Shown here: positions 1-64,000 of the stretch, one piece after another
Position numbering within the stretch: position 1 is the first letter of the stretch
How the letters are laid out: each line of letters begins with the position of its first letter
NCBI GenBank assembly: GCA_040954595.2
Contig: CM082577.2
Coordinates: 15,383,903-15,447,902 of the forward strand
DNA length: 64,000 bases
Source: Balanoglossus misakiensis
Lineage: Eukaryota; Animalia; Hemichordata
Reading direction: 5' to 3'
Made by a program: the position numbers and the translations under genes
The notes under the pieces: model-generated
Database searches by the model: none
Told to the model about the DNA's origin: nothing
Seen by the model: the letters and a program-made list of their open reading frames with translations, nothing else

Positions 1-2964
1 TTCATTCATGCGAGTGAGTGTAATTGCAAATTTGCCTATTCTAGATCTGTAATGGAAATGGAGAAAGTACCTTATATTTTCTGTAAAATAGACATTTAAT
101 TGGCAAGCCGTCCTGCATCAATTATGAATTGTGTACATGCACTAAAGCGCCCTCACTGCTGGGTGTGTTGTATGGTCTTTAACCCTGTTTCAAATTAGAG
201 TACTTTCTGCAATTTCAAGACAGATCTTACGTGCCATTGGAGAGCTCCATTGACTGGTCATTCATACTGTTTTCATTCATTCATTGCGGCATCAATATAT
301 TTTATCTATTCTAGCCAAAGAGCTTGGCACCTGTTGAAATGAACTCATCTGCTGTGGGCCAGTTTATTGGTGGCAGTTGAGCTGAGAAGAGCACCTTCCT
401 TCCCGGCACGCCACCAAGTAAAGTTCCACGCCGCCCACCACAGATGCCAGCATTCATTCATGCGAGTGAGTGTAATTGCAAATTTGCCTATTCTAGATCT
501 GTAATGGAAATGGAGAAAGTACCTTATATTTTCTGTAAAATAGACATTTAATTGGCAAGCCGTCCTGCATCAATTATGAATTGTGTACATGCACTAAAGC
601 GCCCTCACTGCTGGGTGTGTTGTATGGTCTTTAACCCTGTTTCAAATTAGAGTACTTTCTGCAATTTCAAGACAGATCTTACGTGCCATTGGAGAGCTCC
701 ATTGACTGGTCATTCATACTGTTTTCATTCATTCATTGCGGCATCAATATATTTTATCTATTCTAGCCAAAGAGCTTGGCACCTGTTGAAATGAACTCAT
801 CTGCTGTGGGCCAGTTTATTGGTGGCAGTTGAGCTGAGCAGAGCACCTTCCTTCCCGGCACGCCACCAAGTAAAGTTCCACGCCGCCCACCACAGATGCC
901 AGCATTCATTCATGCGAGTGAGTGTAATTGCAAATTTGCCTATTCTAGATCTGTAATGGAAATGGAGAAAGTACCTTATATTTTCTGTAAAATAGACATT
1001 TAATTGGCAAGCCGTCCTGCATCAATTATGAATTGTGTACATGCACTAAAGCGCCCTCACTGCTGGGTGTGTTGTATGGTCTTTAACCCTGTTTCAAATT
1101 AGAGTACTTTCTGCAATTTCAAGACAGATCTTACGTGCCATTGGAGAGCTCCATTGACTGGTCATTCATACTGTTTTCATTCATTCATTGCGGCATCAAT
1201 ATATTTTATCTATTCTAGCCAAAGAGCTTGGCACCTGTTGAAATGAACTCATCTGCTGTGGGCCAGTTTATTGGTGGCAGTTGAGCTGAGAAGAGCACCT
1301 TCCTTCCCGGCACGCCACCAAGTAAAGTTCCACGCCGCCCACCACAGATGCCAGCATTCATTCATGCGAGTGAGTGTAATTGCAAATTTGCCTATTCTAG
1401 ATCTGTAATGGAAATGGAGAAAGTACCTTATATTTTCTGTAAAATAGACATTTAATTGGCAAGCCGTCCTGCATCAATTATGAATTGTGTACATGCACTA
1501 AAGCGCCCTCACTGCTGGGTGTGTTGTATGGTCTTTAACCCTGTTTCAAATTAGAGTACTTTCTGCAATTTCAAGACAGATCTTACGTGCCATTGGAGAG
1601 CTCCATTGACTGGTCATTCATACTGTTTTCATTCATTCATTGCGGCATCAATATATTTTATCTATTCTAGCCAAAGAGCTTGGCACCTGTTGAAATGAAC
1701 TCATCTGCTGTGGGCCAGTTTATTGGTGGCAGTTGAGCTGAGCAGAGCACCTTCCTTCCCGGCACGCCACCAAGTAAAGTTCCACGCCGCCCACCACAGA
1801 TGCCAGCATTCATTCATGCGAGTGAGTGTAATTGCAAATTTGCCTATTCTAGATCTGTAATGGAAATGGAGAAAGTACCTTATATTTTCTGTAAAATAGA
1901 CATTTAATTGGCAAGCCGTCCTGCATCAATTATGAATTGTGTACATGCACTAAAGCGCCCTCACTGCTGGGTGTGTTGTATGGTCTTTAACCCTGTTTCA
2001 AATTAGAGTACTTTCTGCAATTTCAAGACAGATCTTACGTGCCATTGGAGAGCTCCATTGACTGGTCATTCATACTGTTTTCATTCATTCATTGCGGCAT
2101 CAATATATTTTATCTATTCTAGCCAAAGAGCTTGGCACCTGTTGAAATGAACTCATCTGCTGTGGGCCAGTTTATTGGTGGCAGTTGAGCTGAGAAGAGC
2201 ACCTTCCTTCCCGGCACGCCACCAAGTAAAGTTCCACGCCGCCCACCACAGATGCCAGCATTCATTCATGCGAGTGAGTGTAATTGCAAATTTGCCTATT
2301 CTAGATCTGTAATGGAAATGGAGAAAGTACCTTATATTTTCTGTAAAATAGACATTTAATTGGCAAGCCGTCCTGCATCAATTATGAATTGTGTACATGC
2401 ACTAAAGCGCCCTCACTGCTGGGTGTGTTGTATGGTCTTTAACCCTGTTTCAAATTAGAGTACTTTCTGCAATTTCAAGACAGATCTTACGTGCCATTGG
2501 AGAGCTCCATTGACTGGTCATTCATACTGTTTTCATTCATTCATTGCGGCATCAATATATTTTATCTATTCTAGCCAAAGAGCTTGGCACCTGTTGAAAT
2601 GAACTCATCTGCTGTGGGCCAGTTTATTGGTGGCAGTTGAGCTGAGCAGAGCACCTTCCTTCCCGGCACGCCACCAAGTAAAGTTCCACGCCGCCCACCA
2701 CAGATGCCAGCATTCATTCATGCGAGTGAGTGTAATTGCAAATTTGCCTATTCTAGAATCTTACGTGCCATTGGAGAGCTCCATTGACTGGTCATTCATA
2801 CTGTTTTCATTCATTCATTGCGGCATCAATATATTTTATCTATTCTAGCCAAAGAGCTTGGCACCTGTTGAAATGAACTCATCTGCTGTGGGCCAGTTTA
2901 TTGGTGGCAGTTGAGCTGAGGAGAGCACCTTCCTTCCCGGCACGCCACCAAGTAAAGTTCCACG
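1..2964 (+). repeat. Satellite array 1: 452-bp monomers (one 274-bp monomer near the end) with a 904-bp dimeric higher-order repeat
   Basis: Near-exact 452-bp periodicity. Private variant attatGaatt. Successive monomers alternate ctgagAagag / ctgagCagag. The array ends at agtaaagttccacg|tgcattcc (2964/2965). Confidence 0.97.
47..223. mobile_element. 177-bp MITE-like unit with 24-bp imperfect TIRs, present in every 452-bp monomer (representative copy)
   Basis: Left end ctgtaatggaaatggagaaagtac versus reverse complement of right end ctgtcttgaaattgcagaaagtac gives 19/24 identity. Flanked by AT on both sides within palindromic agatct, so a 2-, 4- or 6-bp TSD reading is formally possible. Absent from the short monomers. 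Confidence 0.8.
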
Positions 2965-4754
2965 TGCATTCCTGGCCCTGGTTTTATTTATGTTTACAGA
3001 CAATATTGCATTTTTGTACAAGTATTTTAATCAACTATAAATTTTGAATGTGTCATTTACCTGAACCGGTCATGTTGACCAGAATGATACATTTCTGCCT
3101 TCACTCACCCTATAAATATGTGATTGAGACATAGGTCATTTGCATAAGCTAACATACCAGAAAGTAAGCATATCTGTTGTTTTCCCTGTGTCACTGCCAT
3201 CAAAGTAAAAATTAGACGTTGTGTAGAGCAAACTCCAATTTTTTGTTCTCAATAAACATGGATGAATTACATAGAATGTGTTTGTTGTTTACAGTCTTTA
3301 AATGACACATTAGATTATGCACTTTACAAAACGTTTCTGAGAAACAAGTGACTAACTAGTTTCTTTCCACTGTGGCCAACGTGGTTCACTGTTTGTGTCA
3401 GAATCTCTCTGTTTTGCAAGGATTTTGAAATCATAGTGGTGACATGCATAGTGAAAATCAGCTACTTTCAAATGTCCGTCATGTTCATGCTGTAATTGAA
3501 TTTTCAAAGCTGGGCTGGCGTGTTTTTTCTTATTTACATAAGTATCACACTTTATACATGTATCTTCATGGGGTTTTCTGAGTCCCGTATTTAGGTCCTC
3601 TCTCACAATTTTACGAAATATCGTATAACTGACAGTTGTTCTTCCCAGAAGAGATTGGTTGGTTATGAACTCTCGGTGTAACTGCGATATACTGTGGTCC
3701 GGCGCCAGGTACGGTTTAAATCGAGGATTCCTGCAGTAGTGAGATTCTACAATTCTGTGCCTGCGTACGTGTTCAGTGATATCAGTCAGCAAATTTGGAT
3801 TGAGTTTCCGACGATGCCCTTTGTGTCGGCCCCTTGCATCTGGCATCAGACCAGTAAAGTTCCATGTGCATTCCTGGCCCTGGTTTTATTTATGTTTACA
3901 GACAATATTGCATTTTTGTACAAGTATTTTAATCAACTATAAATTTTGAATGTGTCATTTACCTGAACCGGTCATGTTGACCAGAATGATACATTTCTGC
4001 CTTCACTCACCCTATAAATATGTGATTGAGACATAGGTCATTTGCATAAGCTAACATACCAGAAAGTAAGCATATCTGATGTTTTCCCTGTGTCACTGCC
4101 ATCAAAGTAAAAATTAGACGTTGTGTAGAGCAAACTCCAATTTTTTGTTCTCAATAAACATGGATGAATTACATAGAATGTGTTTGTTGTTTACAGTCTT
4201 TAAATGACACATTAGATTATGCACTTTACAAAACGTTTCTGAGAAACAAGTGACTAACTAGTTTCTTTCCACTGTGGCCAACGTGGTTCACTGTTTGTGT
4301 CAGAATCTCTCTGTTTTGCAAGGATTTTGAAATCATAGTGGTGACATGCATAGTGAAAATCAGCTACTTTCAAATGTCCGTCATGTTCATGCTGTAATTG
4401 AATTTTCAAAGCTGGGCTGGCGTGTTTTTTCTTATTTACATAAGTATCACACTTTATACATGTATCTTCATGGGGTTTTCTGAGTCCCGTATTTAGGTCC
4501 TCTCTCACAATTTTACGAAATATCGTATAACTGACAGTTGTTCTTCCCAGAAGAGATTGGTTGGTTATGAACTCTCGGTGTAACTGCGATATACTGTGGT
4601 CCGGCGCCAGGTACGGTTTAAATCGAGGATTCCTGCAGTAGTGAGATTCTACAATTCTGTGCCTGCGTACGTGTTCAGTGATATCAGTCAGCAAATTTGG
4701 ATTGAGTTTCCGACGATGCCCTTTGTGTCGGCCCCTTGCATCTGGCATCAGACC
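2951..4754. repeat. 902-bp tandem duplication (2951-3852 / 3853-4754) of the 3' part and 3' UTR of the transposase N-half gene
   Basis: Near-identical units offset by 902 bp. Junction catcagacc|agtaaagttcc has AGT microhomology to the native catcagacc|agttgaac. Confidence 0.95.
3352..3846 (-). pseudogene. 5'-truncated duplicate (164 aa) of the transposase N-half gene
   Basis: Identical to the last 164 aa of the 4254-5216 ORF. Produced by the 902-bp duplication and retains an in-frame ATG (MPDARGRH). Confidence 0.85.
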
Positions 4755-5216
4755 AGTTGAACAGTGCATCATTTTGCTTAGAACGGTTCTAGTCCGCCTC
4801 TCACTAATGCCAAATAATTTCAGGAATGCATTTTTGCAGACAGTAACCGTTTCACCGCCTTCATTCACCAGGTGATAACGAACCGATTTCTTGTGTGACT
4901 TCATCTGTATATCCATCAGTTTGTAGAGCATCAAGTTCTGTTCATTATACACGCGACCATCAAAATATTTTCTCGTGGTGCCTAAAACATGCGTACTCCC
5001 AAGCTTCCGCAGACAATTCCCTTGAACGCAGGCGCATTCCAAGGAAAGACTGTCAATATCTGGAAAAGGGCGATTTTTCCTTGGTTTTTGTCTCGGACAC
5101 GTCTTTTTAGAATTCCTACGTGGCTTGTTGGCTCGAGCTGACAGTTCGGTTCTGCGTTGCTGCCACACAGGAAGGGGTTCCCACGCATAAGCAACTCCCC
5201 GGCAGGCCATGGTCAC
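4254..5216 (-). CDS. Sola1-like transposase, N-terminal Cys/His-rich DNA-binding half (320 aa)
   Basis: Motif series CxC...C, VCKNAFLKLFGIS, DARGRH, HVRRHRIVESHYCR...YL, SYTIFRKIV...N...KPHEDTCIKC, H..H. I recognise this as the region that normally precedes the catalytic core in Sola1-type (DUF7869-containing) transposases. AATAAA on the - strand at 3885-3890. Confidence 0.8.
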   Translation of the reverse strand: MTMACRGVAYAWEPLPVWQQRRTELSARANKPRRNSKKTCPRQKPRKNRPFPDIDSLSLECACVQGNCLRKLGSTHVLGTTRKYFDGRVYNEQNLMLYKLMDIQMKSHKKSVRYHLVNEGGETVTVCKNAFLKLFGISERRTRTVLSKMMHCSTGLMPDARGRHKGHRRKLNPNLLTDITEHVRRHRIVESHYCRNPRFKPYLAPDHSISQLHREFITNQSLLGRTTVSYTIFRKIVREDLNTGLRKPHEDTCIKCDTYVNKKKHASPALKIQLQHEHDGHLKVADFHYACHHYDFKILAKQRDSDTNSEPRWPQWKETS

Positions 5217-5257
5217 AGCTGAAGTATTTGTTCAAGTACTGACTGACTAAACGCGGC

Positions 5258-6391
5258 ATGGAACAAACGAACGAACGACTTCACGTTCGGAAAAAAAATC
5301 GTTGCGAGCTGTTGGGTGCATGCCTCTATAGTTGTCGGCAACCGTTCTTTTTTATTGCTAAACAATGCTGTCAGAGCATGGAAGGTGTGGTGGAAAACGA
5401 ACAGAGGTTTTGTACGACCAACGATTGGATGGTGCTACATATGGACTTCCACAAGTCATTGCCGGTTCCTAAACTCAGCTCTGAAGACTTTTACTTTAAA
5501 TCGAAATTGCAAATGAAGCTCCTTGGAATTTACAACGGGACAACGGAAAAGATGCATTGTTATGTATGGACAGAGCTCGATAGCAGAAAGTCTCCCGATG
5601 AAGTTATTACCTGTCTAAATCACTTTTTTTATAACTCGGGTGTGACCAGCAGACATGCAGTTATTTACAGCGACAACTGCCGTGCCGAATTCAAGTGTGG
5701 GAAGTTAATGTTTTACTATGACTATCTGTTACGAAAGGGCGTGTTTCGACGAATTGACTATAAAACTCTTGTGGCTGGACACACGTACTCCACCTGTGAC
5801 CGAGTTTTTGCGTCCATTGAAAGGCATGCAAGTCGTTTCCAGAGTATAGAGACACCTCACGATTGGACATCTGTGATTCGAGGATCTTCTCTGAATGGGA
5901 ACATTGGAGTTACGGAGATGACTCACAGAGACTTTTTCAATTATTCTGATTTCCTGAAAAATGAGTACGTTGTGCGTTATGCAGATACAAACAATGTAAC
6001 TTTTTACTACCAAGCCATGCACTATTTTAATTTTGGAGAAGGAGAAAGGCTTGATACCGACGGCAACCTCAGAACATTTAGTCATGCAGATAAAGTTTGG
6101 GTGAGAACATCTCTAGATCCAAGCGAGACCCCGATTGTAGTCGACTTTAGAAAGAAGAAGCAGAACCGGCGTTTACAAGATTGTACGCTGAACAAACTTT
6201 ATCAGGAACGTCGACCACTGGCGAGCAAAGTTTGGCGGGATCTTCAGAGTTTAGCCAAAAATTACCTGTCTCCGGAGGCAATAGAATTTTATAGGAATCT
6301 ACCGCTTCAGGAGAGTAGTGGCACCTCTGCAGACCCGTACGCCTTTCATGATGATGACGACGACGATGATGATGATATGGGCGGTGGTTGA
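5258..6391 (+). CDS. Sola1-like transposase, catalytic DDD/E (RNase H-fold) half; 377 aa, or 337 aa from ATG 5378
   Basis: Motifs MDFHKSLPVPKL..FYFKSKL, CYVWTE...KSPDEVITCL, IYSDNC, LVAGHTYSTCDRVFASIE, and C-terminal LY..RRPL..K.RDL. Three candidate catalytic Asp residues are intact. Acidic poly-D tail. Confidence 0.85.
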   Translation: MEQTNERLHVRKKNRCELLGACLYSCRQPFFFIAKQCCQSMEGVVENEQRFCTTNDWMVLHMDFHKSLPVPKLSSEDFYFKSKLQMKLLGIYNGTTEKMHCYVWTELDSRKSPDEVITCLNHFFYNSGVTSRHAVIYSDNCRAEFKCGKLMFYYDYLLRKGVFRRIDYKTLVAGHTYSTCDRVFASIERHASRFQSIETPHDWTSVIRGSSLNGNIGVTEMTHRDFFNYSDFLKNEYVVRYADTNNVTFYYQAMHYFNFGEGERLDTDGNLRTFSHADKVWVRTSLDPSETPIVVDFRKKKQNRRLQDCTLNKLYQERRPLASKVWRDLQSLAKNYLSPEAIEFYRNLPLQESSGTSADPYAFHDDDDDDDDDMGGG

Positions 6392-6552
6392 ACAAACTGT
6401 CCTTTTCATGACGACAGTGATTTTGGATATTTGATGTGCGTGCACAGTTTATATGTAATATTTTCACACGAACGAGTTTTGACTGAATTTGATTAAAGAA
6501 TGTACTCGATAATTAACAAATGTGCTGAATCGTGGTTATTATGTTGTTAATT

Positions 6553-6592
6553 TTTGTTTGTTTGTTTGTTTGTTTGTTTGTTTGTTTGTTTG
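6553..6592 (+). repeat. (TTTG)10 microsatellite
   Basis: Read directly. Also present at 38348-38387. Confidence 0.95.
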
Positions 6593-6789
6593 TAAACAAT
6601 TTCCGTTCATTCAACTGGCTACAAAGTTGGATTTTTGTACTGGGAAGCGATAAACTCGCACATCAAAACCGGGGAGACTCGATCATTTTTCCCTGCAGGT
6701 AGCCTGAAAAGCACCCGGGCAGAGATTACGTCATATATGGTCCACTTTAATACGAAATTATGCAAATGTGACATTTCACGGAAACGGCG

Positions 6790-6798
6790 TATATAAAA
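6790..6798 (+). promoter_or_regulatory. TATA box of the wHTH-SET gene
   Basis: TATATAAAA in a GC-flanked context about 100 bp upstream of ATG 6891. Confidence 0.6.
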
Positions 6799-6890
6799 GC
6801 GACCCTGGGCTATTGTTCGGAATGCGTCATCGACGAGAGAGTGACTGATAATTCTTCTACCTCGAGTCAACCATTCTGTATATACTGAAC

Positions 6891-8230
6891 ATGGCTAGCT
6901 GGCGCAGGAAGAGACAAGGCAATGTGCGGTCTGTAATCAACGAACGGCACCGCTCAGTTCAGTGTCCCTTTCTTCAAAAGTGGATCGGTGAGCAATTGGT
7001 ATTTTCAGGTCGTTCAGAGGATGAAGTCCAGTCCAGTACTGTATTTGAGAGCTACAAATGTTGGGTTGAAAACTATTCGTCGGCGGACAATCAAGTAATG
7101 ATTATGGTTACTAAAGCTCGATTTTTCAAGGTGAGAATGATCGCATTTTTCTTTCCCCCCCCCCCTCCCTCCCTCCCTCCCTCCCCCAAGGGACTCGTTT
7201 TCTGTCTCTTTTAAACCTGTAACTTAACGAAAAGGAAGTTTTTCACATATCTCTTCGTTGACACTATAGCAATTTGGAGCGCGGATGCTTCAAGAGAAGA
7301 GCGTTACCAAATCAAAGTCGGCCGGGGTTAATATTTATAGAGGTGTTCGTCTGAAAGCTGGTTCGCGAAGAATCTCAACGGGGAAACCTGAGCACAGTGT
7401 ACTTCAGACCAGGGCAAGGGCATTTCTTGATGACGCCAGCGTGACCGTTCCGATCGAGGTAAGAATGGTGTTTTGTTTGGACTAGGACAATAGAACGTTG
7501 CAATGAGTGTGTCAATGGGTGTCCAAGTGCAAACGTGGTCTGCTTCTGTCCACAAATGCCATTAATTTTTGGCAGGATTTATAAAATTGTCAATGAAGAA
7601 TACAAAAATGAAAAACAACAGTTAATAGCAAACTGGTAGGATTGCAAGGGCTTGTAAAACGGTACACACTGTACCAGGAAGTTTGCAACACTAATGAAGA
7701 ATGTATATGATATATTTAGGTGAGAACTGTTCGCGATCGCCGGGACGCAGGACGGTGCGCGTTTTCGACGAGGGATATTCAAGCCTGGGACGTCGTCTGC
7801 GAATACCGGGGCACGGTTATTAGCGTTGAAGAAGCTAGTCGGCGTGATGAGCTTTACAGGGCAGAGGGGAAACGACCACGCATGTTCCATCTCTACATTG
7901 GAAAGAGACACGTTGTGTGAGTGTATCACTTAGTCGAATATATGGTCATATATTGCAAAGCATCTGTCGAAATAGAAAACGTAATATTGTCTATATTTTC
8001 CTCATTAACGCAGCATTGACGGATACGATGTCCCAGCCGGTGAAGAAAATTTAGCAGGCCTAATAAATCACAGTCAGCAGAACGCCAACTTGGTACCGGT
8101 TCGGATCGGAGAGCGCCTGGTTTTCTTTGCAACCAGGAATCTTTGTCAGGGAGTAGAGCTTTTGTATGATTACGGTGACGGGGGTGAAGAGGATTTCTTC
8201 AGTGGTTCTCAAACTTTTCCTGAAAATTAA
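6891..8230 (+). CDS. Spliced gene, 280 aa: winged-helix-like N-terminal domain plus SETD8/PR-Set7-like lysine methyltransferase. Exons 6891-7130, 7270-7458, 7720-7916, 8014-8230
   Basis: Three GT-AG introns (aag|gtgaga..tatag, gag|gtaaga..tttag, gt|gtgagt..cgcag; phases 0, 0, 2) give an 843-nt open frame. SET motifs: GRCAFSTRDI..WDVVCEYRG, IDG, GLINHS, FATRNL..GVELLYDYGD. N-terminal region FLQKWIGEQL..VQSSTVFESYKCW..FFKQF..GVNIYRGVRLK resembles a D5-primase C-terminal or RFX-type winged helix. Confidence 0.88.
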
Positions 8231-9138
8231 GGCATTAACACATCAACGCTTCGGGGTGTCGTAACGGCGGCGCGGCGGGGGGGGGGGGGGGGGGACGTGA
8301 AAATGTTTGTATCAGGAACAAAATTCCCGTGCAAATCACCTTGATCCGGGTGGGTGGACTATTCGCGACAAATGTTGAAATCATACAAAGCATTTTACTT
8401 AATTAACCCATTTTTTTCATTTATTTGTTTACAGTTTACAACGTCATAGAGAAGTTGAACTAGAGACTGGATCAGCGTGGGTGACACCATAGTACACCAA
8501 TGTTTTCTTCAGTTTGATTCAATTGTAATTTAAAACTGAGATTGCCTAACGCTTTCCCAGATTTTTTTAACCACTGAGAAACTGTGGGTTTTTTTCTGGG
8601 TTTTGGTGCGAGGTGATCTCAGTCAGTGGTGTTAATTTAATTAATCATTTTCTTTTCCTATTTACGTCGACTGAAATGTATTTTGATAGGTGATAGTCAT
8701 ACCATAAAAAAAATCTTACGGCGCGACTGCCAAAATGTACATTTATTTGTCCGTTCCAAGTTATTTTGTGTATGTGTGATGGGTGCCGGTGACTGTGCAG
8801 GGTTGATTTCCCTAGAGCGACTGTTATATTCGTTTTCCAACGATGATGAATTTACATGTTATTTGCTTGGCATTTTGACGCAGAGACACTTCTGAAAACA
8901 CAAACCTATTAATTATGCCACGGGTGTAAATTGATCACATTAAAAGAGGCTTTAGACGTTTGCCGCGAGCTCCTGGTGGGCAGAATCTTGTCAGCCCAAA
9001 TTTGACTATAAGTACATAGCCAATGATGTGACGCTCTCCCACATCCTTCGCCGCGCCTTTTCGCTGATTTACAGCATCTTGCGTAAACACTGTCATTTGA
9101 TCTTGCTTGGCAGAAGTCAACTTGCTCTATACTACATT

Positions 9139-9504
9139 ATGGCGGCCAAGCTCAACTGCATATCAGATAATGCCAAGGAGCGTTTGAGAGGCATCCTCGC
9201 CAGAAGGAGTCGCGTTTCCGGTGACTGTGTGCTCTGGACGGGTGCAGCTTGTCGAAACGGCTATGGCTCTATTACGTTCAGAGATGAGAACACTCTAACC
9301 GCCTATGTCCATCACATTGCACTCCTAATTAACGGAGTGCAATTGGTGGGCAGGCGGTTAGAGTGTTCTCATCTTTGCAACGAAAAGCTATGCATCCGCC
9401 CAGAGCACATTGTCCAGGAAACGCGACTCCTAAACATTTCACGAAAGACGTGCTTTAAATCCCCAAAAGGGGAGTGTCACCACGATCCCAGGTGCCTAAG
9501 GTGA
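9139..9504 (+). CDS. His-Me finger endonuclease (zinc-binding loop of homing endonuclease / His-Cys box-like), 121 aa
   Basis: Motifs CVLWTG...GYG, YVHH, ECSHLCNEKLCIRPEHIVQE...N.SRKTC...C.H.PRC match the zf-His_Me_endon pattern. First ATG is at 9139 (attATGG). Confidence 0.85.
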   Translation: MAAKLNCISDNAKERLRGILARRSRVSGDCVLWTGAACRNGYGSITFRDENTLTAYVHHIALLINGVQLVGRRLECSHLCNEKLCIRPEHIVQETRLLNISRKTCFKSPKGECHHDPRCLR

Positions 9505-9789
9505 GTAATCCTCTTCTCATTTGATATGTATTGTGTGACCCTGCAGTTGAAACGCTTTCATCAATAATTTGCGGCGCGTGGGTAATCTCGGTGTTATTGA
9601 CAATGCAGCCGGCCCAAACATTTTTAAATTAACACTGTTTCTGACTGTATTAACGAAATGTCCAATTTGCAAGTAGCCTATAGACAACCCTTTTGAATGA
9701 GTTTTGTCTCGTTGAGATTTTATACATAAGGAACAATCTAGATTTATTTTAGAAGACACTGTTCTTTTAAAACAGCTAGCATAATACAG

Positions 9790-10156
9790 CTAAATTTCGG
9801 AATTTCCGGACAATTTTCGGAATTCCTTTTAAATTTGAGAAATTTTTCATCAGATATAAGTGTTACTATTTATTGGACATGTTTTTATCATTGTTTACTT
9901 TTTAAGGTCATTCTCACCCCCCCCCCCAAAAAAAGCCGCTTTAGGCTTCATGTTCAGTAAAAAATCTGGAAAGTTCAGCTGAATTTTACACTGATCACAC
10001 ATTTTTGGGAAGGTCTGGCGCAAAATAAAGGATGACAAATGTAAATCTAATGTCACATTTGTAAACCTCTAAGTATTGTACACTCATTCTATTAAGTATA
10101 TGCAAATAGTACGGATAATTTTTTCGGAATGTGGAATTCCGAAATTAGTTCGGAAC
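9790..10156. repeat. Clustered TTCGGAA motifs forming an imperfect inverted-repeat pair about 330 bp apart
   Basis: ctaaatttcggaatttcc and aattttcggaattcc (9790-9826) versus ggaattccgaaattag (10133-10148). Confidence 0.5.
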
Positions 10157-10480
10157 GTGTTAGCAGTGAAGAGATCACCACTGAGGGTTGGAAGGCCTTG
10201 CCAGAAATTAACGCGTAAAGTACGCCCTCACAGGCCATGTAAACAAGGTCAAATAAGGCCGTCTGGCAAACGAATGATTAATTCAACGCGCCATTTGAGC
10301 CGAGCTGAGTTGGTCTGAGTTGCGTATCACACAGACTTAGGCTGAATGTCAGTGGAGTAACCAGTCCGTTTTAGATTTACCAATGATGTGAATTTAATTT
10401 CTTCACCCAGAAAAACAGAACACAACTTGTCTGCAACATGATGCTGGAGGTGACACATGACAGAGAAGTGGATCCGCGTT

Positions 10481-10818
10481 GTCAACACAGATGCCAGCAT
10501 TCAAAAGGGGAGTGCCACCTGCTAAAATCAACTCATCTGCTGTTGGCCCATTTTACCTGTGGCAACTGTTCAGAGGAGACAACGTTTATTCCGTGCAAGC
10601 CAACACGCAATGTTGGGGTCTACCTGTCAACACAGATGCAAGCATTCATGTGAGTGAGTATCAGGACTGACCTTGTATTTGCTGAATAATTCATAATGCC
10701 TATTTTAGAATTCTTAGAGGCATTTGGAGTTCATTGCCTGGTCAACCAAACTACACCCCTTAACAGCTGAAACAAAATGCGTATTGTGTTCATTCATTCA
10801 TTGCATCAATATATATAG
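10481..10818 (+). repeat. Diverged copy of the short satellite monomer inside the cassette
   Basis: Collinear matches: cacctg.t.aaat.aactcatctgctgt.ggcc, cacagatgc.agcattcat, gagtgagt, gcctatt.tagaattctta, cattg.ctggtca, ttcattcattcattgcatcaatatat. Confidence 0.85.
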
Positions 10819-11121
10819 GCAACATGAGTATCAAGTAGCACTATTTGTTTACGATTGTATTCATGAAAACTTCCCACTAACAATTCCACAGTTAATATTG
10901 AACACATTTATCCAACAAGGTCAAAAGAAAAAGGGAATCTTCTGGTTCCAAAATACGCCACAAATGTGGGTCAACATACAGTGAAATATTATGGTGCTCA
11001 AATATGCAACATATCAAATCTGTCTCATCAAAGTCATGCTTTAAAAAAGAATTGAAAAGGTATTATTTATCCATTTGACTGCTGTATTTTCAGAAGGAAA
11101 ACAAACTGAATTTGGTTTTTC

Positions 11122-14100
11122 AAGTACCTTATATTTTCTGTAAAATAGACATTTAATTGGCAAGCCGTCCTGCATCAATTATTAATTGTGTACATGCACT
11201 AAAGCGCCCTCACTGCTGGGTGTGTTGTATGGTCTTTAACCCTGTTTCAAATTAGAGTACTTTCTGCAATTTCAAGACAGATCTTACGTGCCATTGGAGA
11301 GCTCCATTGACTGGTCATTCATACTGTTTTCATTCATTCATTGCGGCATCAATATATTTTATCTATTCTAGCCAAAGAGCTTGGCACCTGTTGAAATGAA
11401 CTCATCTGCTGTGGGCCAGTTTATTGGTGGCAGTTGAGCTGAGGAGAGCACCTTCCTTCCCGGCACGCCACCAAGTAAAGTTCCACGCCGCCCACCACAG
11501 ATGCCAGCATTCATTCATGCGAGTGAGTGTAATTGCAAATTTGCCTATTCTAGATCTGTAATGGAAATGGAGAAAGTACCTTATATTTTCTGTAAAATAG
11601 ACATTTAATTGGCAAGCCGTCCTGCATCAATTATTAATTGTGTACATGCACTAAAGCGCCCTCACTGCTGGGTGTGTTGTATGGTCTTTAACCCTGTTTC
11701 AAATTAGAGTACTTTCTGCAATTTCAAGACAGATCTTACGTGCCATTGGAGAGCTCCATTGACTGGTCATTCATACTGTTTTCATTCATTCATTGCGGCA
11801 TCAATATATTTTATCTATTCTAGCCAAAGAGCTTGGCACCTGTTGAAATGAACTCATCTGCTGTGGGCCAGTTTATTGGTGGCAGTTGAGCTGAGGAGAG
11901 CACCTTCCTTCCCGGCACGCCACCAAGTAAAGTTCCACGCCGCCCACCACAGATGCCAGCATTCATTCATGCGAGTGAGTGTAATTGCAAATTTGCCTAT
12001 TCTAGATCTGTAATGGAAATGGAGAAAGTACCTTATATTTTCTGTAAAATAGACATTTAATTGGCAAGCCGTCCTGCATCAATTATTAATTGTGTACATG
12101 CACTAAAGCGCCCTCACTGCTGGGTGTGTTGTATGGTCTTTAACCCTGTTTCAAATTAGAGTACTTTCTGCAATTTCAAGACAGATCTTACGTGCCATTG
12201 GAGAGCTCCATTGACTGGTCATTCATACTGTTTTCATTCATTCATTGCGGCATCAATATATTTTATCTATTCTAGCCAAAGAGCTTGGCACCTGTTGAAA
12301 TGAACTCATCTGCTGTGGGCCAGTTTATTGGTGGCAGTTGAGCTGAGGAGAGCACCTTCCTTCCCGGCACGCCACCAAGTAAAGTTCCACGCCGCCCACC
12401 ACAGATGCCAGCATTCATTCATGCGAGTGAGTGTAATTGCAAATTTGCCTATTCTAGATCTGTAATGGAAATGGAGAAAGTACCTTATATTTTCTGTAAA
12501 ATAGACATTTAATTGGCAAGCCGTCCTGCATCAATTATTAATTGTGTACATGCACTAAAGCGCCCTCACTGCTGGGTGTGTTGTATGGTCTTTAACCCTG
12601 TTTCAAATTAGAGTACTTTCTGCAATTTCAAGACAGATCTTACGTGCCATTGGAGAGCTCCATTGACTGGTCATTCATACTGTTTTCATTCATTCATTGC
12701 GGCATCAATATATTTTATCTATTCTAGCCAAAGAGCTTGGCACCTGTTGAAATGAACTCATCTGCTGTGGGCCAGTTTATTGGTGGCAGTTGAGCTGAGG
12801 AGAGCACCTTCTTTCCCGGCACGCCACCAAGTAAAGTTCCACGCCGCCCACCACAGATGCCAGCATTCATTCATGCGAGTGAGTGTAATTGCAAATTTGC
12901 CTATTCTAGATCTGTAATGGAAATGGAGAAAGTACCTTATATTTTCTGTAAAATAGACATTTAATTGGCAAGCCGTCCTGCATCAATTATTAATTGTGTA
13001 CATGCACTAAAGCGCCCTCACTGCTGGGTGTGTTGTATGGTCTTTAACCCTGTTTCAAATTAGAGTACTTTCTGCAATTTCAAGACAGATCTTACGTGCC
13101 ATTGGAGAGCTCCATTGACTGGTCATTCATACTGTTTTCATTCATTCATTGCGGCATCAATATATTTTATCTATTCTAGCCAAAGAGCTTGGCACCTGTT
13201 GAAATGAACTCATCTGCTGTGGGCCAGTTTATTGGTGGCAGTTGAGCTGAGGAGAGCACCTTCCTTCCCGGCACGCCACCAAGTAAAGTTCCACGCCGCC
13301 CACCACAGATGCCAGCATTCATTCATGCGAGTGAGTGTAATTGCAAATTTGCCTATTCTAGATCTGTAATGGAAATGGAGAAAGTACCTTATATTTTCTG
13401 TAAAATAGACATTTAATTGGCAAGCCGTCCTGCATCAATTATTAATTGTGTACATGCACTAAAGCGCCCTCACTGCTGGGTGTGTTGTATGGTCTTTAAC
13501 CCTGTTTCAAATTAGAGTACTTTCTGCAATTTCAAGACAGATCTTACGTGCCATTGGAGAGCTCCATTGACTGGTCATTCATACTGTTTTCATTCATTCA
13601 TTGCGGCATCAATATATTTTATCTATTCTAGCCAAAGAGCTTGGCACCTGTTGAAATGAACTCATCTGCTGTGGGCCAGTTTATTGGTGGCAGTTGAGCT
13701 GAGGAGAGCACCTTCCTTCCCGGCACGCCACCAAGTAAAGTTCCACGCCGCCCACCACAGATGCCAGCATTCATTCATGCGAGTGAGTGTAATTGCAAAT
13801 TTGCCTATTCTAGAATTCTTACGTGCCATTGGAGAGCTCCATTGACTGGTCATTCATACTGTTTTCATTCATTCATTGCGGCATCAATATATTTTATCTA
13901 TTCTAGCCAAAGAGCTTGGCACCTGTTGAAATGAACTCATCTGCTGTGGGCCAGTTTATTGGTGGCAGTTGAGCTGAGGAGAGCACCTTCCTTCCCGGCA
14001 CGCCACCAAGTAAAGTTCCACGCCGCCCACCACAGATGCCAGCATTCATTCATGCGAGTGAGTGTAATTGCAAATTTGCCTATTCTAGATCTGTAATGGA

Positions 14101-17100
14101 AATGGAGAAAGTACCTTATATTTTCTGTAAAATAGACATTTAATTGGCAAGCCGTCCTGCATCAATTATTAATTGTGTACATGCACTAAAGCGCCCTCAC
14201 TGCTGGGTGTGTTGTATGGTCTTTAACCCTGTTTCAAATTAGAGTACTTTCTGCAATTTCAAGACAGATCTTACGTGCCATTGGAGAGCTCCATTGACTG
14301 GTCATTCATACTGTTTTCATTCATTCATTGCGGCATCAATATATTTTATCTATTCTAGCCAAAGAGCTTGGCACCTGTTGAAATGAACTCATCTGCTGTG
14401 GGCCAGTTTATTGGTGGCAGTTGAGCTGAGGAGAGCACCTTCTTTCCCGGCACGCCACCAAGTAAAGTTCCACGCCGCCCACCACAGATGCCAGCATTCA
14501 TTCATGCGAGTGAGTGTAATTGCAAATTTGCCTATTCTAGAATCTTACGTGCCATTGGAGAGCTCCATTGACTGGTCATTCATACTGTTTTCATTCATTC
14601 ATTGCGGCATCAATATATTTTATCTATTCTAGCCAAAGAGCTTGGCACCTGTTGAAATGAACTCATCTGCTGTGGGCCAGTTTATTGGTGGCAGTTGAGC
14701 TGAGGAGAGCACCTTCTTTCCCGGCACGCCACCAAGTAAAGTTCCACGCCGCCCACCACAGATGCCAGCATTCATTCATGCGAGTGAGTGTAATTGCAAA
14801 TTTGCCTATTTACGTGCCATTGGAGAGCTCCATTGACTGGTCATTCATACTGTTTTCATTCATTCATTGCGGCATCAATATATTTTATCTATTCTAGCCA
14901 AAGAGCTTGGCACCTGTTGAAATGAACTCATCTGCTGTGGGCCAGTTTATTGGTGGCAGTTGAGCTGAGGAGAGCACCTTCCTTCCCGGCACGCCACCAA
15001 GTAAAGTTCCACGCCGCCCACCACAGATGCCAGCATTCATTCATGCGAGTGAGTGTAATTGCAAATTTGCCTATTCTAGATCTGTAATGGAAATGGAGAA
15101 AGTACCTTATATTTTCTGTAAAATAGACATTTAATTGGCAAGCCGTCCTGCATCAATTATTAATTGTGTACATGCACTAAAGCGCCCTCACTGCTGGGTG
15201 TGTTGTATGGTCTTTAACCCTGTTTCAAATTAGAGTACTTTCTGCAATTTCAAGACAGATCTTACGTGCCATTGGAGAGCTCCATTGACTGGTCATTCAT
15301 ACTGTTTTCATTCATTCATTGCGGCATCAATATATTTTATCTATTCTAGCCAAAGAGCTTGGCACCTGTTGAAATGAACTCATCTGCTGTGGGCCAGTTT
15401 ATTGGTGGCAGTTGAGCTGAGGAGAGCACCTTCTTTCCCGGCACGCCACCAAGTAAAGTTCCACGCCGCCCACCACAGATGCCAGCATTCATTCATGCGA
15501 GTGAGTGTAATTGCAAATTTGCCTATTCTAGAATCTTACGTGCCATTGGAGAGCTCCATTGACTGGTCATTCATACTGTTTTCATTTATTCATTGCGGCA
15601 TCAATATATTTTATCTATTCTAGCCAAAGAGCTTGGCACCTGTTGAAATGAACTCATCTGCTGTGGGCCAGTTTATTGGTGGCAGTTGAGCTGAGGAGAG
15701 CACCTTCTTTCCCGGCACGCCACCAAGTAAAGTTCCACGCCGCCCACCACAGATGCCAGCATTCATTCATGCGAGTGAGTGTAATTGCAAATTTGCCTAT
15801 TCTAGAATCTTACGTGCCATTGGAGAGCTCCATTGACTGGTCATTCATACTGTTTTCATTCATTCATTGCAGCATCAATATATTTTATCTATTCTAGCCA
15901 AAGAGCTTGGCACCTGTTGAAATGAACTCATCTGCTGTGGGCCAGTTTATTGGTGGCAGTTGAGCTGAGGAGAGCACCTTCCTTCCCGGCACGCCACCAA
16001 GTAAAGTTCCACGCCGCCCACCACAGATGCCAGCATTCATTCATGCGAGTGAGTGTAATTGCAAATTTGCCTATTCTAGAATCTTACGTGCCATTGGAGA
16101 GCTCCATTGACTGGTCATTCATACTGTTTTCATTCATTCATTGCGGCATCAATATATTTTATCTATTCTAGCCAAAGAGCTTGGCACCTGTTGAAATGAA
16201 CTCATCTGCTGTGGGCCAGTTTATTGGTGGCAGTTGAGCTGAGGAGAGCACCTTCCTTCCCGGCACGCCACCAAGTAAAGTTCCACGCCGCCCACCACAG
16301 ATGCCAGCATTCATTCATGCGAGTGAGTGTAATTGCAAATTTGCCTATTCTAGAATCTTACGTGCCATTGGAGAGCTCCATTGACTGGTCATTCATACTG
16401 TTTTCATTCATTCATTGCGGCATCAATATATTTTATCTATTCTAGCCGAAGAGCTTGGCACCTGTTGAAATGAACTCATCTGCTGTGGGCCAGTTTATTG
16501 GTGGCAGTTGAGCTGAGGAGAGCACCTTCCTTCCCGGCACGCCACCAAGTAAAGTTCCACGCCGCCCACCACAGATGCCAGCATTCATTCATGCGAGTGA
16601 GTGTAATTGCAAATTTGCCTATTCTAGATCTGTAATGGAAATGGAGAAAGTACCTTATATTTTCTGTAAAATAGACATTTAATTGGCAAGCCGTCCTGCA
16701 TCAATTATTAATTGTGTACATGCACTAAAGCGCCCTCACTGCTGGGTGTGTTGTATGGTCTTTAACCCTGTTTCAAATTAGAGTACTTTCTGCAATTTCA
16801 AGACAGATCTTACGTGCCATTGGAGAGCTCCATTGACTGGTCATTCATACTGTTTTCATTCATTCATTGCGGCATCAATATATTTTATCTATTCTAGCCA
16901 AAGAGCTTGGCACCTGTTGAAATGAACTCATCTGCTGTGGGCCAGTTTATTGGTGGCAGTTGAGCTGAGGAGAGCACCTTCCTTCCCGGCACGCCACCAA
17001 GTAAAGTTCCACGCCGCCCACCACAGATGCCAGCATTCATTCATGCGAGTGAGTGTAATTGCAAATTTGCCTATTCTAGATTCTTACGTGCCATTGGAGA

Positions 17101-20100
17101 GCTCCATTGACTGGTCATTCATACTGTTTTCATTCATTCATTGCGGCATCAATATATTTTATCTATTCTAGCCAAAGAGCTTGGCACCTGTTGAAATGAA
17201 CTCATCTGCTGTGGGCCAGTTTATTGGTGGCAGTTGAGCTGAGGAGAGCACCTTCCTTCCCGGCACGCCACCAAGTAAAGTTCCACGCCGCCCACCACAG
17301 ATGCCAGCATTCATTCATGCGAGTGAGTGTAATTGCAAATTTGCCTATTCTAGAATCTTACGTGCCATTGGAGAGCTCCATTGACTGGTCATTCATACTG
17401 TTTTCATTCATTCATTGCGGCATCAATATATTTTATCTATTCTAGCCAAAGAGCTTGGCACCTGTTGAAATGAACTCATCTGCTGTGGGCCAGTTTATTG
17501 GTGGCAGTTGAGCTGAGGAGAGCACCTTCCTTCCCGGCACGCCACCAAGTAAAGTTCCACGCCGCCCACCACAGATGCCAGCATTCATTCATGCGAGTGA
17601 GTGTAATTGCAAATTTGCCTATTCTAGATCTGTAATGGAAATGGAGAAAGTACCTTATATTTTCTGTAAAATAGACATTTAATTGGCAAGCCGTCCTGCA
17701 TCAATTATTAATTGTGTACATGCACTAAAGCGCCCTCACTGCTGGGTGTGTTGTATGGTCTTTAACCCTGTTTCAAATTAGAGTACTTTCTGCAATTTCA
17801 AGACAGATCTTACGTGCCATTGGAGAGCTCCATTGACTGGTCATTCATACTGTTTTCATTCATTCATTGCGGCATCAATATATTTTATCTATTCTAGCCA
17901 AAGAGCTTGGCACCTGTTGAAATGAACTCATCTGCTGTGGGCCAGTTTATTGGTGGCAGTTGAGCTGAGGAGAGCACCTTCCTTCCCGGCACGCCACCAA
18001 GTAAAGTTCCACGCCGCCCACCACAGATGCCAGCATTCATTCATGCGAGTGAGTGTAATTGCAAATTTGCCTATTCTAGATCTGTAATGGAAATGGAGAA
18101 AGTACCTTATATTTTCTGTAAAATAGACATTTAATTGGCAAGCCGTCCTGCATCAATTATTAATTGTGTACATGCACTAAAGCGCCCTCACTGCTGGGTG
18201 TGTTGTATGGTCTTTAACCCTGTTTCAAATTAGAGTACTTTCTGCAATTTCAAGACAGATCTTACGTGCCATTGGAGAGCTCCATTGACTGGTCATTCAT
18301 ACTGTTTTCATTCATTCATTGCGGCATCAATATATTTTATCTATTCTAGCCAAAGAGCTTGGCACCTGTTGAAATGAACTCATCTGCTGTGGGCCAGTTT
18401 ATTGGTGGCAGTTGAGCTGAGGAGAGCACCTTCCTTCCCGGCACGCCACCAAGTAAAGTTCCACGCCGCCCACCACAGATGCCAGCATTCATTCATGCGA
18501 GTGAGTGTAATTGCAAATTTGCCTATTCTAGATCTGTAATGGAAATGGAGAAAGTACCTTATATTTTCTGTAAAATAGACATTTAATTGGCAAGCCGTCC
18601 TGCATCAATTATTAATTGTGTACATGCACTAAAGCGCCCTCACTGCTGGGTGTGTTGTATGGTCTTTAACCCTGTTTCAAATTAGAGTACTTTCTGCAAT
18701 TTCAAGACAGATCTTACGTGCCATTGGAGAGCTCCATTGACTGGTCATTCATACTGTTTTCATTCATTCATTGCGGCATCAATATATTTTATCTATTCTA
18801 GCCAAAGAGCTTGGCACCTGTTGAAATGAACTCATCTGCTGTGGGCCAGTTTATTGGTGGCAGTTGAGCTGAGGAGAGCACCTTCCTTCCCGGCACGCCA
18901 CCAAGTAAAGTTCCACGCCGCCCACCACAGATGCCAGCATTCATTCATGCGAGTGAGTGTAATTGCAAATTTGCCTATTCTAGATCTGTAATGGAAATGG
19001 AGAAAGTACCTTATATTTTCTGTAAAATAGACATTTAATTGGCAAGCCGTCCTGCATCAATTATTAATTGTGTACATGCACTAAAGCGCCCTCACTGCTG
19101 GGTGTGTTGTATGGTCTTTAACCCTGTTTCAAATTAGAGTACTTTCTGCAATTTCAAGACAGATCTTACGTGCCATTGGAGAGCTCCATTGACTGGTCAT
19201 TCATACTGTTTTCATTCATTCATTGCGGCATCAATATATTTTATCTATTCTAGCCAAAGAGCTTGGCACCTGTTGAAATGAACTCATCTGCTGTGGGCCA
19301 GTTTATTGGTGGCAGTTGAGCTGAGGAGAGCACCTTCTTTCCCGGCACGCCACCAAGTAAAGTTCCACGCCGCCCACCACAGATGCCAGCATTCATTCAT
19401 GCGAGTGAGTGTAATTGCAAATTTGCCTATTCTAGATCTGTAATGGAAATGGAGAAAGTACCTTATATTTTCTGTAAAATAGACATTTAATTGGCAAGCC
19501 GTCCTGCATCAATTATTAATTGTGTACATGCACTAAAGCGCCCTCACTGCTGGGTGTGTTGTATGGTCTTTAACCCTGTTTCAAATTAGAGTACTTTCTG
19601 CAATTTCAAGACAGATCTTACGTGCCATTGGAGAGCTCCATTGACTGGTCATTCATACTGTTTTCATTCATTCATTGCGGCATCAATATATTTTATCTAT
19701 TCTAGCCAAAGAGCTTGGCACCTGTTGAAATGAACTCATCTGCTGTGGGCCAGTTTATTGGTGGCAGTTGAGCTGAGGAGAGCACCTTCCTTCCCGGCAC
19801 GCCACCAAGTAAAGTTCCACGCCGCCCACCACAGATGCCAGCATTCATTCATGCGAGTGAGTGTAATTGCAAATTTGCCTATTCTAGATCTGTAATGGAA
19901 ATGGAGAAAGTACCTTATATTTTCTGTAAAATAGACATTTAATTGGCAAGCCGTCCTGCATCAATTATTAATTGTGTACATGCACTAAAGCGCCCTCACT
20001 GCTGGGTGTGTTGTATGGTCTTTAACCCTGTTTCAAATTAGAGTACTTTCTGCAATTTCAAGACAGATCTTACGTGCCATTGGAGAGCTCCATTGACTGG

Positions 20101-23100
20101 TCATTCATACTGTTTTCATTCATTCATTGCGGCATCAATATATTTTATCTATTCTAGCCAAAGAGCTTGGCACCTGTTGAAATGAACTCATCTGCTGTGG
20201 GCCAGTTTATTGGTGGCAGTTGAGCTGAGGAGAGCACCTTCCTTCCCGGCACGCCACCAAGTAAAGTTCCACGCCGCCCACCACAGATGCCAGCATTCAT
20301 TCATGCGAGTGAGTGTAATTGCAAATTTGCCTATTCTAGAATTCTTACGTGCCATTGGAGAGCTCCATTGACTGGTCATTCATACTGTTTTCATTCATTC
20401 ATTGCGGCATCAATATATTTTATCTATTCTAGCCAAAGAGCTTGGCACCTGTTGAAATGAACTCATCTGCTGTGGGCCAGTTTATTGGTGGCAGTTGAGC
20501 TGAGGAGAGCACCTTCCTTCCCGGCACGCCACCAAGTAAAGTTCCACGCCGCCCACCACAGATGCCAGCATTCATTCATGCGAGTGAGTGTAATTGCAAA
20601 TTTGCCTATTCTAGATCTGTAATGGAAATGGAGAAAGTACCTTATATTTTCTGTAAAATAGACATTTAATTGGCAAGCCGTCCTGCATCAATTATTAATT
20701 GTGTACATGCACTAAAGCGCCCTCACTGCTGGGTGTGTTGTATGGTCTTTAACCCTGTTTCAAATTAGAGTACTTTCTGCAATTTCAAGACAGATCTTAC
20801 GTGCCATTGGAGAGCTCCATTGACTGGTCATTCATACTGTTTTCATTCATTCATTGCGGCATCAATATATTTTATCTATTCTAGCCAAAGAGCTTGGCAC
20901 CTGTTGAAATGAACTCATCTGCTGTGGGCCAGTTTATTGGTGGCAGTTGAGCTGAGGAGAGCACCTTCTTTCCCGGCACGCCACCAAGTAAAGTTCCACG
21001 CCGCCCACCACAGATGCCAGCATTCATTCATGCGAGTGAGTGTAATTGCAAATTTGCCTATTCTAGAATCTTACGTGCCATTGGAGAGCTCCATTGACTG
21101 GTCATTCATACTGTTTTCATTCATTCATTGCGGCATCAATATATTTTATCTATTCTAGCCAAAGAGCTTGGCACCTGTTGAAATGAACTCATCTGCTGTG
21201 GGCCAGTTTATTGGTGGCAGTTGAGCTGAGGAGAGCACCTTCTTTCCCGGCACGCCACCAAGTAAAGTTCCACGCCGCCCACCACAGATGCCAGCATTCA
21301 TTCATGCGAGTGAGTGTAATTGCAAATTTGCCTATTTACGTGCCATTGGAGAGCTCCATTGACTGGTCATTCATACTGTTTTCATTCATTCATTGCGGCA
21401 TCAATATATTTTATCTATTCTAGCCAAAGAGCTTGGCACCTGTTGAAATGAACTCATCTGCTGTGGGCCAGTTTATTGGTGGCAGTTGAGCTGAGGAGAG
21501 CACCTTCCTTCCCGGCACGCCACCAAGTAAAGTTCCACGCCGCCCACCACAGATGCCAGCATTCATTCATGCGAGTGAGTGTAATTGCAAATTTGCCTAT
21601 TCTAGATCTGTAATGGAAATGGAGAAAGTACCTTATATTTTCTGTAAAATAGACATTTAATTGGCAAGCCGTCCTGCATCAATTATTAATTGTGTACATG
21701 CACTAAAGCGCCCTCACTGCTGGGTGTGTTGTATGGTCTTTAACCCTGTTTCAAATTAGAGTACTTTCTGCAATTTCAAGACAGATCTTACGTGCCATTG
21801 GAGAGCTCCATTGACTGGTCATTCATACTGTTTTCATTCATTCATTGCGGCATCAATATATTTTATCTATTCTAGCCAAAGAGCTTGGCACCTGTTGAAA
21901 TGAACTCATCTGCTGTGGGCCAGTTTATTGGTGGCAGTTGAGCTGAGGAGAGCACCTTCTTTCCCGGCACGCCACCAAGTAAAGTTCCACGCCGCCCACC
22001 ACAGATGCCAGCATTCATTCATGCGAGTGAGTGTAATTGCAAATTTGCCTATTCTAGAATCTTACGTGCCATTGGAGAGCTCCATTGACTGGTCATTCAT
22101 ACTGTTTTCATTTATTCATTGCGGCATCAATATATTTTATCTATTCTAGCCAAAGAGCTTGGCACCTGTTGAAATGAACTCATCTGCTGTGGGCCAGTTT
22201 ATTGGTGGCAGTTGAGCTGAGGAGAGCACCTTCTTTCCCGGCACGCCACCAAGTAAAGTTCCACGCCGCCCACCACAGATGCCAGCATTCATTCATGCGA
22301 GTGAGTGTAATTGCAAATTTGCCTATTCTAGAATCTTACGTGCCATTGGAGAGCTCCATTGACTGGTCATTCATACTGTTTTCATTCATTCATTGCAGCA
22401 TCAATATATTTTATCTATTCTAGCCAAAGAGCTTGGCACCTGTTGAAATGAACTCATCTGCTGTGGGCCAGTTTATTGGTGGCAGTTGAGCTGAGGAGAG
22501 CACCTTCCTTCCCGGCACGCCACCAAGTAAAGTTCCACGCCGCCCACCACAGATGCCAGCATTCATTCATGCGAGTGAGTGTAATTGCAAATTTGCCTAT
22601 TCTAGAATCTTACGTGCCATTGGAGAGCTCCATTGACTGGTCATTCATACTGTTTTCATTCATTCATTGCGGCATCAATATATTTTATCTATTCTAGCCA
22701 AAGAGCTTGGCACCTGTTGAAATGAACTCATCTGCTGTGGGCCAGTTTATTGGTGGCAGTTGAGCTGAGGAGAGCACCTTCCTTCCCGGCACGCCACCAA
22801 GTAAAGTTCCACGCCGCCCACCACAGATGCCAGCATTCATTCATGCGAGTGAGTGTAATTGCAAATTTGCCTATTCTAGAATCTTACGTGCCATTGGAGA
22901 GCTCCATTGACTGGTCATTCATACTGTTTTCATTCATTCATTGCGGCATCAATATATTTTATCTATTCTAGCCGAAGAGCTTGGCACCTGTTGAAATGAA
23001 CTCATCTGCTGTGGGCCAGTTTATTGGTGGCAGTTGAGCTGAGGAGAGCACCTTCCTTCCCGGCACGCCACCAAGTAAAGTTCCACGCCGCCCACCACAG

Positions 23101-26100
23101 ATGCCAGCATTCATTCATGCGAGTGAGTGTAATTGCAAATTTGCCTATTCTAGATCTGTAATGGAAATGGAGAAAGTACCTTATATTTTCTGTAAAATAG
23201 ACATTTAATTGGCAAGCCGTCCTGCATCAATTATTAATTGTGTACATGCACTAAAGCGCCCTCACTGCTGGGTGTGTTGTATGGTCTTTAACCCTGTTTC
23301 AAATTAGAGTACTTTCTGCAATTTCAAGACAGATCTTACGTGCCATTGGAGAGCTCCATTGACTGGTCATTCATACTGTTTTCATTCATTCATTGCGGCA
23401 TCAATATATTTTATCTATTCTAGCCAAAGAGCTTGGCACCTGTTGAAATGAACTCATCTGCTGTGGGCCAGTTTATTGGTGGCAGTTGAGCTGAGGAGAG
23501 CACCTTCCTTCCCGGCACGCCACCAAGTAAAGTTCCACGCCGCCCACCACAGATGCCAGCATTCATTCATGCGAGTGAGTGTAATTGCAAATTTGCCTAT
23601 TCTAGATTCTTACGTGCCATTGGAGAGCTCCATTGACTGGTCATTCATACTGTTTTCATTCATTCATTGCGGCATCAATATATTTTATCTATTCTAGCCA
23701 AAGAGCTTGGCACCTGTTGAAATGAACTCATCTGCTGTGGGCCAGTTTATTGGTGGCAGTTGAGCTGAGGAGAGCACCTTCCTTCCCGGCACGCCACCAA
23801 GTAAAGTTCCACGCCGCCCACCACAGATGCCAGCATTCATTCATGCGAGTGAGTGTAATTGCAAATTTGCCTATTCTAGAATCTTACGTGCCATTGGAGA
23901 GCTCCATTGACTGGTCATTCATACTGTTTTCATTCATTCATTGCGGCATCAATATATTTTATCTATTCTAGCCAAAGAGCTTGGCACCTGTTGAAATGAA
24001 CTCATCTGCTGTGGGCCAGTTTATTGGTGGCAGTTGAGCTGAGGAGAGCACCTTCCTTCCCGGCACGCCACCAAGTAAAGTTCCACGCCGCCCACCACAG
24101 ATGCCAGCATTCATTCATGCGAGTGAGTGTAATTGCAAATTTGCCTATTCTAGATCTGTAATGGAAATGGAGAAAGTACCTTATATTTTCTGTAAAATAG
24201 ACATTTAATTGGCAAGCCGTCCTGCATCAATTATTAATTGTGTACATGCACTAAAGCGCCCTCACTGCTGGGTGTGTTGTATGGTCTTTAACCCTGTTTC
24301 AAATTAGAGTACTTTCTGCAATTTCAAGACAGATCTTACGTGCCATTGGAGAGCTCCATTGACTGGTCATTCATACTGTTTTCATTCATTCATTGCGGCA
24401 TCAATATATTTTATCTATTCTAGCCAAAGAGCTTGGCACCTGTTGAAATGAACTCATCTGCTGTGGGCCAGTTTATTGGTGGCAGTTGAGCTGAGGAGAG
24501 CACCTTCCTTCCCGGCACGCCACCAAGTAAAGTTCCACGCCGCCCACCACAGATGCCAGCATTCATTCATGCGAGTGAGTGTAATTGCAAATTTGCCTAT
24601 TCTAGATCTGTAATGGAAATGGAGAAAGTACCTTATATTTTCTGTAAAATAGACATTTAATTGGCAAGCCGTCCTGCATCAATTATTAATTGTGTACATG
24701 CACTAAAGCGCCCTCACTGCTGGGTGTGTTGTATGGTCTTTAACCCTGTTTCAAATTAGAGTACTTTCTGCAATTTCAAGACAGATCTTACGTGCCATTG
24801 GAGAGCTCCATTGACTGGTCATTCATACTGTTTTCATTCATTCATTGCGGCATCAATATATTTTATCTATTCTAGCCAAAGAGCTTGGCACCTGTTGAAA
24901 TGAACTCATCTGCTGTGGGCCAGTTTATTGGTGGCAGTTGAGCTGAGGAGAGCACCTTCCTTCCCGGCACGCCACCAAGTAAAGTTCCACGCCGCCCACC
25001 ACAGATGCCAGCATTCATTCATGCGAGTGAGTGTAATTGCAAATTTGCCTATTCTAGATCTGTAATGGAAATGGAGAAAGTACCTTATATTTTCTGTAAA
25101 ATAGACATTTAATTGGCAAGCCGTCCTGCATCAATTATTAATTGTGTACATGCACTAAAGCGCCCTCACTGCTGGGTGTGTTGTATGGTCTTTAACCCTG
25201 TTTCAAATTAGAGTACTTTCTGCAATTTCAAGACAGATCTTACGTGCCATTGGAGAGCTCCATTGACTGGTCATTCATACTGTTTTCATTCATTCATTGC
25301 GGCATCAATATATTTTATCTATTCTAGCCAAAGAGCTTGGCACCTGTTGAAATGAACTCATCTGCTGTGGGCCAGTTTATTGGTGGCAGTTGAGCTGAGG
25401 AGAGCACCTTCCTTCCCGGCACGCCACCAAGTAAAGTTCCACGCCGCCCACCACAGATGCCAGCATTCATTCATGCGAGTGAGTGTAATTGCAAATTTGC
25501 CTATTCTAGATCTGTAATGGAAATGGAGAAAGTACCTTATATTTTCTGTAAAATAGACATTTAATTGGCAAGCCGTCCTGCATCAATTATTAATTGTGTA
25601 CATGCACTAAAGCGCCCTCACTGCTGGGTGTGTTGTATGGTCTTTAACCCTGTTTCAAATTAGAGTACTTTCTGCAATTTCAAGACAGATCTTACGTGCC
25701 ATTGGAGAGCTCCATTGACTGGTCATTCATACTGTTTTCATTCATTCATTGCGGCATCAATATATTTTATCTATTCTAGCCAAAGAGCTTGGCACCTGTT
25801 GAAATGAACTCATCTGCTGTGGGCCAGTTTATTGGTGGCAGTTGAGCTGAGGAGAGCACCTTCCTTCCCGGCACGCCACCAAGTAAAGTTCCACGCCGCC
25901 CACCACAGATGCCAGCATTCATTCATGCGAGTGAGTGTAATTGCAAATTTGCCTATTCTAGATCTGTAATGGAAATGGAGAAAGTACCTTATATTTTCTG
26001 TAAAATAGACATTTAATTGGCAAGCCGTCCTGCATCAATTATTAATTGTGTACATGCACTAAAGCGCCCTCACTGCTGGGTGTGTTGTATGGTCTTTAAC

Positions 26101-29100
26101 CCTGTTTCAAATTAGAGTACTTTCTGCAATTTCAAGACAGATCTTACGTGCCATTGGAGAGCTCCATTGACTGGTCATTCATACTGTTTTCATTCATTCA
26201 TTGCGGCATCAATATATTTTATCTATTCTAGCCAAAGAGCTTGGCACCTGTTGAAATGAACTCATCTGCTGTGGGCCAGTTTATTGGTGGCAGTTGAGCT
26301 GAGGAGAGCACCTTCCTTCCCGGCACGCCACCAAGTAAAGTTCCACGCCGCCCACCACAGATGCCAGCATTCATTCATGCGAGTGAGTGTAATTGCAAAT
26401 TTGCCTATTCTAGATCTGTAATGGAAATGGAGAAAGTACCTTATATTTTCTGTAAAATAGACATTTAATTGGCAAGCCGTCCTGCATCAATTATTAATTG
26501 TGTACATGCACTAAAGCGCCCTCACTGCTGGGTGTGTTGTATGGTCTTTAACCCTGTTTCAAATTAGAGTACTTTCTGCAATTTCAAGACAGATCTTACG
26601 TGCCATTGGAGAGCTCCATTGACTGGTCATTCATACTGTTTTCATTCATTCATTGCGGCATCAATATATTTTATCTATTCTAGCCAAAGAGCTTGGCACC
26701 TGTTGAAATGAACTCATCTGCTGTGGGCCAGTTTATTGGTGGCAGTTGAGCTGAGGAGAGCACCTTCTTTCCCGGCACGCCACCAAGTAAAGTTCCACGC
26801 CGCCCACCACAGATGCCAGCATTCATTCATGCGAGTGAGTGTAATTGCAAATTTGCCTATTTACGTGCCATTGGAGAGCTCCATTGACTGGTCATTCATA
26901 CTGTTTTCATTCATTCATTGCGGCATCAATATATTTTATCTATTCTAGCCAAAGAGCTTGGCACCTGTTGAAATGAACTCATCTGCTGTGGGCCAGTTTA
27001 TTGGTGGCAGTTGAGCTGAGGAGAGCACCTTCCTTCCCGGCACGCCACCAAGTAAAGTTCCACGCCGCCCACCACAGATGCCAGCATTCATTCATGCGAG
27101 TGAGTGTAATTGCAAATTTGCCTATTCTAGATCTGTAATGGAAATGGAGAAAGTACCTTATATTTTCTGTAAAATAGACATTTAATTGGCAAGCCGTCCT
27201 GCATCAATTATTAATTGTGTACATGCACTAAAGCGCCCTCACTGCTGGGTGTGTTGTATGGTCTTTAACCCTGTTTCAAATTAGAGTACTTTCTGCAATT
27301 TCAAGACAGATCTTACGTGCCATTGGAGAGCTCCATTGACTGGTCATTCATACTGTTTTCATTCATTCATTGCGGCATCAATATATTTTATCTATTCTAG
27401 CCAAAGAGCTTGGCACCTGTTGAAATGAACTCATCTGCTGTGGGCCAGTTTATTGGTGGCAGTTGAGCTGAGGAGAGCACCTTCCTTCCCGGCACGCCAC
27501 CAAGTAAAGTTCCACGCCGCCCACCACAGATGCCAGCATTCATTCATGCGAGTGAGTGTAATTGCAAATTTGCCTATTCTAGAATTCTTACGTGCCATTG
27601 GAGAGCTCCATTGACTGGTCATTCATACTGTTTTCATTCATTCATTGCGGCATCAATATATTTTATCTATTCTAGCCAAAGAGCTTGGCACCTGTTGAAA
27701 TGAACTCATCTGCTGTGGGCCAGTTTATTGGTGGCAGTTGAGCTGAGGAGAGCACCTTCCTTCCCGGCACGCCACCAAGTAAAGTTCCACGCCGCCCACC
27801 ACAGATGCCAGCATTCATTCATGCGAGTGAGTGTAATTGCAAATTTGCCTATTCTAGATCTGTAATGGAAATGGAGAAAGTACCTTATATTTTCTGTAAA
27901 ATAGACATTTAATTGGCAAGCCGTCCTGCATCAATTATTAATTGTGTACATGCACTAAAGCGCCCTCACTGCTGGGTGTGTTGTATGGTCTTTAACCCTG
28001 TTTCAAATTAGAGTACTTTCTGCAATTTCAAGACAGATCTTACGTGCCATTGGAGAGCTCCATTGACTGGTCATTCATACTGTTTTCATTCATTCATTGC
28101 GGCATCAATATATTTTATCTATTCTAGCCAAAGAGCTTGGCACCTGTTGAAATGAACTCATCTGCTGTGGGCCAGTTTATTGGTGGCAGTTGAGCTGAGG
28201 AGAGCACCTTCTTTCCCGGCACGCCACCAAGTAAAGTTCCACGCCGCCCACCACAGATGCCAGCATTCATTCATGCGAGTGAGTGTAATTGCAAATTTGC
28301 CTATTCTAGAATCTTACGTGCCATTGGAGAGCTCCATTGACTGGTCATTCATACTGTTTTCATTCATTCATTGCGGCATCAATATATTTTATCTATTCTA
28401 GCCAAAGAGCTTGGCACCTGTTGAAATGAACTCATCTGCTGTGGGCCAGTTTATTGGTGGCAGTTGAGCTGAGGAGAGCACCTTCTTTCCCGGCACGCCA
28501 CCAAGTAAAGTTCCACGCCGCCCACCACAGATGCCAGCATTCATTCATGCGAGTGAGTGTAATTGCAAATTTGCCTATTTACGTGCCATTGGAGAGCTCC
28601 ATTGACTGGTCATTCATACTGTTTTCATTCATTCATTGCGGCATCAATATATTTTATCTATTCTAGCCAAAGAGCTTGGCACCTGTTGAAATGAACTCAT
28701 CTGCTGTGGGCCAGTTTATTGGTGGCAGTTGAGCTGAGGAGAGCACCTTCCTTCCCGGCACGCCACCAAGTAAAGTTCCACGCCGCCCACCACAGATGCC
28801 AGCATTCATTCATGCGAGTGAGTGTAATTGCAAATTTGCCTATTCTAGATCTGTAATGGAAATGGAGAAAGTACCTTATATTTTCTGTAAAATAGACATT
28901 TAATTGGCAAGCCGTCCTGCATCAATTATTAATTGTGTACATGCACTAAAGCGCCCTCACTGCTGGGTGTGTTGTATGGTCTTTAACCCTGTTTCAAATT
29001 AGAGTACTTTCTGCAATTTCAAGACAGATCTTACGTGCCATTGGAGAGCTCCATTGACTGGTCATTCATACTGTTTTCATTCATTCATTGCGGCATCAAT

Positions 29101-32100
29101 ATATTTTATCTATTCTAGCCAAAGAGCTTGGCACCTGTTGAAATGAACTCATCTGCTGTGGGCCAGTTTATTGGTGGCAGTTGAGCTGAGGAGAGCACCT
29201 TCTTTCCCGGCACGCCACCAAGTAAAGTTCCACGCCGCCCACCACAGATGCCAGCATTCATTCATGCGAGTGAGTGTAATTGCAAATTTGCCTATTCTAG
29301 AATCTTACGTGCCATTGGAGAGCTCCATTGACTGGTCATTCATACTGTTTTCATTCATTCATTGCGGCATCAATATATTTTATCTATTCTAGCCAAAGAG
29401 CTTGGCACCTGTTGAAATGAACTCATCTGCTGTGGGCCAGTTTATTGGTGGCAGTTGAGCTGAGGAGAGCACCTTCTTTCCCGGCACGCCACCAAGTAAA
29501 GTTCCACGCCGCCCACCACAGATGCCAGCATTCATTCATGCGAGTGAGTGTAATTGCAAATTTGCCTATTCTAGAATCTTACGTGCCATTGGAGAGCTCC
29601 ATTGACTGGTCATTCATACTGTTTTCATTCATTCATTGCGGCATCAATATATTTTATCTATTCTAGCCAAAGAGCTTGGCACCTGTTGAAATGAACTCAT
29701 CTGCTGTGGGCCAGTTTATTGGTGGCAGTTGAGCTGAGGAGAGCACCTTCCTTCCCGGCACGCCACCAAGTAAAGTTCCACGCCGCCCACCACAGATGCC
29801 AGCATTCATTCATGCGAGTGAGTGTAATTGCAAATTTGCCTATTCTAGAATCTTACGTGCCATTGGAGAGCTCCATTGACTGGTCATTCATACTGTTTTC
29901 ATTCATTCATTGCGGCATCAATATATTTTATCTATTCTAGCCAAAGAGCTTGGCACCTGTTGAAATGAACTCATCTGCTGTGGGCCAGTTTATTGGTGGC
30001 AGTTGAGCTGAGGAGAGCACCTTCCTTCCCGGCACGCCACCAAGTAAAGTTCCACGCCGCCCACCACAGATGCCAGCATTCATTCATGCGAGTGAGTGTA
30101 ATTGCAAATTTGCCTATTCTAGAATCTTACGTGCCATTGGAGAGCTCCATTGACTGGTCATTCATACTGTTTTCATTCATTCATTGCGGCATCAATATAT
30201 TTTATCTATTCTAGCCGAAGAGCTTGGCACCTGTTGAAATGAACTCATCTGCTGTGGGCCAGTTTATTGGTGGCAGTTGAGCTGAGGAGAGCACCTTCCT
30301 TCCCGGCACGCCACCAAGTAAAGTTCCACGCCGCCCACCACAGATGCCAGCATTCATTCATGCGAGTGAGTGTAATTGCAAATTTGCCTATTCTAGATCT
30401 GTAATGGAAATGGAGAAAGTACCTTATATTTTCTGTAAAATAGACATTTAATTGGCAAGCCGTCCTGCATCAATTATTAATTGTGTACATGCACTAAAGC
30501 GCCCTCACTGCTGGGTGTGTTGTATGGTCTTTAACCCTGTTTCAAATTAGAGTACTTTCTGCAATTTCAAGACAGATCTTACGTGCCATTGGAGAGCTCC
30601 ATTGACTGGTCATTCATACTGTTTTCATTCATTCATTGCGGCATCAATATATTTTATCTATTCTAGCCAAAGAGCTTGGCACCTGTTGAAATGAACTCAT
30701 CTGCTGTGGGCCAGTTTATTGGTGGCAGTTGAGCTGAGGAGAGCACCTTCCTTCCCGGCACGCCACCAAGTAAAGTTCCACGCCGCCCACCACAGATGCC
30801 AGCATTCATTCATGCGAGTGAGTGTAATTGCAAATTTGCCTATTCTAGATTCTTACGTGCCATTGGAGAGCTCCATTGACTGGTCATTCATACTGTTTTC
30901 ATTCATTCATTGCGGCATCAATATATTTTATCTATTCTAGCCAAAGAGCTTGGCACCTGTTGAAATGAACTCATCTGCTGTGGGCCAGTTTATTGGTGGC
31001 AGTTGAGCTGAGGAGAGCACCTTCCTTCCCGGCACGCCACCAAGTAAAGTTCCACGCCGCCCACCACAGATGCCAGCATTCATTCATGCGAGTGAGTGTA
31101 ATTGCAAATTTGCCTATTCTAGAATCTTACGTGCCATTGGAGAGCTCCATTGACTGGTCATTCATACTGTTTTCATTCATTCATTGCGGCATCAATATAT
31201 TTTATCTATTCTAGCCAAAGAGCTTGGCACCTGTTGAAATGAACTCATCTGCTGTGGGCCAGTTTATTGGTGGCAGTTGAGCTGAGGAGAGCACCTTCCT
31301 TCCCGGCACGCCACCAAGTAAAGTTCCACGCCGCCCACCACAGATGCCAGCATTCATTCATGCGAGTGAGTGTAATTGCAAATTTGCCTATTCTAGATCT
31401 GTAATGGAAATGGAGAAAGTACCTTATATTTTCTGTAAAATAGACATTTAATTGGCAAGCCGTCCTGCATCAATTATTAATTGTGTACATGCACTAAAGC
31501 GCCCTCACTGCTGGGTGTGTTGTATGGTCTTTAACCCTGTTTCAAATTAGAGTACTTTCTGCAATTTCAAGACAGATCTTACGTGCCATTGGAGAGCTCC
31601 ATTGACTGGTCATTCATACTGTTTTCATTCATTCATTGCGGCATCAATATATTTTATCTATTCTAGCCAAAGAGCTTGGCACCTGTTGAAATGAACTCAT
31701 CTGCTGTGGGCCAGTTTATTGGTGGCAGTTGAGCTGAGGAGAGCACCTTCCTTCCCGGCACGCCACCAAGTAAAGTTCCACGCCGCCCACCACAGATGCC
31801 AGCATTCATTCATGCGAGTGAGTGTAATTGCAAATTTGCCTATTCTAGATCTGTAATGGAAATGGAGAAAGTACCTTATATTTTCTGTAAAATAGACATT
31901 TAATTGGCAAGCCGTCCTGCATCAATTATTAATTGTGTACATGCACTAAAGCGCCCTCACTGCTGGGTGTGTTGTATGGTCTTTAACCCTGTTTCAAATT
32001 AGAGTACTTTCTGCAATTTCAAGACAGATCTTACGTGCCATTGGAGAGCTCCATTGACTGGTCATTCATACTGTTTTCATTCATTCATTGCGGCATCAAT

Positions 32101-34759
32101 ATATTTTATCTATTCTAGCCAAAGAGCTTGGCACCTGTTGAAATGAACTCATCTGCTGTGGGCCAGTTTATTGGTGGCAGTTGAGCTGAGGAGAGCACCT
32201 TCCTTCCCGGCACGCCACCAAGTAAAGTTCCACGCCGCCCACCACAGATGCCAGCATTCATTCATGCGAGTGAGTGTAATTGCAAATTTGCCTATTCTAG
32301 ATCTGTAATGGAAATGGAGAAAGTACCTTATATTTTCTGTAAAATAGACATTTAATTGGCAAGCCGTCCTGCATCAATTATTAATTGTGTACATGCACTA
32401 AAGCGCCCTCACTGCTGGGTGTGTTGTATGGTCTTTAACCCTGTTTCAAATTAGAGTACTTTCTGCAATTTCAAGACAGATCTTACGTGCCATTGGAGAG
32501 CTCCATTGACTGGTCATTCATACTGTTTTCATTCATTCATTGCGGCATCAATATATTTTATCTATTCTAGCCAAAGAGCTTGGCACCTGTTGAAATGAAC
32601 TCATCTGCTGTGGGCCAGTTTATTGGTGGCAGTTGAGCTGAGGAGAGCACCTTCCTTCCCGGCACGCCACCAAGTAAAGTTCCACGCCGCCCACCACAGA
32701 TGCCAGCATTCATTCATGCGAGTGAGTGTAATTGCAAATTTGCCTATTCTAGATCTGTAATGGAAATGGAGAAAGTACCTTATATTTTCTGTAAAATAGA
32801 CATTTAATTGGCAAGCCGTCCTGCATCAATTATTAATTGTGTACATGCACTAAAGCGCCCTCACTGCTGGGTGTGTTGTATGGTCTTTAACCCTGTTTCA
32901 AATTAGAGTACTTTCTGCAATTTCAAGACAGATCTTACGTGCCATTGGAGAGCTCCATTGACTGGTCATTCATACTGTTTTCATTCATTCATTGCGGCAT
33001 CAATATATTTTATCTATTCTAGCCAAAGAGCTTGGCACCTGTTGAAATGAACTCATCTGCTGTGGGCCAGTTTATTGGTGGCAGTTGAGCTGAGGAGAGC
33101 ACCTTCCTTCCCGGCACGCCACCAAGTAAAGTTCCACGCCGCCCACCACAGATGCCAGCATTCATTCATGCGAGTGAGTGTAATTGCAAATTTGCCTATT
33201 CTAGATCTGTAATGGAAATGGAGAAAGTACCTTATATTTTCTGTAAAATAGACATTTAATTGGCAAGCCGTCCTGCATCAATTATTAATTGTGTACATGC
33301 ACTAAAGCGCCCTCACTGCTGGGTGTGTTGTATGGTCTTTAACCCTGTTTCAAATTAGAGTACTTTCTGCAATTTCAAGACAGATCTTACGTGCCATTGG
33401 AGAGCTCCATTGACTGGTCATTCATACTGTTTTCATTCATTCATTGCGGCATCAATATATTTTATCTATTCTAGCCAAAGAGCTTGGCACCTGTTGAAAT
33501 GAACTCATCTGCTGTGGGCCAGTTTATTGGTGGCAGTTGAGCTGAGGAGAGCACCTTCCTTCCCGGCACGCCACCAAGTAAAGTTCCACGCCGCCCACCA
33601 CAGATGCCAGCATTCATTCATGCGAGTGAGTGTAATTGCAAATTTGCCTATTCTAGATCTGTAATGGAAATGGAGAAAGTACCTTATATTTTCTGTAAAA
33701 TAGACATTTAATTGGCAAGCCGTCCTGCATCAATTATTAATTGTGTACATGCACTAAAGCGCCCTCACTGCTGGGTGTGTTGTATGGTCTTTAACCCTGT
33801 TTCAAATTAGAGTACTTTCTGCAATTTCAAGACAGATCTTACGTGCCATTGGAGAGCTCCATTGACTGGTCATTCATACTGTTTTCATTCATTCATTGCG
33901 GCATCAATATATTTTATCTATTCTAGCCAAAGAGCTTGGCACCTGTTGAAATGAACTCATCTGCTGTGGGCCAGTTTATTGGTGGCAGTTGAGCTGAGGA
34001 GAGCACCTTCTTTCCCGGCACGCCACCAAGTAAAGTTCCACGCCGCCCACCACAGATGCCAGCATTCATTCATGCGAGTGAGTGTAATTGCAAATTTGCC
34101 TATTTACGTGCCATTGGAGAGCTCCATTGACTGGTCATTCATACTGTTTTCATTCATTCATTGCGGCATCAATATATTTTATCTATTCTAGCCAAAGAGC
34201 TTGGCACCTGTTGAAATGAACTCATCTGCTGTGGGCCAGTTTATTGGTGGCAGTTGAGCTGAGGAGAGCACCTTCCTTCCCGGCACGCCACCAAGTAAAG
34301 TTCCACGCCGCCCACCACAGATGCCAGCATTCATTCATGCGAGTGAGTGTAATTGCAAATTTGCCTATTCTAGATCTGTAATGGAAATGGAGAAAGTACC
34401 TTATATTTTCTGTAAAATAGACATTTAATTGGCAAGCCGTCCTGCATCAATTATTAATTGTGTACATGCACTAAAGCGCCCTCACTGCTGGGTGTGTTGT
34501 ATGGTCTTTAACCCTGTTTCAAATTAGAGTACTTTCTGCAATTTCAAGACAGATCTTACGTGCCATTGGAGAGCTCCATTGACTGGTCATTCATACTGTT
34601 TTCATTCATTCATTGCGGCATCAATATATTTTATCTATTCTAGCCAAAGAGCTTGGCACCTGTTGAAATGAACTCATCTGCTGTGGGCCAGTTTATTGGT
34701 GGCAGTTGAGCTGAGGAGAGCACCTTCCTTCCCGGCACGCCACCAAGTAAAGTTCCACG
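11122..34759 (+). repeat. Satellite array 2 with higher-order repeats of 6526 bp (18 monomers) and 7243 bp (20 monomers)
   Basis: Monomer types are L=452, S=274 (aat), D=274 (att), E=275 (aatt), X=265. Order from 14411 is S X L S S S S L D S L6 E L. From 20937 it is S X L S S S S L D S L6 X L E L. A third unit from 28180 is cut by cassette copy 2. Confidence 0.95.
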
Positions 34760-36549
34760 TGCATTCCTGGCCCTGGTTTTATTTATGTTTACAGACAATA
34801 TTGCATTTTTGTACAAGTATTTTAATCAACTATAAATTTTGAATGTGTCATTTACCTGAACCGGTCATGTTGACCAGAATGATACATTTCTGCCTTCACT
34901 CACCCTATAAATATGTGATTGAGACATAGGTCATTTGCATAAGCTAACATACCAGAAAGTAAGCATATCTGTTGTTTTCCCTGTGTCACTGCCATCAAAG
35001 TAAAAATTAGACGTTGTGTAGAGCAAACTCCAATTTTTTGTTCTCAATAAACATGGATGAATTACATAGAATGTGTTTGTTGTTTACAGTCTTTAAATGA
35101 CACATTAGATTATGCACTTTACAAAACGTTTCTGAGAAACAAGTGACTAACTAGTTTCTTTCCACTGTGGCCAACGTGGTTCACTGTTTGTGTCAGAATC
35201 TCTCTGTTTTGCAAGGATTTTGAAATCATAGTGGTGACATGCATAGTGAAAATCAGCTACTTTCAAATGTCCGTCATGTTCATGCTGTAATTGAATTTTC
35301 AAAGCTGGGCTGGCGTGTTTTTTCTTATTTACATAAGTATCACACTTTATACATGTATCTTCATGGGGTTTTTTGAGTCCCGTATTTAGGTCCTCTCTCA
35401 CAATTTTACGAAATATCGTATAACTGACAGTTGTTCTTCCCAGAAGAGATTGGTTGGTTATGAACTCTCGGTGTAACTGCGATATACTGTGGGCCGGCGC
35501 CAGGTACGGTTTAAATCGAGGATTCCTGCAGTAGTGAGATTCTACAATTCTGTGCCTGCGTACGTGTTCAGTGATATCAGTCAGCAAATTTGGATTGAGT
35601 TTCCGACGATGCCCTTTGTGTCGGCCCCTTGCATCTGGCATCAGACCAGTAAAGTTCCATGTGCATTCCTGGCCCTGGTTTTATTTATGTTTACAGACAA
35701 TATTGCATTTTTGTACAAGTATTTTAATCAACTATAAATTTTGAATGTGTCATTTACCTGAACCGGTCATGTTGACCAGAATGATACATTTCTGCCTTCA
35801 CTCACCCTATAAATATGTGATTGAGACATAGGTCATTTGCATAAGCTAACATACCAGAAAGTAAGCATATCTGATGTTTTCCCTGTGTCACTGCCATCAA
35901 AGTAAAAATTAGACGTTGTGTAGAGCAAACTCCAATTTTTTGTTCTCAATAAACATGGATGAATTACATAGAATGTGTTTGTTGTTTACAGTCTTTAAAT
36001 GACACATTAGATTATGCACTTTACAAAACGTTTCTGAGAAACAAGTGACTAACTAGTTTCTTTCCACTGTGGCCAACGTGGTTCACTGTTTGTGTCAGAA
36101 TCTCTCTGTTTTGCAAGGATTTTGAAATCATAGTGGTGACATGCATAGTGAAAATCAGCTACTTTCAAATGTCCGTCATGTTCATGCTGTAATTGAATTT
36201 TCAAAGCTGGGCTGGCGTGTTTTTTCTTATTTACATAAGTATCACACTTTATACATGTATCTTCATGGGGTTTTCTGAGTCCCGTATTTAGGTCCTCTCT
36301 CACAATTTTACGAAATATCGTATAACTGACAGTTGTTCTTCCCAGAAGAGATTGGTTGGTTATGAACTCTCGGTGTAACTGCGATATACTGTGGTCCGGT
36401 GCCAGGTACGGTTTAAATCGAGGATTCCTGCAGTAGTGAGATTCTACAATTCTGTGCCTGCGTACGTGTTCAGTGATATCAGTCAGCAAATTTGGATTGA
36501 GTTTCCGACGATGCCCTTTGTGTCGGCCCCTTGCATCTGGCATCAGACC
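34746..36549. repeat. 902-bp tandem duplication, copy 2
   Basis: Same as 2951-4754, offset 31,795. Confidence 0.95.
35147..35641 (-). pseudogene. 5'-truncated duplicate of the transposase N-half gene, copy 2
   Basis: 164 aa with two substitutions (APAH, LKKP) relative to copy 1. Confidence 0.85.
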
Positions 36550-37011
36550 AGTTGAACAGTGCATCATTTTGCTTAGAACGGTTCTAGTCCGCCTCTCACT
36601 AATGCCAAATAATTTCAGGAATGCATTTTTGCAGACAGTAACCGTTTCACCGCCTTCATTCACCAGGTGATAACGAACCGATTTCTTGTGTGACTTCATC
36701 TGCATATCCATCAGTTTGTAGAGCATCAAGTTCTGTTCATTATACACGCGACCATCAAAATATTTTCTCGTGGTGCCTAAAACATGCGTACTCCCAAGCT
36801 TCCGCATACAATTCCCTTGAACGCAGGCGCATTCCAAGGAAAGACTGTCAATATCTGGAAAAGGGCGATTTTTCCTTGGTTTTTGTCTCGGACACGTCTT
36901 TTTAGAATTCCTACGTGGCTTGTTGGCTCGAGCTGACAGTTCGGTTCTGCGTTGCTGCCACACAGGAATGGGTTCCCACGCATAAGCAACTCCCCGGCAG
37001 GCCATGGTCAC
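36049..37011 (-). CDS. Sola1-like transposase N-terminal half, copy 2 (320 aa)
   Basis: Intact. Three conservative changes relative to copy 1 (L>I, L>M, I>M). Confidence 0.8.
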   Translation of the reverse strand: MTMACRGVAYAWEPIPVWQQRRTELSARANKPRRNSKKTCPRQKPRKNRPFPDIDSLSLECACVQGNCMRKLGSTHVLGTTRKYFDGRVYNEQNLMLYKLMDMQMKSHKKSVRYHLVNEGGETVTVCKNAFLKLFGISERRTRTVLSKMMHCSTGLMPDARGRHKGHRRKLNPNLLTDITEHVRRHRIVESHYCRNPRFKPYLAPDHSISQLHREFITNQSLLGRTTVSYTIFRKIVREDLNTGLRKPHEDTCIKCDTYVNKKKHASPALKIQLQHEHDGHLKVADFHYACHHYDFKILAKQRDSDTNSEPRWPQWKETS

Positions 37012-37052
37012 AGCTGAAGTATTTGTTCAAGTACTGACTGACTAAACGCGGC

Positions 37053-38186
37053 ATGGAACAAACGAACGAACGACTTCACGTTCGGAAAAAAAATCGTTGC
37101 GAGCTGTTGGGTGCATGCCTCTATAGTTGTCGGCAACCGTTCTTTTTTATTGCTAAACAATGCTGTCAGAGCATGGAAGGTGTGGTGGAAAACGAACAGA
37201 GGTTTTGTACGACCAACGATTGGATGGTGCTACATATGGACTTCCACAAGTCATTGCCGGTTCCTAAACTCAGCTCTGAAGACTTTTACTTTAAATCGAA
37301 ATTGCAAATGAAGCTCCTTGGAATTTACAACGGGACAACGGAAAAGATGCATTGTTATGTATGGACAGAGCTCGATAGCAGAAAGTCTCCCGATGAAGTT
37401 ATTACCTGTCTAAATCACTTTTTTTATAACTCGGGTGTGACCAGCAGACATGCAGTTATTTACAGCGACAACTGCCGTGCCGAATTCAAGTGTGGGAAGT
37501 TAATGTTTTACTATGACTATCTGTTACGAAAGGGCGTGTTTCGACGAATTGACTATAAAACTCTTGTGGCTGGACACACGTACTCCACCTGTGACCGAGT
37601 TTTTGCGTCCATTGAAAGGCATGCAAGTCGTTTCCAGAGTATAGAGACACCTCACGATTGGACATCTGTGATTCGAGGATCTTCTCTGAATGGGAACATT
37701 GGAGTTACGGAGATGACTCACAGAGACTTTTTCAATTATTCTGATTTCCTGAAAAATGAGTACGTTGTGCGTTATGCAGATACAAACAATGTAACTTTTT
37801 ACTACCAAGCCATGCACTATTTTAATTTTGGAGAAGGAGAAAGGCTTGATACCGACGGCAACCTCAGAACATTTAGTCATGCAGATAAAGTTTGGGTGAG
37901 AACATCTCTAGATCCAAGCGAGACCCCGATTGTAGTCGACTTTAGAAAGAAGAAGCAGAACCGGCGTTTACAAGATTGTACGCTGAACAAACTTTATCAG
38001 GAACGTCGACCACTGGCGAGCAAAGTTTGGCGGGATCTTCAGAGTTTAGCCAAAAATTACCTGTCTCCGGAGGCAATAGAATTTTATAGGAATCTACCGC
38101 TTCAGGAGAGTAGTGGCACCTCTGCAGACCCGTACGCCTTTCATGATGATGACGACGACGATGATGATGATATGGGCGGTGGTTGA
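37053..38186 (+). CDS. Sola1-like transposase catalytic half, copy 2
   Basis: Protein identical to copy 1. Confidence 0.85.
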   Translation: MEQTNERLHVRKKNRCELLGACLYSCRQPFFFIAKQCCQSMEGVVENEQRFCTTNDWMVLHMDFHKSLPVPKLSSEDFYFKSKLQMKLLGIYNGTTEKMHCYVWTELDSRKSPDEVITCLNHFFYNSGVTSRHAVIYSDNCRAEFKCGKLMFYYDYLLRKGVFRRIDYKTLVAGHTYSTCDRVFASIERHASRFQSIETPHDWTSVIRGSSLNGNIGVTEMTHRDFFNYSDFLKNEYVVRYADTNNVTFYYQAMHYFNFGEGERLDTDGNLRTFSHADKVWVRTSLDPSETPIVVDFRKKKQNRRLQDCTLNKLYQERRPLASKVWRDLQSLAKNYLSPEAIEFYRNLPLQESSGTSADPYAFHDDDDDDDDDMGGG

Positions 38187-38584
38187 ATAAACTGTCCTTT
38201 TCATGACGACAGTGATTTTGGATATTTGATGTGCGTGCACAGTTTATATGTAATATTTTCACACGAACGAGTTTTGACTGAATTTGATTAAAGAATGTAC
38301 TCGATAATTAACAAATGTGCTGAATCGTGGTTATTATGTTGTTAATTTTTGTTTGTTTGTTTGTTTGTTTGTTTGTTTGTTTGTTTGTAAACAATTTCCG
38401 TTCATTCAACTGGCTACAAAGTTGGATTTTTGTACTGGGAAGCGATAAACTCGCACATCAAAACCGGGGAGACTCGATCATTTTTCCCTGCAGGTAGCCT
38501 GAAAAGCACCCGGGCAGAGATTACGTCATATATGGTCCACTTTAATACGAAATTATGCAAATGTGACATTTCACGGAAACGGCG

Positions 38585-38593
38585 TATATAAAA
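38585..38593 (+). promoter_or_regulatory. TATA box, copy 2
   Basis: TATATAAAA upstream of ATG 38686. Confidence 0.6.
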
Positions 38594-38685
38594 GCGACCC
38601 TGGGCTATTGTTCGGAATGCGTCATCGACGAGAGAGTGACTGATAATTCTTCTACCTCGAGTCAACCATTCTGTATATACTGAAC

Positions 38686-40023
38686 ATGGCTAGCTGGCGC
38701 AGGAAGAGACAAGGCAATGTGCGGTCTGTAATCAACGAACGGCACCGCTCAGTTCAGTGTCCCTTTCTTCAAAAGTGGATCGGTGAGCAATTGGTATTTT
38801 CAGGTCGTTCAGAGGATGAAGTCCAGTCCAGTACTGTATTTGAGAGCTACAAATGTTGGGTTGAAAACTATTCGTCGGCGGACAATCAAGTAATGATTAT
38901 GGTTACTAAAGCTCGATTTTTCAAGGTGAGAATGATCGCATTTTTCTTTCCCCCCCCCCCCCTCCCTCCCTCCCTCCCCCAAGGGACTCGTTTTCTGTCT
39001 CTTTTAAACCTGTAACTTAACGAAAAGGAAGTTTTTCACATATCTCTTCGTTGACACTATAGCAATTTGGAGCGCGGATGCTTCAAGAGAAGAGCGTTAC
39101 CAAATCAAAGTCGGCCGGGGTTAATATTTATAGAGGTGTTCGTCTGAAAGCTGGTTCGCGAAGAATCTCAACGGGGAAACCTGAGCACAGTGTACTTCAG
39201 ACCAGGGCAAGGGCATTTCTTGATGACGCCAGCGTGACCGTTCCGATCGAGGTAAGAATGGTGTTTTGTTTGGACTAGGACAATAGAACGTTGCAATGAG
39301 TGTGTCAATGGGTGTCCAAGTGCAAACGTGGTCTGCTTCTGTCCACAAATGCCATTAATTTTTGGCAGGATTTATAAAATTGTCAATGAAGAATACAAAA
39401 ATGAAAAACAACAGTTAATAGCAAACTGGTAGGATTGCAAGGGCTTGTAAAACGGTACACACTGTACCAGGAAGTTTGCAACACTAATGAAGAATGTATA
39501 TGATATATTTAGGTGAGAACTGTTCGCGATCGCCGGGACGCAGGACGGTGCGCGTTTTCGACGAGGGATATTCAAGCCTGGGACGTCGTCTGCGAATACC
39601 GGGGCACGGTTATTAGCGTTGAAGAAGCTAGTCGGCGTGATGAGCTTTACAGGGCAGAGGGGAAACGACCACGCATGTTCCATCTCTACATTGGAAAGAG
39701 ACACGTTGTGTGAGTGTATCACTTAGTCGAATATATGGTCATATATTGCAAAGCATCTGTCGAAATAGAAAACGTAATATTGTCTATATTTTCCTCATTA
39801 ACGCAGCATTGACGGATACGATGTCCCAGCCGGTGAAGAAAATTTAGCAGGCCTAATAAATCACAGTCAGCAGAACGCCAACTTGGTACCGGTTCGGATC
39901 GGAGAGCGCCTGGTTTTCTTTGCAACCAGGAATCTTTGTCAGGGAGTAGAGCTTTTGTATGATTACGGTGACGGGGGTGAAGAGGATTTCTTCAGTGGTT
40001 CTCAAACTTTTCCTGAAAATTAA
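38686..40023 (+). CDS. wHTH-SETD8-like methyltransferase, copy 2. Exons 38686-38925, 39063-39251, 39513-39709, 39807-40023
   Basis: Same splice sites and frame as copy 1. The only length difference (2 bp) falls in the C-rich tract of intron 1, as expected if the intron call is right. Confidence 0.88.
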
Positions 40024-40926
40024 GGCATTAACACATCAACGCTTCGGGGTGTCGTAACGGCGGCGCGGCGGGGGGGGGGGGGACGTGAAAATGTTTGTAT
40101 CAGGAACAAAATTCCCGTGCAAATCACCTTGATCCGGGTGGGTGGACTATTCGCGACAAATGTTGAAATCATACAAAGCATTTTACTTAATTAACCCATT
40201 TTTTTCATTTATTTGTTTACAGTTTACAACGTCATAGAGAAGTTGAACTAGAGACTGGATCAGCGTGGGTGACACCATAGTACACCAATGTTTTCTTCAG
40301 TTTGATTCAATTGTAATTTAAAACTGAGATTGCCTAACGCTTTCCCAGATTTTTTTAACCACTGAGAAACTGTGGGTTTTTTTCTGGGTTTTGGTGCGAG
40401 GTGATCTCAGTCAGTGGTGTTAATTTAATTAATCATTTTCTTTTCCTATTTACGTCGACTGAAATGTATTTTGATAGGTGATAGTCATACCATAAAAAAA
40501 ATCTTACGGCGCGACTGCCAAAATGTACATTTATTTGTCCGTTCCAAGTTATTTTGTGTATGTGTGATGGGTGCCGGTGACTGTGCAGGGTTGATTTCCC
40601 TAGAGCGACTGTTATATTCGTTTTCCAACGATGATGAATTTACATGTTATTTGCTTGGCATTTTGACGCAGAGACACTTCTGAAAACACAAACCTATTAA
40701 TTATGCCACGGGTGTAAATTGATCACATTAAAAGAGGCTTTAGACGTTTGCCGCGAGCTCCTGGTGGGCAGAATCTTGTCAGCCCAAATTTGACTATAAG
40801 TACATAGCCAATGATGTGACGCTCTCCCACATCCTTCGCCGCGCCTTTTCGCTGATTTACAGCATCTTGCGTAAACACTGTCATTTGATCTTGCTTGGCA
40901 GAAGTCAACTTGCTCTATACTACATT

Positions 40927-41292
40927 ATGGCGGCCAAGCTCAACTGCATATCAGATAATGCCAAGGAGCGTTTGAGAGGCATCCTCGCCAGAAGGAGTCG
41001 CGTTTCCGGTGACTGTGTGCTCTGGACGGGTGCAGCTTGTCGAAACGGCTATGGCTCTATTACGTTCAGAGATGAGAACACTCTAACCGCCTATGTCCAT
41101 CACATTGCACTCCTAATTAACGGAGTGCAATTGGTGGGCAGGCGGTTAGAGTGTTCTCATCTTTGCAACGAAAAGCTATGCATCCGCCCAGAGCACATTG
41201 TCCAGGAAACGCGACTCCTAAACATTTCACGAAAGACGTGCTTTAAATCCCCAAAAGGGGAGTGTCACCACGATCCCAGGTGCCTAAGGTGA
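40927..41292 (+). CDS. His-Me finger endonuclease, copy 2
   Basis: Protein identical to copy 1. Confidence 0.85.
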   Translation: MAAKLNCISDNAKERLRGILARRSRVSGDCVLWTGAACRNGYGSITFRDENTLTAYVHHIALLINGVQLVGRRLECSHLCNEKLCIRPEHIVQETRLLNISRKTCFKSPKGECHHDPRCLR

Positions 41293-42271
41293 GTAATCCT
41301 CTTCTCATTTGATATGTATTGTGTGACCCTGCAGTTGAAACGCTTTCATCAATAATTTGCGGCGCGTGGGTAATCTCGGTGTTATTGACAATGCAGCCGG
41401 CCCAAACATTTTTAAATTAACACTGTTTCTGACTGTATTAACGAAATGTCCAATTTGCAAGTAGCCTATAGACAACCCTTTTGAATGAGTTTTGTCTCGT
41501 TGAGATTTTATACATAAGGAACAATCTAGATTTATTTTAGAAGACACTGTTCTTTTAAAACAGCTAGCATAATACAGCTAAATTTCGGAATTTCCGGACA
41601 ATTTTCGGAATTCCTTTTAAATTTGAGAAATTTTTCATCAGATATAAGTGTTACTATTTATTGGACATGTTTTTATCATTGTTTACTTTTTAAGGTCATT
41701 CTCACCCCCCCCCCCCCCAAAAAAAGCCGCTTTAGGCTTCATGTTCAGTAAAAAATCTGGAAAGTTCAGCTGAATTTTACACTGATCACACATTTTTGGG
41801 AAGGTCTGGCGCAAAATAAAGGATGACAAATGTAAATCTAATGTCACATTTGTAAACCTCTAAGTATTGTACACTCATTCTATTAAGTATATGCAAATAG
41901 TACGGATAATTTTTTCGGAATGTGGAATTCCGAAATTAGTTCGGAACGTGTTAGCAGTGAAGAGATCACCACTGAGGGTTGGAAGGCCTTGCCAGAAATT
42001 AACGCGTAAAGTACGCCCTCACAGGCCATGTAAACAAGGTCAAATAAGGCCGTCTGGCAAACGAATGATTAATTCAACGCGCCATTTGAGCCGAGCTGAG
42101 TTGGTCTGAGTTGCGTATCACACAGACTTAGGCTGAATGTCAGTGGAGTAACCAGTCCGTTTTAGATTTACCAATGATGTGAATTTAATTTCTTCACCCA
42201 GAAAAACAGAACACAACTTGTCTGCAACATGATGCTGGAGGTGACACATGACAGAGAAGTGGATCCGCGTT

Positions 42272-42609
42272 GTCAACACAGATGCCAGCATTCAAAAGGG
42301 GAGTGCCACCTGCTAAAATCAACTCATCTGCTGTTGGCCCATTTTACCTGTGGCAACTGTTCAGAGGAGACAACGTTTATTCCGTGCAAGCCAACACGCA
42401 ATGTTGGGGTCTACCTGTCAACACAGATGCAAGCATTCATGTGAGTGAGTATCAGGACTGACCTTGTATTTGCTGAATAATTCATAATGCCTATTTTAGA
42501 ATTCTTAGAGGCATTTGGAGTTCATTGCCTGGTCAACCAAACTACACCCCTTAACAGCTGAAACAAAATGCGTATTGTGTTCATTCATTCATTGCATCAA
42601 TATATATAG
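42272..42609 (+). repeat. Diverged satellite monomer inside cassette copy 2
   Basis: Same as 10481-10818. Confidence 0.85.
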
Positions 42610-42912
42610 GCAACATGAGTATCAAGTAGCACTATTTGTTTACGATTGTATTCATGAAAACTTCCCACTAACAATTCCACAGTTAATATTGAACACATTT
42701 ATCCAACAAGGTCAAAAGAAAAAGGGAATCTTCTGGTTCCAAAATACGCCACAAATGTGGGTCAACATACAGTGAAATATTATGGTGCTCAAATATGCAA
42801 CATATCAAATCTGTCTCATCAAAGTCATGCTTTAAAAAAGAATTGAAAAGGTATTATTTATCCATTTGACTGCTGTATTTTCAGAAGGAAAACAAACTGA
42901 ATTTGGTTTTTC

Positions 42913-45900
42913 AAGTACCTTATATTTTCTGTAAAATAGACATTTAATTGGCAAGCCGTCCTGCATCAATTATTAATTGTGTACATGCACTAAAGCGCCC
43001 TCACTGCTGGGTGTGTTGTATGGTCTTTAACCCTGTTTCAAATTAGAGTACTTTCTGCAATTTCAAGACAGATCTTACGTGCCATTGGAGAGCTCCATTG
43101 ACTGGTCATTCATACTGTTTTCATTCATTCATTGCGGCATCAATATATTTTATCTATTCTAGCCAAAGAGCTTGGCACCTGTTGAAATGAACTCATCTGC
43201 TGTGGGCCAGTTTATTGGTGGCAGTTGAGCTGAGGAGAGCACCTTCCTTCCCGGCACGCCACCAAGTAAAGTTCCACGCCGCCCACCACAGATGCCAGCA
43301 TTCATTCATGCGAGTGAGTGTAATTGCAAATTTGCCTATTCTAGATCTGTAATGGAAATGGAGAAAGTACCTTATATTTTCTGTAAAATAGACATTTAAT
43401 TGGCAAGCCGTCCTGCATCAATTATTAATTGTGTACATGCACTAAAGCGCCCTCACTGCTGGGTGTGTTGTATGGTCTTTAACCCTGTTTCAAATTAGAG
43501 TACTTTCTGCAATTTCAAGACAGATCTTACGTGCCATTGGAGAGCTCCATTGACTGGTCATTCATACTGTTTTCATTCATTCATTGCGGCATCAATATAT
43601 TTTATCTATTCTAGCCAAAGAGCTTGGCACCTGTTGAAATGAACTCATCTGCTGTGGGCCAGTTTATTGGTGGCAGTTGAGCTGAGGAGAGCACCTTCCT
43701 TCCCGGCACGCCACCAAGTAAAGTTCCACGCCGCCCACCACAGATGCCAGCATTCATTCATGCGAGTGAGTGTAATTGCAAATTTGCCTATTCTAGATCT
43801 GTAATGGAAATGGAGAAAGTACCTTATATTTTCTGTAAAATAGACATTTAATTGGCAAGCCGTCCTGCATCAATTATTAATTGTGTACATGCACTAAAGC
43901 GCCCTCACTGCTGGGTGTGTTGTATGGTCTTTAACCCTGTTTCAAATTAGAGTACTTTCTGCAATTTCAAGACAGATCTTACGTGCCATTGGAGAGCTCC
44001 ATTGACTGGTCATTCATACTGTTTTCATTCATTCATTGCGGCATCAATATATTTTATCTATTCTAGCCAAAGAGCTTGGCACCTGTTGAAATGAACTCAT
44101 CTGCTGTGGGCCAGTTTATTGGTGGCAGTTGAGCTGAGGAGAGCACCTTCCTTCCCGGCACGCCACCAAGTAAAGTTCCACGCCGCCCACCACAGATGCC
44201 AGCATTCATTCATGCGAGTGAGTGTAATTGCAAATTTGCCTATTCTAGATCTGTAATGGAAATGGAGAAAGTACCTTATATTTTCTGTAAAATAGACATT
44301 TAATTGGCAAGCCGTCCTGCATCAATTATTAATTGTGTACATGCACTAAAGCGCCCTCACTGCTGGGTGTGTTGTATGGTCTTTAACCCTGTTTCAAATT
44401 AGAGTACTTTCTGCAATTTCAAGACAGATCTTACGTGCCATTGGAGAGCTCCATTGACTGGTCATTCATACTGTTTTCATTCATTCATTGCGGCATCAAT
44501 ATATTTTATCTATTCTAGCCAAAGAGCTTGGCACCTGTTGAAATGAACTCATCTGCTGTGGGCCAGTTTATTGGTGGCAGTTGAGCTGAGGAGAGCACCT
44601 TCCTTCCCGGCACGCCACCAAGTAAAGTTCCACGCCGCCCACCACAGATGCCAGCATTCATTCATGCGAGTGAGTGTAATTGCAAATTTGCCTATTCTAG
44701 ATCTGTAATGGAAATGGAGAAAGTACCTTATATTTTCTGTAAAATAGACATTTAATTGGCAAGCCGTCCTGCATCAATTATTAATTGTGTACATGCACTA
44801 AAGCGCCCTCACTGCTGGGTGTGTTGTATGGTCTTTAACCCTGTTTCAAATTAGAGTACTTTCTGCAATTTCAAGACAGATCTTACGTGCCATTGGAGAG
44901 CTCCATTGACTGGTCATTCATACTGTTTTCATTCATTCATTGCGGCATCAATATATTTTATCTATTCTAGCCAAAGAGCTTGGCACCTGTTGAAATGAAC
45001 TCATCTGCTGTGGGCCAGTTTATTGGTGGCAGTTGAGCTGAGGAGAGCACCTTCTTTCCCGGCACGCCACCAAGTAAAGTTCCACGCCGCCCACCACAGA
45101 TGCCAGCATTCATTCATGCGAGTGAGTGTAATTGCAAATTTGCCTATTTACGTGCCATTGGAGAGCTCCATTGACTGGTCATTCATACTGTTTTCATTCA
45201 TTCATTGCGGCATCAATATATTTTATCTATTCTAGCCAAAGAGCTTGGCACCTGTTGAAATGAACTCATCTGCTGTGGGCCAGTTTATTGGTGGCAGTTG
45301 AGCTGAGGAGAGCACCTTCCTTCCCGGCACGCCACCAAGTAAAGTTCCACGCCGCCCACCACAGATGCCAGCATTCATTCATGCGAGTGAGTGTAATTGC
45401 AAATTTGCCTATTCTAGATCTGTAATGGAAATGGAGAAAGTACCTTATATTTTCTGTAAAATAGACATTTAATTGGCAAGCCGTCCTGCATCAATTATTA
45501 ATTGTGTACATGCACTAAAGCGCCCTCACTGCTGGGTGTGTTGTATGGTCTTTAACCCTGTTTCAAATTAGAGTACTTTCTGCAATTTCAAGACAGATCT
45601 TACGTGCCATTGGAGAGCTCCATTGACTGGTCATTCATACTGTTTTCATTCATTCATTGCGGCATCAATATATTTTATCTATTCTAGCCAAAGAGCTTGG
45701 CACCTGTTGAAATGAACTCATCTGCTGTGGGCCAGTTTATTGGTGGCAGTTGAGCTGAGGAGAGCACCTTCCTTCCCGGCACGCCACCAAGTAAAGTTCC
45801 ACGCCGCCCACCACAGATGCCAGCATTCATTCATGCGAGTGAGTGTAATTGCAAATTTGCCTATTCTAGAATTCTTACGTGCCATTGGAGAGCTCCATTG

Positions 45901-48900
45901 ACTGGTCATTCATACTGTTTTCATTCATTCATTGCGGCATCAATATATTTTATCTATTCTAGCCAAAGAGCTTGGCACCTGTTGAAATGAACTCATCTGC
46001 TGTGGGCCAGTTTATTGGTGGCAGTTGAGCTGAGGAGAGCACCTTCCTTCCCGGCACGCCACCAAGTAAAGTTCCACGCCGCCCACCACAGATGCCAGCA
46101 TTCATTCATGCGAGTGAGTGTAATTGCAAATTTGCCTATTCTAGATCTGTAATGGAAATGGAGAAAGTACCTTATATTTTCTGTAAAATAGACATTTAAT
46201 TGGCAAGCCGTCCTGCATCAATTATTAATTGTGTACATGCACTAAAGCGCCCTCACTGCTGGGTGTGTTGTATGGTCTTTAACCCTGTTTCAAATTAGAG
46301 TACTTTCTGCAATTTCAAGACAGATCTTACGTGCCATTGGAGAGCTCCATTGACTGGTCATTCATACTGTTTTCATTCATTCATTGCGGCATCAATATAT
46401 TTTATCTATTCTAGCCAAAGAGCTTGGCACCTGTTGAAATGAACTCATCTGCTGTGGGCCAGTTTATTGGTGGCAGTTGAGCTGAGGAGAGCACCTTCTT
46501 TCCCGGCACGCCACCAAGTAAAGTTCCACGCCGCCCACCACAGATGCCAGCATTCATTCATGCGAGTGAGTGTAATTGCAAATTTGCCTATTCTAGAATC
46601 TTACGTGCCATTGGAGAGCTCCATTGACTGGTCATTCATACTGTTTTCATTCATTCATTGCGGCATCAATATATTTTATCTATTCTAGCCAAAGAGCTTG
46701 GCACCTGTTGAAATGAACTCATCTGCTGTGGGCCAGTTTATTGGTGGCAGTTGAGCTGAGGAGAGCACCTTCTTTCCCGGCACGCCACCAAGTAAAGTTC
46801 CACGCCGCCCACCACAGATGCCAGCATTCATTCATGCGAGTGAGTGTAATTGCAAATTTGCCTATTTACGTGCCATTGGAGAGCTCCATTGACTGGTCAT
46901 TCATACTGTTTTCATTCATTCATTGCGGCATCAATATATTTTATCTATTCTAGCCAAAGAGCTTGGCACCTGTTGAAATGAACTCATCTGCTGTGGGCCA
47001 GTTTATTGGTGGCAGTTGAGCTGAGGAGAGCACCTTCCTTCCCGGCACGCCACCAAGTAAAGTTCCACGCCGCCCACCACAGATGCCAGCATTCATTCAT
47101 GCGAGTGAGTGTAATTGCAAATTTGCCTATTCTAGATCTGTAATGGAAATGGAGAAAGTACCTTATATTTTCTGTAAAATAGACATTTAATTGGCAAGCC
47201 GTCCTGCATCAATTATTAATTGTGTACATGCACTAAAGCGCCCTCACTGCTGGGTGTGTTGTATGGTCTTTAACCCTGTTTCAAATTAGAGTACTTTCTG
47301 CAATTTCAAGACAGATCTTACGTGCCATTGGAGAGCTCCATTGACTGGTCATTCATACTGTTTTCATTCATTCATTGCGGCATCAATATATTTTATCTAT
47401 TCTAGCCAAAGAGCTTGGCACCTGTTGAAATGAACTCATCTGCTGTGGGCCAGTTTATTGGTGGCAGTTGAGCTGAGGAGAGCACCTTCTTTCCCGGCAC
47501 GCCACCAAGTAAAGTTCCACGCCGCCCACCACAGATGCCAGCATTCATTCATGCGAGTGAGTGTAATTGCAAATTTGCCTATTCTAGAATCTTACGTGCC
47601 ATTGGAGAGCTCCATTGACTGGTCATTCATACTGTTTTCATTCATTCATTGCGGCATCAATATATTTTATCTATTCTAGCCAAAGAGCTTGGCACCTGTT
47701 GAAATGAACTCATCTGCTGTGGGCCAGTTTATTGGTGGCAGTTGAGCTGAGGAGAGCACCTTCTTTCCCGGCACGCCACCAAGTAAAGTTCCACGCCGCC
47801 CACCACAGATGCCAGCATTCATTCATGCGAGTGAGTGTAATTGCAAATTTGCCTATTCTAGAATCTTACGTGCCATTGGAGAGCTCCATTGACTGGTCAT
47901 TCATACTGTTTTCATTCATTCATTGCGGCATCAATATATTTTATCTATTCTAGCCAAAGAGCTTGGCACCTGTTGAAATGAACTCATCTGCTGTGGGCCA
48001 GTTTATTGGTGGCAGTTGAGCTGAGGAGAGCACCTTCCTTCCCGGCACGCCACCAAGTAAAGTTCCACGCCGCCCACCACAGATGCCAGCATTCATTCAT
48101 GCGAGTGAGTGTAATTGCAAATTTGCCTATTCTAGAATCTTACGTGCCATTGGAGAGCTCCATTGACTGGTCATTCATACTGTTTTCATTCATTCATTGC
48201 GGCATCAATATATTTTATCTATTCTAGCCAAAGAGCTTGGCACCTGTTGAAATGAACTCATCTGCTGTGGGCCAGTTTATTGGTGGCAGTTGAGCTGAGG
48301 AGAGCACCTTCCTTCCCGGCACGCCACCAAGTAAAGTTCCACGCCGCCCACCACAGATGCCAGCATTCATTCATGCGAGTGAGTGTAATTGCAAATTTGC
48401 CTATTCTAGAATCTTACGTGCCATTGGAGAGCTCCATTGACTGGTCATTCATACTGTTTTCATTCATTCATTGCGGCATCAATATATTTTATCTATTCTA
48501 GCCGAAGAGCTTGGCACCTGTTGAAATGAACTCATCTGCTGTGGGCCAGTTTATTGGTGGCAGTTGAGCTGAGGAGAGCACCTTCCTTCCCGGCACGCCA
48601 CCAAGTAAAGTTCCACGCCGCCCACCACAGATGCCAGCATTCATTCATGCGAGTGAGTGTAATTGCAAATTTGCCTATTCTAGATCTGTAATGGAAATGG
48701 AGAAAGTACCTTATATTTTCTGTAAAATAGACATTTAATTGGCAAGCCGTCCTGCATCAATTATTAATTGTGTACATGCACTAAAGCGCCCTCACTGCTG
48801 GGTGTGTTGTATGGTCTTTAACCCTGTTTCAAATTAGAGTACTTTCTGCAATTTCAAGACAGATCTTACGTGCCATTGGAGAGCTCCATTGACTGGTCAT

Positions 48901-51900
48901 TCATACTGTTTTCATTCATTCATTGCGGCATCAATATATTTTATCTATTCTAGCCAAAGAGCTTGGCACCTGTTGAAATGAACTCATCTGCTGTGGGCCA
49001 GTTTATTGGTGGCAGTTGAGCTGAGGAGAGCACCTTCTTTCCCGGCACGCCACCAAGTAAAGTTCCACGCCGCCCACCACAGATGCCAGCATTCATTCAT
49101 GCGAGTGAGTGTAATTGCAAATTTGCCTATTCTAGAATCTTACGTGCCATTGGAGAGCTCCATTGACTGGTCATTCATACTGTTTTCATTCATTCATTGC
49201 GGCATCAATATATTTTATCTATTCTAGCCAAAGAGCTTGGCACCTGTTGAAATGAACTCATCTGCTGTGGGCCAGTTTATTGGTGGCAGTTGAGCTGAGG
49301 AGAGCACCTTCTTTCCCGGCACGCCACCAAGTAAAGTTCCACGCCGCCCACCACAGATGCCAGCATTCATTCATGCGAGTGAGTGTAATTGCAAATTTGC
49401 CTATTTACGTGCCATTGGAGAGCTCCATTGACTGGTCATTCATACTGTTTTCATTCATTCATTGCGGCATCAATATATTTTATCTATTCTAGCCAAAGAG
49501 CTTGGCACCTGTTGAAATGAACTCATCTGCTGTGGGCCAGTTTATTGGTGGCAGTTGAGCTGAGGAGAGCACCTTCCTTCCCGGCACGCCACCAAGTAAA
49601 GTTCCACGCCGCCCACCACAGATGCCAGCATTCATTCATGCGAGTGAGTGTAATTGCAAATTTGCCTATTCTAGAATCTTACGTGCCATTGGAGAGCTCC
49701 ATTGACTGGTCATTCATACTGTTTTCATTCATTCATTGCGGCATCAATATATTTTATCTATTCTAGCCGAAGAGCTTGGCACCTGTTGAAATGAACTCAT
49801 CTGCTGTGGGCCAGTTTATTGGTGGCAGTTGAGCTGAGGAGAGCACCTTCCTTCCCGGCACGCCACCAAGTAAAGTTCCACGCCGCCCACCACAGATGCC
49901 AGCATTCATTCATGCGAGTGAGTGTAATTGCAAATTTGCCTATTCTAGATCTGTAATGGAAATGGAGAAAGTACCTTATATTTTCTGTAAAATAGACATT
50001 TAATTGGCAAGCCGTCCTGCATCAATTATTAATTGTGTACATGCACTAAAGCGCCCTCACTGCTGGGTGTGTTGTATGGTCTTTAACCCTGTTTCAAATT
50101 AGAGTACTTTCTGCAATTTCAAGACAGATCTTACGTGCCATTGGAGAGCTCCATTGACTGGTCATTCATACTGTTTTCATTCATTCATTGCGGCATCAAT
50201 ATATTTTATCTATTCTAGCCAAAGAGCTTGGCACCTGTTGAAATGAACTCATCTGCTGTGGGCCAGTTTATTGGTGGCAGTTGAGCTGAGGAGAGCACCT
50301 TCCTTCCCGGCACGCCACCAAGTAAAGTTCCACGCCGCCCACCACAGATGCCAGCATTCATTCATGCGAGTGAGTGTAATTGCAAATTTGCCTATTCTAG
50401 ATCTGTAATGGAAATGGAGAAAGTACCTTATATTTTCTGTAAAATAGACATTTAATTGGCAAGCCGTCCTGCATCAATTATTAATTGTGTACATGCACTA
50501 AAGCGCCCTCACTGCTGGGTGTGTTGTATGGTCTTTAACCCTGTTTCAAATTAGAGTACTTTCTGCAATTTCAAGACAGATCTTACGTGCCATTGGAGAG
50601 CTCCATTGACTGGTCATTCATACTGTTTTCATTCATTCATTGCGGCATCAATATATTTTATCTATTCTAGCCAAAGAGCTTGGCACCTGTTGAAATGAAC
50701 TCATCTGCTGTGGGCCAGTTTATTGGTGGCAGTTGAGCTGAGGAGAGCACCTTCTTTCCCGGCACGCCACCAAGTAAAGTTCCACGCCGCCCACCACAGA
50801 TGCCAGCATTCATTCATGCGAGTGAGTGTAATTGCAAATTTGCCTATTCTAGATCTGTAATGGAAATGGAGAAAGTACCTTATATTTTCTGTAAAATAGA
50901 CATTTAATTGGCAAGCCGTCCTGCATCAATTATTAATTGTGTACATGCACTAAAGCGCCCTCACTGCTGGGTGTGTTGTATGGTCTTTAACCCTGTTTCA
51001 AATTAGAGTACTTTCTGCAATTTCAAGACAGATCTTACGTGCCATTGGAGAGCTCCATTGACTGGTCATTCATACTGTTTTCATTCATTCATTGCGGCAT
51101 CAATATATTTTATCTATTCTAGCCAAAGAGCTTGGCACCTGTTGAAATGAACTCATCTGCTGTGGGCCAGTTTATTGGTGGCAGTTGAGCTGAGGAGAGC
51201 ACCTTCCTTCCCGGCACGCCACCAAGTAAAGTTCCACGCCGCCCACCACAGATGCCAGCATTCATTCATGCGAGTGAGTGTAATTGCAAATTTGCCTATT
51301 CTAGATCTGTAATGGAAATGGAGAAAGTACCTTATATTTTCTGTAAAATAGACATTTAATTGGCAAGCCGTCCTGCATCAATTATTAATTGTGTACATGC
51401 ACTAAAGCGCCCTCACTGCTGGGTGTGTTGTATGGTCTTTAACCCTGTTTCAAATTAGAGTACTTTCTGCAATTTCAAGACAGATCTTACGTGCCATTGG
51501 AGAGCTCCATTGACTGGTCATTCATACTGTTTTCATTCATTCATTGCGGCATCAATATATTTTATCTATTCTAGCCAAAGAGCTTGGCACCTGTTGAAAT
51601 GAACTCATCTGCTGTGGGCCAGTTTATTGGTGGCAGTTGAGCTGAGGAGAGCACCTTCCTTCCCGGCACGCCACCAAGTAAAGTTCCACGCCGCCCACCA
51701 CAGATGCCAGCATTCATTCATGCGAGTGAGTGTAATTGCAAATTTGCCTATTCTAGAATTCTTACGTGCCATTGGAGAGCTCCATTGACTGGTCATTCAT
51801 ACTGTTTTCATTCATTCATTGCGGCATCAATATATTTTATCTATTCTAGCCAAAGAGCTTGGCACCTGTTGAAATGAACTCATCTGCTGTGGGCCAGTTT

Positions 51901-54900
51901 ATTGGTGGCAGTTGAGCTGAGGAGAGCACCTTCCTTCCCGGCACGCCACCAAGTAAAGTTCCACGCCGCCCACCACAGATGCCAGCATTCATTCATGCGA
52001 GTGAGTGTAATTGCAAATTTGCCTATTCTAGATCTGTAATGGAAATGGAGAAAGTACCTTATATTTTCTGTAAAATAGACATTTAATTGGCAAGCCGTCC
52101 TGCATCAATTATTAATTGTGTACATGCACTAAAGCGCCCTCACTGCTGGGTGTGTTGTATGGTCTTTAACCCTGTTTCAAATTAGAGTACTTTCTGCAAT
52201 TTCAAGACAGATCTTACGTGCCATTGGAGAGCTCCATTGACTGGTCATTCATACTGTTTTCATTCATTCATTGCGGCATCAATATATTTTATCTATTCTA
52301 GCCAAAGAGCTTGGCACCTGTTGAAATGAACTCATCTGCTGTGGGCCAGTTTATTGGTGGCAGTTGAGCTGAGGAGAGCACCTTCTTTCCCGGCACGCCA
52401 CCAAGTAAAGTTCCACGCCGCCCACCACAGATGCCAGCATTCATTCATGCGAGTGAGTGTAATTGCAAATTTGCCTATTCTAGAATCTTACGTGCCATTG
52501 GAGAGCTCCATTGACTGGTCATTCATACTGTTTTCATTCATTCATTGCGGCATCAATATATTTTATCTATTCTAGCCAAAGAGCTTGGCACCTGTTGAAA
52601 TGAACTCATCTGCTGTGGGCCAGTTTATTGGTGGCAGTTGAGCTGAGGAGAGCACCTTCTTTCCCGGCACGCCACCAAGTAAAGTTCCACGCCGCCCACC
52701 ACAGATGCCAGCATTCATTCATGCGAGTGAGTGTAATTGCAAATTTGCCTATTTACGTGCCATTGGAGAGCTCCATTGACTGGTCATTCATACTGTTTTC
52801 ATTCATTCATTGCGGCATCAATATATTTTATCTATTCTAGCCAAAGAGCTTGGCACCTGTTGAAATGAACTCATCTGCTGTGGGCCAGTTTATTGGTGGC
52901 AGTTGAGCTGAGGAGAGCACCTTCCTTCCCGGCACGCCACCAAGTAAAGTTCCACGCCGCCCACCACAGATGCCAGCATTCATTCATGCGAGTGAGTGTA
53001 ATTGCAAATTTGCCTATTCTAGATCTGTAATGGAAATGGAGAAAGTACCTTATATTTTCTGTAAAATAGACATTTAATTGGCAAGCCGTCCTGCATCAAT
53101 TATTAATTGTGTACATGCACTAAAGCGCCCTCACTGCTGGGTGTGTTGTATGGTCTTTAACCCTGTTTCAAATTAGAGTACTTTCTGCAATTTCAAGACA
53201 GATCTTACGTGCCATTGGAGAGCTCCATTGACTGGTCATTCATACTGTTTTCATTCATTCATTGCGGCATCAATATATTTTATCTATTCTAGCCAAAGAG
53301 CTTGGCACCTGTTGAAATGAACTCATCTGCTGTGGGCCAGTTTATTGGTGGCAGTTGAGCTGAGGAGAGCACCTTCTTTCCCGGCACGCCACCAAGTAAA
53401 GTTCCACGCCGCCCACCACAGATGCCAGCATTCATTCATGCGAGTGAGTGTAATTGCAAATTTGCCTATTCTAGAATCTTACGTGCCATTGGAGAGCTCC
53501 ATTGACTGGTCATTCATACTGTTTTCATTTATTCATTGCGGCATCAATATATTTTATCTATTCTAGCCAAAGAGCTTGGCACCTGTTGAAATGAACTCAT
53601 CTGCTGTGGGCCAGTTTATTGGTGGCAGTTGAGCTGAGGAGAGCACCTTCTTTCCCGGCACGCCACCAAGTAAAGTTCCACGCCGCCCACCACAGATGCC
53701 AGCATTCATTCATGCGAGTGAGTGTAATTGCAAATTTGCCTATTCTAGAATCTTACGTGCCATTGGAGAGCTCCATTGACTGGTCATTCATACTGTTTTC
53801 ATTCATTCATTGCAGCATCAATATATTTTATCTATTCTAGCCAAAGAGCTTGGCACCTGTTGAAATGAACTCATCTGCTGTGGGCCAGTTTATTGGTGGC
53901 AGTTGAGCTGAGGAGAGCACCTTCCTTCCCGGCACGCCACCAAGTAAAGTTCCACGCCGCCCACCACAGATGCCAGCATTCATTCATGCGAGTGAGTGTA
54001 ATTGCAAATTTGCCTATTCTAGAATCTTACGTGCCATTGGAGAGCTCCATTGACTGGTCATTCATACTGTTTTCATTCATTCATTGCGGCATCAATATAT
54101 TTTATCTATTCTAGCCAAAGAGCTTGGCACCTGTTGAAATGAACTCATCTGCTGTGGGCCAGTTTATTGGTGGCAGTTGAGCTGAGGAGAGCACCTTCCT
54201 TCCCGGCACGCCACCAAGTAAAGTTCCACGCCGCCCACCACAGATGCCAGCATTCATTCATGCGAGTGAGTGTAATTGCAAATTTGCCTATTCTAGAATC
54301 TTACGTGCCATTGGAGAGCTCCATTGACTGGTCATTCATACTGTTTTCATTCATTCATTGCGGCATCAATATATTTTATCTATTCTAGCCGAAGAGCTTG
54401 GCACCTGTTGAAATGAACTCATCTGCTGTGGGCCAGTTTATTGGTGGCAGTTGAGCTGAGGAGAGCACCTTCCTTCCCGGCACGCCACCAAGTAAAGTTC
54501 CACGCCGCCCACCACAGATGCCAGCATTCATTCATGCGAGTGAGTGTAATTGCAAATTTGCCTATTCTAGATCTGTAATGGAAATGGAGAAAGTACCTTA
54601 TATTTTCTGTAAAATAGACATTTAATTGGCAAGCCGTCCTGCATCAATTATTAATTGTGTACATGCACTAAAGCGCCCTCACTGCTGGGTGTGTTGTATG
54701 GTCTTTAACCCTGTTTCAAATTAGAGTACTTTCTGCAATTTCAAGACAGATCTTACGTGCCATTGGAGAGCTCCATTGACTGGTCATTCATACTGTTTTC
54801 ATTCATTCATTGCGGCATCAATATATTTTATCTATTCTAGCCAAAGAGCTTGGCACCTGTTGAAATGAACTCATCTGCTGTGGGCCAGTTTATTGGTGGC

Positions 54901-57900
54901 AGTTGAGCTGAGGAGAGCACCTTCCTTCCCGGCACGCCACCAAGTAAAGTTCCACGCCGCCCACCACAGATGCCAGCATTCATTCATGCGAGTGAGTGTA
55001 ATTGCAAATTTGCCTATTCTAGATTCTTACGTGCCATTGGAGAGCTCCATTGACTGGTCATTCATACTGTTTTCATTCATTCATTGCGGCATCAATATAT
55101 TTTATCTATTCTAGCCAAAGAGCTTGGCACCTGTTGAAATGAACTCATCTGCTGTGGGCCAGTTTATTGGTGGCAGTTGAGCTGAGGAGAGCACCTTCCT
55201 TCCCGGCACGCCACCAAGTAAAGTTCCACGCCGCCCACCACAGATGCCAGCATTCATTCATGCGAGTGAGTGTAATTGCAAATTTGCCTATTCTAGAATC
55301 TTACGTGCCATTGGAGAGCTCCATTGACTGGTCATTCATACTGTTTTCATTCATTCATTGCGGCATCAATATATTTTATCTATTCTAGCCAAAGAGCTTG
55401 GCACCTGTTGAAATGAACTCATCTGCTGTGGGCCAGTTTATTGGTGGCAGTTGAGCTGAGGAGAGCACCTTCCTTCCCGGCACGCCACCAAGTAAAGTTC
55501 CACGCCGCCCACCACAGATGCCAGCATTCATTCATGCGAGTGAGTGTAATTGCAAATTTGCCTATTCTAGATCTGTAATGGAAATGGAGAAAGTACCTTA
55601 TATTTTCTGTAAAATAGACATTTAATTGGCAAGCCGTCCTGCATCAATTATTAATTGTGTACATGCACTAAAGCGCCCTCACTGCTGGGTGTGTTGTATG
55701 GTCTTTAACCCTGTTTCAAATTAGAGTACTTTCTGCAATTTCAAGACAGATCTTACGTGCCATTGGAGAGCTCCATTGACTGGTCATTCATACTGTTTTC
55801 ATTCATTCATTGCGGCATCAATATATTTTATCTATTCTAGCCAAAGAGCTTGGCACCTGTTGAAATGAACTCATCTGCTGTGGGCCAGTTTATTGGTGGC
55901 AGTTGAGCTGAGGAGAGCACCTTCCTTCCCGGCACGCCACCAAGTAAAGTTCCACGCCGCCCACCACAGATGCCAGCATTCATTCATGCGAGTGAGTGTA
56001 ATTGCAAATTTGCCTATTCTAGATCTGTAATGGAAATGGAGAAAGTACCTTATATTTTCTGTAAAATAGACATTTAATTGGCAAGCCGTCCTGCATCAAT
56101 TATTAATTGTGTACATGCACTAAAGCGCCCTCACTGCTGGGTGTGTTGTATGGTCTTTAACCCTGTTTCAAATTAGAGTACTTTCTGCAATTTCAAGACA
56201 GATCTTACGTGCCATTGGAGAGCTCCATTGACTGGTCATTCATACTGTTTTCATTCATTCATTGCGGCATCAATATATTTTATCTATTCTAGCCAAAGAG
56301 CTTGGCACCTGTTGAAATGAACTCATCTGCTGTGGGCCAGTTTATTGGTGGCAGTTGAGCTGAGGAGAGCACCTTCCTTCCCGGCACGCCACCAAGTAAA
56401 GTTCCACGCCGCCCACCACAGATGCCAGCATTCATTCATGCGAGTGAGTGTAATTGCAAATTTGCCTATTCTAGATCTGTAATGGAAATGGAGAAAGTAC
56501 CTTATATTTTCTGTAAAATAGACATTTAATTGGCAAGCCGTCCTGCATCAATTATTAATTGTGTACATGCACTAAAGCGCCCTCACTGCTGGGTGTGTTG
56601 TATGGTCTTTAACCCTGTTTCAAATTAGAGTACTTTCTGCAATTTCAAGACAGATCTTACGTGCCATTGGAGAGCTCCATTGACTGGTCATTCATACTGT
56701 TTTCATTCATTCATTGCGGCATCAATATATTTTATCTATTCTAGCCAAAGAGCTTGGCACCTGTTGAAATGAACTCATCTGCTGTGGGCCAGTTTATTGG
56801 TGGCAGTTGAGCTGAGGAGAGCACCTTCCTTCCCGGCACGCCACCAAGTAAAGTTCCACGCCGCCCACCACAGATGCCAGCATTCATTCATGCGAGTGAG
56901 TGTAATTGCAAATTTGCCTATTCTAGATCTGTAATGGAAATGGAGAAAGTACCTTATATTTTCTGTAAAATAGACATTTAATTGGCAAGCCGTCCTGCAT
57001 CAATTATTAATTGTGTACATGCACTAAAGCGCCCTCACTGCTGGGTGTGTTGTATGGTCTTTAACCCTGTTTCAAATTAGAGTACTTTCTGCAATTTCAA
57101 GACAGATCTTACGTGCCATTGGAGAGCTCCATTGACTGGTCATTCATACTGTTTTCATTCATTCATTGCGGCATCAATATATTTTATCTATTCTAGCCAA
57201 AGAGCTTGGCACCTGTTGAAATGAACTCATCTGCTGTGGGCCAGTTTATTGGTGGCAGTTGAGCTGAGGAGAGCACCTTCCTTCCCGGCACGCCACCAAG
57301 TAAAGTTCCACGCCGCCCACCACAGATGCCAGCATTCATTCATGCGAGTGAGTGTAATTGCAAATTTGCCTATTCTAGATCTGTAATGGAAATGGAGAAA
57401 GTACCTTATATTTTCTGTAAAATAGACATTTAATTGGCAAGCCGTCCTGCATCAATTATTAATTGTGTACATGCACTAAAGCGCCCTCACTGCTGGGTGT
57501 GTTGTATGGTCTTTAACCCTGTTTCAAATTAGAGTACTTTCTGCAATTTCAAGACAGATCTTACGTGCCATTGGAGAGCTCCATTGACTGGTCATTCATA
57601 CTGTTTTCATTCATTCATTGCGGCATCAATATATTTTATCTATTCTAGCCAAAGAGCTTGGCACCTGTTGAAATGAACTCATCTGCTGTGGGCCAGTTTA
57701 TTGGTGGCAGTTGAGCTGAGGAGAGCACCTTCCTTCCCGGCACGCCACCAAGTAAAGTTCCACGCCGCCCACCACAGATGCCAGCATTCATTCATGCGAG
57801 TGAGTGTAATTGCAAATTTGCCTATTCTAGATCTGTAATGGAAATGGAGAAAGTACCTTATATTTTCTGTAAAATAGACATTTAATTGGCAAGCCGTCCT

Positions 57901-60900
57901 GCATCAATTATTAATTGTGTACATGCACTAAAGCGCCCTCACTGCTGGGTGTGTTGTATGGTCTTTAACCCTGTTTCAAATTAGAGTACTTTCTGCAATT
58001 TCAAGACAGATCTTACGTGCCATTGGAGAGCTCCATTGACTGGTCATTCATACTGTTTTCATTCATTCATTGCGGCATCAATATATTTTATCTATTCTAG
58101 CCAAAGAGCTTGGCACCTGTTGAAATGAACTCATCTGCTGTGGGCCAGTTTATTGGTGGCAGTTGAGCTGAGGAGAGCACCTTCTTTCCCGGCACGCCAC
58201 CAAGTAAAGTTCCACGCCGCCCACCACAGATGCCAGCATTCATTCATGCGAGTGAGTGTAATTGCAAATTTGCCTATTTACGTGCCATTGGAGAGCTCCA
58301 TTGACTGGTCATTCATACTGTTTTCATTCATTCATTGCGGCATCAATATATTTTATCTATTCTAGCCAAAGAGCTTGGCACCTGTTGAAATGAACTCATC
58401 TGCTGTGGGCCAGTTTATTGGTGGCAGTTGAGCTGAGGAGAGCACCTTCCTTCCCGGCACGCCACCAAGTAAAGTTCCACGCCGCCCACCACAGATGCCA
58501 GCATTCATTCATGCGAGTGAGTGTAATTGCAAATTTGCCTATTCTAGATCTGTAATGGAAATGGAGAAAGTACCTTATATTTTCTGTAAAATAGACATTT
58601 AATTGGCAAGCCGTCCTGCATCAATTATTAATTGTGTACATGCACTAAAGCGCCCTCACTGCTGGGTGTGTTGTATGGTCTTTAACCCTGTTTCAAATTA
58701 GAGTACTTTCTGCAATTTCAAGACAGATCTTACGTGCCATTGGAGAGCTCCATTGACTGGTCATTCATACTGTTTTCATTCATTCATTGCGGCATCAATA
58801 TATTTTATCTATTCTAGCCAAAGAGCTTGGCACCTGTTGAAATGAACTCATCTGCTGTGGGCCAGTTTATTGGTGGCAGTTGAGCTGAGGAGAGCACCTT
58901 CCTTCCCGGCACGCCACCAAGTAAAGTTCCACGCCGCCCACCACAGATGCCAGCATTCATTCATGCGAGTGAGTGTAATTGCAAATTTGCCTATTCTAGA
59001 ATTCTTACGTGCCATTGGAGAGCTCCATTGACTGGTCATTCATACTGTTTTCATTCATTCATTGCGGCATCAATATATTTTATCTATTCTAGCCAAAGAG
59101 CTTGGCACCTGTTGAAATGAACTCATCTGCTGTGGGCCAGTTTATTGGTGGCAGTTGAGCTGAGGAGAGCACCTTCCTTCCCGGCACGCCACCAAGTAAA
59201 GTTCCACGCCGCCCACCACAGATGCCAGCATTCATTCATGCGAGTGAGTGTAATTGCAAATTTGCCTATTCTAGATCTGTAATGGAAATGGAGAAAGTAC
59301 CTTATATTTTCTGTAAAATAGACATTTAATTGGCAAGCCGTCCTGCATCAATTATTAATTGTGTACATGCACTAAAGCGCCCTCACTGCTGGGTGTGTTG
59401 TATGGTCTTTAACCCTGTTTCAAATTAGAGTACTTTCTGCAATTTCAAGACAGATCTTACGTGCCATTGGAGAGCTCCATTGACTGGTCATTCATACTGT
59501 TTTCATTCATTCATTGCGGCATCAATATATTTTATCTATTCTAGCCAAAGAGCTTGGCACCTGTTGAAATGAACTCATCTGCTGTGGGCCAGTTTATTGG
59601 TGGCAGTTGAGCTGAGGAGAGCACCTTCTTTCCCGGCACGCCACCAAGTAAAGTTCCACGCCGCCCACCACAGATGCCAGCATTCATTCATGCGAGTGAG
59701 TGTAATTGCAAATTTGCCTATTCTAGAATCTTACGTGCCATTGGAGAGCTCCATTGACTGGTCATTCATACTGTTTTCATTCATTCATTGCGGCATCAAT
59801 ATATTTTATCTATTCTAGCCAAAGAGCTTGGCACCTGTTGAAATGAACTCATCTGCTGTGGGCCAGTTTATTGGTGGCAGTTGAGCTGAGGAGAGCACCT
59901 TCTTTCCCGGCACGCCACCAAGTAAAGTTCCACGCCGCCCACCACAGATGCCAGCATTCATTCATGCGAGTGAGTGTAATTGCAAATTTGCCTATTTACG
60001 TGCCATTGGAGAGCTCCATTGACTGGTCATTCATACTGTTTTCATTCATTCATTGCGGCATCAATATATTTTATCTATTCTAGCCAAAGAGCTTGGCACC
60101 TGTTGAAATGAACTCATCTGCTGTGGGCCAGTTTATTGGTGGCAGTTGAGCTGAGGAGAGCACCTTCCTTCCCGGCACGCCACCAAGTAAAGTTCCACGC
60201 CGCCCACCACAGATGCCAGCATTCATTCATGCGAGTGAGTGTAATTGCAAATTTGCCTATTCTAGATCTGTAATGGAAATGGAGAAAGTACCTTATATTT
60301 TCTGTAAAATAGACATTTAATTGGCAAGCCGTCCTGCATCAATTATTAATTGTGTACATGCACTAAAGCGCCCTCACTGCTGGGTGTGTTGTATGGTCTT
60401 TAACCCTGTTTCAAATTAGAGTACTTTCTGCAATTTCAAGACAGATCTTACGTGCCATTGGAGAGCTCCATTGACTGGTCATTCATACTGTTTTCATTCA
60501 TTCATTGCGGCATCAATATATTTTATCTATTCTAGCCAAAGAGCTTGGCACCTGTTGAAATGAACTCATCTGCTGTGGGCCAGTTTATTGGTGGCAGTTG
60601 AGCTGAGGAGAGCACCTTCTTTCCCGGCACGCCACCAAGTAAAGTTCCACGCCGCCCACCACAGATGCCAGCATTCATTCATGCGAGTGAGTGTAATTGC
60701 AAATTTGCCTATTCTAGAATCTTACGTGCCATTGGAGAGCTCCATTGACTGGTCATTCATACTGTTTTCATTCATTCATTGCGGCATCAATATATTTTAT
60801 CTATTCTAGCCAAAGAGCTTGGCACCTGTTGAAATGAACTCATCTGCTGTGGGCCAGTTTATTGGTGGCAGTTGAGCTGAGGAGAGCACCTTCTTTCCCG

Positions 60901-63900
60901 GCACGCCACCAAGTAAAGTTCCACGCCGCCCACCACAGATGCCAGCATTCATTCATGCGAGTGAGTGTAATTGCAAATTTGCCTATTCTAGAATCTTACG
61001 TGCCATTGGAGAGCTCCATTGACTGGTCATTCATACTGTTTTCATTCATTCATTGCGGCATCAATATATTTTATCTATTCTAGCCAAAGAGCTTGGCACC
61101 TGTTGAAATGAACTCATCTGCTGTGGGCCAGTTTATTGGTGGCAGTTGAGCTGAGGAGAGCACCTTCCTTCCCGGCACGCCACCAAGTAAAGTTCCACGC
61201 CGCCCACCACAGATGCCAGCATTCATTCATGCGAGTGAGTGTAATTGCAAATTTGCCTATTCTAGAATCTTACGTGCCATTGGAGAGCTCCATTGACTGG
61301 TCATTCATACTGTTTTCATTCATTCATTGCGGCATCAATATATTTTATCTATTCTAGCCAAAGAGCTTGGCACCTGTTGAAATGAACTCATCTGCTGTGG
61401 GCCAGTTTATTGGTGGCAGTTGAGCTGAGGAGAGCACCTTCCTTCCCGGCACGCCACCAAGTAAAGTTCCACGCCGCCCACCACAGATGCCAGCATTCAT
61501 TCATGCGAGTGAGTGTAATTGCAAATTTGCCTATTCTAGAATCTTACGTGCCATTGGAGAGCTCCATTGACTGGTCATTCATACTGTTTTCATTCATTCA
61601 TTGCGGCATCAATATATTTTATCTATTCTAGCCGAAGAGCTTGGCACCTGTTGAAATGAACTCATCTGCTGTGGGCCAGTTTATTGGTGGCAGTTGAGCT
61701 GAGGAGAGCACCTTCCTTCCCGGCACGCCACCAAGTAAAGTTCCACGCCGCCCACCACAGATGCCAGCATTCATTCATGCGAGTGAGTGTAATTGCAAAT
61801 TTGCCTATTCTAGATCTGTAATGGAAATGGAGAAAGTACCTTATATTTTCTGTAAAATAGACATTTAATTGGCAAGCCGTCCTGCATCAATTATTAATTG
61901 TGTACATGCACTAAAGCGCCCTCACTGCTGGGTGTGTTGTATGGTCTTTAACCCTGTTTCAAATTAGAGTACTTTCTGCAATTTCAAGACAGATCTTACG
62001 TGCCATTGGAGAGCTCCATTGACTGGTCATTCATACTGTTTTCATTCATTCATTGCGGCATCAATATATTTTATCTATTCTAGCCAAAGAGCTTGGCACC
62101 TGTTGAAATGAACTCATCTGCTGTGGGCCAGTTTATTGGTGGCAGTTGAGCTGAGGAGAGCACCTTCCTTCCCGGCACGCCACCAAGTAAAGTTCCACGC
62201 CGCCCACCACAGATGCCAGCATTCATTCATGCGAGTGAGTGTAATTGCAAATTTGCCTATTCTAGATTCTTACGTGCCATTGGAGAGCTCCATTGACTGG
62301 TCATTCATACTGTTTTCATTCATTCATTGCGGCATCAATATATTTTATCTATTCTAGCCAAAGAGCTTGGCACCTGTTGAAATGAACTCATCTGCTGTGG
62401 GCCAGTTTATTGGTGGCAGTTGAGCTGAGGAGAGCACCTTCCTTCCCGGCACGCCACCAAGTAAAGTTCCACGCCGCCCACCACAGATGCCAGCATTCAT
62501 TCATGCGAGTGAGTGTAATTGCAAATTTGCCTATTCTAGAATCTTACGTGCCATTGGAGAGCTCCATTGACTGGTCATTCATACTGTTTTCATTCATTCA
62601 TTGCGGCATCAATATATTTTATCTATTCTAGCCAAAGAGCTTGGCACCTGTTGAAATGAACTCATCTGCTGTGGGCCAGTTTATTGGTGGCAGTTGAGCT
62701 GAGGAGAGCACCTTCCTTCCCGGCACGCCACCAAGTAAAGTTCCACGCCGCCCACCACAGATGCCAGCATTCATTCATGCGAGTGAGTGTAATTGCAAAT
62801 TTGCCTATTCTAGATCTGTAATGGAAATGGAGAAAGTACCTTATATTTTCTGTAAAATAGACATTTAATTGGCAAGCCGTCCTGCATCAATTATTAATTG
62901 TGTACATGCACTAAAGCGCCCTCACTGCTGGGTGTGTTGTATGGTCTTTAACCCTGTTTCAAATTAGAGTACTTTCTGCAATTTCAAGACAGATCTTACG
63001 TGCCATTGGAGAGCTCCATTGACTGGTCATTCATACTGTTTTCATTCATTCATTGCGGCATCAATATATTTTATCTATTCTAGCCAAAGAGCTTGGCACC
63101 TGTTGAAATGAACTCATCTGCTGTGGGCCAGTTTATTGGTGGCAGTTGAGCTGAGGAGAGCACCTTCCTTCCCGGCACGCCACCAAGTAAAGTTCCACGC
63201 CGCCCACCACAGATGCCAGCATTCATTCATGCGAGTGAGTGTAATTGCAAATTTGCCTATTCTAGATCTGTAATGGAAATGGAGAAAGTACCTTATATTT
63301 TCTGTAAAATAGACATTTAATTGGCAAGCCGTCCTGCATCAATTATTAATTGTGTACATGCACTAAAGCGCCCTCACTGCTGGGTGTGTTGTATGGTCTT
63401 TAACCCTGTTTCAAATTAGAGTACTTTCTGCAATTTCAAGACAGATCTTACGTGCCATTGGAGAGCTCCATTGACTGGTCATTCATACTGTTTTCATTCA
63501 TTCATTGCGGCATCAATATATTTTATCTATTCTAGCCAAAGAGCTTGGCACCTGTTGAAATGAACTCATCTGCTGTGGGCCAGTTTATTGGTGGCAGTTG
63601 AGCTGAGGAGAGCACCTTCCTTCCCGGCACGCCACCAAGTAAAGTTCCACGCCGCCCACCACAGATGCCAGCATTCATTCATGCGAGTGAGTGTAATTGC
63701 AAATTTGCCTATTCTAGATCTGTAATGGAAATGGAGAAAGTACCTTATATTTTCTGTAAAATAGACATTTAATTGGCAAGCCGTCCTGCATCAATTATTA
63801 ATTGTGTACATGCACTAAAGCGCCCTCACTGCTGGGTGTGTTGTATGGTCTTTAACCCTGTTTCAAATTAGAGTACTTTCTGCAATTTCAAGACAGATCT

Positions 63901-64000
63901 TACGTGCCATTGGAGAGCTCCATTGACTGGTCATTCATACTGTTTTCATTCATTCATTGCGGCATCAATATATTTTATCTATTCTAGCCAAAGAGCTTGG
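42913..64000 (+). repeat. Satellite array 3 with a rearranged 5887-bp HOR followed by 7243-bp HORs; runs off the window end
   Basis: HOR starts at 46467 (S X L S S S S L S X S L4 E L), 52354 and 59597. Confidence 0.95.

Follow-up and report, generated by a model that had tools for sequence, protein, structure and literature searches.

The satellite array analysed here carries a transposase whose catalytic half and probable DNA-binding half lie in separate genes, and this split is a conserved lineage common to distant relatives, not an accident. The two genes stand in a compact block with a SET gene and a gene for a His-Cys-box nuclease. We see about an even chance that the block forms the central part of a selfish element with cargo genes, its own ends lost or hidden, that has been multiplied with the satellite's higher-order repeat.

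In the window (the whole 64,000-nucleotide stretch analysed), ORF calls place four open genes within 5.25 kb (4254-9504), and self-comparison finds a second copy of the block from 34760, offset by 31,795 bp from the first (whole cassette, 34760..43071), as the sequence-only reading had stated in claiming four intact genes in about 5.3 kb, twice in a satellite array. The copies differ by 7 substitutions and by three homopolymer or microsatellite indels outside the coding exons. The surrounding array is built of 452-, 274-, 275- and 265-bp monomers, and both block copies are part of its higher-order repeat. Logan contigs from two runs of one sample, possibly the window's own source, cover the block with 0-2 differences each, at high depth and with almost no variation; since they span it in long pieces, an assembly artefact is ruled out. 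The thin, identical coverage of organism B was left out of this comparison, and the X2 joints at GATC sites were set aside as likely library artefacts. A 902-bp tandem duplication at 2951..4757 (2951-3855 and 3853-4757, 99.8% identity) comprises the 3' part of ORF A and a satellite junction, its first copy holding an ORF A fragment that lacks its head. This duplication was absent from the sequence-only reading, as were the nuclease fold-back, the D5-like winged helix of the SET protein and the excision-like footprints described below. An Rfam search of 2700-11800 gave no match with an E-value of 1 or below.

ORF A (318 aa, minus strand, 4254..5210) is the transposase N-terminal half, matching the N-halves of single-chain relatives in phmmer searches (E 6e-24 to 1e-13); it carries the motifs H-Y, DTCxxC and H...A and is likely to bind DNA. 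It stops just short of the catalytic domain with a short tail of its own, and the end point is the same at the related loci L001 and L003. ORF B (337 aa, plus strand, 5378..6391) is the RNase-H-fold catalytic half, of DUF7869 type (Pfam E 1.3e-14) and integrase-like in its fold. Read from its first ATG (5258), it would have 377 aa; the start is probably 5378, because relatives start there (the first three homologues, all of 306-313 aa, begin at this point) and because a variant has a 4-bp deletion at 5317. The head-to-head spacer between the two genes (5211..5377) is likely a bidirectional promoter. Single-chain DUF7869 transposases of 500-800 aa match A with their N-halves and B with their C-halves, and alignment to them has shown, at the level of sequence, that A and B correspond to the two halves of one such chain.

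The catalytic assignment of B rests on an RNase H fold and an acidic triad, found by alignment, model and structure comparison, which place it among the DDE/D (RNase H-like) enzymes. The triad is D23-D99-D141, with 42 residues separating the last two and no insertion domain, and at least 90% of 110 aligned DUF7869 rows retain D99, G134, H135 and D141. The model (pLDDT 91.5) superposes on the SIV intasome with Z 10.3 and rmsd 2.8 over 129 aligned residues, and on Mos1 with Z 9.1; no PDB sequence matches the family of B, and Foldseek returned nothing at E 0.001 or better. Two earlier claims thus hold: that these are halves of a DDD-type transposase, given the DUF7869 match, the D-D-D triad and the single-chain relatives, and that it is not Kolobok-like, given also its division over two genes. 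A model of the A-B complex scored 0.67 against 0.00 for the best of 3 controls, with at least 56% of contacts agreeing between runs and a partner pLDDT of at least 61; among microbial pairs, 51 of 78 solved ones and 2 of 108 mismatched ones attain the mark used, as do 39 of 65 solved and 2 of 126 unrelated pairs among eukaryotic ones, and split-gene halves tend to pass it through resemblance to the fused form. The modelling supports the view that the two proteins would bind each other.

A quick tree, built from the 60 top-scoring rows among 130 usable ones, places B in a clade (SH-aLRT 99) whose rows are all stand-alone halves (14/14), Saccoglossus and Nematostella records included, and which shares an extra insertion containing NFGxGE; one branch instead has the catalytic half joined to a PHD-like finger. 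L003 holds intact, spliced A (minus strand) and B (plus strand) genes, head-to-head and at 32-37% identity, whereas L001 has the halves in tandem, as A, a stop and B. Together these two loci rule out a one-off inversion accident as the source of the split. A programmed inversion that rejoins A and B was likewise rejected: a single 9-bp inverted word links the two regions, and relatives have true starts and stops. With introns of 2.3 and 4 kb and no convincing TIRs, L003 looks like a domesticated pair. Six intact 319-aa halves that are almost the same (1-10 differences), and that lie on separate long ENA contigs which possibly do not belong to one genome, were counted as a sign of mobility in the clade. 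A word-index search, which is insensitive, yielded no ORF A homologue among 304 candidates. Neither a SET nor a His-Me gene lies beside L001, L002 or L003 within the flanks examined after the B stop (522, 1,018 and 3,163 bp); in the window, the SET gene begins 500 bp past that stop.

The SET gene (280 aa, plus strand, 6891..8230) has four exons (6891-7130, 7270-7458, 7720-7916 and 8014-8230), GT-AG introns of 139, 261 and 97 bp and no internal stops; its SET domain carries LINHS and ELLYDYG motifs, and the SET-type identity given in the sequence-only reading holds. Exon 4 is nearest to SET8-type chains (E 3e-4 to 2e-3), and exon 3 to KMT2C (E 1e-4) and then SETD8 (E 5e-3); the gene is likely chromatin-marking, with SETD8/H4K20me1 as a candidate specificity. 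The N-terminus is likely a Pox-D5-type winged helix: its atlas match is 0.97, Pox_D5 is annotated on 27% of that cluster, and the atlas neighbours are D5-like domains, bacterial and viral.

The nuclease gene (121 aa, plus strand, 9139..9504) encodes a His-Cys-box, I-PpoI-like protein (PF05551, E 2e-13; I-PpoI alignment, E 0.002), which sustains the earlier assignment to the His-Me finger nucleases; phage HNH families match it as well, and an insensitive word-index search gave no homologue among 4 candidates. Its S77, H78, H90, E94 and N99 correspond to I-PpoI S97, H98, H110, E114 and N119, as listed in the main text of PMC9587614; it retains the catalytic residues and is likely to cut DNA. Codons 23-98 form a near-perfect fold-back (9205..9431, plus strand, by RNA and DNA folding) with 99 predicted pairs, of which 6 belong to a side stem and 7 are G-U, and with z values of -14.7 for RNA, -16.5 for DNA and -13.6 against synonymous resampling. 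Both arms carry conserved motifs across several register shifts, and 43 of the 99 pairs join codon positions 1 and 2, which makes a plain inverted duplication an unlikely origin. A hairpin intrinsic to the family was rejected for distant relatives, three of four fetched phage HNH genes having been folded with z of 0.46, -1.34 and -0.90. The near-palindrome might throttle the nuclease's own output.

The D5-like, bacterial and viral neighbours of the SET N-terminus and the phage HNH matches would also suit a piece of a transposase-carrying endogenous large DNA virus or Polinton-like element, in which the SET domain, winged helix and HNH-type nuclease were viral accessory genes. We consider this very unlikely: the block contains no capsid, polymerase or packaging gene, the SET gene has spliceosomal introns, and neither B nor the His-Me gene nor SET exon 4 had a relative in pattern-limited scans of viral contigs. 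The prokaryotic genomes scanned held no relatives.

Both cargo genes also have diverged copies in Logan data. Among the 13 SET exon-4 variant sites listed, 10 are third-position and 8 synonymous, though one (8021) would give a stop if alone; the His-Me variants are R>K, V>I, L>Q, K>R, D>E and one silent change. We counted these patterns as a sign of cargo under selection. The diverged SET and His-Me copies occur in the same sample in which, among the matches listed, the A/B region has window-copy alleles only, and one of them joins SET exon 4 to sequence at 8672; this module may have a history of its own.

The edges of the block were judged against a 177-bp unit, M, found in every 452-bp monomer, with imperfect CTGT...ACAG TIRs (19/24 matching) and AT on both flanks; to the left of cassette copy 1, the closest complete M is at 2307..2483 (plus strand). 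Short monomers lack M, as at 2751..2770 (plus strand), and all 49 M-less junctions compared read AAT (38), AATT (6) or ATT (5), with plain AT or ATAT in none; these junctions resemble excision footprints of M. The best palindromic junction in the 452-bp monomer is 18 bp with 2 mismatched pairs. To the right of the genes lie a separate dispersed MITE-like repeat (9793..10162; inverted arms 9804-9826 and 10133-10155; Logan contigs show loose ends at 9793 and 10162), a diverged (about 70%) M-less monomer with AATT at the M site (10497..10813, plus strand) and other filler, before the regular array restarts at a 5'-truncated M (11122..11280, plus strand). This satellite fragment is what the sequence-only reading had taken for the right TIR of a composite transposon moving as a unit. 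That picture gains no support here: a scan of 2900-11400 for M TIRs with up to 7 mismatches gave a single match, at 11280, the left edge lacks an inverted counterpart (18/31 at best), no element ends, TSD or TSD-flanked copy elsewhere were found for the block in the sequence covered, and array duplication explains both copies.

The M units themselves could be terminal repeats of a KolobokP-like composite (M-INT-M), with A and B recognising M and the array being a non-autonomous multimer. Cassette copy 2 has a complete M in the monomer immediately to its left (about 34376-34552) and, on its right, an M without its inner end; M has apparently been excised repeatedly, and it is also seen in (AT)n context elsewhere in Logan contigs. 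KolobokP shows such multimers and LTDR excision in the main text of PMC9587614. The M units flanking the cassette belong to the array, however, and any insert there has Ms on both flanks, while copy 1 has no adjacent left M and no M-like sequence was found near L001-L003. The footprints fit flank-hairpin excision, a mode characteristic of transposases with an insertion domain, hAT and CACTA among them, yet B has no such domain. We hold this reading to be unlikely.

A weightier, if still minority, possibility is a chance nest, in which an A/B pair (mobile or domesticated), an unrelated SET and His-Me module from another element or virus, a MITE and filler adjoined the satellite's seed sequence and were swept up passively as the array expanded, the hairpin arising by template switching and being merely tolerated. 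The missing ends, the A/B relatives without cargo neighbours in the examined flanks, the separate diverged SET and His-Me copies with their joint to 8672, and the presence of a diverged monomer and a dispersed MITE within the block all fit it. It does not sit easily with four genes that are all intact and tightly packed, or with hairpin arms that keep conserved motifs through register shifts and position 1-2 pairing.

The dense packing of four intact genes also supports the selfish-element reading, alongside the conserved split, the signs of mobility in the clade and of selection on the cargo, and the deep, almost invariant contigs of the cassette; the reading is weakened by the lack of ends or a TSD, by cargo-free flanks at the three related loci, by the domesticated look of L003, by the possibly separate history of the SET and His-Me genes and by the stop variant at 8021. 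Under the selfish-element reading, A and B would be made off one bidirectional promoter, and the last helix of A is predicted to dock onto the RNase-H sheet of B, so that the two proteins together would reconstitute the enzyme. As a DNA anchor for the SET domain, the winged helix would let it methylate chromatin nearby, and the nuclease, by analogy with what the main text of PMC9587614 proposes for KolobokP, may cleave the array or DNA close to it and favour unequal crossover. Its mRNA fold-back could throttle this toxic product through Dicer, ADAR or slowed translation. The block now probably spreads as the array expands and not by being cut and pasted itself. The fullest version is doubtful: a new kind of satellite-dwelling selfish system whose parts would travel as one lineage in marine invertebrates, joining a transposase of two subunits, a histone methyltransferase tethered to DNA and setting array chromatin, and a homing-type nuclease that would drive array expansion while restrained by an siRNA-producing hairpin in its own catalytic codons.

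Halves of a DDD transposase kept in separate genes across distant animals, in two orientations, offer a natural test of how two-component recombinases originate and are domesticated, and the split suggests a transposase with an exchangeable targeting part. The nuclease ORF, which is also a duplex of roughly 100 bp, is a striking case of double coding, in which one can test directly whether a selfish nuclease limits itself at the RNA level. If the SET protein and the nuclease act on the array, the satellite would encode its own expansion and chromatin machinery.

No description of the gene set, the split or the hairpin was found in the literature searched, a scope that excluded Repbase, Dfam and subscription journals. 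Single-chain DUF7869 transposases are, from motif resemblance, presumably Sola1; here, by comparison, there are two genes, the B-clade insertion, a short A tail and cargo genes, and no TIRs were found. Sola1 has TIRs with a 4-bp AWWT TSD in the available text of PMC3845634; neither was found at the block, which yielded no element ends. The Sola2 motifs given in supplement S10 of PMC3627910 (DFxEN...SDG...FFATSHGK), compared by eye, are absent from B. A His-Me finger nuclease accompanies the transposase in KolobokP, as it does here. Against KolobokP as described in the main text of PMC9587614, where the words "hairpin" and "SET" occur 0 times, the transposase here is of DUF7869 type, without an insertion domain and in two pieces, and the winged-helix-SET gene is additional; the unit with TIRs is 177 bp long, has CTGT ends and is bordered by AT, and no repeat like the KolobokP LTDR (about 450 or 660 bp, own TIRs, RR...YY termini, TTAA-type TSD) was found. 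Proto-Helentron likewise joins a mobile element to a SET-domain gene, and Helentron-type elements contain tandem repeats (available text of PMC4067079); here Rep/helicase is lacking, and the SET gene has introns and is joined to a likely D5-type winged helix. Helentrons are marked by a Rep/helicase ORF, subTIRs and a 3' stem-loop; in the window, 14 ORFs reach 100 aa, and none encodes a Rep/helicase. Two-gene DNA transposons are familiar from PIF/Harbinger, with a nuclease and a Myb protein, and from ProtoRAG, with RAG1L and RAG2L, and as in these the machinery here is spread over two genes whose products would work as a complex. The partners in those systems are separate families, whereas A and B together make up a single chain, of which unsplit relatives are abundant.

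The satellite array fills the window, its 452-, 274-, 275- and 265-bp monomers being grouped in higher-order blocks, and it carries an 8.3-kb gene-bearing insert (the cassette) whose two copies start at 2965 and 34760 and differ by 7 substitutions and three indels, the indels lying in a SET intron and in non-exonic homopolymer runs. The sequence-only reading of four open genes, present twice within satellite, is borne out: the N-terminal half of a transposase (ORF A, 4254-5210, minus strand), its catalytic half (ORF B, 5258/5378-6391, plus strand), a SET gene of four exons (6891-8230) and a His-Me nuclease ORF (9139-9504), the 3' part of ORF A being repeated by a 902-bp tandem duplication. The cassette was reproduced in Logan contigs of one sample, where contig depth in run X1 was ~700-1,000 over the cassette genes versus ~58,000 over the satellite edge, depth not being equivalent to copy number. 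From these depths we take only that the cassette recurs well beyond the window, at a ratio comparable with the 63 monomer starts that separate its two window copies. Monomer types at 11496-34759 and 43287-64000 follow a nested ~6.5-7.2 kb higher-order pattern inside a 31.8-kb period. Runs X3 and X4, filed under a second organism label, hold identical satellite and cassette (2800-11300) scraps at very low depth, likely as carry-over.

ORF B matches DUF7869, a transposase family that is probably Sola1, and its predicted structure (pLDDT 91.5) shows an RNase-H core of the integrase/mariner kind that lacks an insertion domain (structural match of the core: Z 10.3, rmsd 2.8, 129 aligned). Residues D99, G134, H135 and D141 are nearly invariant across 110 rows. 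By eye, ORF B does not share the Sola2 catalytic motifs in the accessible part of PMC3627910 (supplement S10). In single-chain relatives, ORF A corresponds to the N-terminal half and stops immediately ahead of the first catalytic strand. At 5317, a 4-bp deletion variant, present at about one-third of the X1 contig depth there, would put translation from the first ATG out of frame and not that from the ATG at 5378, which favours the later ORF B start.

The division into two halves, taken alone, is very probably a conserved trait. An ORF B profile search gave 7,804 matches at E 0.001, and the figures here rest on the 150 listed; 130 of 152 rows had enough profile coverage, the best-scoring 60 of which entered a tree built by a quick method only. 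The first three homologues (306-313 aa, one named from Saccoglossus kowalevskii) all begin at ORF B's point. In this quick tree of the best 60 of 130, ORF B belongs to a 14-row clade made up entirely of stand-alone halves (SH-aLRT 99), including a protein named from Nematostella vectensis; neighbours of the clade include PHD-like fusions, and 14 more short rows, probably fragments, are scattered outside it, 13 of them among fused proteins. In P0012 and P0031, related proteins on an adjoining branch, the catalytic half appears by eye to be joined to a PHD-like finger and not to the usual N-half.

A metagenome scan reduced 46 pattern hits to three loci. L003 holds a spliced, intact, head-to-head pair of A (minus) and B (plus) with ~950 bp between them and 32-37% identity, a candidate domesticated two-gene transposase; the pair spans 1379-10633, its introns measure 2.3 and 4 kb, and convincing TIRs are absent. 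At L001 (1-1614), A and B share a frame and follow one another in tandem: two stops lie between them, and the ATG of B comes 42 bp later. This arrangement may give a dicistronic or re-initiating transcript and could represent a step on the way to the split. The sequence of L002 extends just 200 bp upstream of its B. Because L003 lies in a sub-branch apart from the window's and L001 in the Saccoglossus sub-branch near it, the split is old and its orientation has switched at least once. A model of the A-B complex, scoring 0.67 versus 0.00 for the best of three controls (contact agreement at least 56%, partner pLDDT at least 61), docks the last helix of ORF A (279-300) on the ORF B sheet and a clade-specific insertion; among microbial pairs, 51 of 78 solved ones reach this score mark, as do 2 of 108 mismatched ones. 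The prediction supports A-B binding, in a test that split-gene halves tend to pass.

The four genes may nevertheless be a passive nest of unrelated pieces, a reading we hold to be possible but doubtful. No SET or His-Me gene was found near the three loci within 522, 1,018 and 3,163 bp after B, which, for such short flanks, argues against the four genes being an old unit. The cassette edges also fail to define a TIR-bounded composite transposon, as had been proposed. Within each long monomer, AT dinucleotides border a 177-bp unit (M) that has imperfect TIRs (CTGT...ACAG). In 2900-11400, at up to 7 mismatches, the only match to this TIR was at 11280, where it ends a truncated M that lies downstream of a diverged monomer and a dispersed MITE-like repeat, and no inverted partner was found at the left edge; a TIR-bounded element is thus not shown. 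At 2965-2986 (and 3867-3897), the left edge has CA 18 nt downstream of the ORF A AATAAA signal, so that the satellite junction coincides with the likely transcript end of ORF A. Judged by eye, 10820-11090 resembles the decayed 3' end of a reverse transcriptase ORF from a LINE of CR1/L2 type.

In the sample, M is also found at another place, behind an (AT)n run, and is itself likely a mobile MITE; nothing ties it to the A/B transposase. Shorter monomers lacking M have AAT, AATT or ATT at 49 of 49 junctions, and AT or ATAT at none. Such junctions are the expected products of flank-hairpin excision (the Ac/Ds model) and may have arisen in that way; AATT could instead be ancestral, since an old diverged monomer has it too. 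Identical SNP states occur in monomers with and without M, implying repeated excision or conversion.

SET exon 1 resembles Pox-D5 winged-helix clusters (atlas 0.97; Pox-D5 family on 27% of the first cluster), while Pfam makes no Pox-D5 winged-helix call on the protein. The SET exons show weak similarity to chains of both SET8 type and KMT2, so that the SET domain of the supposed SETD8/H4K20me1 writer stands, with its SET8 specificity no more than putative. Among the listed variant sites of diverged exon-4 copies in the sample, 10 of 13 fall in third positions, and one variant, taken alone, would create a stop. The nuclease aligns to I-PpoI and shares the catalytic and zinc residues listed in the accessible text of PMC9587614, confirming a His-Me finger. 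Its codons 23-98 fold back on themselves as RNA (-191.6 kcal/mol versus -109.8 shuffled, z -14.7), as DNA (z -16.5) and against 300 synonymous resamplings (z -13.6); none of the other 300-nt windows across 3851-11650 (26 in all) fell below z -3.2, and three distant phage HNH genes had no comparable fold-back. Read from sequence, conserved residues pair codon-to-codon (W33-P88, V31-H90), and the stem has several register shifts, with G-U in just 7 of 99 pairs. Independent contigs bear out the hairpin letters.

The most likely reading, at about even odds, makes the cassette the core of a split-transposase element that bears cargo and has come to be amplified together with the array; that the insert is a viral fragment is very unlikely. 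In such an element, A and B would be transcribed divergently and assembled in trans into a transposase, the winged-helix-SET protein would methylate lysines locally, and the nuclease, self-limited by its own duplex mRNA, would make breaks that favour unequal crossover.

Searches of the literature, which took in neither Repbase nor Dfam nor the paper that first described Sola, turned up no account of DUF7869, the split, the gene set or the hairpin. In its mode of working, the closest system is KolobokP, as proposed in the accessible text of PMC9587614, but the cassette departs from the description given there in both its transposase and its LTDRs; the earlier view that the transposase is not Kolobok-like holds, and a KolobokP-like M-INT-M composite is improbable. 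A precedent for SET in a mobile element is the proto-Helentron, which carries a SET ORF according to the accessible part of PMC4067079.

What the first reader, a model, noticed from the sequence alone, without database searches (positions are those of the whole stretch)
4254..6391. Transposase split at the domain boundary into two head-to-head genes
Seen: the N-half (- strand) and catalytic half (+ strand) start 41 bp apart (161 bp if ATG 5378 is used). Both are uninterrupted in both copies, each has its own ATG and stop, and the N-half has a downstream AATAAA. From recall, Sola1-type transposases have these two regions contiguous in one polypeptide. The break lies just after the CxxC..H..H region and just before the first catalytic Asp, with nothing obviously missing. 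Inference: a two-subunit transposase driven by a bidirectional promoter, rather than a dead inversion.
Basis: partly seen in the sequence, partly recalled or inferred. Interest (0 to 1): 0.8.

Follow-up and report, generated by a model that had tools for sequence, protein, structure and literature searches.

The report
Ancient transposase split into two genes
A jumping-gene enzyme that is normally one protein is encoded here, and in relatives from corals, a sea anemone and an acorn worm, as two separate genes cut at the same point, which likely reassemble into one working enzyme; the back-to-back layout seen here is only one of several arrangements.

Summary
The split is real and old; the head-to-head layout is not the conserved part. 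Two intact ORFs (4254-5210 minus, 318 aa; 5378-6391 plus, 337 aa; ATGs 167 bp apart, or 47 bp, not 41/161) tile a profile of 46 single-chain DUF7869 (Sola1-like) transposases with nothing missing. The closest relatives are split at the same place. Stand-alone N-halves (30-40% identity, shared C-terminal motif) and catalytic halves (44-52%, same start, three Asp kept) each form a clade with no fused member. Named hosts are Saccoglossus, Oculina and Actinostola. That refutes a recent dead inversion. Layout varies: locus L001 is head-to-tail, and L002 has no catalytic half in 3.9 kb upstream. A bidirectional promoter is therefore local at most, and untested. The two window copies are one duplicated 8.2-kb cassette (with SET and His-Me nuclease genes) in a satellite array, without TIRs or TSD. 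Binding, transcription and transposition are not shown. The scan noted the same kind of split twice before on other DNA (e1-7769614, e1-9997055). My literature searches found no description.

The parts
4254..5210 (-). N-half gene, 318 aa: Cys cluster (C59/C61/C66/C125), predicted helix-turn-helix-like region (161-246), DxCxxC..H motif, long terminal helix (266-303), short unstructured tail
   Evidence: (pLDDT 83.6)
5211..5377 (.). 167-bp spacer between the divergent ATGs, the putative shared promoter (untested). CpG o/e 1.31, no TATA match. An upstream in-frame ATG lies at 5258; a 4-nt deletion allele at 5317 breaks that longer frame only
5378..6391 (+). Catalytic-half gene, 337 aa, DUF7869 (PF25273, E 1.3e-14), D23/D99/D141 triad, RNase H-like core
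2951..3855 (-). 902-bp tandem duplication of the 3' part of the N-half gene and its 3' flank (promoterless 164-aa ORF at 3352-3846)
3885..3890 (-). AATAAA, 363 nt downstream of the N-half stop
6891..8230 (+). Spliced SET-domain gene (exons 6891-7130, 7270-7458, 7720-7916, 8014-8230; 280 aa), same cassette
9139..9504 (+). His-Me finger (His-Cys box) nuclease gene, 121 aa, PF05551 E 2e-13, same cassette
2965..11121 (.). Whole 8.2-kb cassette set in a 452/274-bp satellite array; its right part (10483-10814) holds a 70%-identical copy of the satellite unit; no TIR or TSD found
34760..42912 (.). Second copy of the cassette, 31,795 bp downstream, 99.8% identical, same junctions (N-half 36049-37005, C-half 37053/37173-38186)

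Best explanation
The two ORFs are the front and back parts of a DUF7869 (Sola1-like) DDD transposase that was split into two genes long ago in one animal transposon lineage, and the two proteins likely reassemble into one enzyme. Shown: the fission point, a new stop and tail on the N-half, a new start on the catalytic half, and conservation of both halves across distant hosts. Predicted: the N-half folds alone and is the DNA-end-binding, zinc-binding subunit; the C-half is the RNase H-like cutting subunit. Inferred: the covalent link (terminal helix running into the first core strand) is replaced by a protein interface, perhaps built from motifs found only in the split clade. Once separated, the genes could be rearranged (head-to-head here, head-to-tail in L001), so the divergent layout with a probable shared 167-bp promoter is a local arrangement. 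In this window the pair has multiplied by tandem duplication of a roughly 32-kb satellite-plus-cassette unit, not by visible cut-and-paste.
For: Tiling: 8 complete N-halves and L001's partial one align up to profile positions 294-301; 4 of 4 C-halves begin at 303-304. The top 6 of 150 listed N-half hits are 306-347 aa, 34-40% identical, match nearly end to end, and stand above a score gap (123 to 94 bits). All 3 catalytic-half relatives found (P0001, P0002, L001) start M-x-x-F-C at the same position. Trees: split N-halves 8 of 8 on one branch, 100/100, against 46 fused proteins; split C-halves 4 of 4, 100/100. A 149-row tree gives a 15-row clade (SH-aLRT 90) with 0 of 15 fused. Clade-only motifs: RxNR-type in 10 of 10 split against 0 of 46 fused; FCxxxD and GxGER in 4 of 4 against 0 of 46. 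Window against L001: amino-acid identity 36% (80 codons) and 46% (316 codons), third codon positions only 35-36% identical. Three Asp kept in 4 of 4. L001 has the halves 42 nt apart with two in-frame stops between them. The best N-half hit and best C-half hit both come from a 2400-bp Logan contig (same contig is inferred from the equal length). The N-half model has pLDDT 83.6.
Against: No TIRs or TSD at the cassette; the two copies share junctions, so there is no sign of transposition. The Gln four residues after the second Asp (44 of 46 fused proteins) is lost in 4 of 4 split catalytic halves, so activity may have changed. Layout differs in the two relatives whose DNA I could read (L001, L002), and L002 shows no partner at all (contig ends inside the N-half tail). 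19 of 150 hits outside the clade also end near the junction by chance truncation, so an end there is not proof by itself. For most relatives I saw proteins only, not their DNA. The split sets were picked by similarity to the query, which favours monophyly. The 4 coding differences between the window copies all fall in the N-half (3 non-synonymous), too few to test. The C-half model is poor (pLDDT 38).
Confidence: 0.66

Rival explanations
1. The split pair is old and conserved but no longer moves its own ends: it is a domesticated or passenger nuclease module in a larger repeat (with the SET and His-Me genes) that spreads by unequal crossover in the satellite array.
For: No TIR/TSD. Identical junctions in both copies. 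A second nuclease and a chromatin enzyme lie in the cassette. The DxCxxQ motif is changed in 4 of 4 split halves. KolobokP is a published case of nuclease-linked tandem multimers (PMC9587614, parts 1, 2, 4 of 6 read).
Against: Layout and neighbours vary between loci (no His-Me hit in L001 or L002), which suits a mobile lineage better than a fixed host gene pair. All three Asp are kept. The true ends of a very long element may lie outside the window.
Confidence: 0.24
2. The halves are joined at the RNA level (cis-splicing in head-to-tail relatives, trans-splicing here), so the protein is one ordinary chain.
For: In L001 a weak phase-0 GT at 232 and an AG at 315 could join the frames. In-frame AGs lie before the window's C-half start.
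Against: The window's halves are on opposite strands. The L001 candidate donor fits the consensus poorly and would remove the conserved [YF]D..[VIL]L[AS] stretch. No phase-0 donor lies in the window's N-half tail before the stop. Tails (P..W in 5 of 10) and the start Met are conserved as protein features.
Confidence: 0.05
3. A recent one-off inversion broke an ordinary single-ORF transposase; the ORFs are open only because the event is young.
For: All copies seen are nearly identical, so openness within this genome proves little. 97 of 150 N-half hits run through the junction.
Against: Every close relative is split at the same point and no fused protein falls inside the clade. The flanks hold no left-over coding sequence of the other half. 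Only the orientation, not the split, could be recent.
Confidence: 0.03

Closest known systems
Single-chain DUF7869 (PF25273) transposases, i.e. Sola1-type DDD transposases (the Sola1 label for these proteins is recalled; the tools gave DUF7869 only)
   Same: Both halves align along one profile of 46 fused proteins, with DxCxxC..H, the D-D-D triad and the C-terminal region.
   Different: Two genes instead of one ORF (630 aa in a bee Sola1, PMC3845634 passages); clade-only motifs; Gln after the second Asp lost; no TIR or AWWT/AWDT duplication found here.
PIF/Harbinger transposons (transposase plus Myb/SANT-like protein; PMC9179366 passages)
   Same: Works like it, by inference: DNA binding and catalysis sit in two proteins that must meet.
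   Different: The Harbinger partner is a separate protein family; here the partner is the homologous front half of the same ancestral chain, and has no Myb/SANT Pfam match.
KolobokP (PMC9587614; parts 1, 2, 4 of 6 read)
   Same: DDD/E transposase plus small His-Me finger nuclease in an internal region, ~450-bp flanking direct repeats, tandem multimers.
   Different: Transposase here is DUF7869-type and split; about 63 repeat units lie between cassettes rather than one shared LTDR; inverted repeats bound a 178-bp piece inside the unit, not the unit; a SET gene is present.

Membership tests
Sola1 | DDD catalytic triad in an RNase H-like core | tested here: met
   D23, D99, D141 invariant or nearly so in 54 rows, kept in 4 of 4 split halves; a low-confidence model matches integrase/transposase cores, best Z 7.7, rmsd 4.4, 133 aligned.
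Sola1 | Sequence similarity to curated Sola1 transposases | not testable with these tools
   No Repbase or Sola1 profile is held; Bao 2009 and Yuan and Wessler 2011 were not found by the ids I tried. Only DUF7869 was matched.
Sola1 | One transposase ORF carrying N-terminal and catalytic regions | tested here: not met
   Two ORFs on opposite strands.
Sola1 | Terminal inverted repeats | tested here: inconclusive
   None between the cassette ends (two chance 11-mers); true ends may lie outside the window.
Sola1 | AWWT/AWDT 4-bp target duplication (PMC3845634 passage) | tested here: inconclusive
   None at the satellite junctions 2964/2965 and 11121/11122, which may not be element ends.
KolobokP | His-Me finger nuclease beside the transposase | tested here: met
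   PF05551 E 2e-13 at 9139-9504.
KolobokP | ~450 or ~660-bp terminal direct repeats with their own end TIRs (5'-RR..YY-3') | tested here: not met
   The 452-bp unit is a long satellite; the inverted repeat bounds an internal 178-bp piece starting CTGT.
KolobokP | Kolobok-type transposase | not tested
   No Kolobok profile was run; the enzyme here matches DUF7869.
PIF/Harbinger | Second ORF with a Myb/SANT domain unrelated to the transposase chain | tested here: not met
   No Pfam match for the N-half; it is homologous to the N-terminus of fused DUF7869 proteins.

The most novel reading that the evidence does not exclude
An undescribed, active lineage of animal cut-and-paste transposons, spread from cnidarians to deuterostomes, whose transposase is an obligate two-subunit enzyme made by ancient fission, with freely rearranged genes; in this genome it rides with a His-Me nuclease and a SET gene in a giant tandem unit and excises the 178-bp TIR element from the surrounding satellite.
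Probability: 0.3. Interest if true: 0.8.

Novelty: new variant of a known kind. Interest (0 to 1): 0.62.

Why it matters
Known two-protein eukaryotic transposons pair the transposase with a different protein. A lineage in which one ancestral chain was cut between its DNA-binding and catalytic parts, and kept so across phyla, is a natural split transposase. It marks a tolerated cut site, lets targeting and cutting be regulated or swapped separately, and makes testable how a two-subunit recombinase can arise. It would also explain 'uncharacterized' ~310-aa genes in coral, anemone and acorn-worm annotations that single-ORF transposon screens would file as fragments.

Tried and rejected
Word-index search with the N-half found nothing; the full HMMER search did. 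A search for longer forms of the catalytic half found none among 3336 candidates (weak evidence, and fused distant forms do exist). Locus scans without result: viral contigs, first metagenome scan (22), first genome scan (81). No RNA holder was listed; that is no evidence on expression. Runs X3/X4 (organism B) matched only short pieces at depth about 2 and repeats, so not counted. No strand-changing joint was among the joints shown (15 of 17 shown); contigs cannot show absence. The complex prediction and the protein atlas were not available, so there is no verdict on binding. No whole genome is held. PDB sequence searches gave no match under E 0.3. Foldseek gave no match for the N-half model; VIA-align gave only middling scores, best Z 6.8 (rmsd 2.9, 69 aligned, residues 161-246) to a chain of a TnsABCD transpososome, and Z 5.5 to the TnsB N-terminal region; residues 1-160 were barely tested. 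ATG 5258 was rejected as the likely start: relatives start near 5378 and a deletion allele breaks only the longer frame. 'Intact in both copies' was rejected as evidence of selection. P0013 was dropped as a split member (a cluster sibling runs on). P0049 is cut by its contig end; its siblings P0162 and P0166 end 14 residues after the motif. The 178-bp element does not fit a 4-bp AWDT duplication. Literature: 'DUF7869' 0 papers; 'split transposase' + eukaryot + transposon 1 off-topic paper; searches listed nothing describing a split Sola (listings only, except the papers cited). Repbase Reports and subscription journals were not searched.

Full report
Observation. The window is eukaryotic repeat DNA: a 452/274-bp satellite interrupted twice by the same 8.2-kb cassette, at 2965-11121 and 34760-42912. 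The N-half ATG is at 5210, so the gaps are 47 and 167 nt, not 41 and 161. The copies are 99.8% identical and share junctions and a 902-bp duplication of the N-half's 3' part. They are one event, not two witnesses. Their 4 coding differences all lie in the N-half: L13I, L67M, I101M and one silent.

What the halves are. The plus-strand ORF matches DUF7869 (E 1.3e-14); the minus-strand ORF has no Pfam match. A full HMMER search with the N-half found 2595 proteins at E up to 0.001 and listed 150. Of these, 97 run through the junction into the catalytic domain, 28 end near it and 25 end earlier. I built a profile from 46 proteins that carry both regions with a long C-terminus. N-halves reach positions 294-301 and catalytic halves start at 303-304, so the two window ORFs together cover the ancestral chain. 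That these fused proteins are Sola1 transposases is my recall; the defining papers were not held. A passage of PMC3845634 gives the Sola1 hallmarks as an AWWT/AWDT target duplication and shows one 630-aa ORF.

The split is conserved. The word-index search returned 2 relatives of the catalytic half among 418 candidates: a 311-aa Logan protein (51%) and Saccoglossus LOC100368598 (306 aa, 47%). Both start M-x-x-F-C just before the first Asp, as does the catalytic half of locus L001. A later NCBI model of the Saccoglossus gene adds 38 residues unlike any N-half. The six best N-half hits are 306-347 aa long, match almost end to end, and stop a few residues after a shared [YF]D..[VIL][LT][AS] motif. 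That motif lies within the last 45 residues in 8 of 150 hits, all in the clade. Named carriers are Oculina patagonica and Actinostola. Trees put 8 of 8 N-halves and 4 of 4 catalytic halves each on one branch at 100/100 against the 46 fused proteins (the bootstrap in 85 had not fully settled). With 149 of 151 rows (2 dropped for short overlap) the clade has 15 members at SH-aLRT 90 and none is fused; 5 of the 15 are shorter fragments. Two cautions: the sets were chosen by similarity to the query, and 19 hits outside the clade also stop near the junction, one of them demonstrably truncated. The argument therefore rests on motifs, tails, starts and phylogeny together.

Both halves are maintained. 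Window against L001: 36% and 46% amino-acid identity with third codon positions at 35-36% (protein-guided alignment, so this is indicative, not a dN/dS). D23, D99 and D141 are kept in 4 of 4 split halves. The split clade has its own motifs on both halves and has lost a Gln present in 44 of 46 fused proteins.

The layout is not conserved. L001 (metagenome contig) has the N-half stop at 307-309, a second in-frame stop, an ATG at 352 on the same strand and one GT-AG intron in the catalytic gene. L002, filed in a bacterial bin but probably animal host DNA (inferred from low gene density), has an N-half with no catalytic half in 3.9 kb upstream. The best N and C hits both come from a 2400-bp contig, probably the same one, orientation unknown. 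Earlier scan notes report a head-to-head coral family and a convergent case; I could not check their DNA. So fission came first and orientation is free. Here, 167 nt between two ATGs in good Kozak context make a shared promoter plausible. ATG 5378 is the likelier start: relatives start there, and a 4-nt deletion at 5317, seen in runs X1 and X2 (one sample, possibly the window's own source), breaks only the 5258 frame.

Mechanism. The N-half folds confidently alone (pLDDT 83.6, pTM 0.59, 65 sequences), ending in a helix at 266-303 and a loose tail. Its residues 161-246 resemble helix-turn-helix DNA-binding domains only at middling Z. The catalytic half was folded from 3 sequences and is poor (pLDDT 38), but its best matches are integrase and transposase cores. 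I infer a DNA-binding subunit and a cutting subunit that reassemble, as the two proteins of Harbinger do (PMC9179366 passages). Binding, transcription and activity are untested. My odds: old conserved split about 0.93; halves act together about 0.8; still a transposase about 0.66.

Context. The cassette also holds an intact spliced SET gene and a His-Me nuclease gene. I found no TIRs or TSD. In run X1 the cassette is covered by long uniform contigs at depth about 660-810 and the duplicated part at 1565, against tens of thousands over the satellite; this hints at several near-identical copies sharing the duplication, but depth is not a copy number. Spread here looks like tandem amplification, loosely like KolobokP multimers (PMC9587614, parts 1, 2 and 4 read). 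This keeps the domesticated-or-passenger rival alive.

Verdict. A real, lineage-wide fission of a DUF7869 transposase, not found in my literature searches (Repbase not searchable). New variant of a known kind; interest 0.62.

Noticed in passing
window 47-223 and 67 full 452-bp units of the satellite: The 452-bp unit is a 274-bp unit plus a 178-bp piece with 24-bp imperfect inverted ends (CTGT...ACAG) flanked by AT. Units lacking it come in four junction forms (38 and 5 of 274 bp, 6 of 275 bp, 11 of 265 bp), like excision footprints; the 275-bp form has both flanking bases complemented (hairpin-type footprint, recalled) but also matches the diverged copy in the cassette.
   Followed up: partly
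window 11299-34571 and 43090-64000: The order of long and short satellite units repeats in blocks of about 17-20 units (6-7 kb), a higher-order repeat under the 31.8-kb cassette period.
   Followed up: partly
window 6891-8230: Intact four-exon gene: an N-terminal region that looks like an RFX/D5-type winged helix (by eye and recall; Pfam gave no such match) fused to a SET domain; more diverged SET copies exist in the same runs.
   Followed up: partly
window 9139-9504: The His-Me nuclease gene has a 26-bp inverted repeat (9279-9304 / 9352-9377) within a 227-bp imperfect palindrome inside its coding region.
   Followed up: no
window 10483-10814: Diverged (70%) copy of the satellite unit; run X2 holds a related repeat that continues into a sequence like the cassette's left junction, so related elements may exist elsewhere in the genome.
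   Followed up: partly
L002 1-4965: A contig filed in a bacterial metagenome bin carries a split-clade N-half closest to coral proteins and little else; probably host DNA mis-binned.
   Followed up: partly

Follow-up and report, generated by a model that had tools for sequence, protein, structure and literature searches.

A gene of four exons at positions 6891-8230 (plus strand) of the stretch of Balanoglossus misakiensis DNA analyzed here (64,000 nt, referred to below as the window) is real and spliced, and encodes a protein of 280 amino acids in which a predicted winged helix of the D5/P4-primase/RFX type is followed by a SET domain nearest to that of SETD8, with glycine in place of the arginine of the RxxNH motif. 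On aligned sequences, loss of this arginine is a trait of a whole two-domain family (21 of 23 family rows among the matches listed). The explanation that we find most promising, tentative as it is, is that the protein comes from an accessory gene of a split-DUF7869 transposon, and that it would bind element DNA and methylate a nearby lysine by means of a remodelled active site.

The features of the gene are as follows; P0004 denotes XP_070545977.1, an uncharacterised protein of 278 amino acids from Ptychodera flava, obtained with exon 4 as query.

6790-6797, plus strand: TATA box from a motif scan, 100 nt 5' of the ATG
6891-7130, plus strand: exon 1, amino acids 1-80, basic N-terminal tail and winged-helix helices; 46/80 identical to P0004
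7270-7458, plus strand: exon 2, amino acids 81-143, end of the winged helix, wing, linker, and pre-SET helix; 35/63 identical to P0004
7720-7916, plus strand: exon 3, amino acids 144-209, first half of the SET domain; 48/66 identical to P0004
8014-8230, plus strand: exon 4, amino acids 210-280 and stop, GLINHS, ELLYDY, and post-SET segment; 50/71 identical to P0004

The splice model of the initial annotation, four exons with three introns, stands. All introns (139, 261, and 97 nt) are GT-AG, and the spliced product has no internal stops, with EYRG at 171, GLINHS at 224, and ELLYDY at 257. P0004 is identical to it at 179 of 280 positions (64%; two one-residue gaps), and a tblastn of P0004 splits into segments 1-80, 81-146, 143-207, and 208-278, corresponding to the four exons. 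Within 30 nt of the six splice sites 2520 GT/AG combinations are available, 30 of them with an open frame, and among these the proposed set scores highest against P0004 (954 vs. 942). Exons 3 and 4 match Pfam SET, at E 1.7e-4 and 1.7e-7, respectively; a word search with exon 1 alone found no homologues. The SET exons are better kept than the winged-helix exons (70-73% vs. 56-58% identical to P0004), and all four exons are identical in the second copy of the gene-bearing block described below. P0004 is a cluster of one member, and its gene is annotated once in Ptychodera (contig of 29 Mb).

The N-terminal region had been proposed to be a winged helix, and Atlas, profile, and fold comparisons agreed with that proposal, pointing to the D5/RFX type. 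Residues 20-112 of P0004 retrieved Pox_D5 clusters from the ESM Atlas (feature score 0.94; TM 0.69-0.74 over 77-82 residues), and the whole-protein Atlas query SET matches only. A profile built from the C-termini of 10 phage primases, with the seed phage (weak P0004 match, E 3) left out, gave 24.9 bits for the 280-aa protein (amino acids 29-112) and 22.3 for P0004, against maxima of 8.9 and 9.3, respectively, in 500 shuffles each; five control proteins gave no score. The 22 other family rows among the matches listed reached at most 9.7 bits when taken singly; a family profile of 14 rows, both hemichordate ones excluded, matched the primase profile with 94% probability (score 43; maximum of 13 in 40 column shuffles). 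The AlphaFold model of P0004, made from 22 aligned sequences, has pLDDT 84 and pTM 0.80 (single-sequence prediction, pLDDT 33), and its residues 28-110 align with the RFX DNA-binding domain 1dp7 at Z 8.2 and rmsd 2.4 (73/76 aligned), a middling Z, yet from an alignment that spans nearly the entire domain. In Pfam, neither PF03288 nor PF02257 was matched (E up to 1), no PDB sequence matched the N-terminal region, and solved P4/D5 domains are absent from the best 50 fold matches, a list filled by SET matches. One of two weak phage matches, H3, was dropped as a different protein.

In fold and profile, approximately amino acids 28-112 are thereby akin to the C-terminal wHTH of D5/P4-type primase-helicases (PF03288, Pox_D5) and to RFX DNA-binding domains (1dp7, 8zjr); unlike in the primase-helicases, no primase or helicase is attached, and the similarity lies below the Pfam reporting level. 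The winged helix is predicted to bind DNA. The RFX X-box consensus does not occur within the 64-kb window.

SETD8 is the nearest known SET domain, as had been proposed, both in sequence (closest solved sequence, E 9e-10; the next family after SET8 reaches 3e-6) and in fold: the AlphaFold model of P0004 matches human SET8 first (1zkk; Z 16.4, rmsd 2.8, 147 aligned, 24% identity in the structural alignment) and 7d20, SET8 bound to a CENP-A nucleosome, second, a match that reflects the SET8 fold only. The 280-aa protein and SETD8/KMT5A/PR-Set7 (1zkk, 7d20) have the SET fold and the pre-SET helix in common; the winged helix stands where SETD8 has a long disordered N-terminus. Human residue numbers below were taken from alignments to 7d1z and 5teg. 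Equivalents of SETD8 Y245, R258, Y262, D285, N298, H299, Y334, Y336, and D338 are kept, which includes both tyrosines pointed out earlier as of the monomethylation type (Y172 of EYRG, equivalent to Y245; Y260 of ELLYDY, equivalent to Y334). Changed are R295 (Gly224, the previously noticed GLINHS instead of RxxNHS), Y271 (R197), Y273 (F199), F275 (L201), E259 (Asp), and G229 (Cys); no Trp follows Y262 of the protein (equivalent to SETD8 Y336), and the post-SET HPW is missing. The aromatic strand Y271/Y273/F275 and the post-SET Trp have roles in SETD8. In a quick maximum-likelihood tree (146 of the 153 rows among the matches listed, seven short rows dropped; 139 columns; midpoint root; many open forks), a branch with SH-aLRT 93 unites 117 non-family SETD8-like rows and includes no family row; monophyly of the family is not resolved in this tree.

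The family was drawn from the best 150 of 341 phmmer matches of P0004 (E ≤ 0.001) in 1.84 billion representatives. An iterated winged-helix profile recovered 24 of 153 rows among the matches listed, namely the 280-aa protein, P0004, and 22 others; P0115 is a winged-helix fragment, and P0152 is without a Pfam SET match. At least 20 further proteins, of 227-373 amino acids, have both domains, with Pfam SET found in 17 of the 17 scanned and three aligning over the SET motifs. The identity level of the family is 20-28%. Nine relatives that were looked up are metagenomic (ENA, JGI, or Logan), lie on contigs of 1-18 kb, and are named at most "hypothetical protein"; none comes from an annotated genome. 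Searches requiring near-exact peptide patterns found no loci related to P0004, P0014, A4, or A5 in viral contigs, nor to A5 in prokaryote genomes. Three other SET-bearing records were observed on the side: P0093 combines SET with an SF3 helicase (PPV_E1_C/DUF5906), which hints at a route by which SET and a D5-type winged helix came together; the seadragon protein P0009 has five SET domains in 4152 amino acids; and in MT837890.1, an unannotated 6.6-kb entry labelled "Bacteriophage sp.", positions 4770-5144 weakly resemble SET (E 0.02).

Residues were counted over 23 family rows, P0152 included, all among the matches listed. Kept are Y245 in 22, R258 in 22, Y262 in 21, D285 in 23, N298 in 22, H299 in 20, and Y336 in 20 (three gaps). 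The R295 position is Ala in eight, Ser in seven, Gly in five, Arg in two, and Asn in one; among the matches listed, Arg stands there in 114/123 non-family rows vs. 2/23 family rows. The Y271 position is Arg in 10, Thr in seven, and Lys in four, the Y273 and F275 positions are mostly aliphatic, and Y334 is replaced by Trp in 14 rows and kept in five; the post-SET Trp is found in 15/23, and in neither of the hemichordate proteins. Arg or Lys at Y271 accompanies 16 of 30 rows without R295, vs. none of 116 with it (among the matches listed; the rows are related and do not count as independent events), and all five Gly-bearing family rows listed have Arg there. The exchange at Y271 is possibly a compensating swap for the lost R295.

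Gly224 is placed at KMT5A R265, and at R634 of the fly protein, because the spacing from Arg to His matches. According to the available part of a bioRxiv paper on KMT5A, human R265G abolishes activity in vitro; R634 and H638 of the fly protein touch SAM, R634G flies are viable hypomorphs, and R634G is modelled to disrupt cofactor binding in the fly protein, with peptide binding minimally affected. The accessible text of a second paper uses SETD8 R295G as an inactive mutant (PMC11258601). The initial annotation recognised neither that Gly224 equals the usual catalytically dead SETD8 mutation nor that the protein has a wider family.

Monomethylation of H4K20, the activity suggested in the initial annotation, is not supported: it is weakened by this family-wide loss of R295, and further by the changes Y271 to Arg, Y273 to Phe, and F275 to Leu and the absent post-SET Trp. 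Given Trp at Y334 in 14 of 23 family rows listed and the other changed active-site positions, product specificity cannot be read from SETD8.

The same arginine bears on a reading that we consider unlikely, though deserving of weight: the protein could be a DNA-tethered pseudo-enzyme, whose SET domain holds on to the H4 tail or the nucleosome without methylating, and so shields the element from host SETD8 or SUV4-20 or recruits partners. In its favour are the natural R295G, which in modelling of the fly protein leaves peptide binding minimally affected and disrupts that of the cofactor (available part of the same bioRxiv paper), and the contrast between kept residues on the H4 side (R258, E/D259, Y262) and changes at Y271, Y273, F275, and the post-SET Trp. 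Against it, Asn-His, Y245, and Y336 are near-invariant across the listed family rows at 20-28% identity. A small residue at the R295-type position also occurs in active SET enzymes (vSET, SUV4-20, SMYD). The retained Asn-His and catalytic Tyr, with the new Arg or Lys at Y271, speak for a remodelled active site rather than for decay, and on these alignments an active but rewired enzyme appears somewhat likelier than a decoy.

The gene is flanked on both sides by genes of mobile-element type:

4254-5210, minus strand: Cys/His-rich ORF, 318 amino acids, intact, no Pfam or PHROG match
5378-6391, plus strand: DUF7869 (DDE-type) transposase catalytic half, intact (E 1.4e-14)
9139-9504, plus strand: His-Cys-box (I-PpoI-like) endonuclease, 121 amino acids, intact (PF05551, E 6.7e-13; I-PpoI, E 0.002)

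The 318-aa ORF, which by its resemblance we take to be the half that binds DNA in a split transposase, and the DUF7869 ORF stand head-to-head with start codons 167 nt apart; the SET gene starts 500 nt past the end of the DDE gene and has the nuclease gene on its other side, so that four intact genes lie within 5.3 kb. The DUF7869 half, its label presumably that of Sola1, is matched in Pfam and has conserved acidic motifs in A1; it has no match in PDB. Stand-alone DUF7869 relatives from Saccoglossus and from a Logan contig (306 and 311 amino acids; 47 and 52% identical) start at nearly the same point, in a search restricted to 176-562 amino acids; a longer Saccoglossus protein model, of 344 amino acids, exists. 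A search for the transposase gave two matches among 380 candidates and no Ptychodera protein, which speaks weakly against cargo status, and near-exact peptide patterns found no related loci in viral or in metagenome contigs. For two of the block genes, the closest relatives with a name are acorn worm proteins.

The coding sequence of the nuclease doubles as an RNA hairpin of 227 nt (9205-9431, and in copy 2), both arms of which code nuclease-like motifs. Its z is -16 vs. 200 dinucleotide shuffles, and its energy -154 kcal/mol vs. -64 +/- 6 (minimum -82) in 200 protein-preserving codon draws. Such a hairpin could throttle a toxic nuclease, by a translation block or by feeding a small-RNA pathway.

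The genes lie in a block that occurs twice within a satellite array; of the features below, only the satellite-like pieces have an assigned strand:

1-2964, 11122-34759, and 42913-64000: 452/274-bp satellite array, 99-100% homogeneous, 75% of the window
2965-11121: gene-bearing block, copy 1, 8,157 bp (block comparison)
34760-42912: gene-bearing block, copy 2, junctions as in copy 1, identity of 99.8% (block comparison)
38686-38925, 39063-39251, 39513-39709, and 39807-40023: SET exons in block copy 2
2947-3855: 902-bp tandem duplication that contains the junction with the satellite and, in truncated form, a copy of the minus-strand gene's 3' portion
10483-10814, plus strand: old diverged satellite-like pieces inside the block, 71-95% to the monomer

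The satellite has a 452-bp monomer with a nested 274-bp sub-unit and a higher-order pattern of roughly 6.5-7.2 kb. The block copies, 31.8 kb apart, differ by seven substitutions and short repeat-length changes, none of them in the SET exons; four of the seven fall in the ORF at 4254-5210, and three of these alter the protein (small numbers). Since both junctions are the same in the two copies, one 31.8-kb duplication is indicated rather than two jumps. Between the block junctions 86 bp of the monomer are absent, and the pieces at 10483-10814 may represent either an older array edge or the satellite source. At the block, 36 arm pairs (14 nt, at most two mismatches) were found and none had a TSD; the ends may be lost. 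A clean transposon insertion was rejected, there being no TIR with TSD. That the SET gene is cargo is read from its neighbourhood at one locus, because no TIR/TSD was found and the monomer lacks KolobokP-type ends (see below).

This leaves room for a domesticated or lineage-specific host gene that sits beside transposon genes at a satellite edge and was copied along, a reading that we hold to be rather improbable. It would accommodate the three introns, the one annotated Ptychodera copy on a 29-Mb contig, the missing element ends, the old satellite relics in the block, and copies that arose by segmental duplication; it sits poorly with the packing of four intact genes into 5.3 kb, with the mobile-element genes that flank the SET gene to either side, and with nine looked-up relatives that are metagenomic, unnamed, and on contigs of 1-18 kb. 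Very unlikely, in our view, is a writer of H4K20me1 directed to the satellite or the centromere: the gene does lie inside a homogeneous satellite, the Y245 and Y334 equivalents are kept, and the second fold match is SET8 on a CENP-A nucleosome (7d20, SET8 fold only), but the family is far wider than the array, no X-box occurs in the window, the channel residues are unlike those of SETD8, and nothing observed marks the array as centromeric. The gene is almost certainly neither the ordinary SETD8 of the host nor a decaying SETD8 copy, for although the nearest solved structure and sequence are SETD8, the structural identity is 24%, the SET phylogeny puts the protein outside the 117-row SETD8-like branch (SH-aLRT 93), the N-terminus is different, and an intact relative is 64% identical, which bears out the distinction from SETD8 drawn in the initial annotation.

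In the preferred reading, that of a transposon accessory gene, the SET gene would move with the transposase, the winged helix would tether the SET domain to a specific site of the element, and the remodelled SET domain would methylate a lysine of the adjacent chromatin. The substrate would be a histone, most likely the H4 tail, with K20 not assured; the benefit might be that element genes are kept open, or chromatin is otherwise controlled, inside satellite heterochromatin. A bolder proposal, which we advance as doubtful, is that the family comprises chromatin writers of mobile elements, with a primase-derived winged helix and a SETD8-derived SET domain with swapped Arg, and that here a selfish unit of four genes (split transposase, writer, and hairpin-throttled homing nuclease) amplifies in the satellite and sets the chromatin of its own array.

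If active, the protein would be a compact sequence-targeted histone methyltransferase, by which a transposon in an animal could mark its own chromatin. For the SET active site, the family is an experiment done by nature: 21 of the 23 rows listed are without the Arg whose loss kills SETD8, and other catalytic residues are kept. Either the design compensates for the loss or the domain is a decoy that has been conserved, and both outcomes bear on how R265G/R295G "dead" mutants are read. No literature on a D5/RFX-winged-helix-SET fusion or on this element was found, with Repbase Reports, subscription journals, and supplements outside the scope of the search.

KolobokP elements are described, in the available part of the source, as having a DDE transposase, an I-PpoI-like His-Me nuclease, repeats of ~450 bp, and tandem multimers (PMC9587614). 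The block resembles them, as far as that part goes, in its DDE transposase, His-Cys-box nuclease, near-450-bp repeats, and tandem array, and differs in its DUF7869 split transposase, its extra SET gene, and a 452-bp unit without short TIR/TTAA ends. Membership in KolobokP was rejected, as the monomer is not an LTDR of ~450 bp with TIRs of 11-18 bp and TTAA ends: it has three TTAA sites with 3-5/14 matches, and the best rotation among about 5,000 reaches 10/14. For Sola1, TIRs and a 4-bp AWWT target duplication are given in the text available (PMC3845634); by that description, TIRs with an AWWT duplication were not found at the block, where the ends may be lost. SET genes on HarbingerS and MuDR of Phytophthora (PMC12730594) and a ParB-methylase gene on Sola1-1_Ec32, with a DNA-binding domain fused to a methylase (PMC12477816), are reported in the available parts of these papers.

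SET genes on transposons and a DNA-binding-plus-methylase gene on Sola1 are therefore already known, and the winged-helix-SET layout, judged from sequence, was not found described. These elements, as covered by the parts available, share with the block a chromatin- or DNA-modifying gene next to a transposase; they differ in that the transposase families or the methylase class are other ones and a winged-helix-SET fusion is not mentioned there. A SET or PR domain steered by a fused DNA-binding domain is also the arrangement of PRDM9, SETMAR, and SUVH2/9, which differ from the winged-helix-SET protein in having unrelated DNA-binding domains, belonging to other SET subfamilies, and being host genes; SUVH2/9 provide a model for the inactive reading of the protein.

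Follow-up and report, generated by a model that had tools for sequence, protein, structure and literature searches.

Hairpin footprints are already well known. In their available sections, published accounts describe flank hairpins for hAT, MULE, Transib and RAG (PMC5499845), Ac/Ds footprints that have at their centre the complement of the base next to the element (PMC5873905), and a 4-bp AWWT target site duplication (TSD) for Sola1 and Sola2 (PMC3845634, PMC3627910). The accessible part of the KolobokP description (PMC9587614) presents I-PpoI as cutting semi-palindromes so that 3' overhangs of 4 bases are left, and proposes that nucleases of this kind drive the growth of KolobokP multimers. 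Tandem DNA transposons, according to the available passages of another study, retain the target duplication at the junction between copies (bioRxiv 10.1101/158386). A literature search for satellite MITE excision footprints gave no match by title or abstract start, no paper was found on DUF7869 by name, and searches on hairpins of Sola DDD transposases returned nothing relevant and no description of the cutting chemistry of the DUF7869 family. The accessible portions of a centromere-atlas preprint and of the GingerRoot account likewise hold nothing relevant.

The satellite array described here lies in a window of 64,000 nucleotides (the whole stretch of DNA that was analysed) from Balanoglossus misakiensis. 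Its backbone monomer, CTTAC..TTCTAG, is 271 bp long (273 bp with AT; 13818..14088, forward strand), and about half of the repeat units bear a 177-bp insert, CTGT..ACAG, with AT on both sides (14091..14267, also 15082-15258 and 16630-16806). The 128 junctions in the window comprise 68 filled sites, AT[177 bp]AT, along with 38 AAT, 11 deletion, six AATT and five ATT junctions. The four empty junctions lie on the forward strand where the first-pass annotation had placed them. AATT is found at 13810..13822, with both element-adjacent bases present as their complement unless this is the ancestral state, and AAT at 14537..14548 and again at 15528, 15802, 16076 and 16350. The deletion allele, TATT/TAC with a flanking deletion, is at 14805..14816, and every copy of it lies behind the same backbone SNP; ATT is at 17076..17087. 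A clean 273-bp AT monomer, which the annotation had noted as missing, is indeed absent (0/128), as is ATAT (0/128), and clean AT is also unseen in contigs from public sequencing runs, which drop rare variants. The contigs of these public runs contain AAT in four of four runs, with AATT, ATT and the deletion in run X2 only. They also yielded a fifth allele in X2, AA/TTAC, which fits the hairpin model set out below (depth 4673, similar to 6286 for ATT and 5714 for the deletion).

An 8.1-kb gene block is embedded in the array (2965..11121). A second copy that is 99.8% identical lies at 34760-42912, and the block is multi-copy in the genome. It carries a transposase of the DUF7869 type, whose members we take to be Sola1 transposases, split into two divergent genes. 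The N-half is a stand-alone gene on the reverse strand (4254..5210, ATG at 5210) that matches the N-part of the fused protein P0004 (E 4e-12), and the catalytic (DUF7869) half is on the forward strand (5378..6391), with D23, D99 and D141 invariant in five of five aligned sequences. The split, which is head-to-head here, is common to the six closest relatives of the N-half, which are stand-alone halves with the same end point. Further genes on the forward strand are a predicted SET-domain gene (6891..8233; 4-exon splice model, 280 aa; Pfam SET E 1.6e-7) and a gene for a His-Me finger endonuclease resembling I-PpoI (9139..9504), in which residues matching I-PpoI S97, H98, H110, E114 and N119 are present. 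These three families were the ones found among the six block ORFs scanned.

A full HMMER search gave 2594 relatives of the N-half, and a word-index search gave zero. For the catalytic half, no relatives appeared in a metagenome scan, no fused relatives of at least 591 aa were found, which is weak evidence, and a PDB sequence search with its profile gave no significant match; its AlphaFold model (pLDDT 46.8) is too poor for use. Self-BLAST of the block revealed no inverted repeats able to re-fuse the half genes, and an Rfam scan of 2300-12100 gave zero matches at E 1. The block adjoins the right 157 bp of the MITE via a 6-nt microhomology, and other contigs run on past it into different sequence, so the block is unsupported as the parent of the MITE.

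The locus shares features with several described systems. As for Ac/Ds and other hATs in the accessible accounts (PMC5873905, PMC3499496), the putative scars in the array are centred on the complement base and include short palindromic additions, small deletions and microhomology joins. Unlike hAT elements, the array has a target repeat of at most 2 bp (AT) versus 8 bp, its scars have become fixed and multiplied in the form of satellite monomers, and no hAT transposase occurs among the six scanned ORFs of the block; hAT was therefore rejected as the class of the MITE. Elements of the Tc1/mariner class make a TA duplication and leave footprints that retain 2-3 element bases, whereas the target here is AT and no allele retains element bases once Hi-C-type GATC joints are excluded, and this class was rejected as well. 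The three aspartates of the catalytic half may be a Sola-like feature, the AT-rich target is in keeping with Sola, and ATAT, which is compatible with AWWT, could be the duplication around those dispersed MITE copies that lie in (AT)n. In contrast to Sola, the array site lacks a 4-bp duplication (left AGAT, right ATCT), and the transposase consists of two divergent genes that travel with SET and His-Me genes.

KolobokP, as covered in the available part of its description (PMC9587614), is similar in having a DDD/E transposase together with an I-PpoI-like His-Me nuclease, tandem multimers, a non-autonomous unit excised inside the multimer and a repeat of ~450 bp. Although the nuclease matches, the array was rejected as a KolobokP because its transposase is a DUF7869 protein, its MITE ends are CT..AG rather than RR..YY, and its 452-bp unit has no terminal inverted repeats (TIRs) of its own. 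Moreover, the same portion of that source has excision taking 1-5 bp on one side, whereas the AATT allele alters both sides. The array also resembles the satellites from tandem transposons (bioRxiv 10.1101/158386, available passages) in being TE-derived, with informative junctions and expansion by unequal exchange, but its junctions look like empty donor sites in a host monomer and not like dimer junctions. The term 'excision' is absent from those passages.

Indels are absent from the bodies of 127 of 127 backbones (258 nt between anchors) and from 68 of 68 inserts, and seven substitution types in total occur across them. All four length variants in the window are confined to one spot of ~14 nt (p ~7e-6 under uniform placement on 273 nt). 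Because indels are lacking elsewhere in backbones and inserts, the data support the need for a site-specific break process to account for the junction variation.

The array is a higher-order repeat (HOR) in which AATT recurs at spacings of 6526, 7243, 5887 and 7243 nt, and of 18287 nt across the gene block. AATT sits between two filled units in all six copies, and ATT comes after a filled unit in all five. Junction counts in such a repeat are not counts of independent events, and AATT and ATT each represent one event copied with the HOR. SNP haplotypes in the window array are too few for rooting the alleles. Each of the other four alleles is a single deletion of AATT; starting from AAT, ATT is one substitution away, AA/TTAC a 2-nt deletion and the deletion allele a 9-nt deletion. 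Since the alleles are single steps from AATT or from AAT, sequence alone fixes neither the number of events nor their polarity, and the earlier claim of at least four independent excisions is not supported by these data. The number of excisions lies between one and five or more, with several as our best guess.

The insert is a true MITE: it is short and non-coding, and it has TIRs and dispersed copies with defined ends. Such copies, which the annotation had suggested seeking, are ~86-95% alike and abut (AT)n, with (AT)n followed by CTGT in two contigs and in a further search of the runs, and ACAG followed by (AT)n in one contig, the left and right termini coming from separate contigs. The joints of these copies with (AT)n thereby set the boundary of the MITE at CTGT..ACAG. 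Outside this boundary at the array site, the only sequence common to the two flanks is AT. The TIRs match at 19 of 24 positions; this wear counts against excision, as does the fact that AATT also fits a Sola AWWT duplication.

We modelled 20 excision geometries (five blunt, 15 hairpin), allowing trimming and microhomology only. Exactly one produces five of five alleles, a fit that is degenerate with deletions from AATT: a flank hairpin of the Ac/Ds type with the boundary CTGT..ACAG and an initial nick placed 1 nt inside the flank. Blunt geometries give at most three of the five. The boundary of the best-fitting geometry is the one seen independently in the dispersed copies. Under the 1-nt-offset hairpin there are 10 routes to AAT, 10 to ATT, six to AATT, one without microhomology to clean AT, and none to ATAT, and so the missing clean AT and ATAT junctions fit this model. 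The proposal of Ac/Ds-type footprints in the first-pass annotation thus survives as a cutting geometry, but the element itself is no hAT and the other alleles can also be written as deletions of AATT.

We favor, at a probability of roughly 60%, a model wherein the short monomers are empty MITE donor sites and their junctions are repair scars of breaks sealed by flank hairpins. The MITE would have inserted once at AT, with a 2-bp duplication or none (the two are indistinguishable), and the unit would then have been amplified. A transposase acting in trans would nick 1 nt into each flank and close the flanks as hairpins, and hairpin opening followed by end-joining would give AATT, AAT, ATT, AA/TTAC and the deletion. 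Unequal exchange would spread each scar, making the scars the letters of the HOR. That every AATT lies between filled units also speaks for this model. In our view, the most likely candidate for the enzyme that excises the MITE is the array's own split DUF7869 (Sola-like) transposase.

Alternatively, AATT could be ancestral and be cut by the encoded I-PpoI-like His-Me nuclease with a 4-nt overhang, such that AAT, ATT, AA/TTAC and the 10-bp deletion would be end-joining scars that resist recutting, and the MITE would have been captured once in a break and would block cutting as well. We judge this unlikely, and yet nuclease scars stay a rival because every other allele is one deletion from AATT, a diverged paralog of the backbone carries AATT, and the array-encoded protein keeps the I-PpoI catalytic residues, from which its activity is predicted. 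In addition, AATT is scarce (6/128), as expected of a cleavable state. The paralog (10480..10815, forward strand, ~71%) contains the AATT copy at 10703-10717 that the annotation had described, which is real and recurs at 42494, and its AATT (10709-10712) is inside an imperfect inverted repeat (p ~0.006, post hoc). Contigs over the paralog show no variants at 10700-10720 among the matches listed. At ~71%, the paralog looks older than the MITE family, and thus its AATT would not easily be a scar of the array's MITE insertion. However, the putative nuclease target in the array itself does not form an inverted repeat (p 0.93), and converting AATT into AT[MITE]AT would require that the ends be trimmed symmetrically and that the captured element match the flank bases exactly. 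The annotation had named an ancestral AATT as the case that would count against excision; the paralog and the nuclease lend it some weight, but a plain MITE insertion at AT, the target of the MITE family, is simpler and requires no special event, which speaks for excision.

Flank hairpins with 1-nt-offset cuts by the transposase also appear in an improbable account in which the backbone consists of both ends of a larger, tandemly arranged Sola-like element, with AATT as the ancestral target duplication between copies. An excised MITE joined to filled-in ends would give AT[MITE]AT, and one-ended cuts would give AAT and ATT. Consistent with this, the backbone's initial 205 nt continue natively into the gene block, as they do in a diverged variant (joint 10602 to 3860), and at the far end of the block a right end like that of the backbone precedes AATT, which fits AWWT. 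This account nevertheless depends on an uncommon capture event and would lead one to expect clean AT joints between backbones, of which there are none among the 128, and the backbone ends in the array are not significantly like each other. Their likeness to the MITE TIRs is also non-significant (p 0.07-0.6), and we rejected the idea that they are worn MITE TIRs.

It is quite improbable that only one empty allele goes back to an excision or deletion and that ordinary point mutation and slippage, spread by the array, made the others. AAT, which is the most frequent of the empty alleles and has the widest distribution, could serve as such a founder, given that ATT, AA/TTAC and the deletion are each one step from it and AATT is a 1-nt insertion, but the indel-free 258 + 177 nt over 127 + 68 copies and the clustering noted above argue otherwise.

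GATC-duplicated junctions resembling Hi-C ligation products are indeed present in run X2, namely ATCGAT-type empties, filled sites with additional GATC and insert-insert joins. X2 also has GATC-to-GATC chimeras elsewhere, and three of four such loose ends checked fall at GATC sites, which together indicate a Hi-C-type library; a 4-bp GATC TSD, first suggested by five rows of these junctions, was dropped. That the junction variety as a whole is an assembly or library artefact is extremely improbable, since the four window alleles repeat in a fixed HOR order and also occur as public-run contigs, and the proportions in runs X3/X4 (filled 52/96, AAT 30/96) are close to those of the window.

Under the favored excision model, footprints of the flank-hairpin type occur here on a 2-bp AT target, next to a DUF7869 transposase that is divided between two genes throughout a clade, and filled and empty sites adjoin in many copies. 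The satellite appears to have no length polymorphism other than the scars, which hence define its HOR, and transposase activity would in this way lead directly to satellite diversity. A fuller version of the model can be offered only tentatively: a conserved, Sola-like two-gene lineage, split head-to-head and accompanied by SET and homing-type nuclease genes, may cut via 1-nt-offset flank hairpins at a 2-bp AT, live in its own satellite and repeatedly excise its MITE, thereby writing the HOR alphabet. With donor, predicted products and candidate enzyme in one locus, the chemistry is testable in a single excision assay. If the nuclease account were true, the array would be a natural record of homing-type drive and resistant alleles. 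If the split Sola-like lineage does act in this way, the chemistry of an uncharacterised transposase family could be read naturally from the array.

The satellite array fills the window with 452-bp filled units, in which a 177-bp insert interrupts the 271-bp backbone monomer as AT[177 bp]AT, and with 265-275-bp empty units, and it includes an 8.1-kb gene block present in two copies (2965-11121 and 34760-42912). A window-wide count of 128 junctions gave 68 filled sites, 38 AAT, 11 TATT|TAC (the deletion allele), 6 AATT and 5 ATT, whereas clean AT and ATAT junctions were found at 0 of the 128. This recount bears out both the junction coordinates of the first-pass annotation and its remark that a clean AT junction is missing. 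Backbone bodies (127/127) and inserts (68/68) are each of a single length, and thus all length variants lie at the insert site, a clustering with p about 7e-6 under uniform placement. There are six substitution types among the backbone bodies and one among the inserts. The units build a higher-order repeat in which AATT and ATT each have no more than one copy per period, always in the same context, and the same SNP precedes every copy of the deletion. Therefore, each of these three alleles represents one event in the window. One rearranged repeat copy (49117-49930) reads AAT-deletion-AAT whereas the others read ATT-AAT, likely through unequal exchange. Six filled units in a run (1-2757) carry a private SNP in the insert and are a locally homogenised sub-array.

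Contigs from public sequencing run X2 carry all four empty alleles and a fifth, AA|TTAC, at a depth of 4673. In runs X1, X3 and X4, AAT is the sole empty allele among those listed, and clean AT joints are absent from the listings of all four runs, read as contigs, which lose variants. X3 and X4 hold the same sequence as the array, with filled (52/96) and AAT (30/96) proportions near those of the window. Given its identity, low depth and different organism label, this sequence likely reflects carry-over or a mixed sample. Five rows of GATC-duplication junctions were discarded as Hi-C ligation products; three of four loose ends checked lie at GATC.

The insert is a MITE with target AT, and its terminal inverted repeats agree at 19/24 positions. 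Its ends are ambiguous within the array because the site is palindromic, but diverged copies in public-run contigs settle this, with (AT)n immediately 5' of CTGT and immediately 3' of ACAG. Thus, dispersed copies, which the first-pass annotation suggested looking for, exist. As their left and right flanks come from separate contigs, the target site duplication may be 2 bp or none, or 4 bp in (AT)n copies.

Excision products were enumerated for 5 blunt and 15 hairpin geometries, allowing trimming and microhomology only. Blunt models yield at best 3/5 alleles and need three untemplated bases with a chance match (about 1 in 64 by our arithmetic). A single geometry yields 5/5, with element CTGT..ACAG, initial nicking of the flank 1 nt from the element, as in Hermes, and a flank hairpin. 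The hairpin rule first invoked for AATT, AAT and ATT thereby extends to the deletion and AA|TTAC. Under this geometry ATAT is impossible, and clean AT arises by a single route without microhomology. It equals the Ac/Ds footprint rule as described in parts of PMC5873905 and PMC3499496, and pathway classes are outlined in a portion of PMC5499845.

We favour MITE excision as the source of the junction scars (probability roughly 0.6) because the filled site then needs no more than insertion at AT, the target of the family, and an AATT-ancestral origin would require symmetric capture. In the same enumeration, single deletions of AATT would account for all four other alleles, and three alleles are single events away from AAT. 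Thus, of the proposed minimum of four independent excisions, excision itself stands at the above probability, but sequence cannot give the number or polarity of events. The paralog at 10703, a diverged backbone copy within the block, has AATT inside an imperfect inverted repeat, as an AATT ancestor would predict. It is about 71% like the backbone, compared with about 86-95% among MITE relatives, and so its AATT site probably predates the insertion. That the alleles are scars of an I-PpoI-like nuclease is unlikely, even with a block-encoded His-Me nuclease (9139-9504) that has the I-PpoI catalytic residues. Less probable still is a backbone formed from tandem ends of a larger Sola-like element, although AATT agrees with the Sola AWWT duplication in the consulted portions of PMC3845634 and PMC3627910. 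Because one of these two AATT-ancestral rivals shares the same hairpin geometry, flank-hairpin chemistry as such is quite probable.

Some block copies lack the paralog AATT site through a 396-nt deletion (joint 10383-10780). At least three diverged tandem backbone families occur elsewhere (joints 10502-10814; X1 depths 278, 153 and 40). A contig of one starts with sequence resembling the right junction of a filled or a clean site, a hint that MITE insertion is older than the split of these families. The nuclease gene includes a weak self-palindrome (9204-9430, 227 nt, 71%). The multi-copy block also carries a predicted intron-containing SET-domain gene (6891-8233), and diverged copies of it occur, some with a deletion of about 500 nt.

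The feature is real, and our literature search, which was aimed at subjects other than split transposases and read as listings and, for cited papers, passages, returned no report of this case. The array element resembles hAT elements in its probable mode of excision, yet the membership suggested by that likeness does not hold. It shares with KolobokP, as portrayed in part of PMC9587614, the I-PpoI-like His-Me nuclease cargo and tandem habit, but differs in transposase and termini. It may belong to Sola: the flanks at the array site (AGAT on the left, ATCT on the right) do not form a 4-bp AWWT duplication, and the (AT)n copies are compatible with one.

As a candidate enzyme for the excision, the block also encodes head-to-head halves of a DUF7869 transposase (4254-6391), a domain we take to be Sola1. 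The plus-strand ORF is the catalytic half, with three invariant aspartates, and the minus-strand ORF aligns with the N-terminal part of a 585-aa DUF7869 protein in which the halves are fused. In both runs examined, this layout continues unbroken through the multi-copy block. A 902-bp tandem duplication (2950-4756) that includes the 3' portion of the gene for the N-half is general among block copies, since its depth is doubled in both runs. The block adjoins the right 157 bp of the MITE via 6-nt microhomology and other contigs continue differently there, so it is an unproven candidate for the MITE's parent.

The split is not due to local damage, because stand-alone halves recur among relatives of both halves: three of four for the catalytic half (306-313 aa; one named from Saccoglossus) and the best 6 of 2594 for the N-half (306-347 aa, with a common end point). 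The best N-half and catalytic-half relatives (P0005 and P0001) each lie on one 2400-nt contig, possibly shared. A midpoint-rooted N-half tree has 57 rows, namely the window and the 56 of 61 proteins tried that cover the core. A branch (90/84) separates the window and its six best relatives from the other rows, and the enclosing starred 11-row group (99/95) has no row labelled fused, by labels that derive from tail length; some of the rows may be fragments. Judged from these sequences, the split appears to be common to a clade of N-half relatives.
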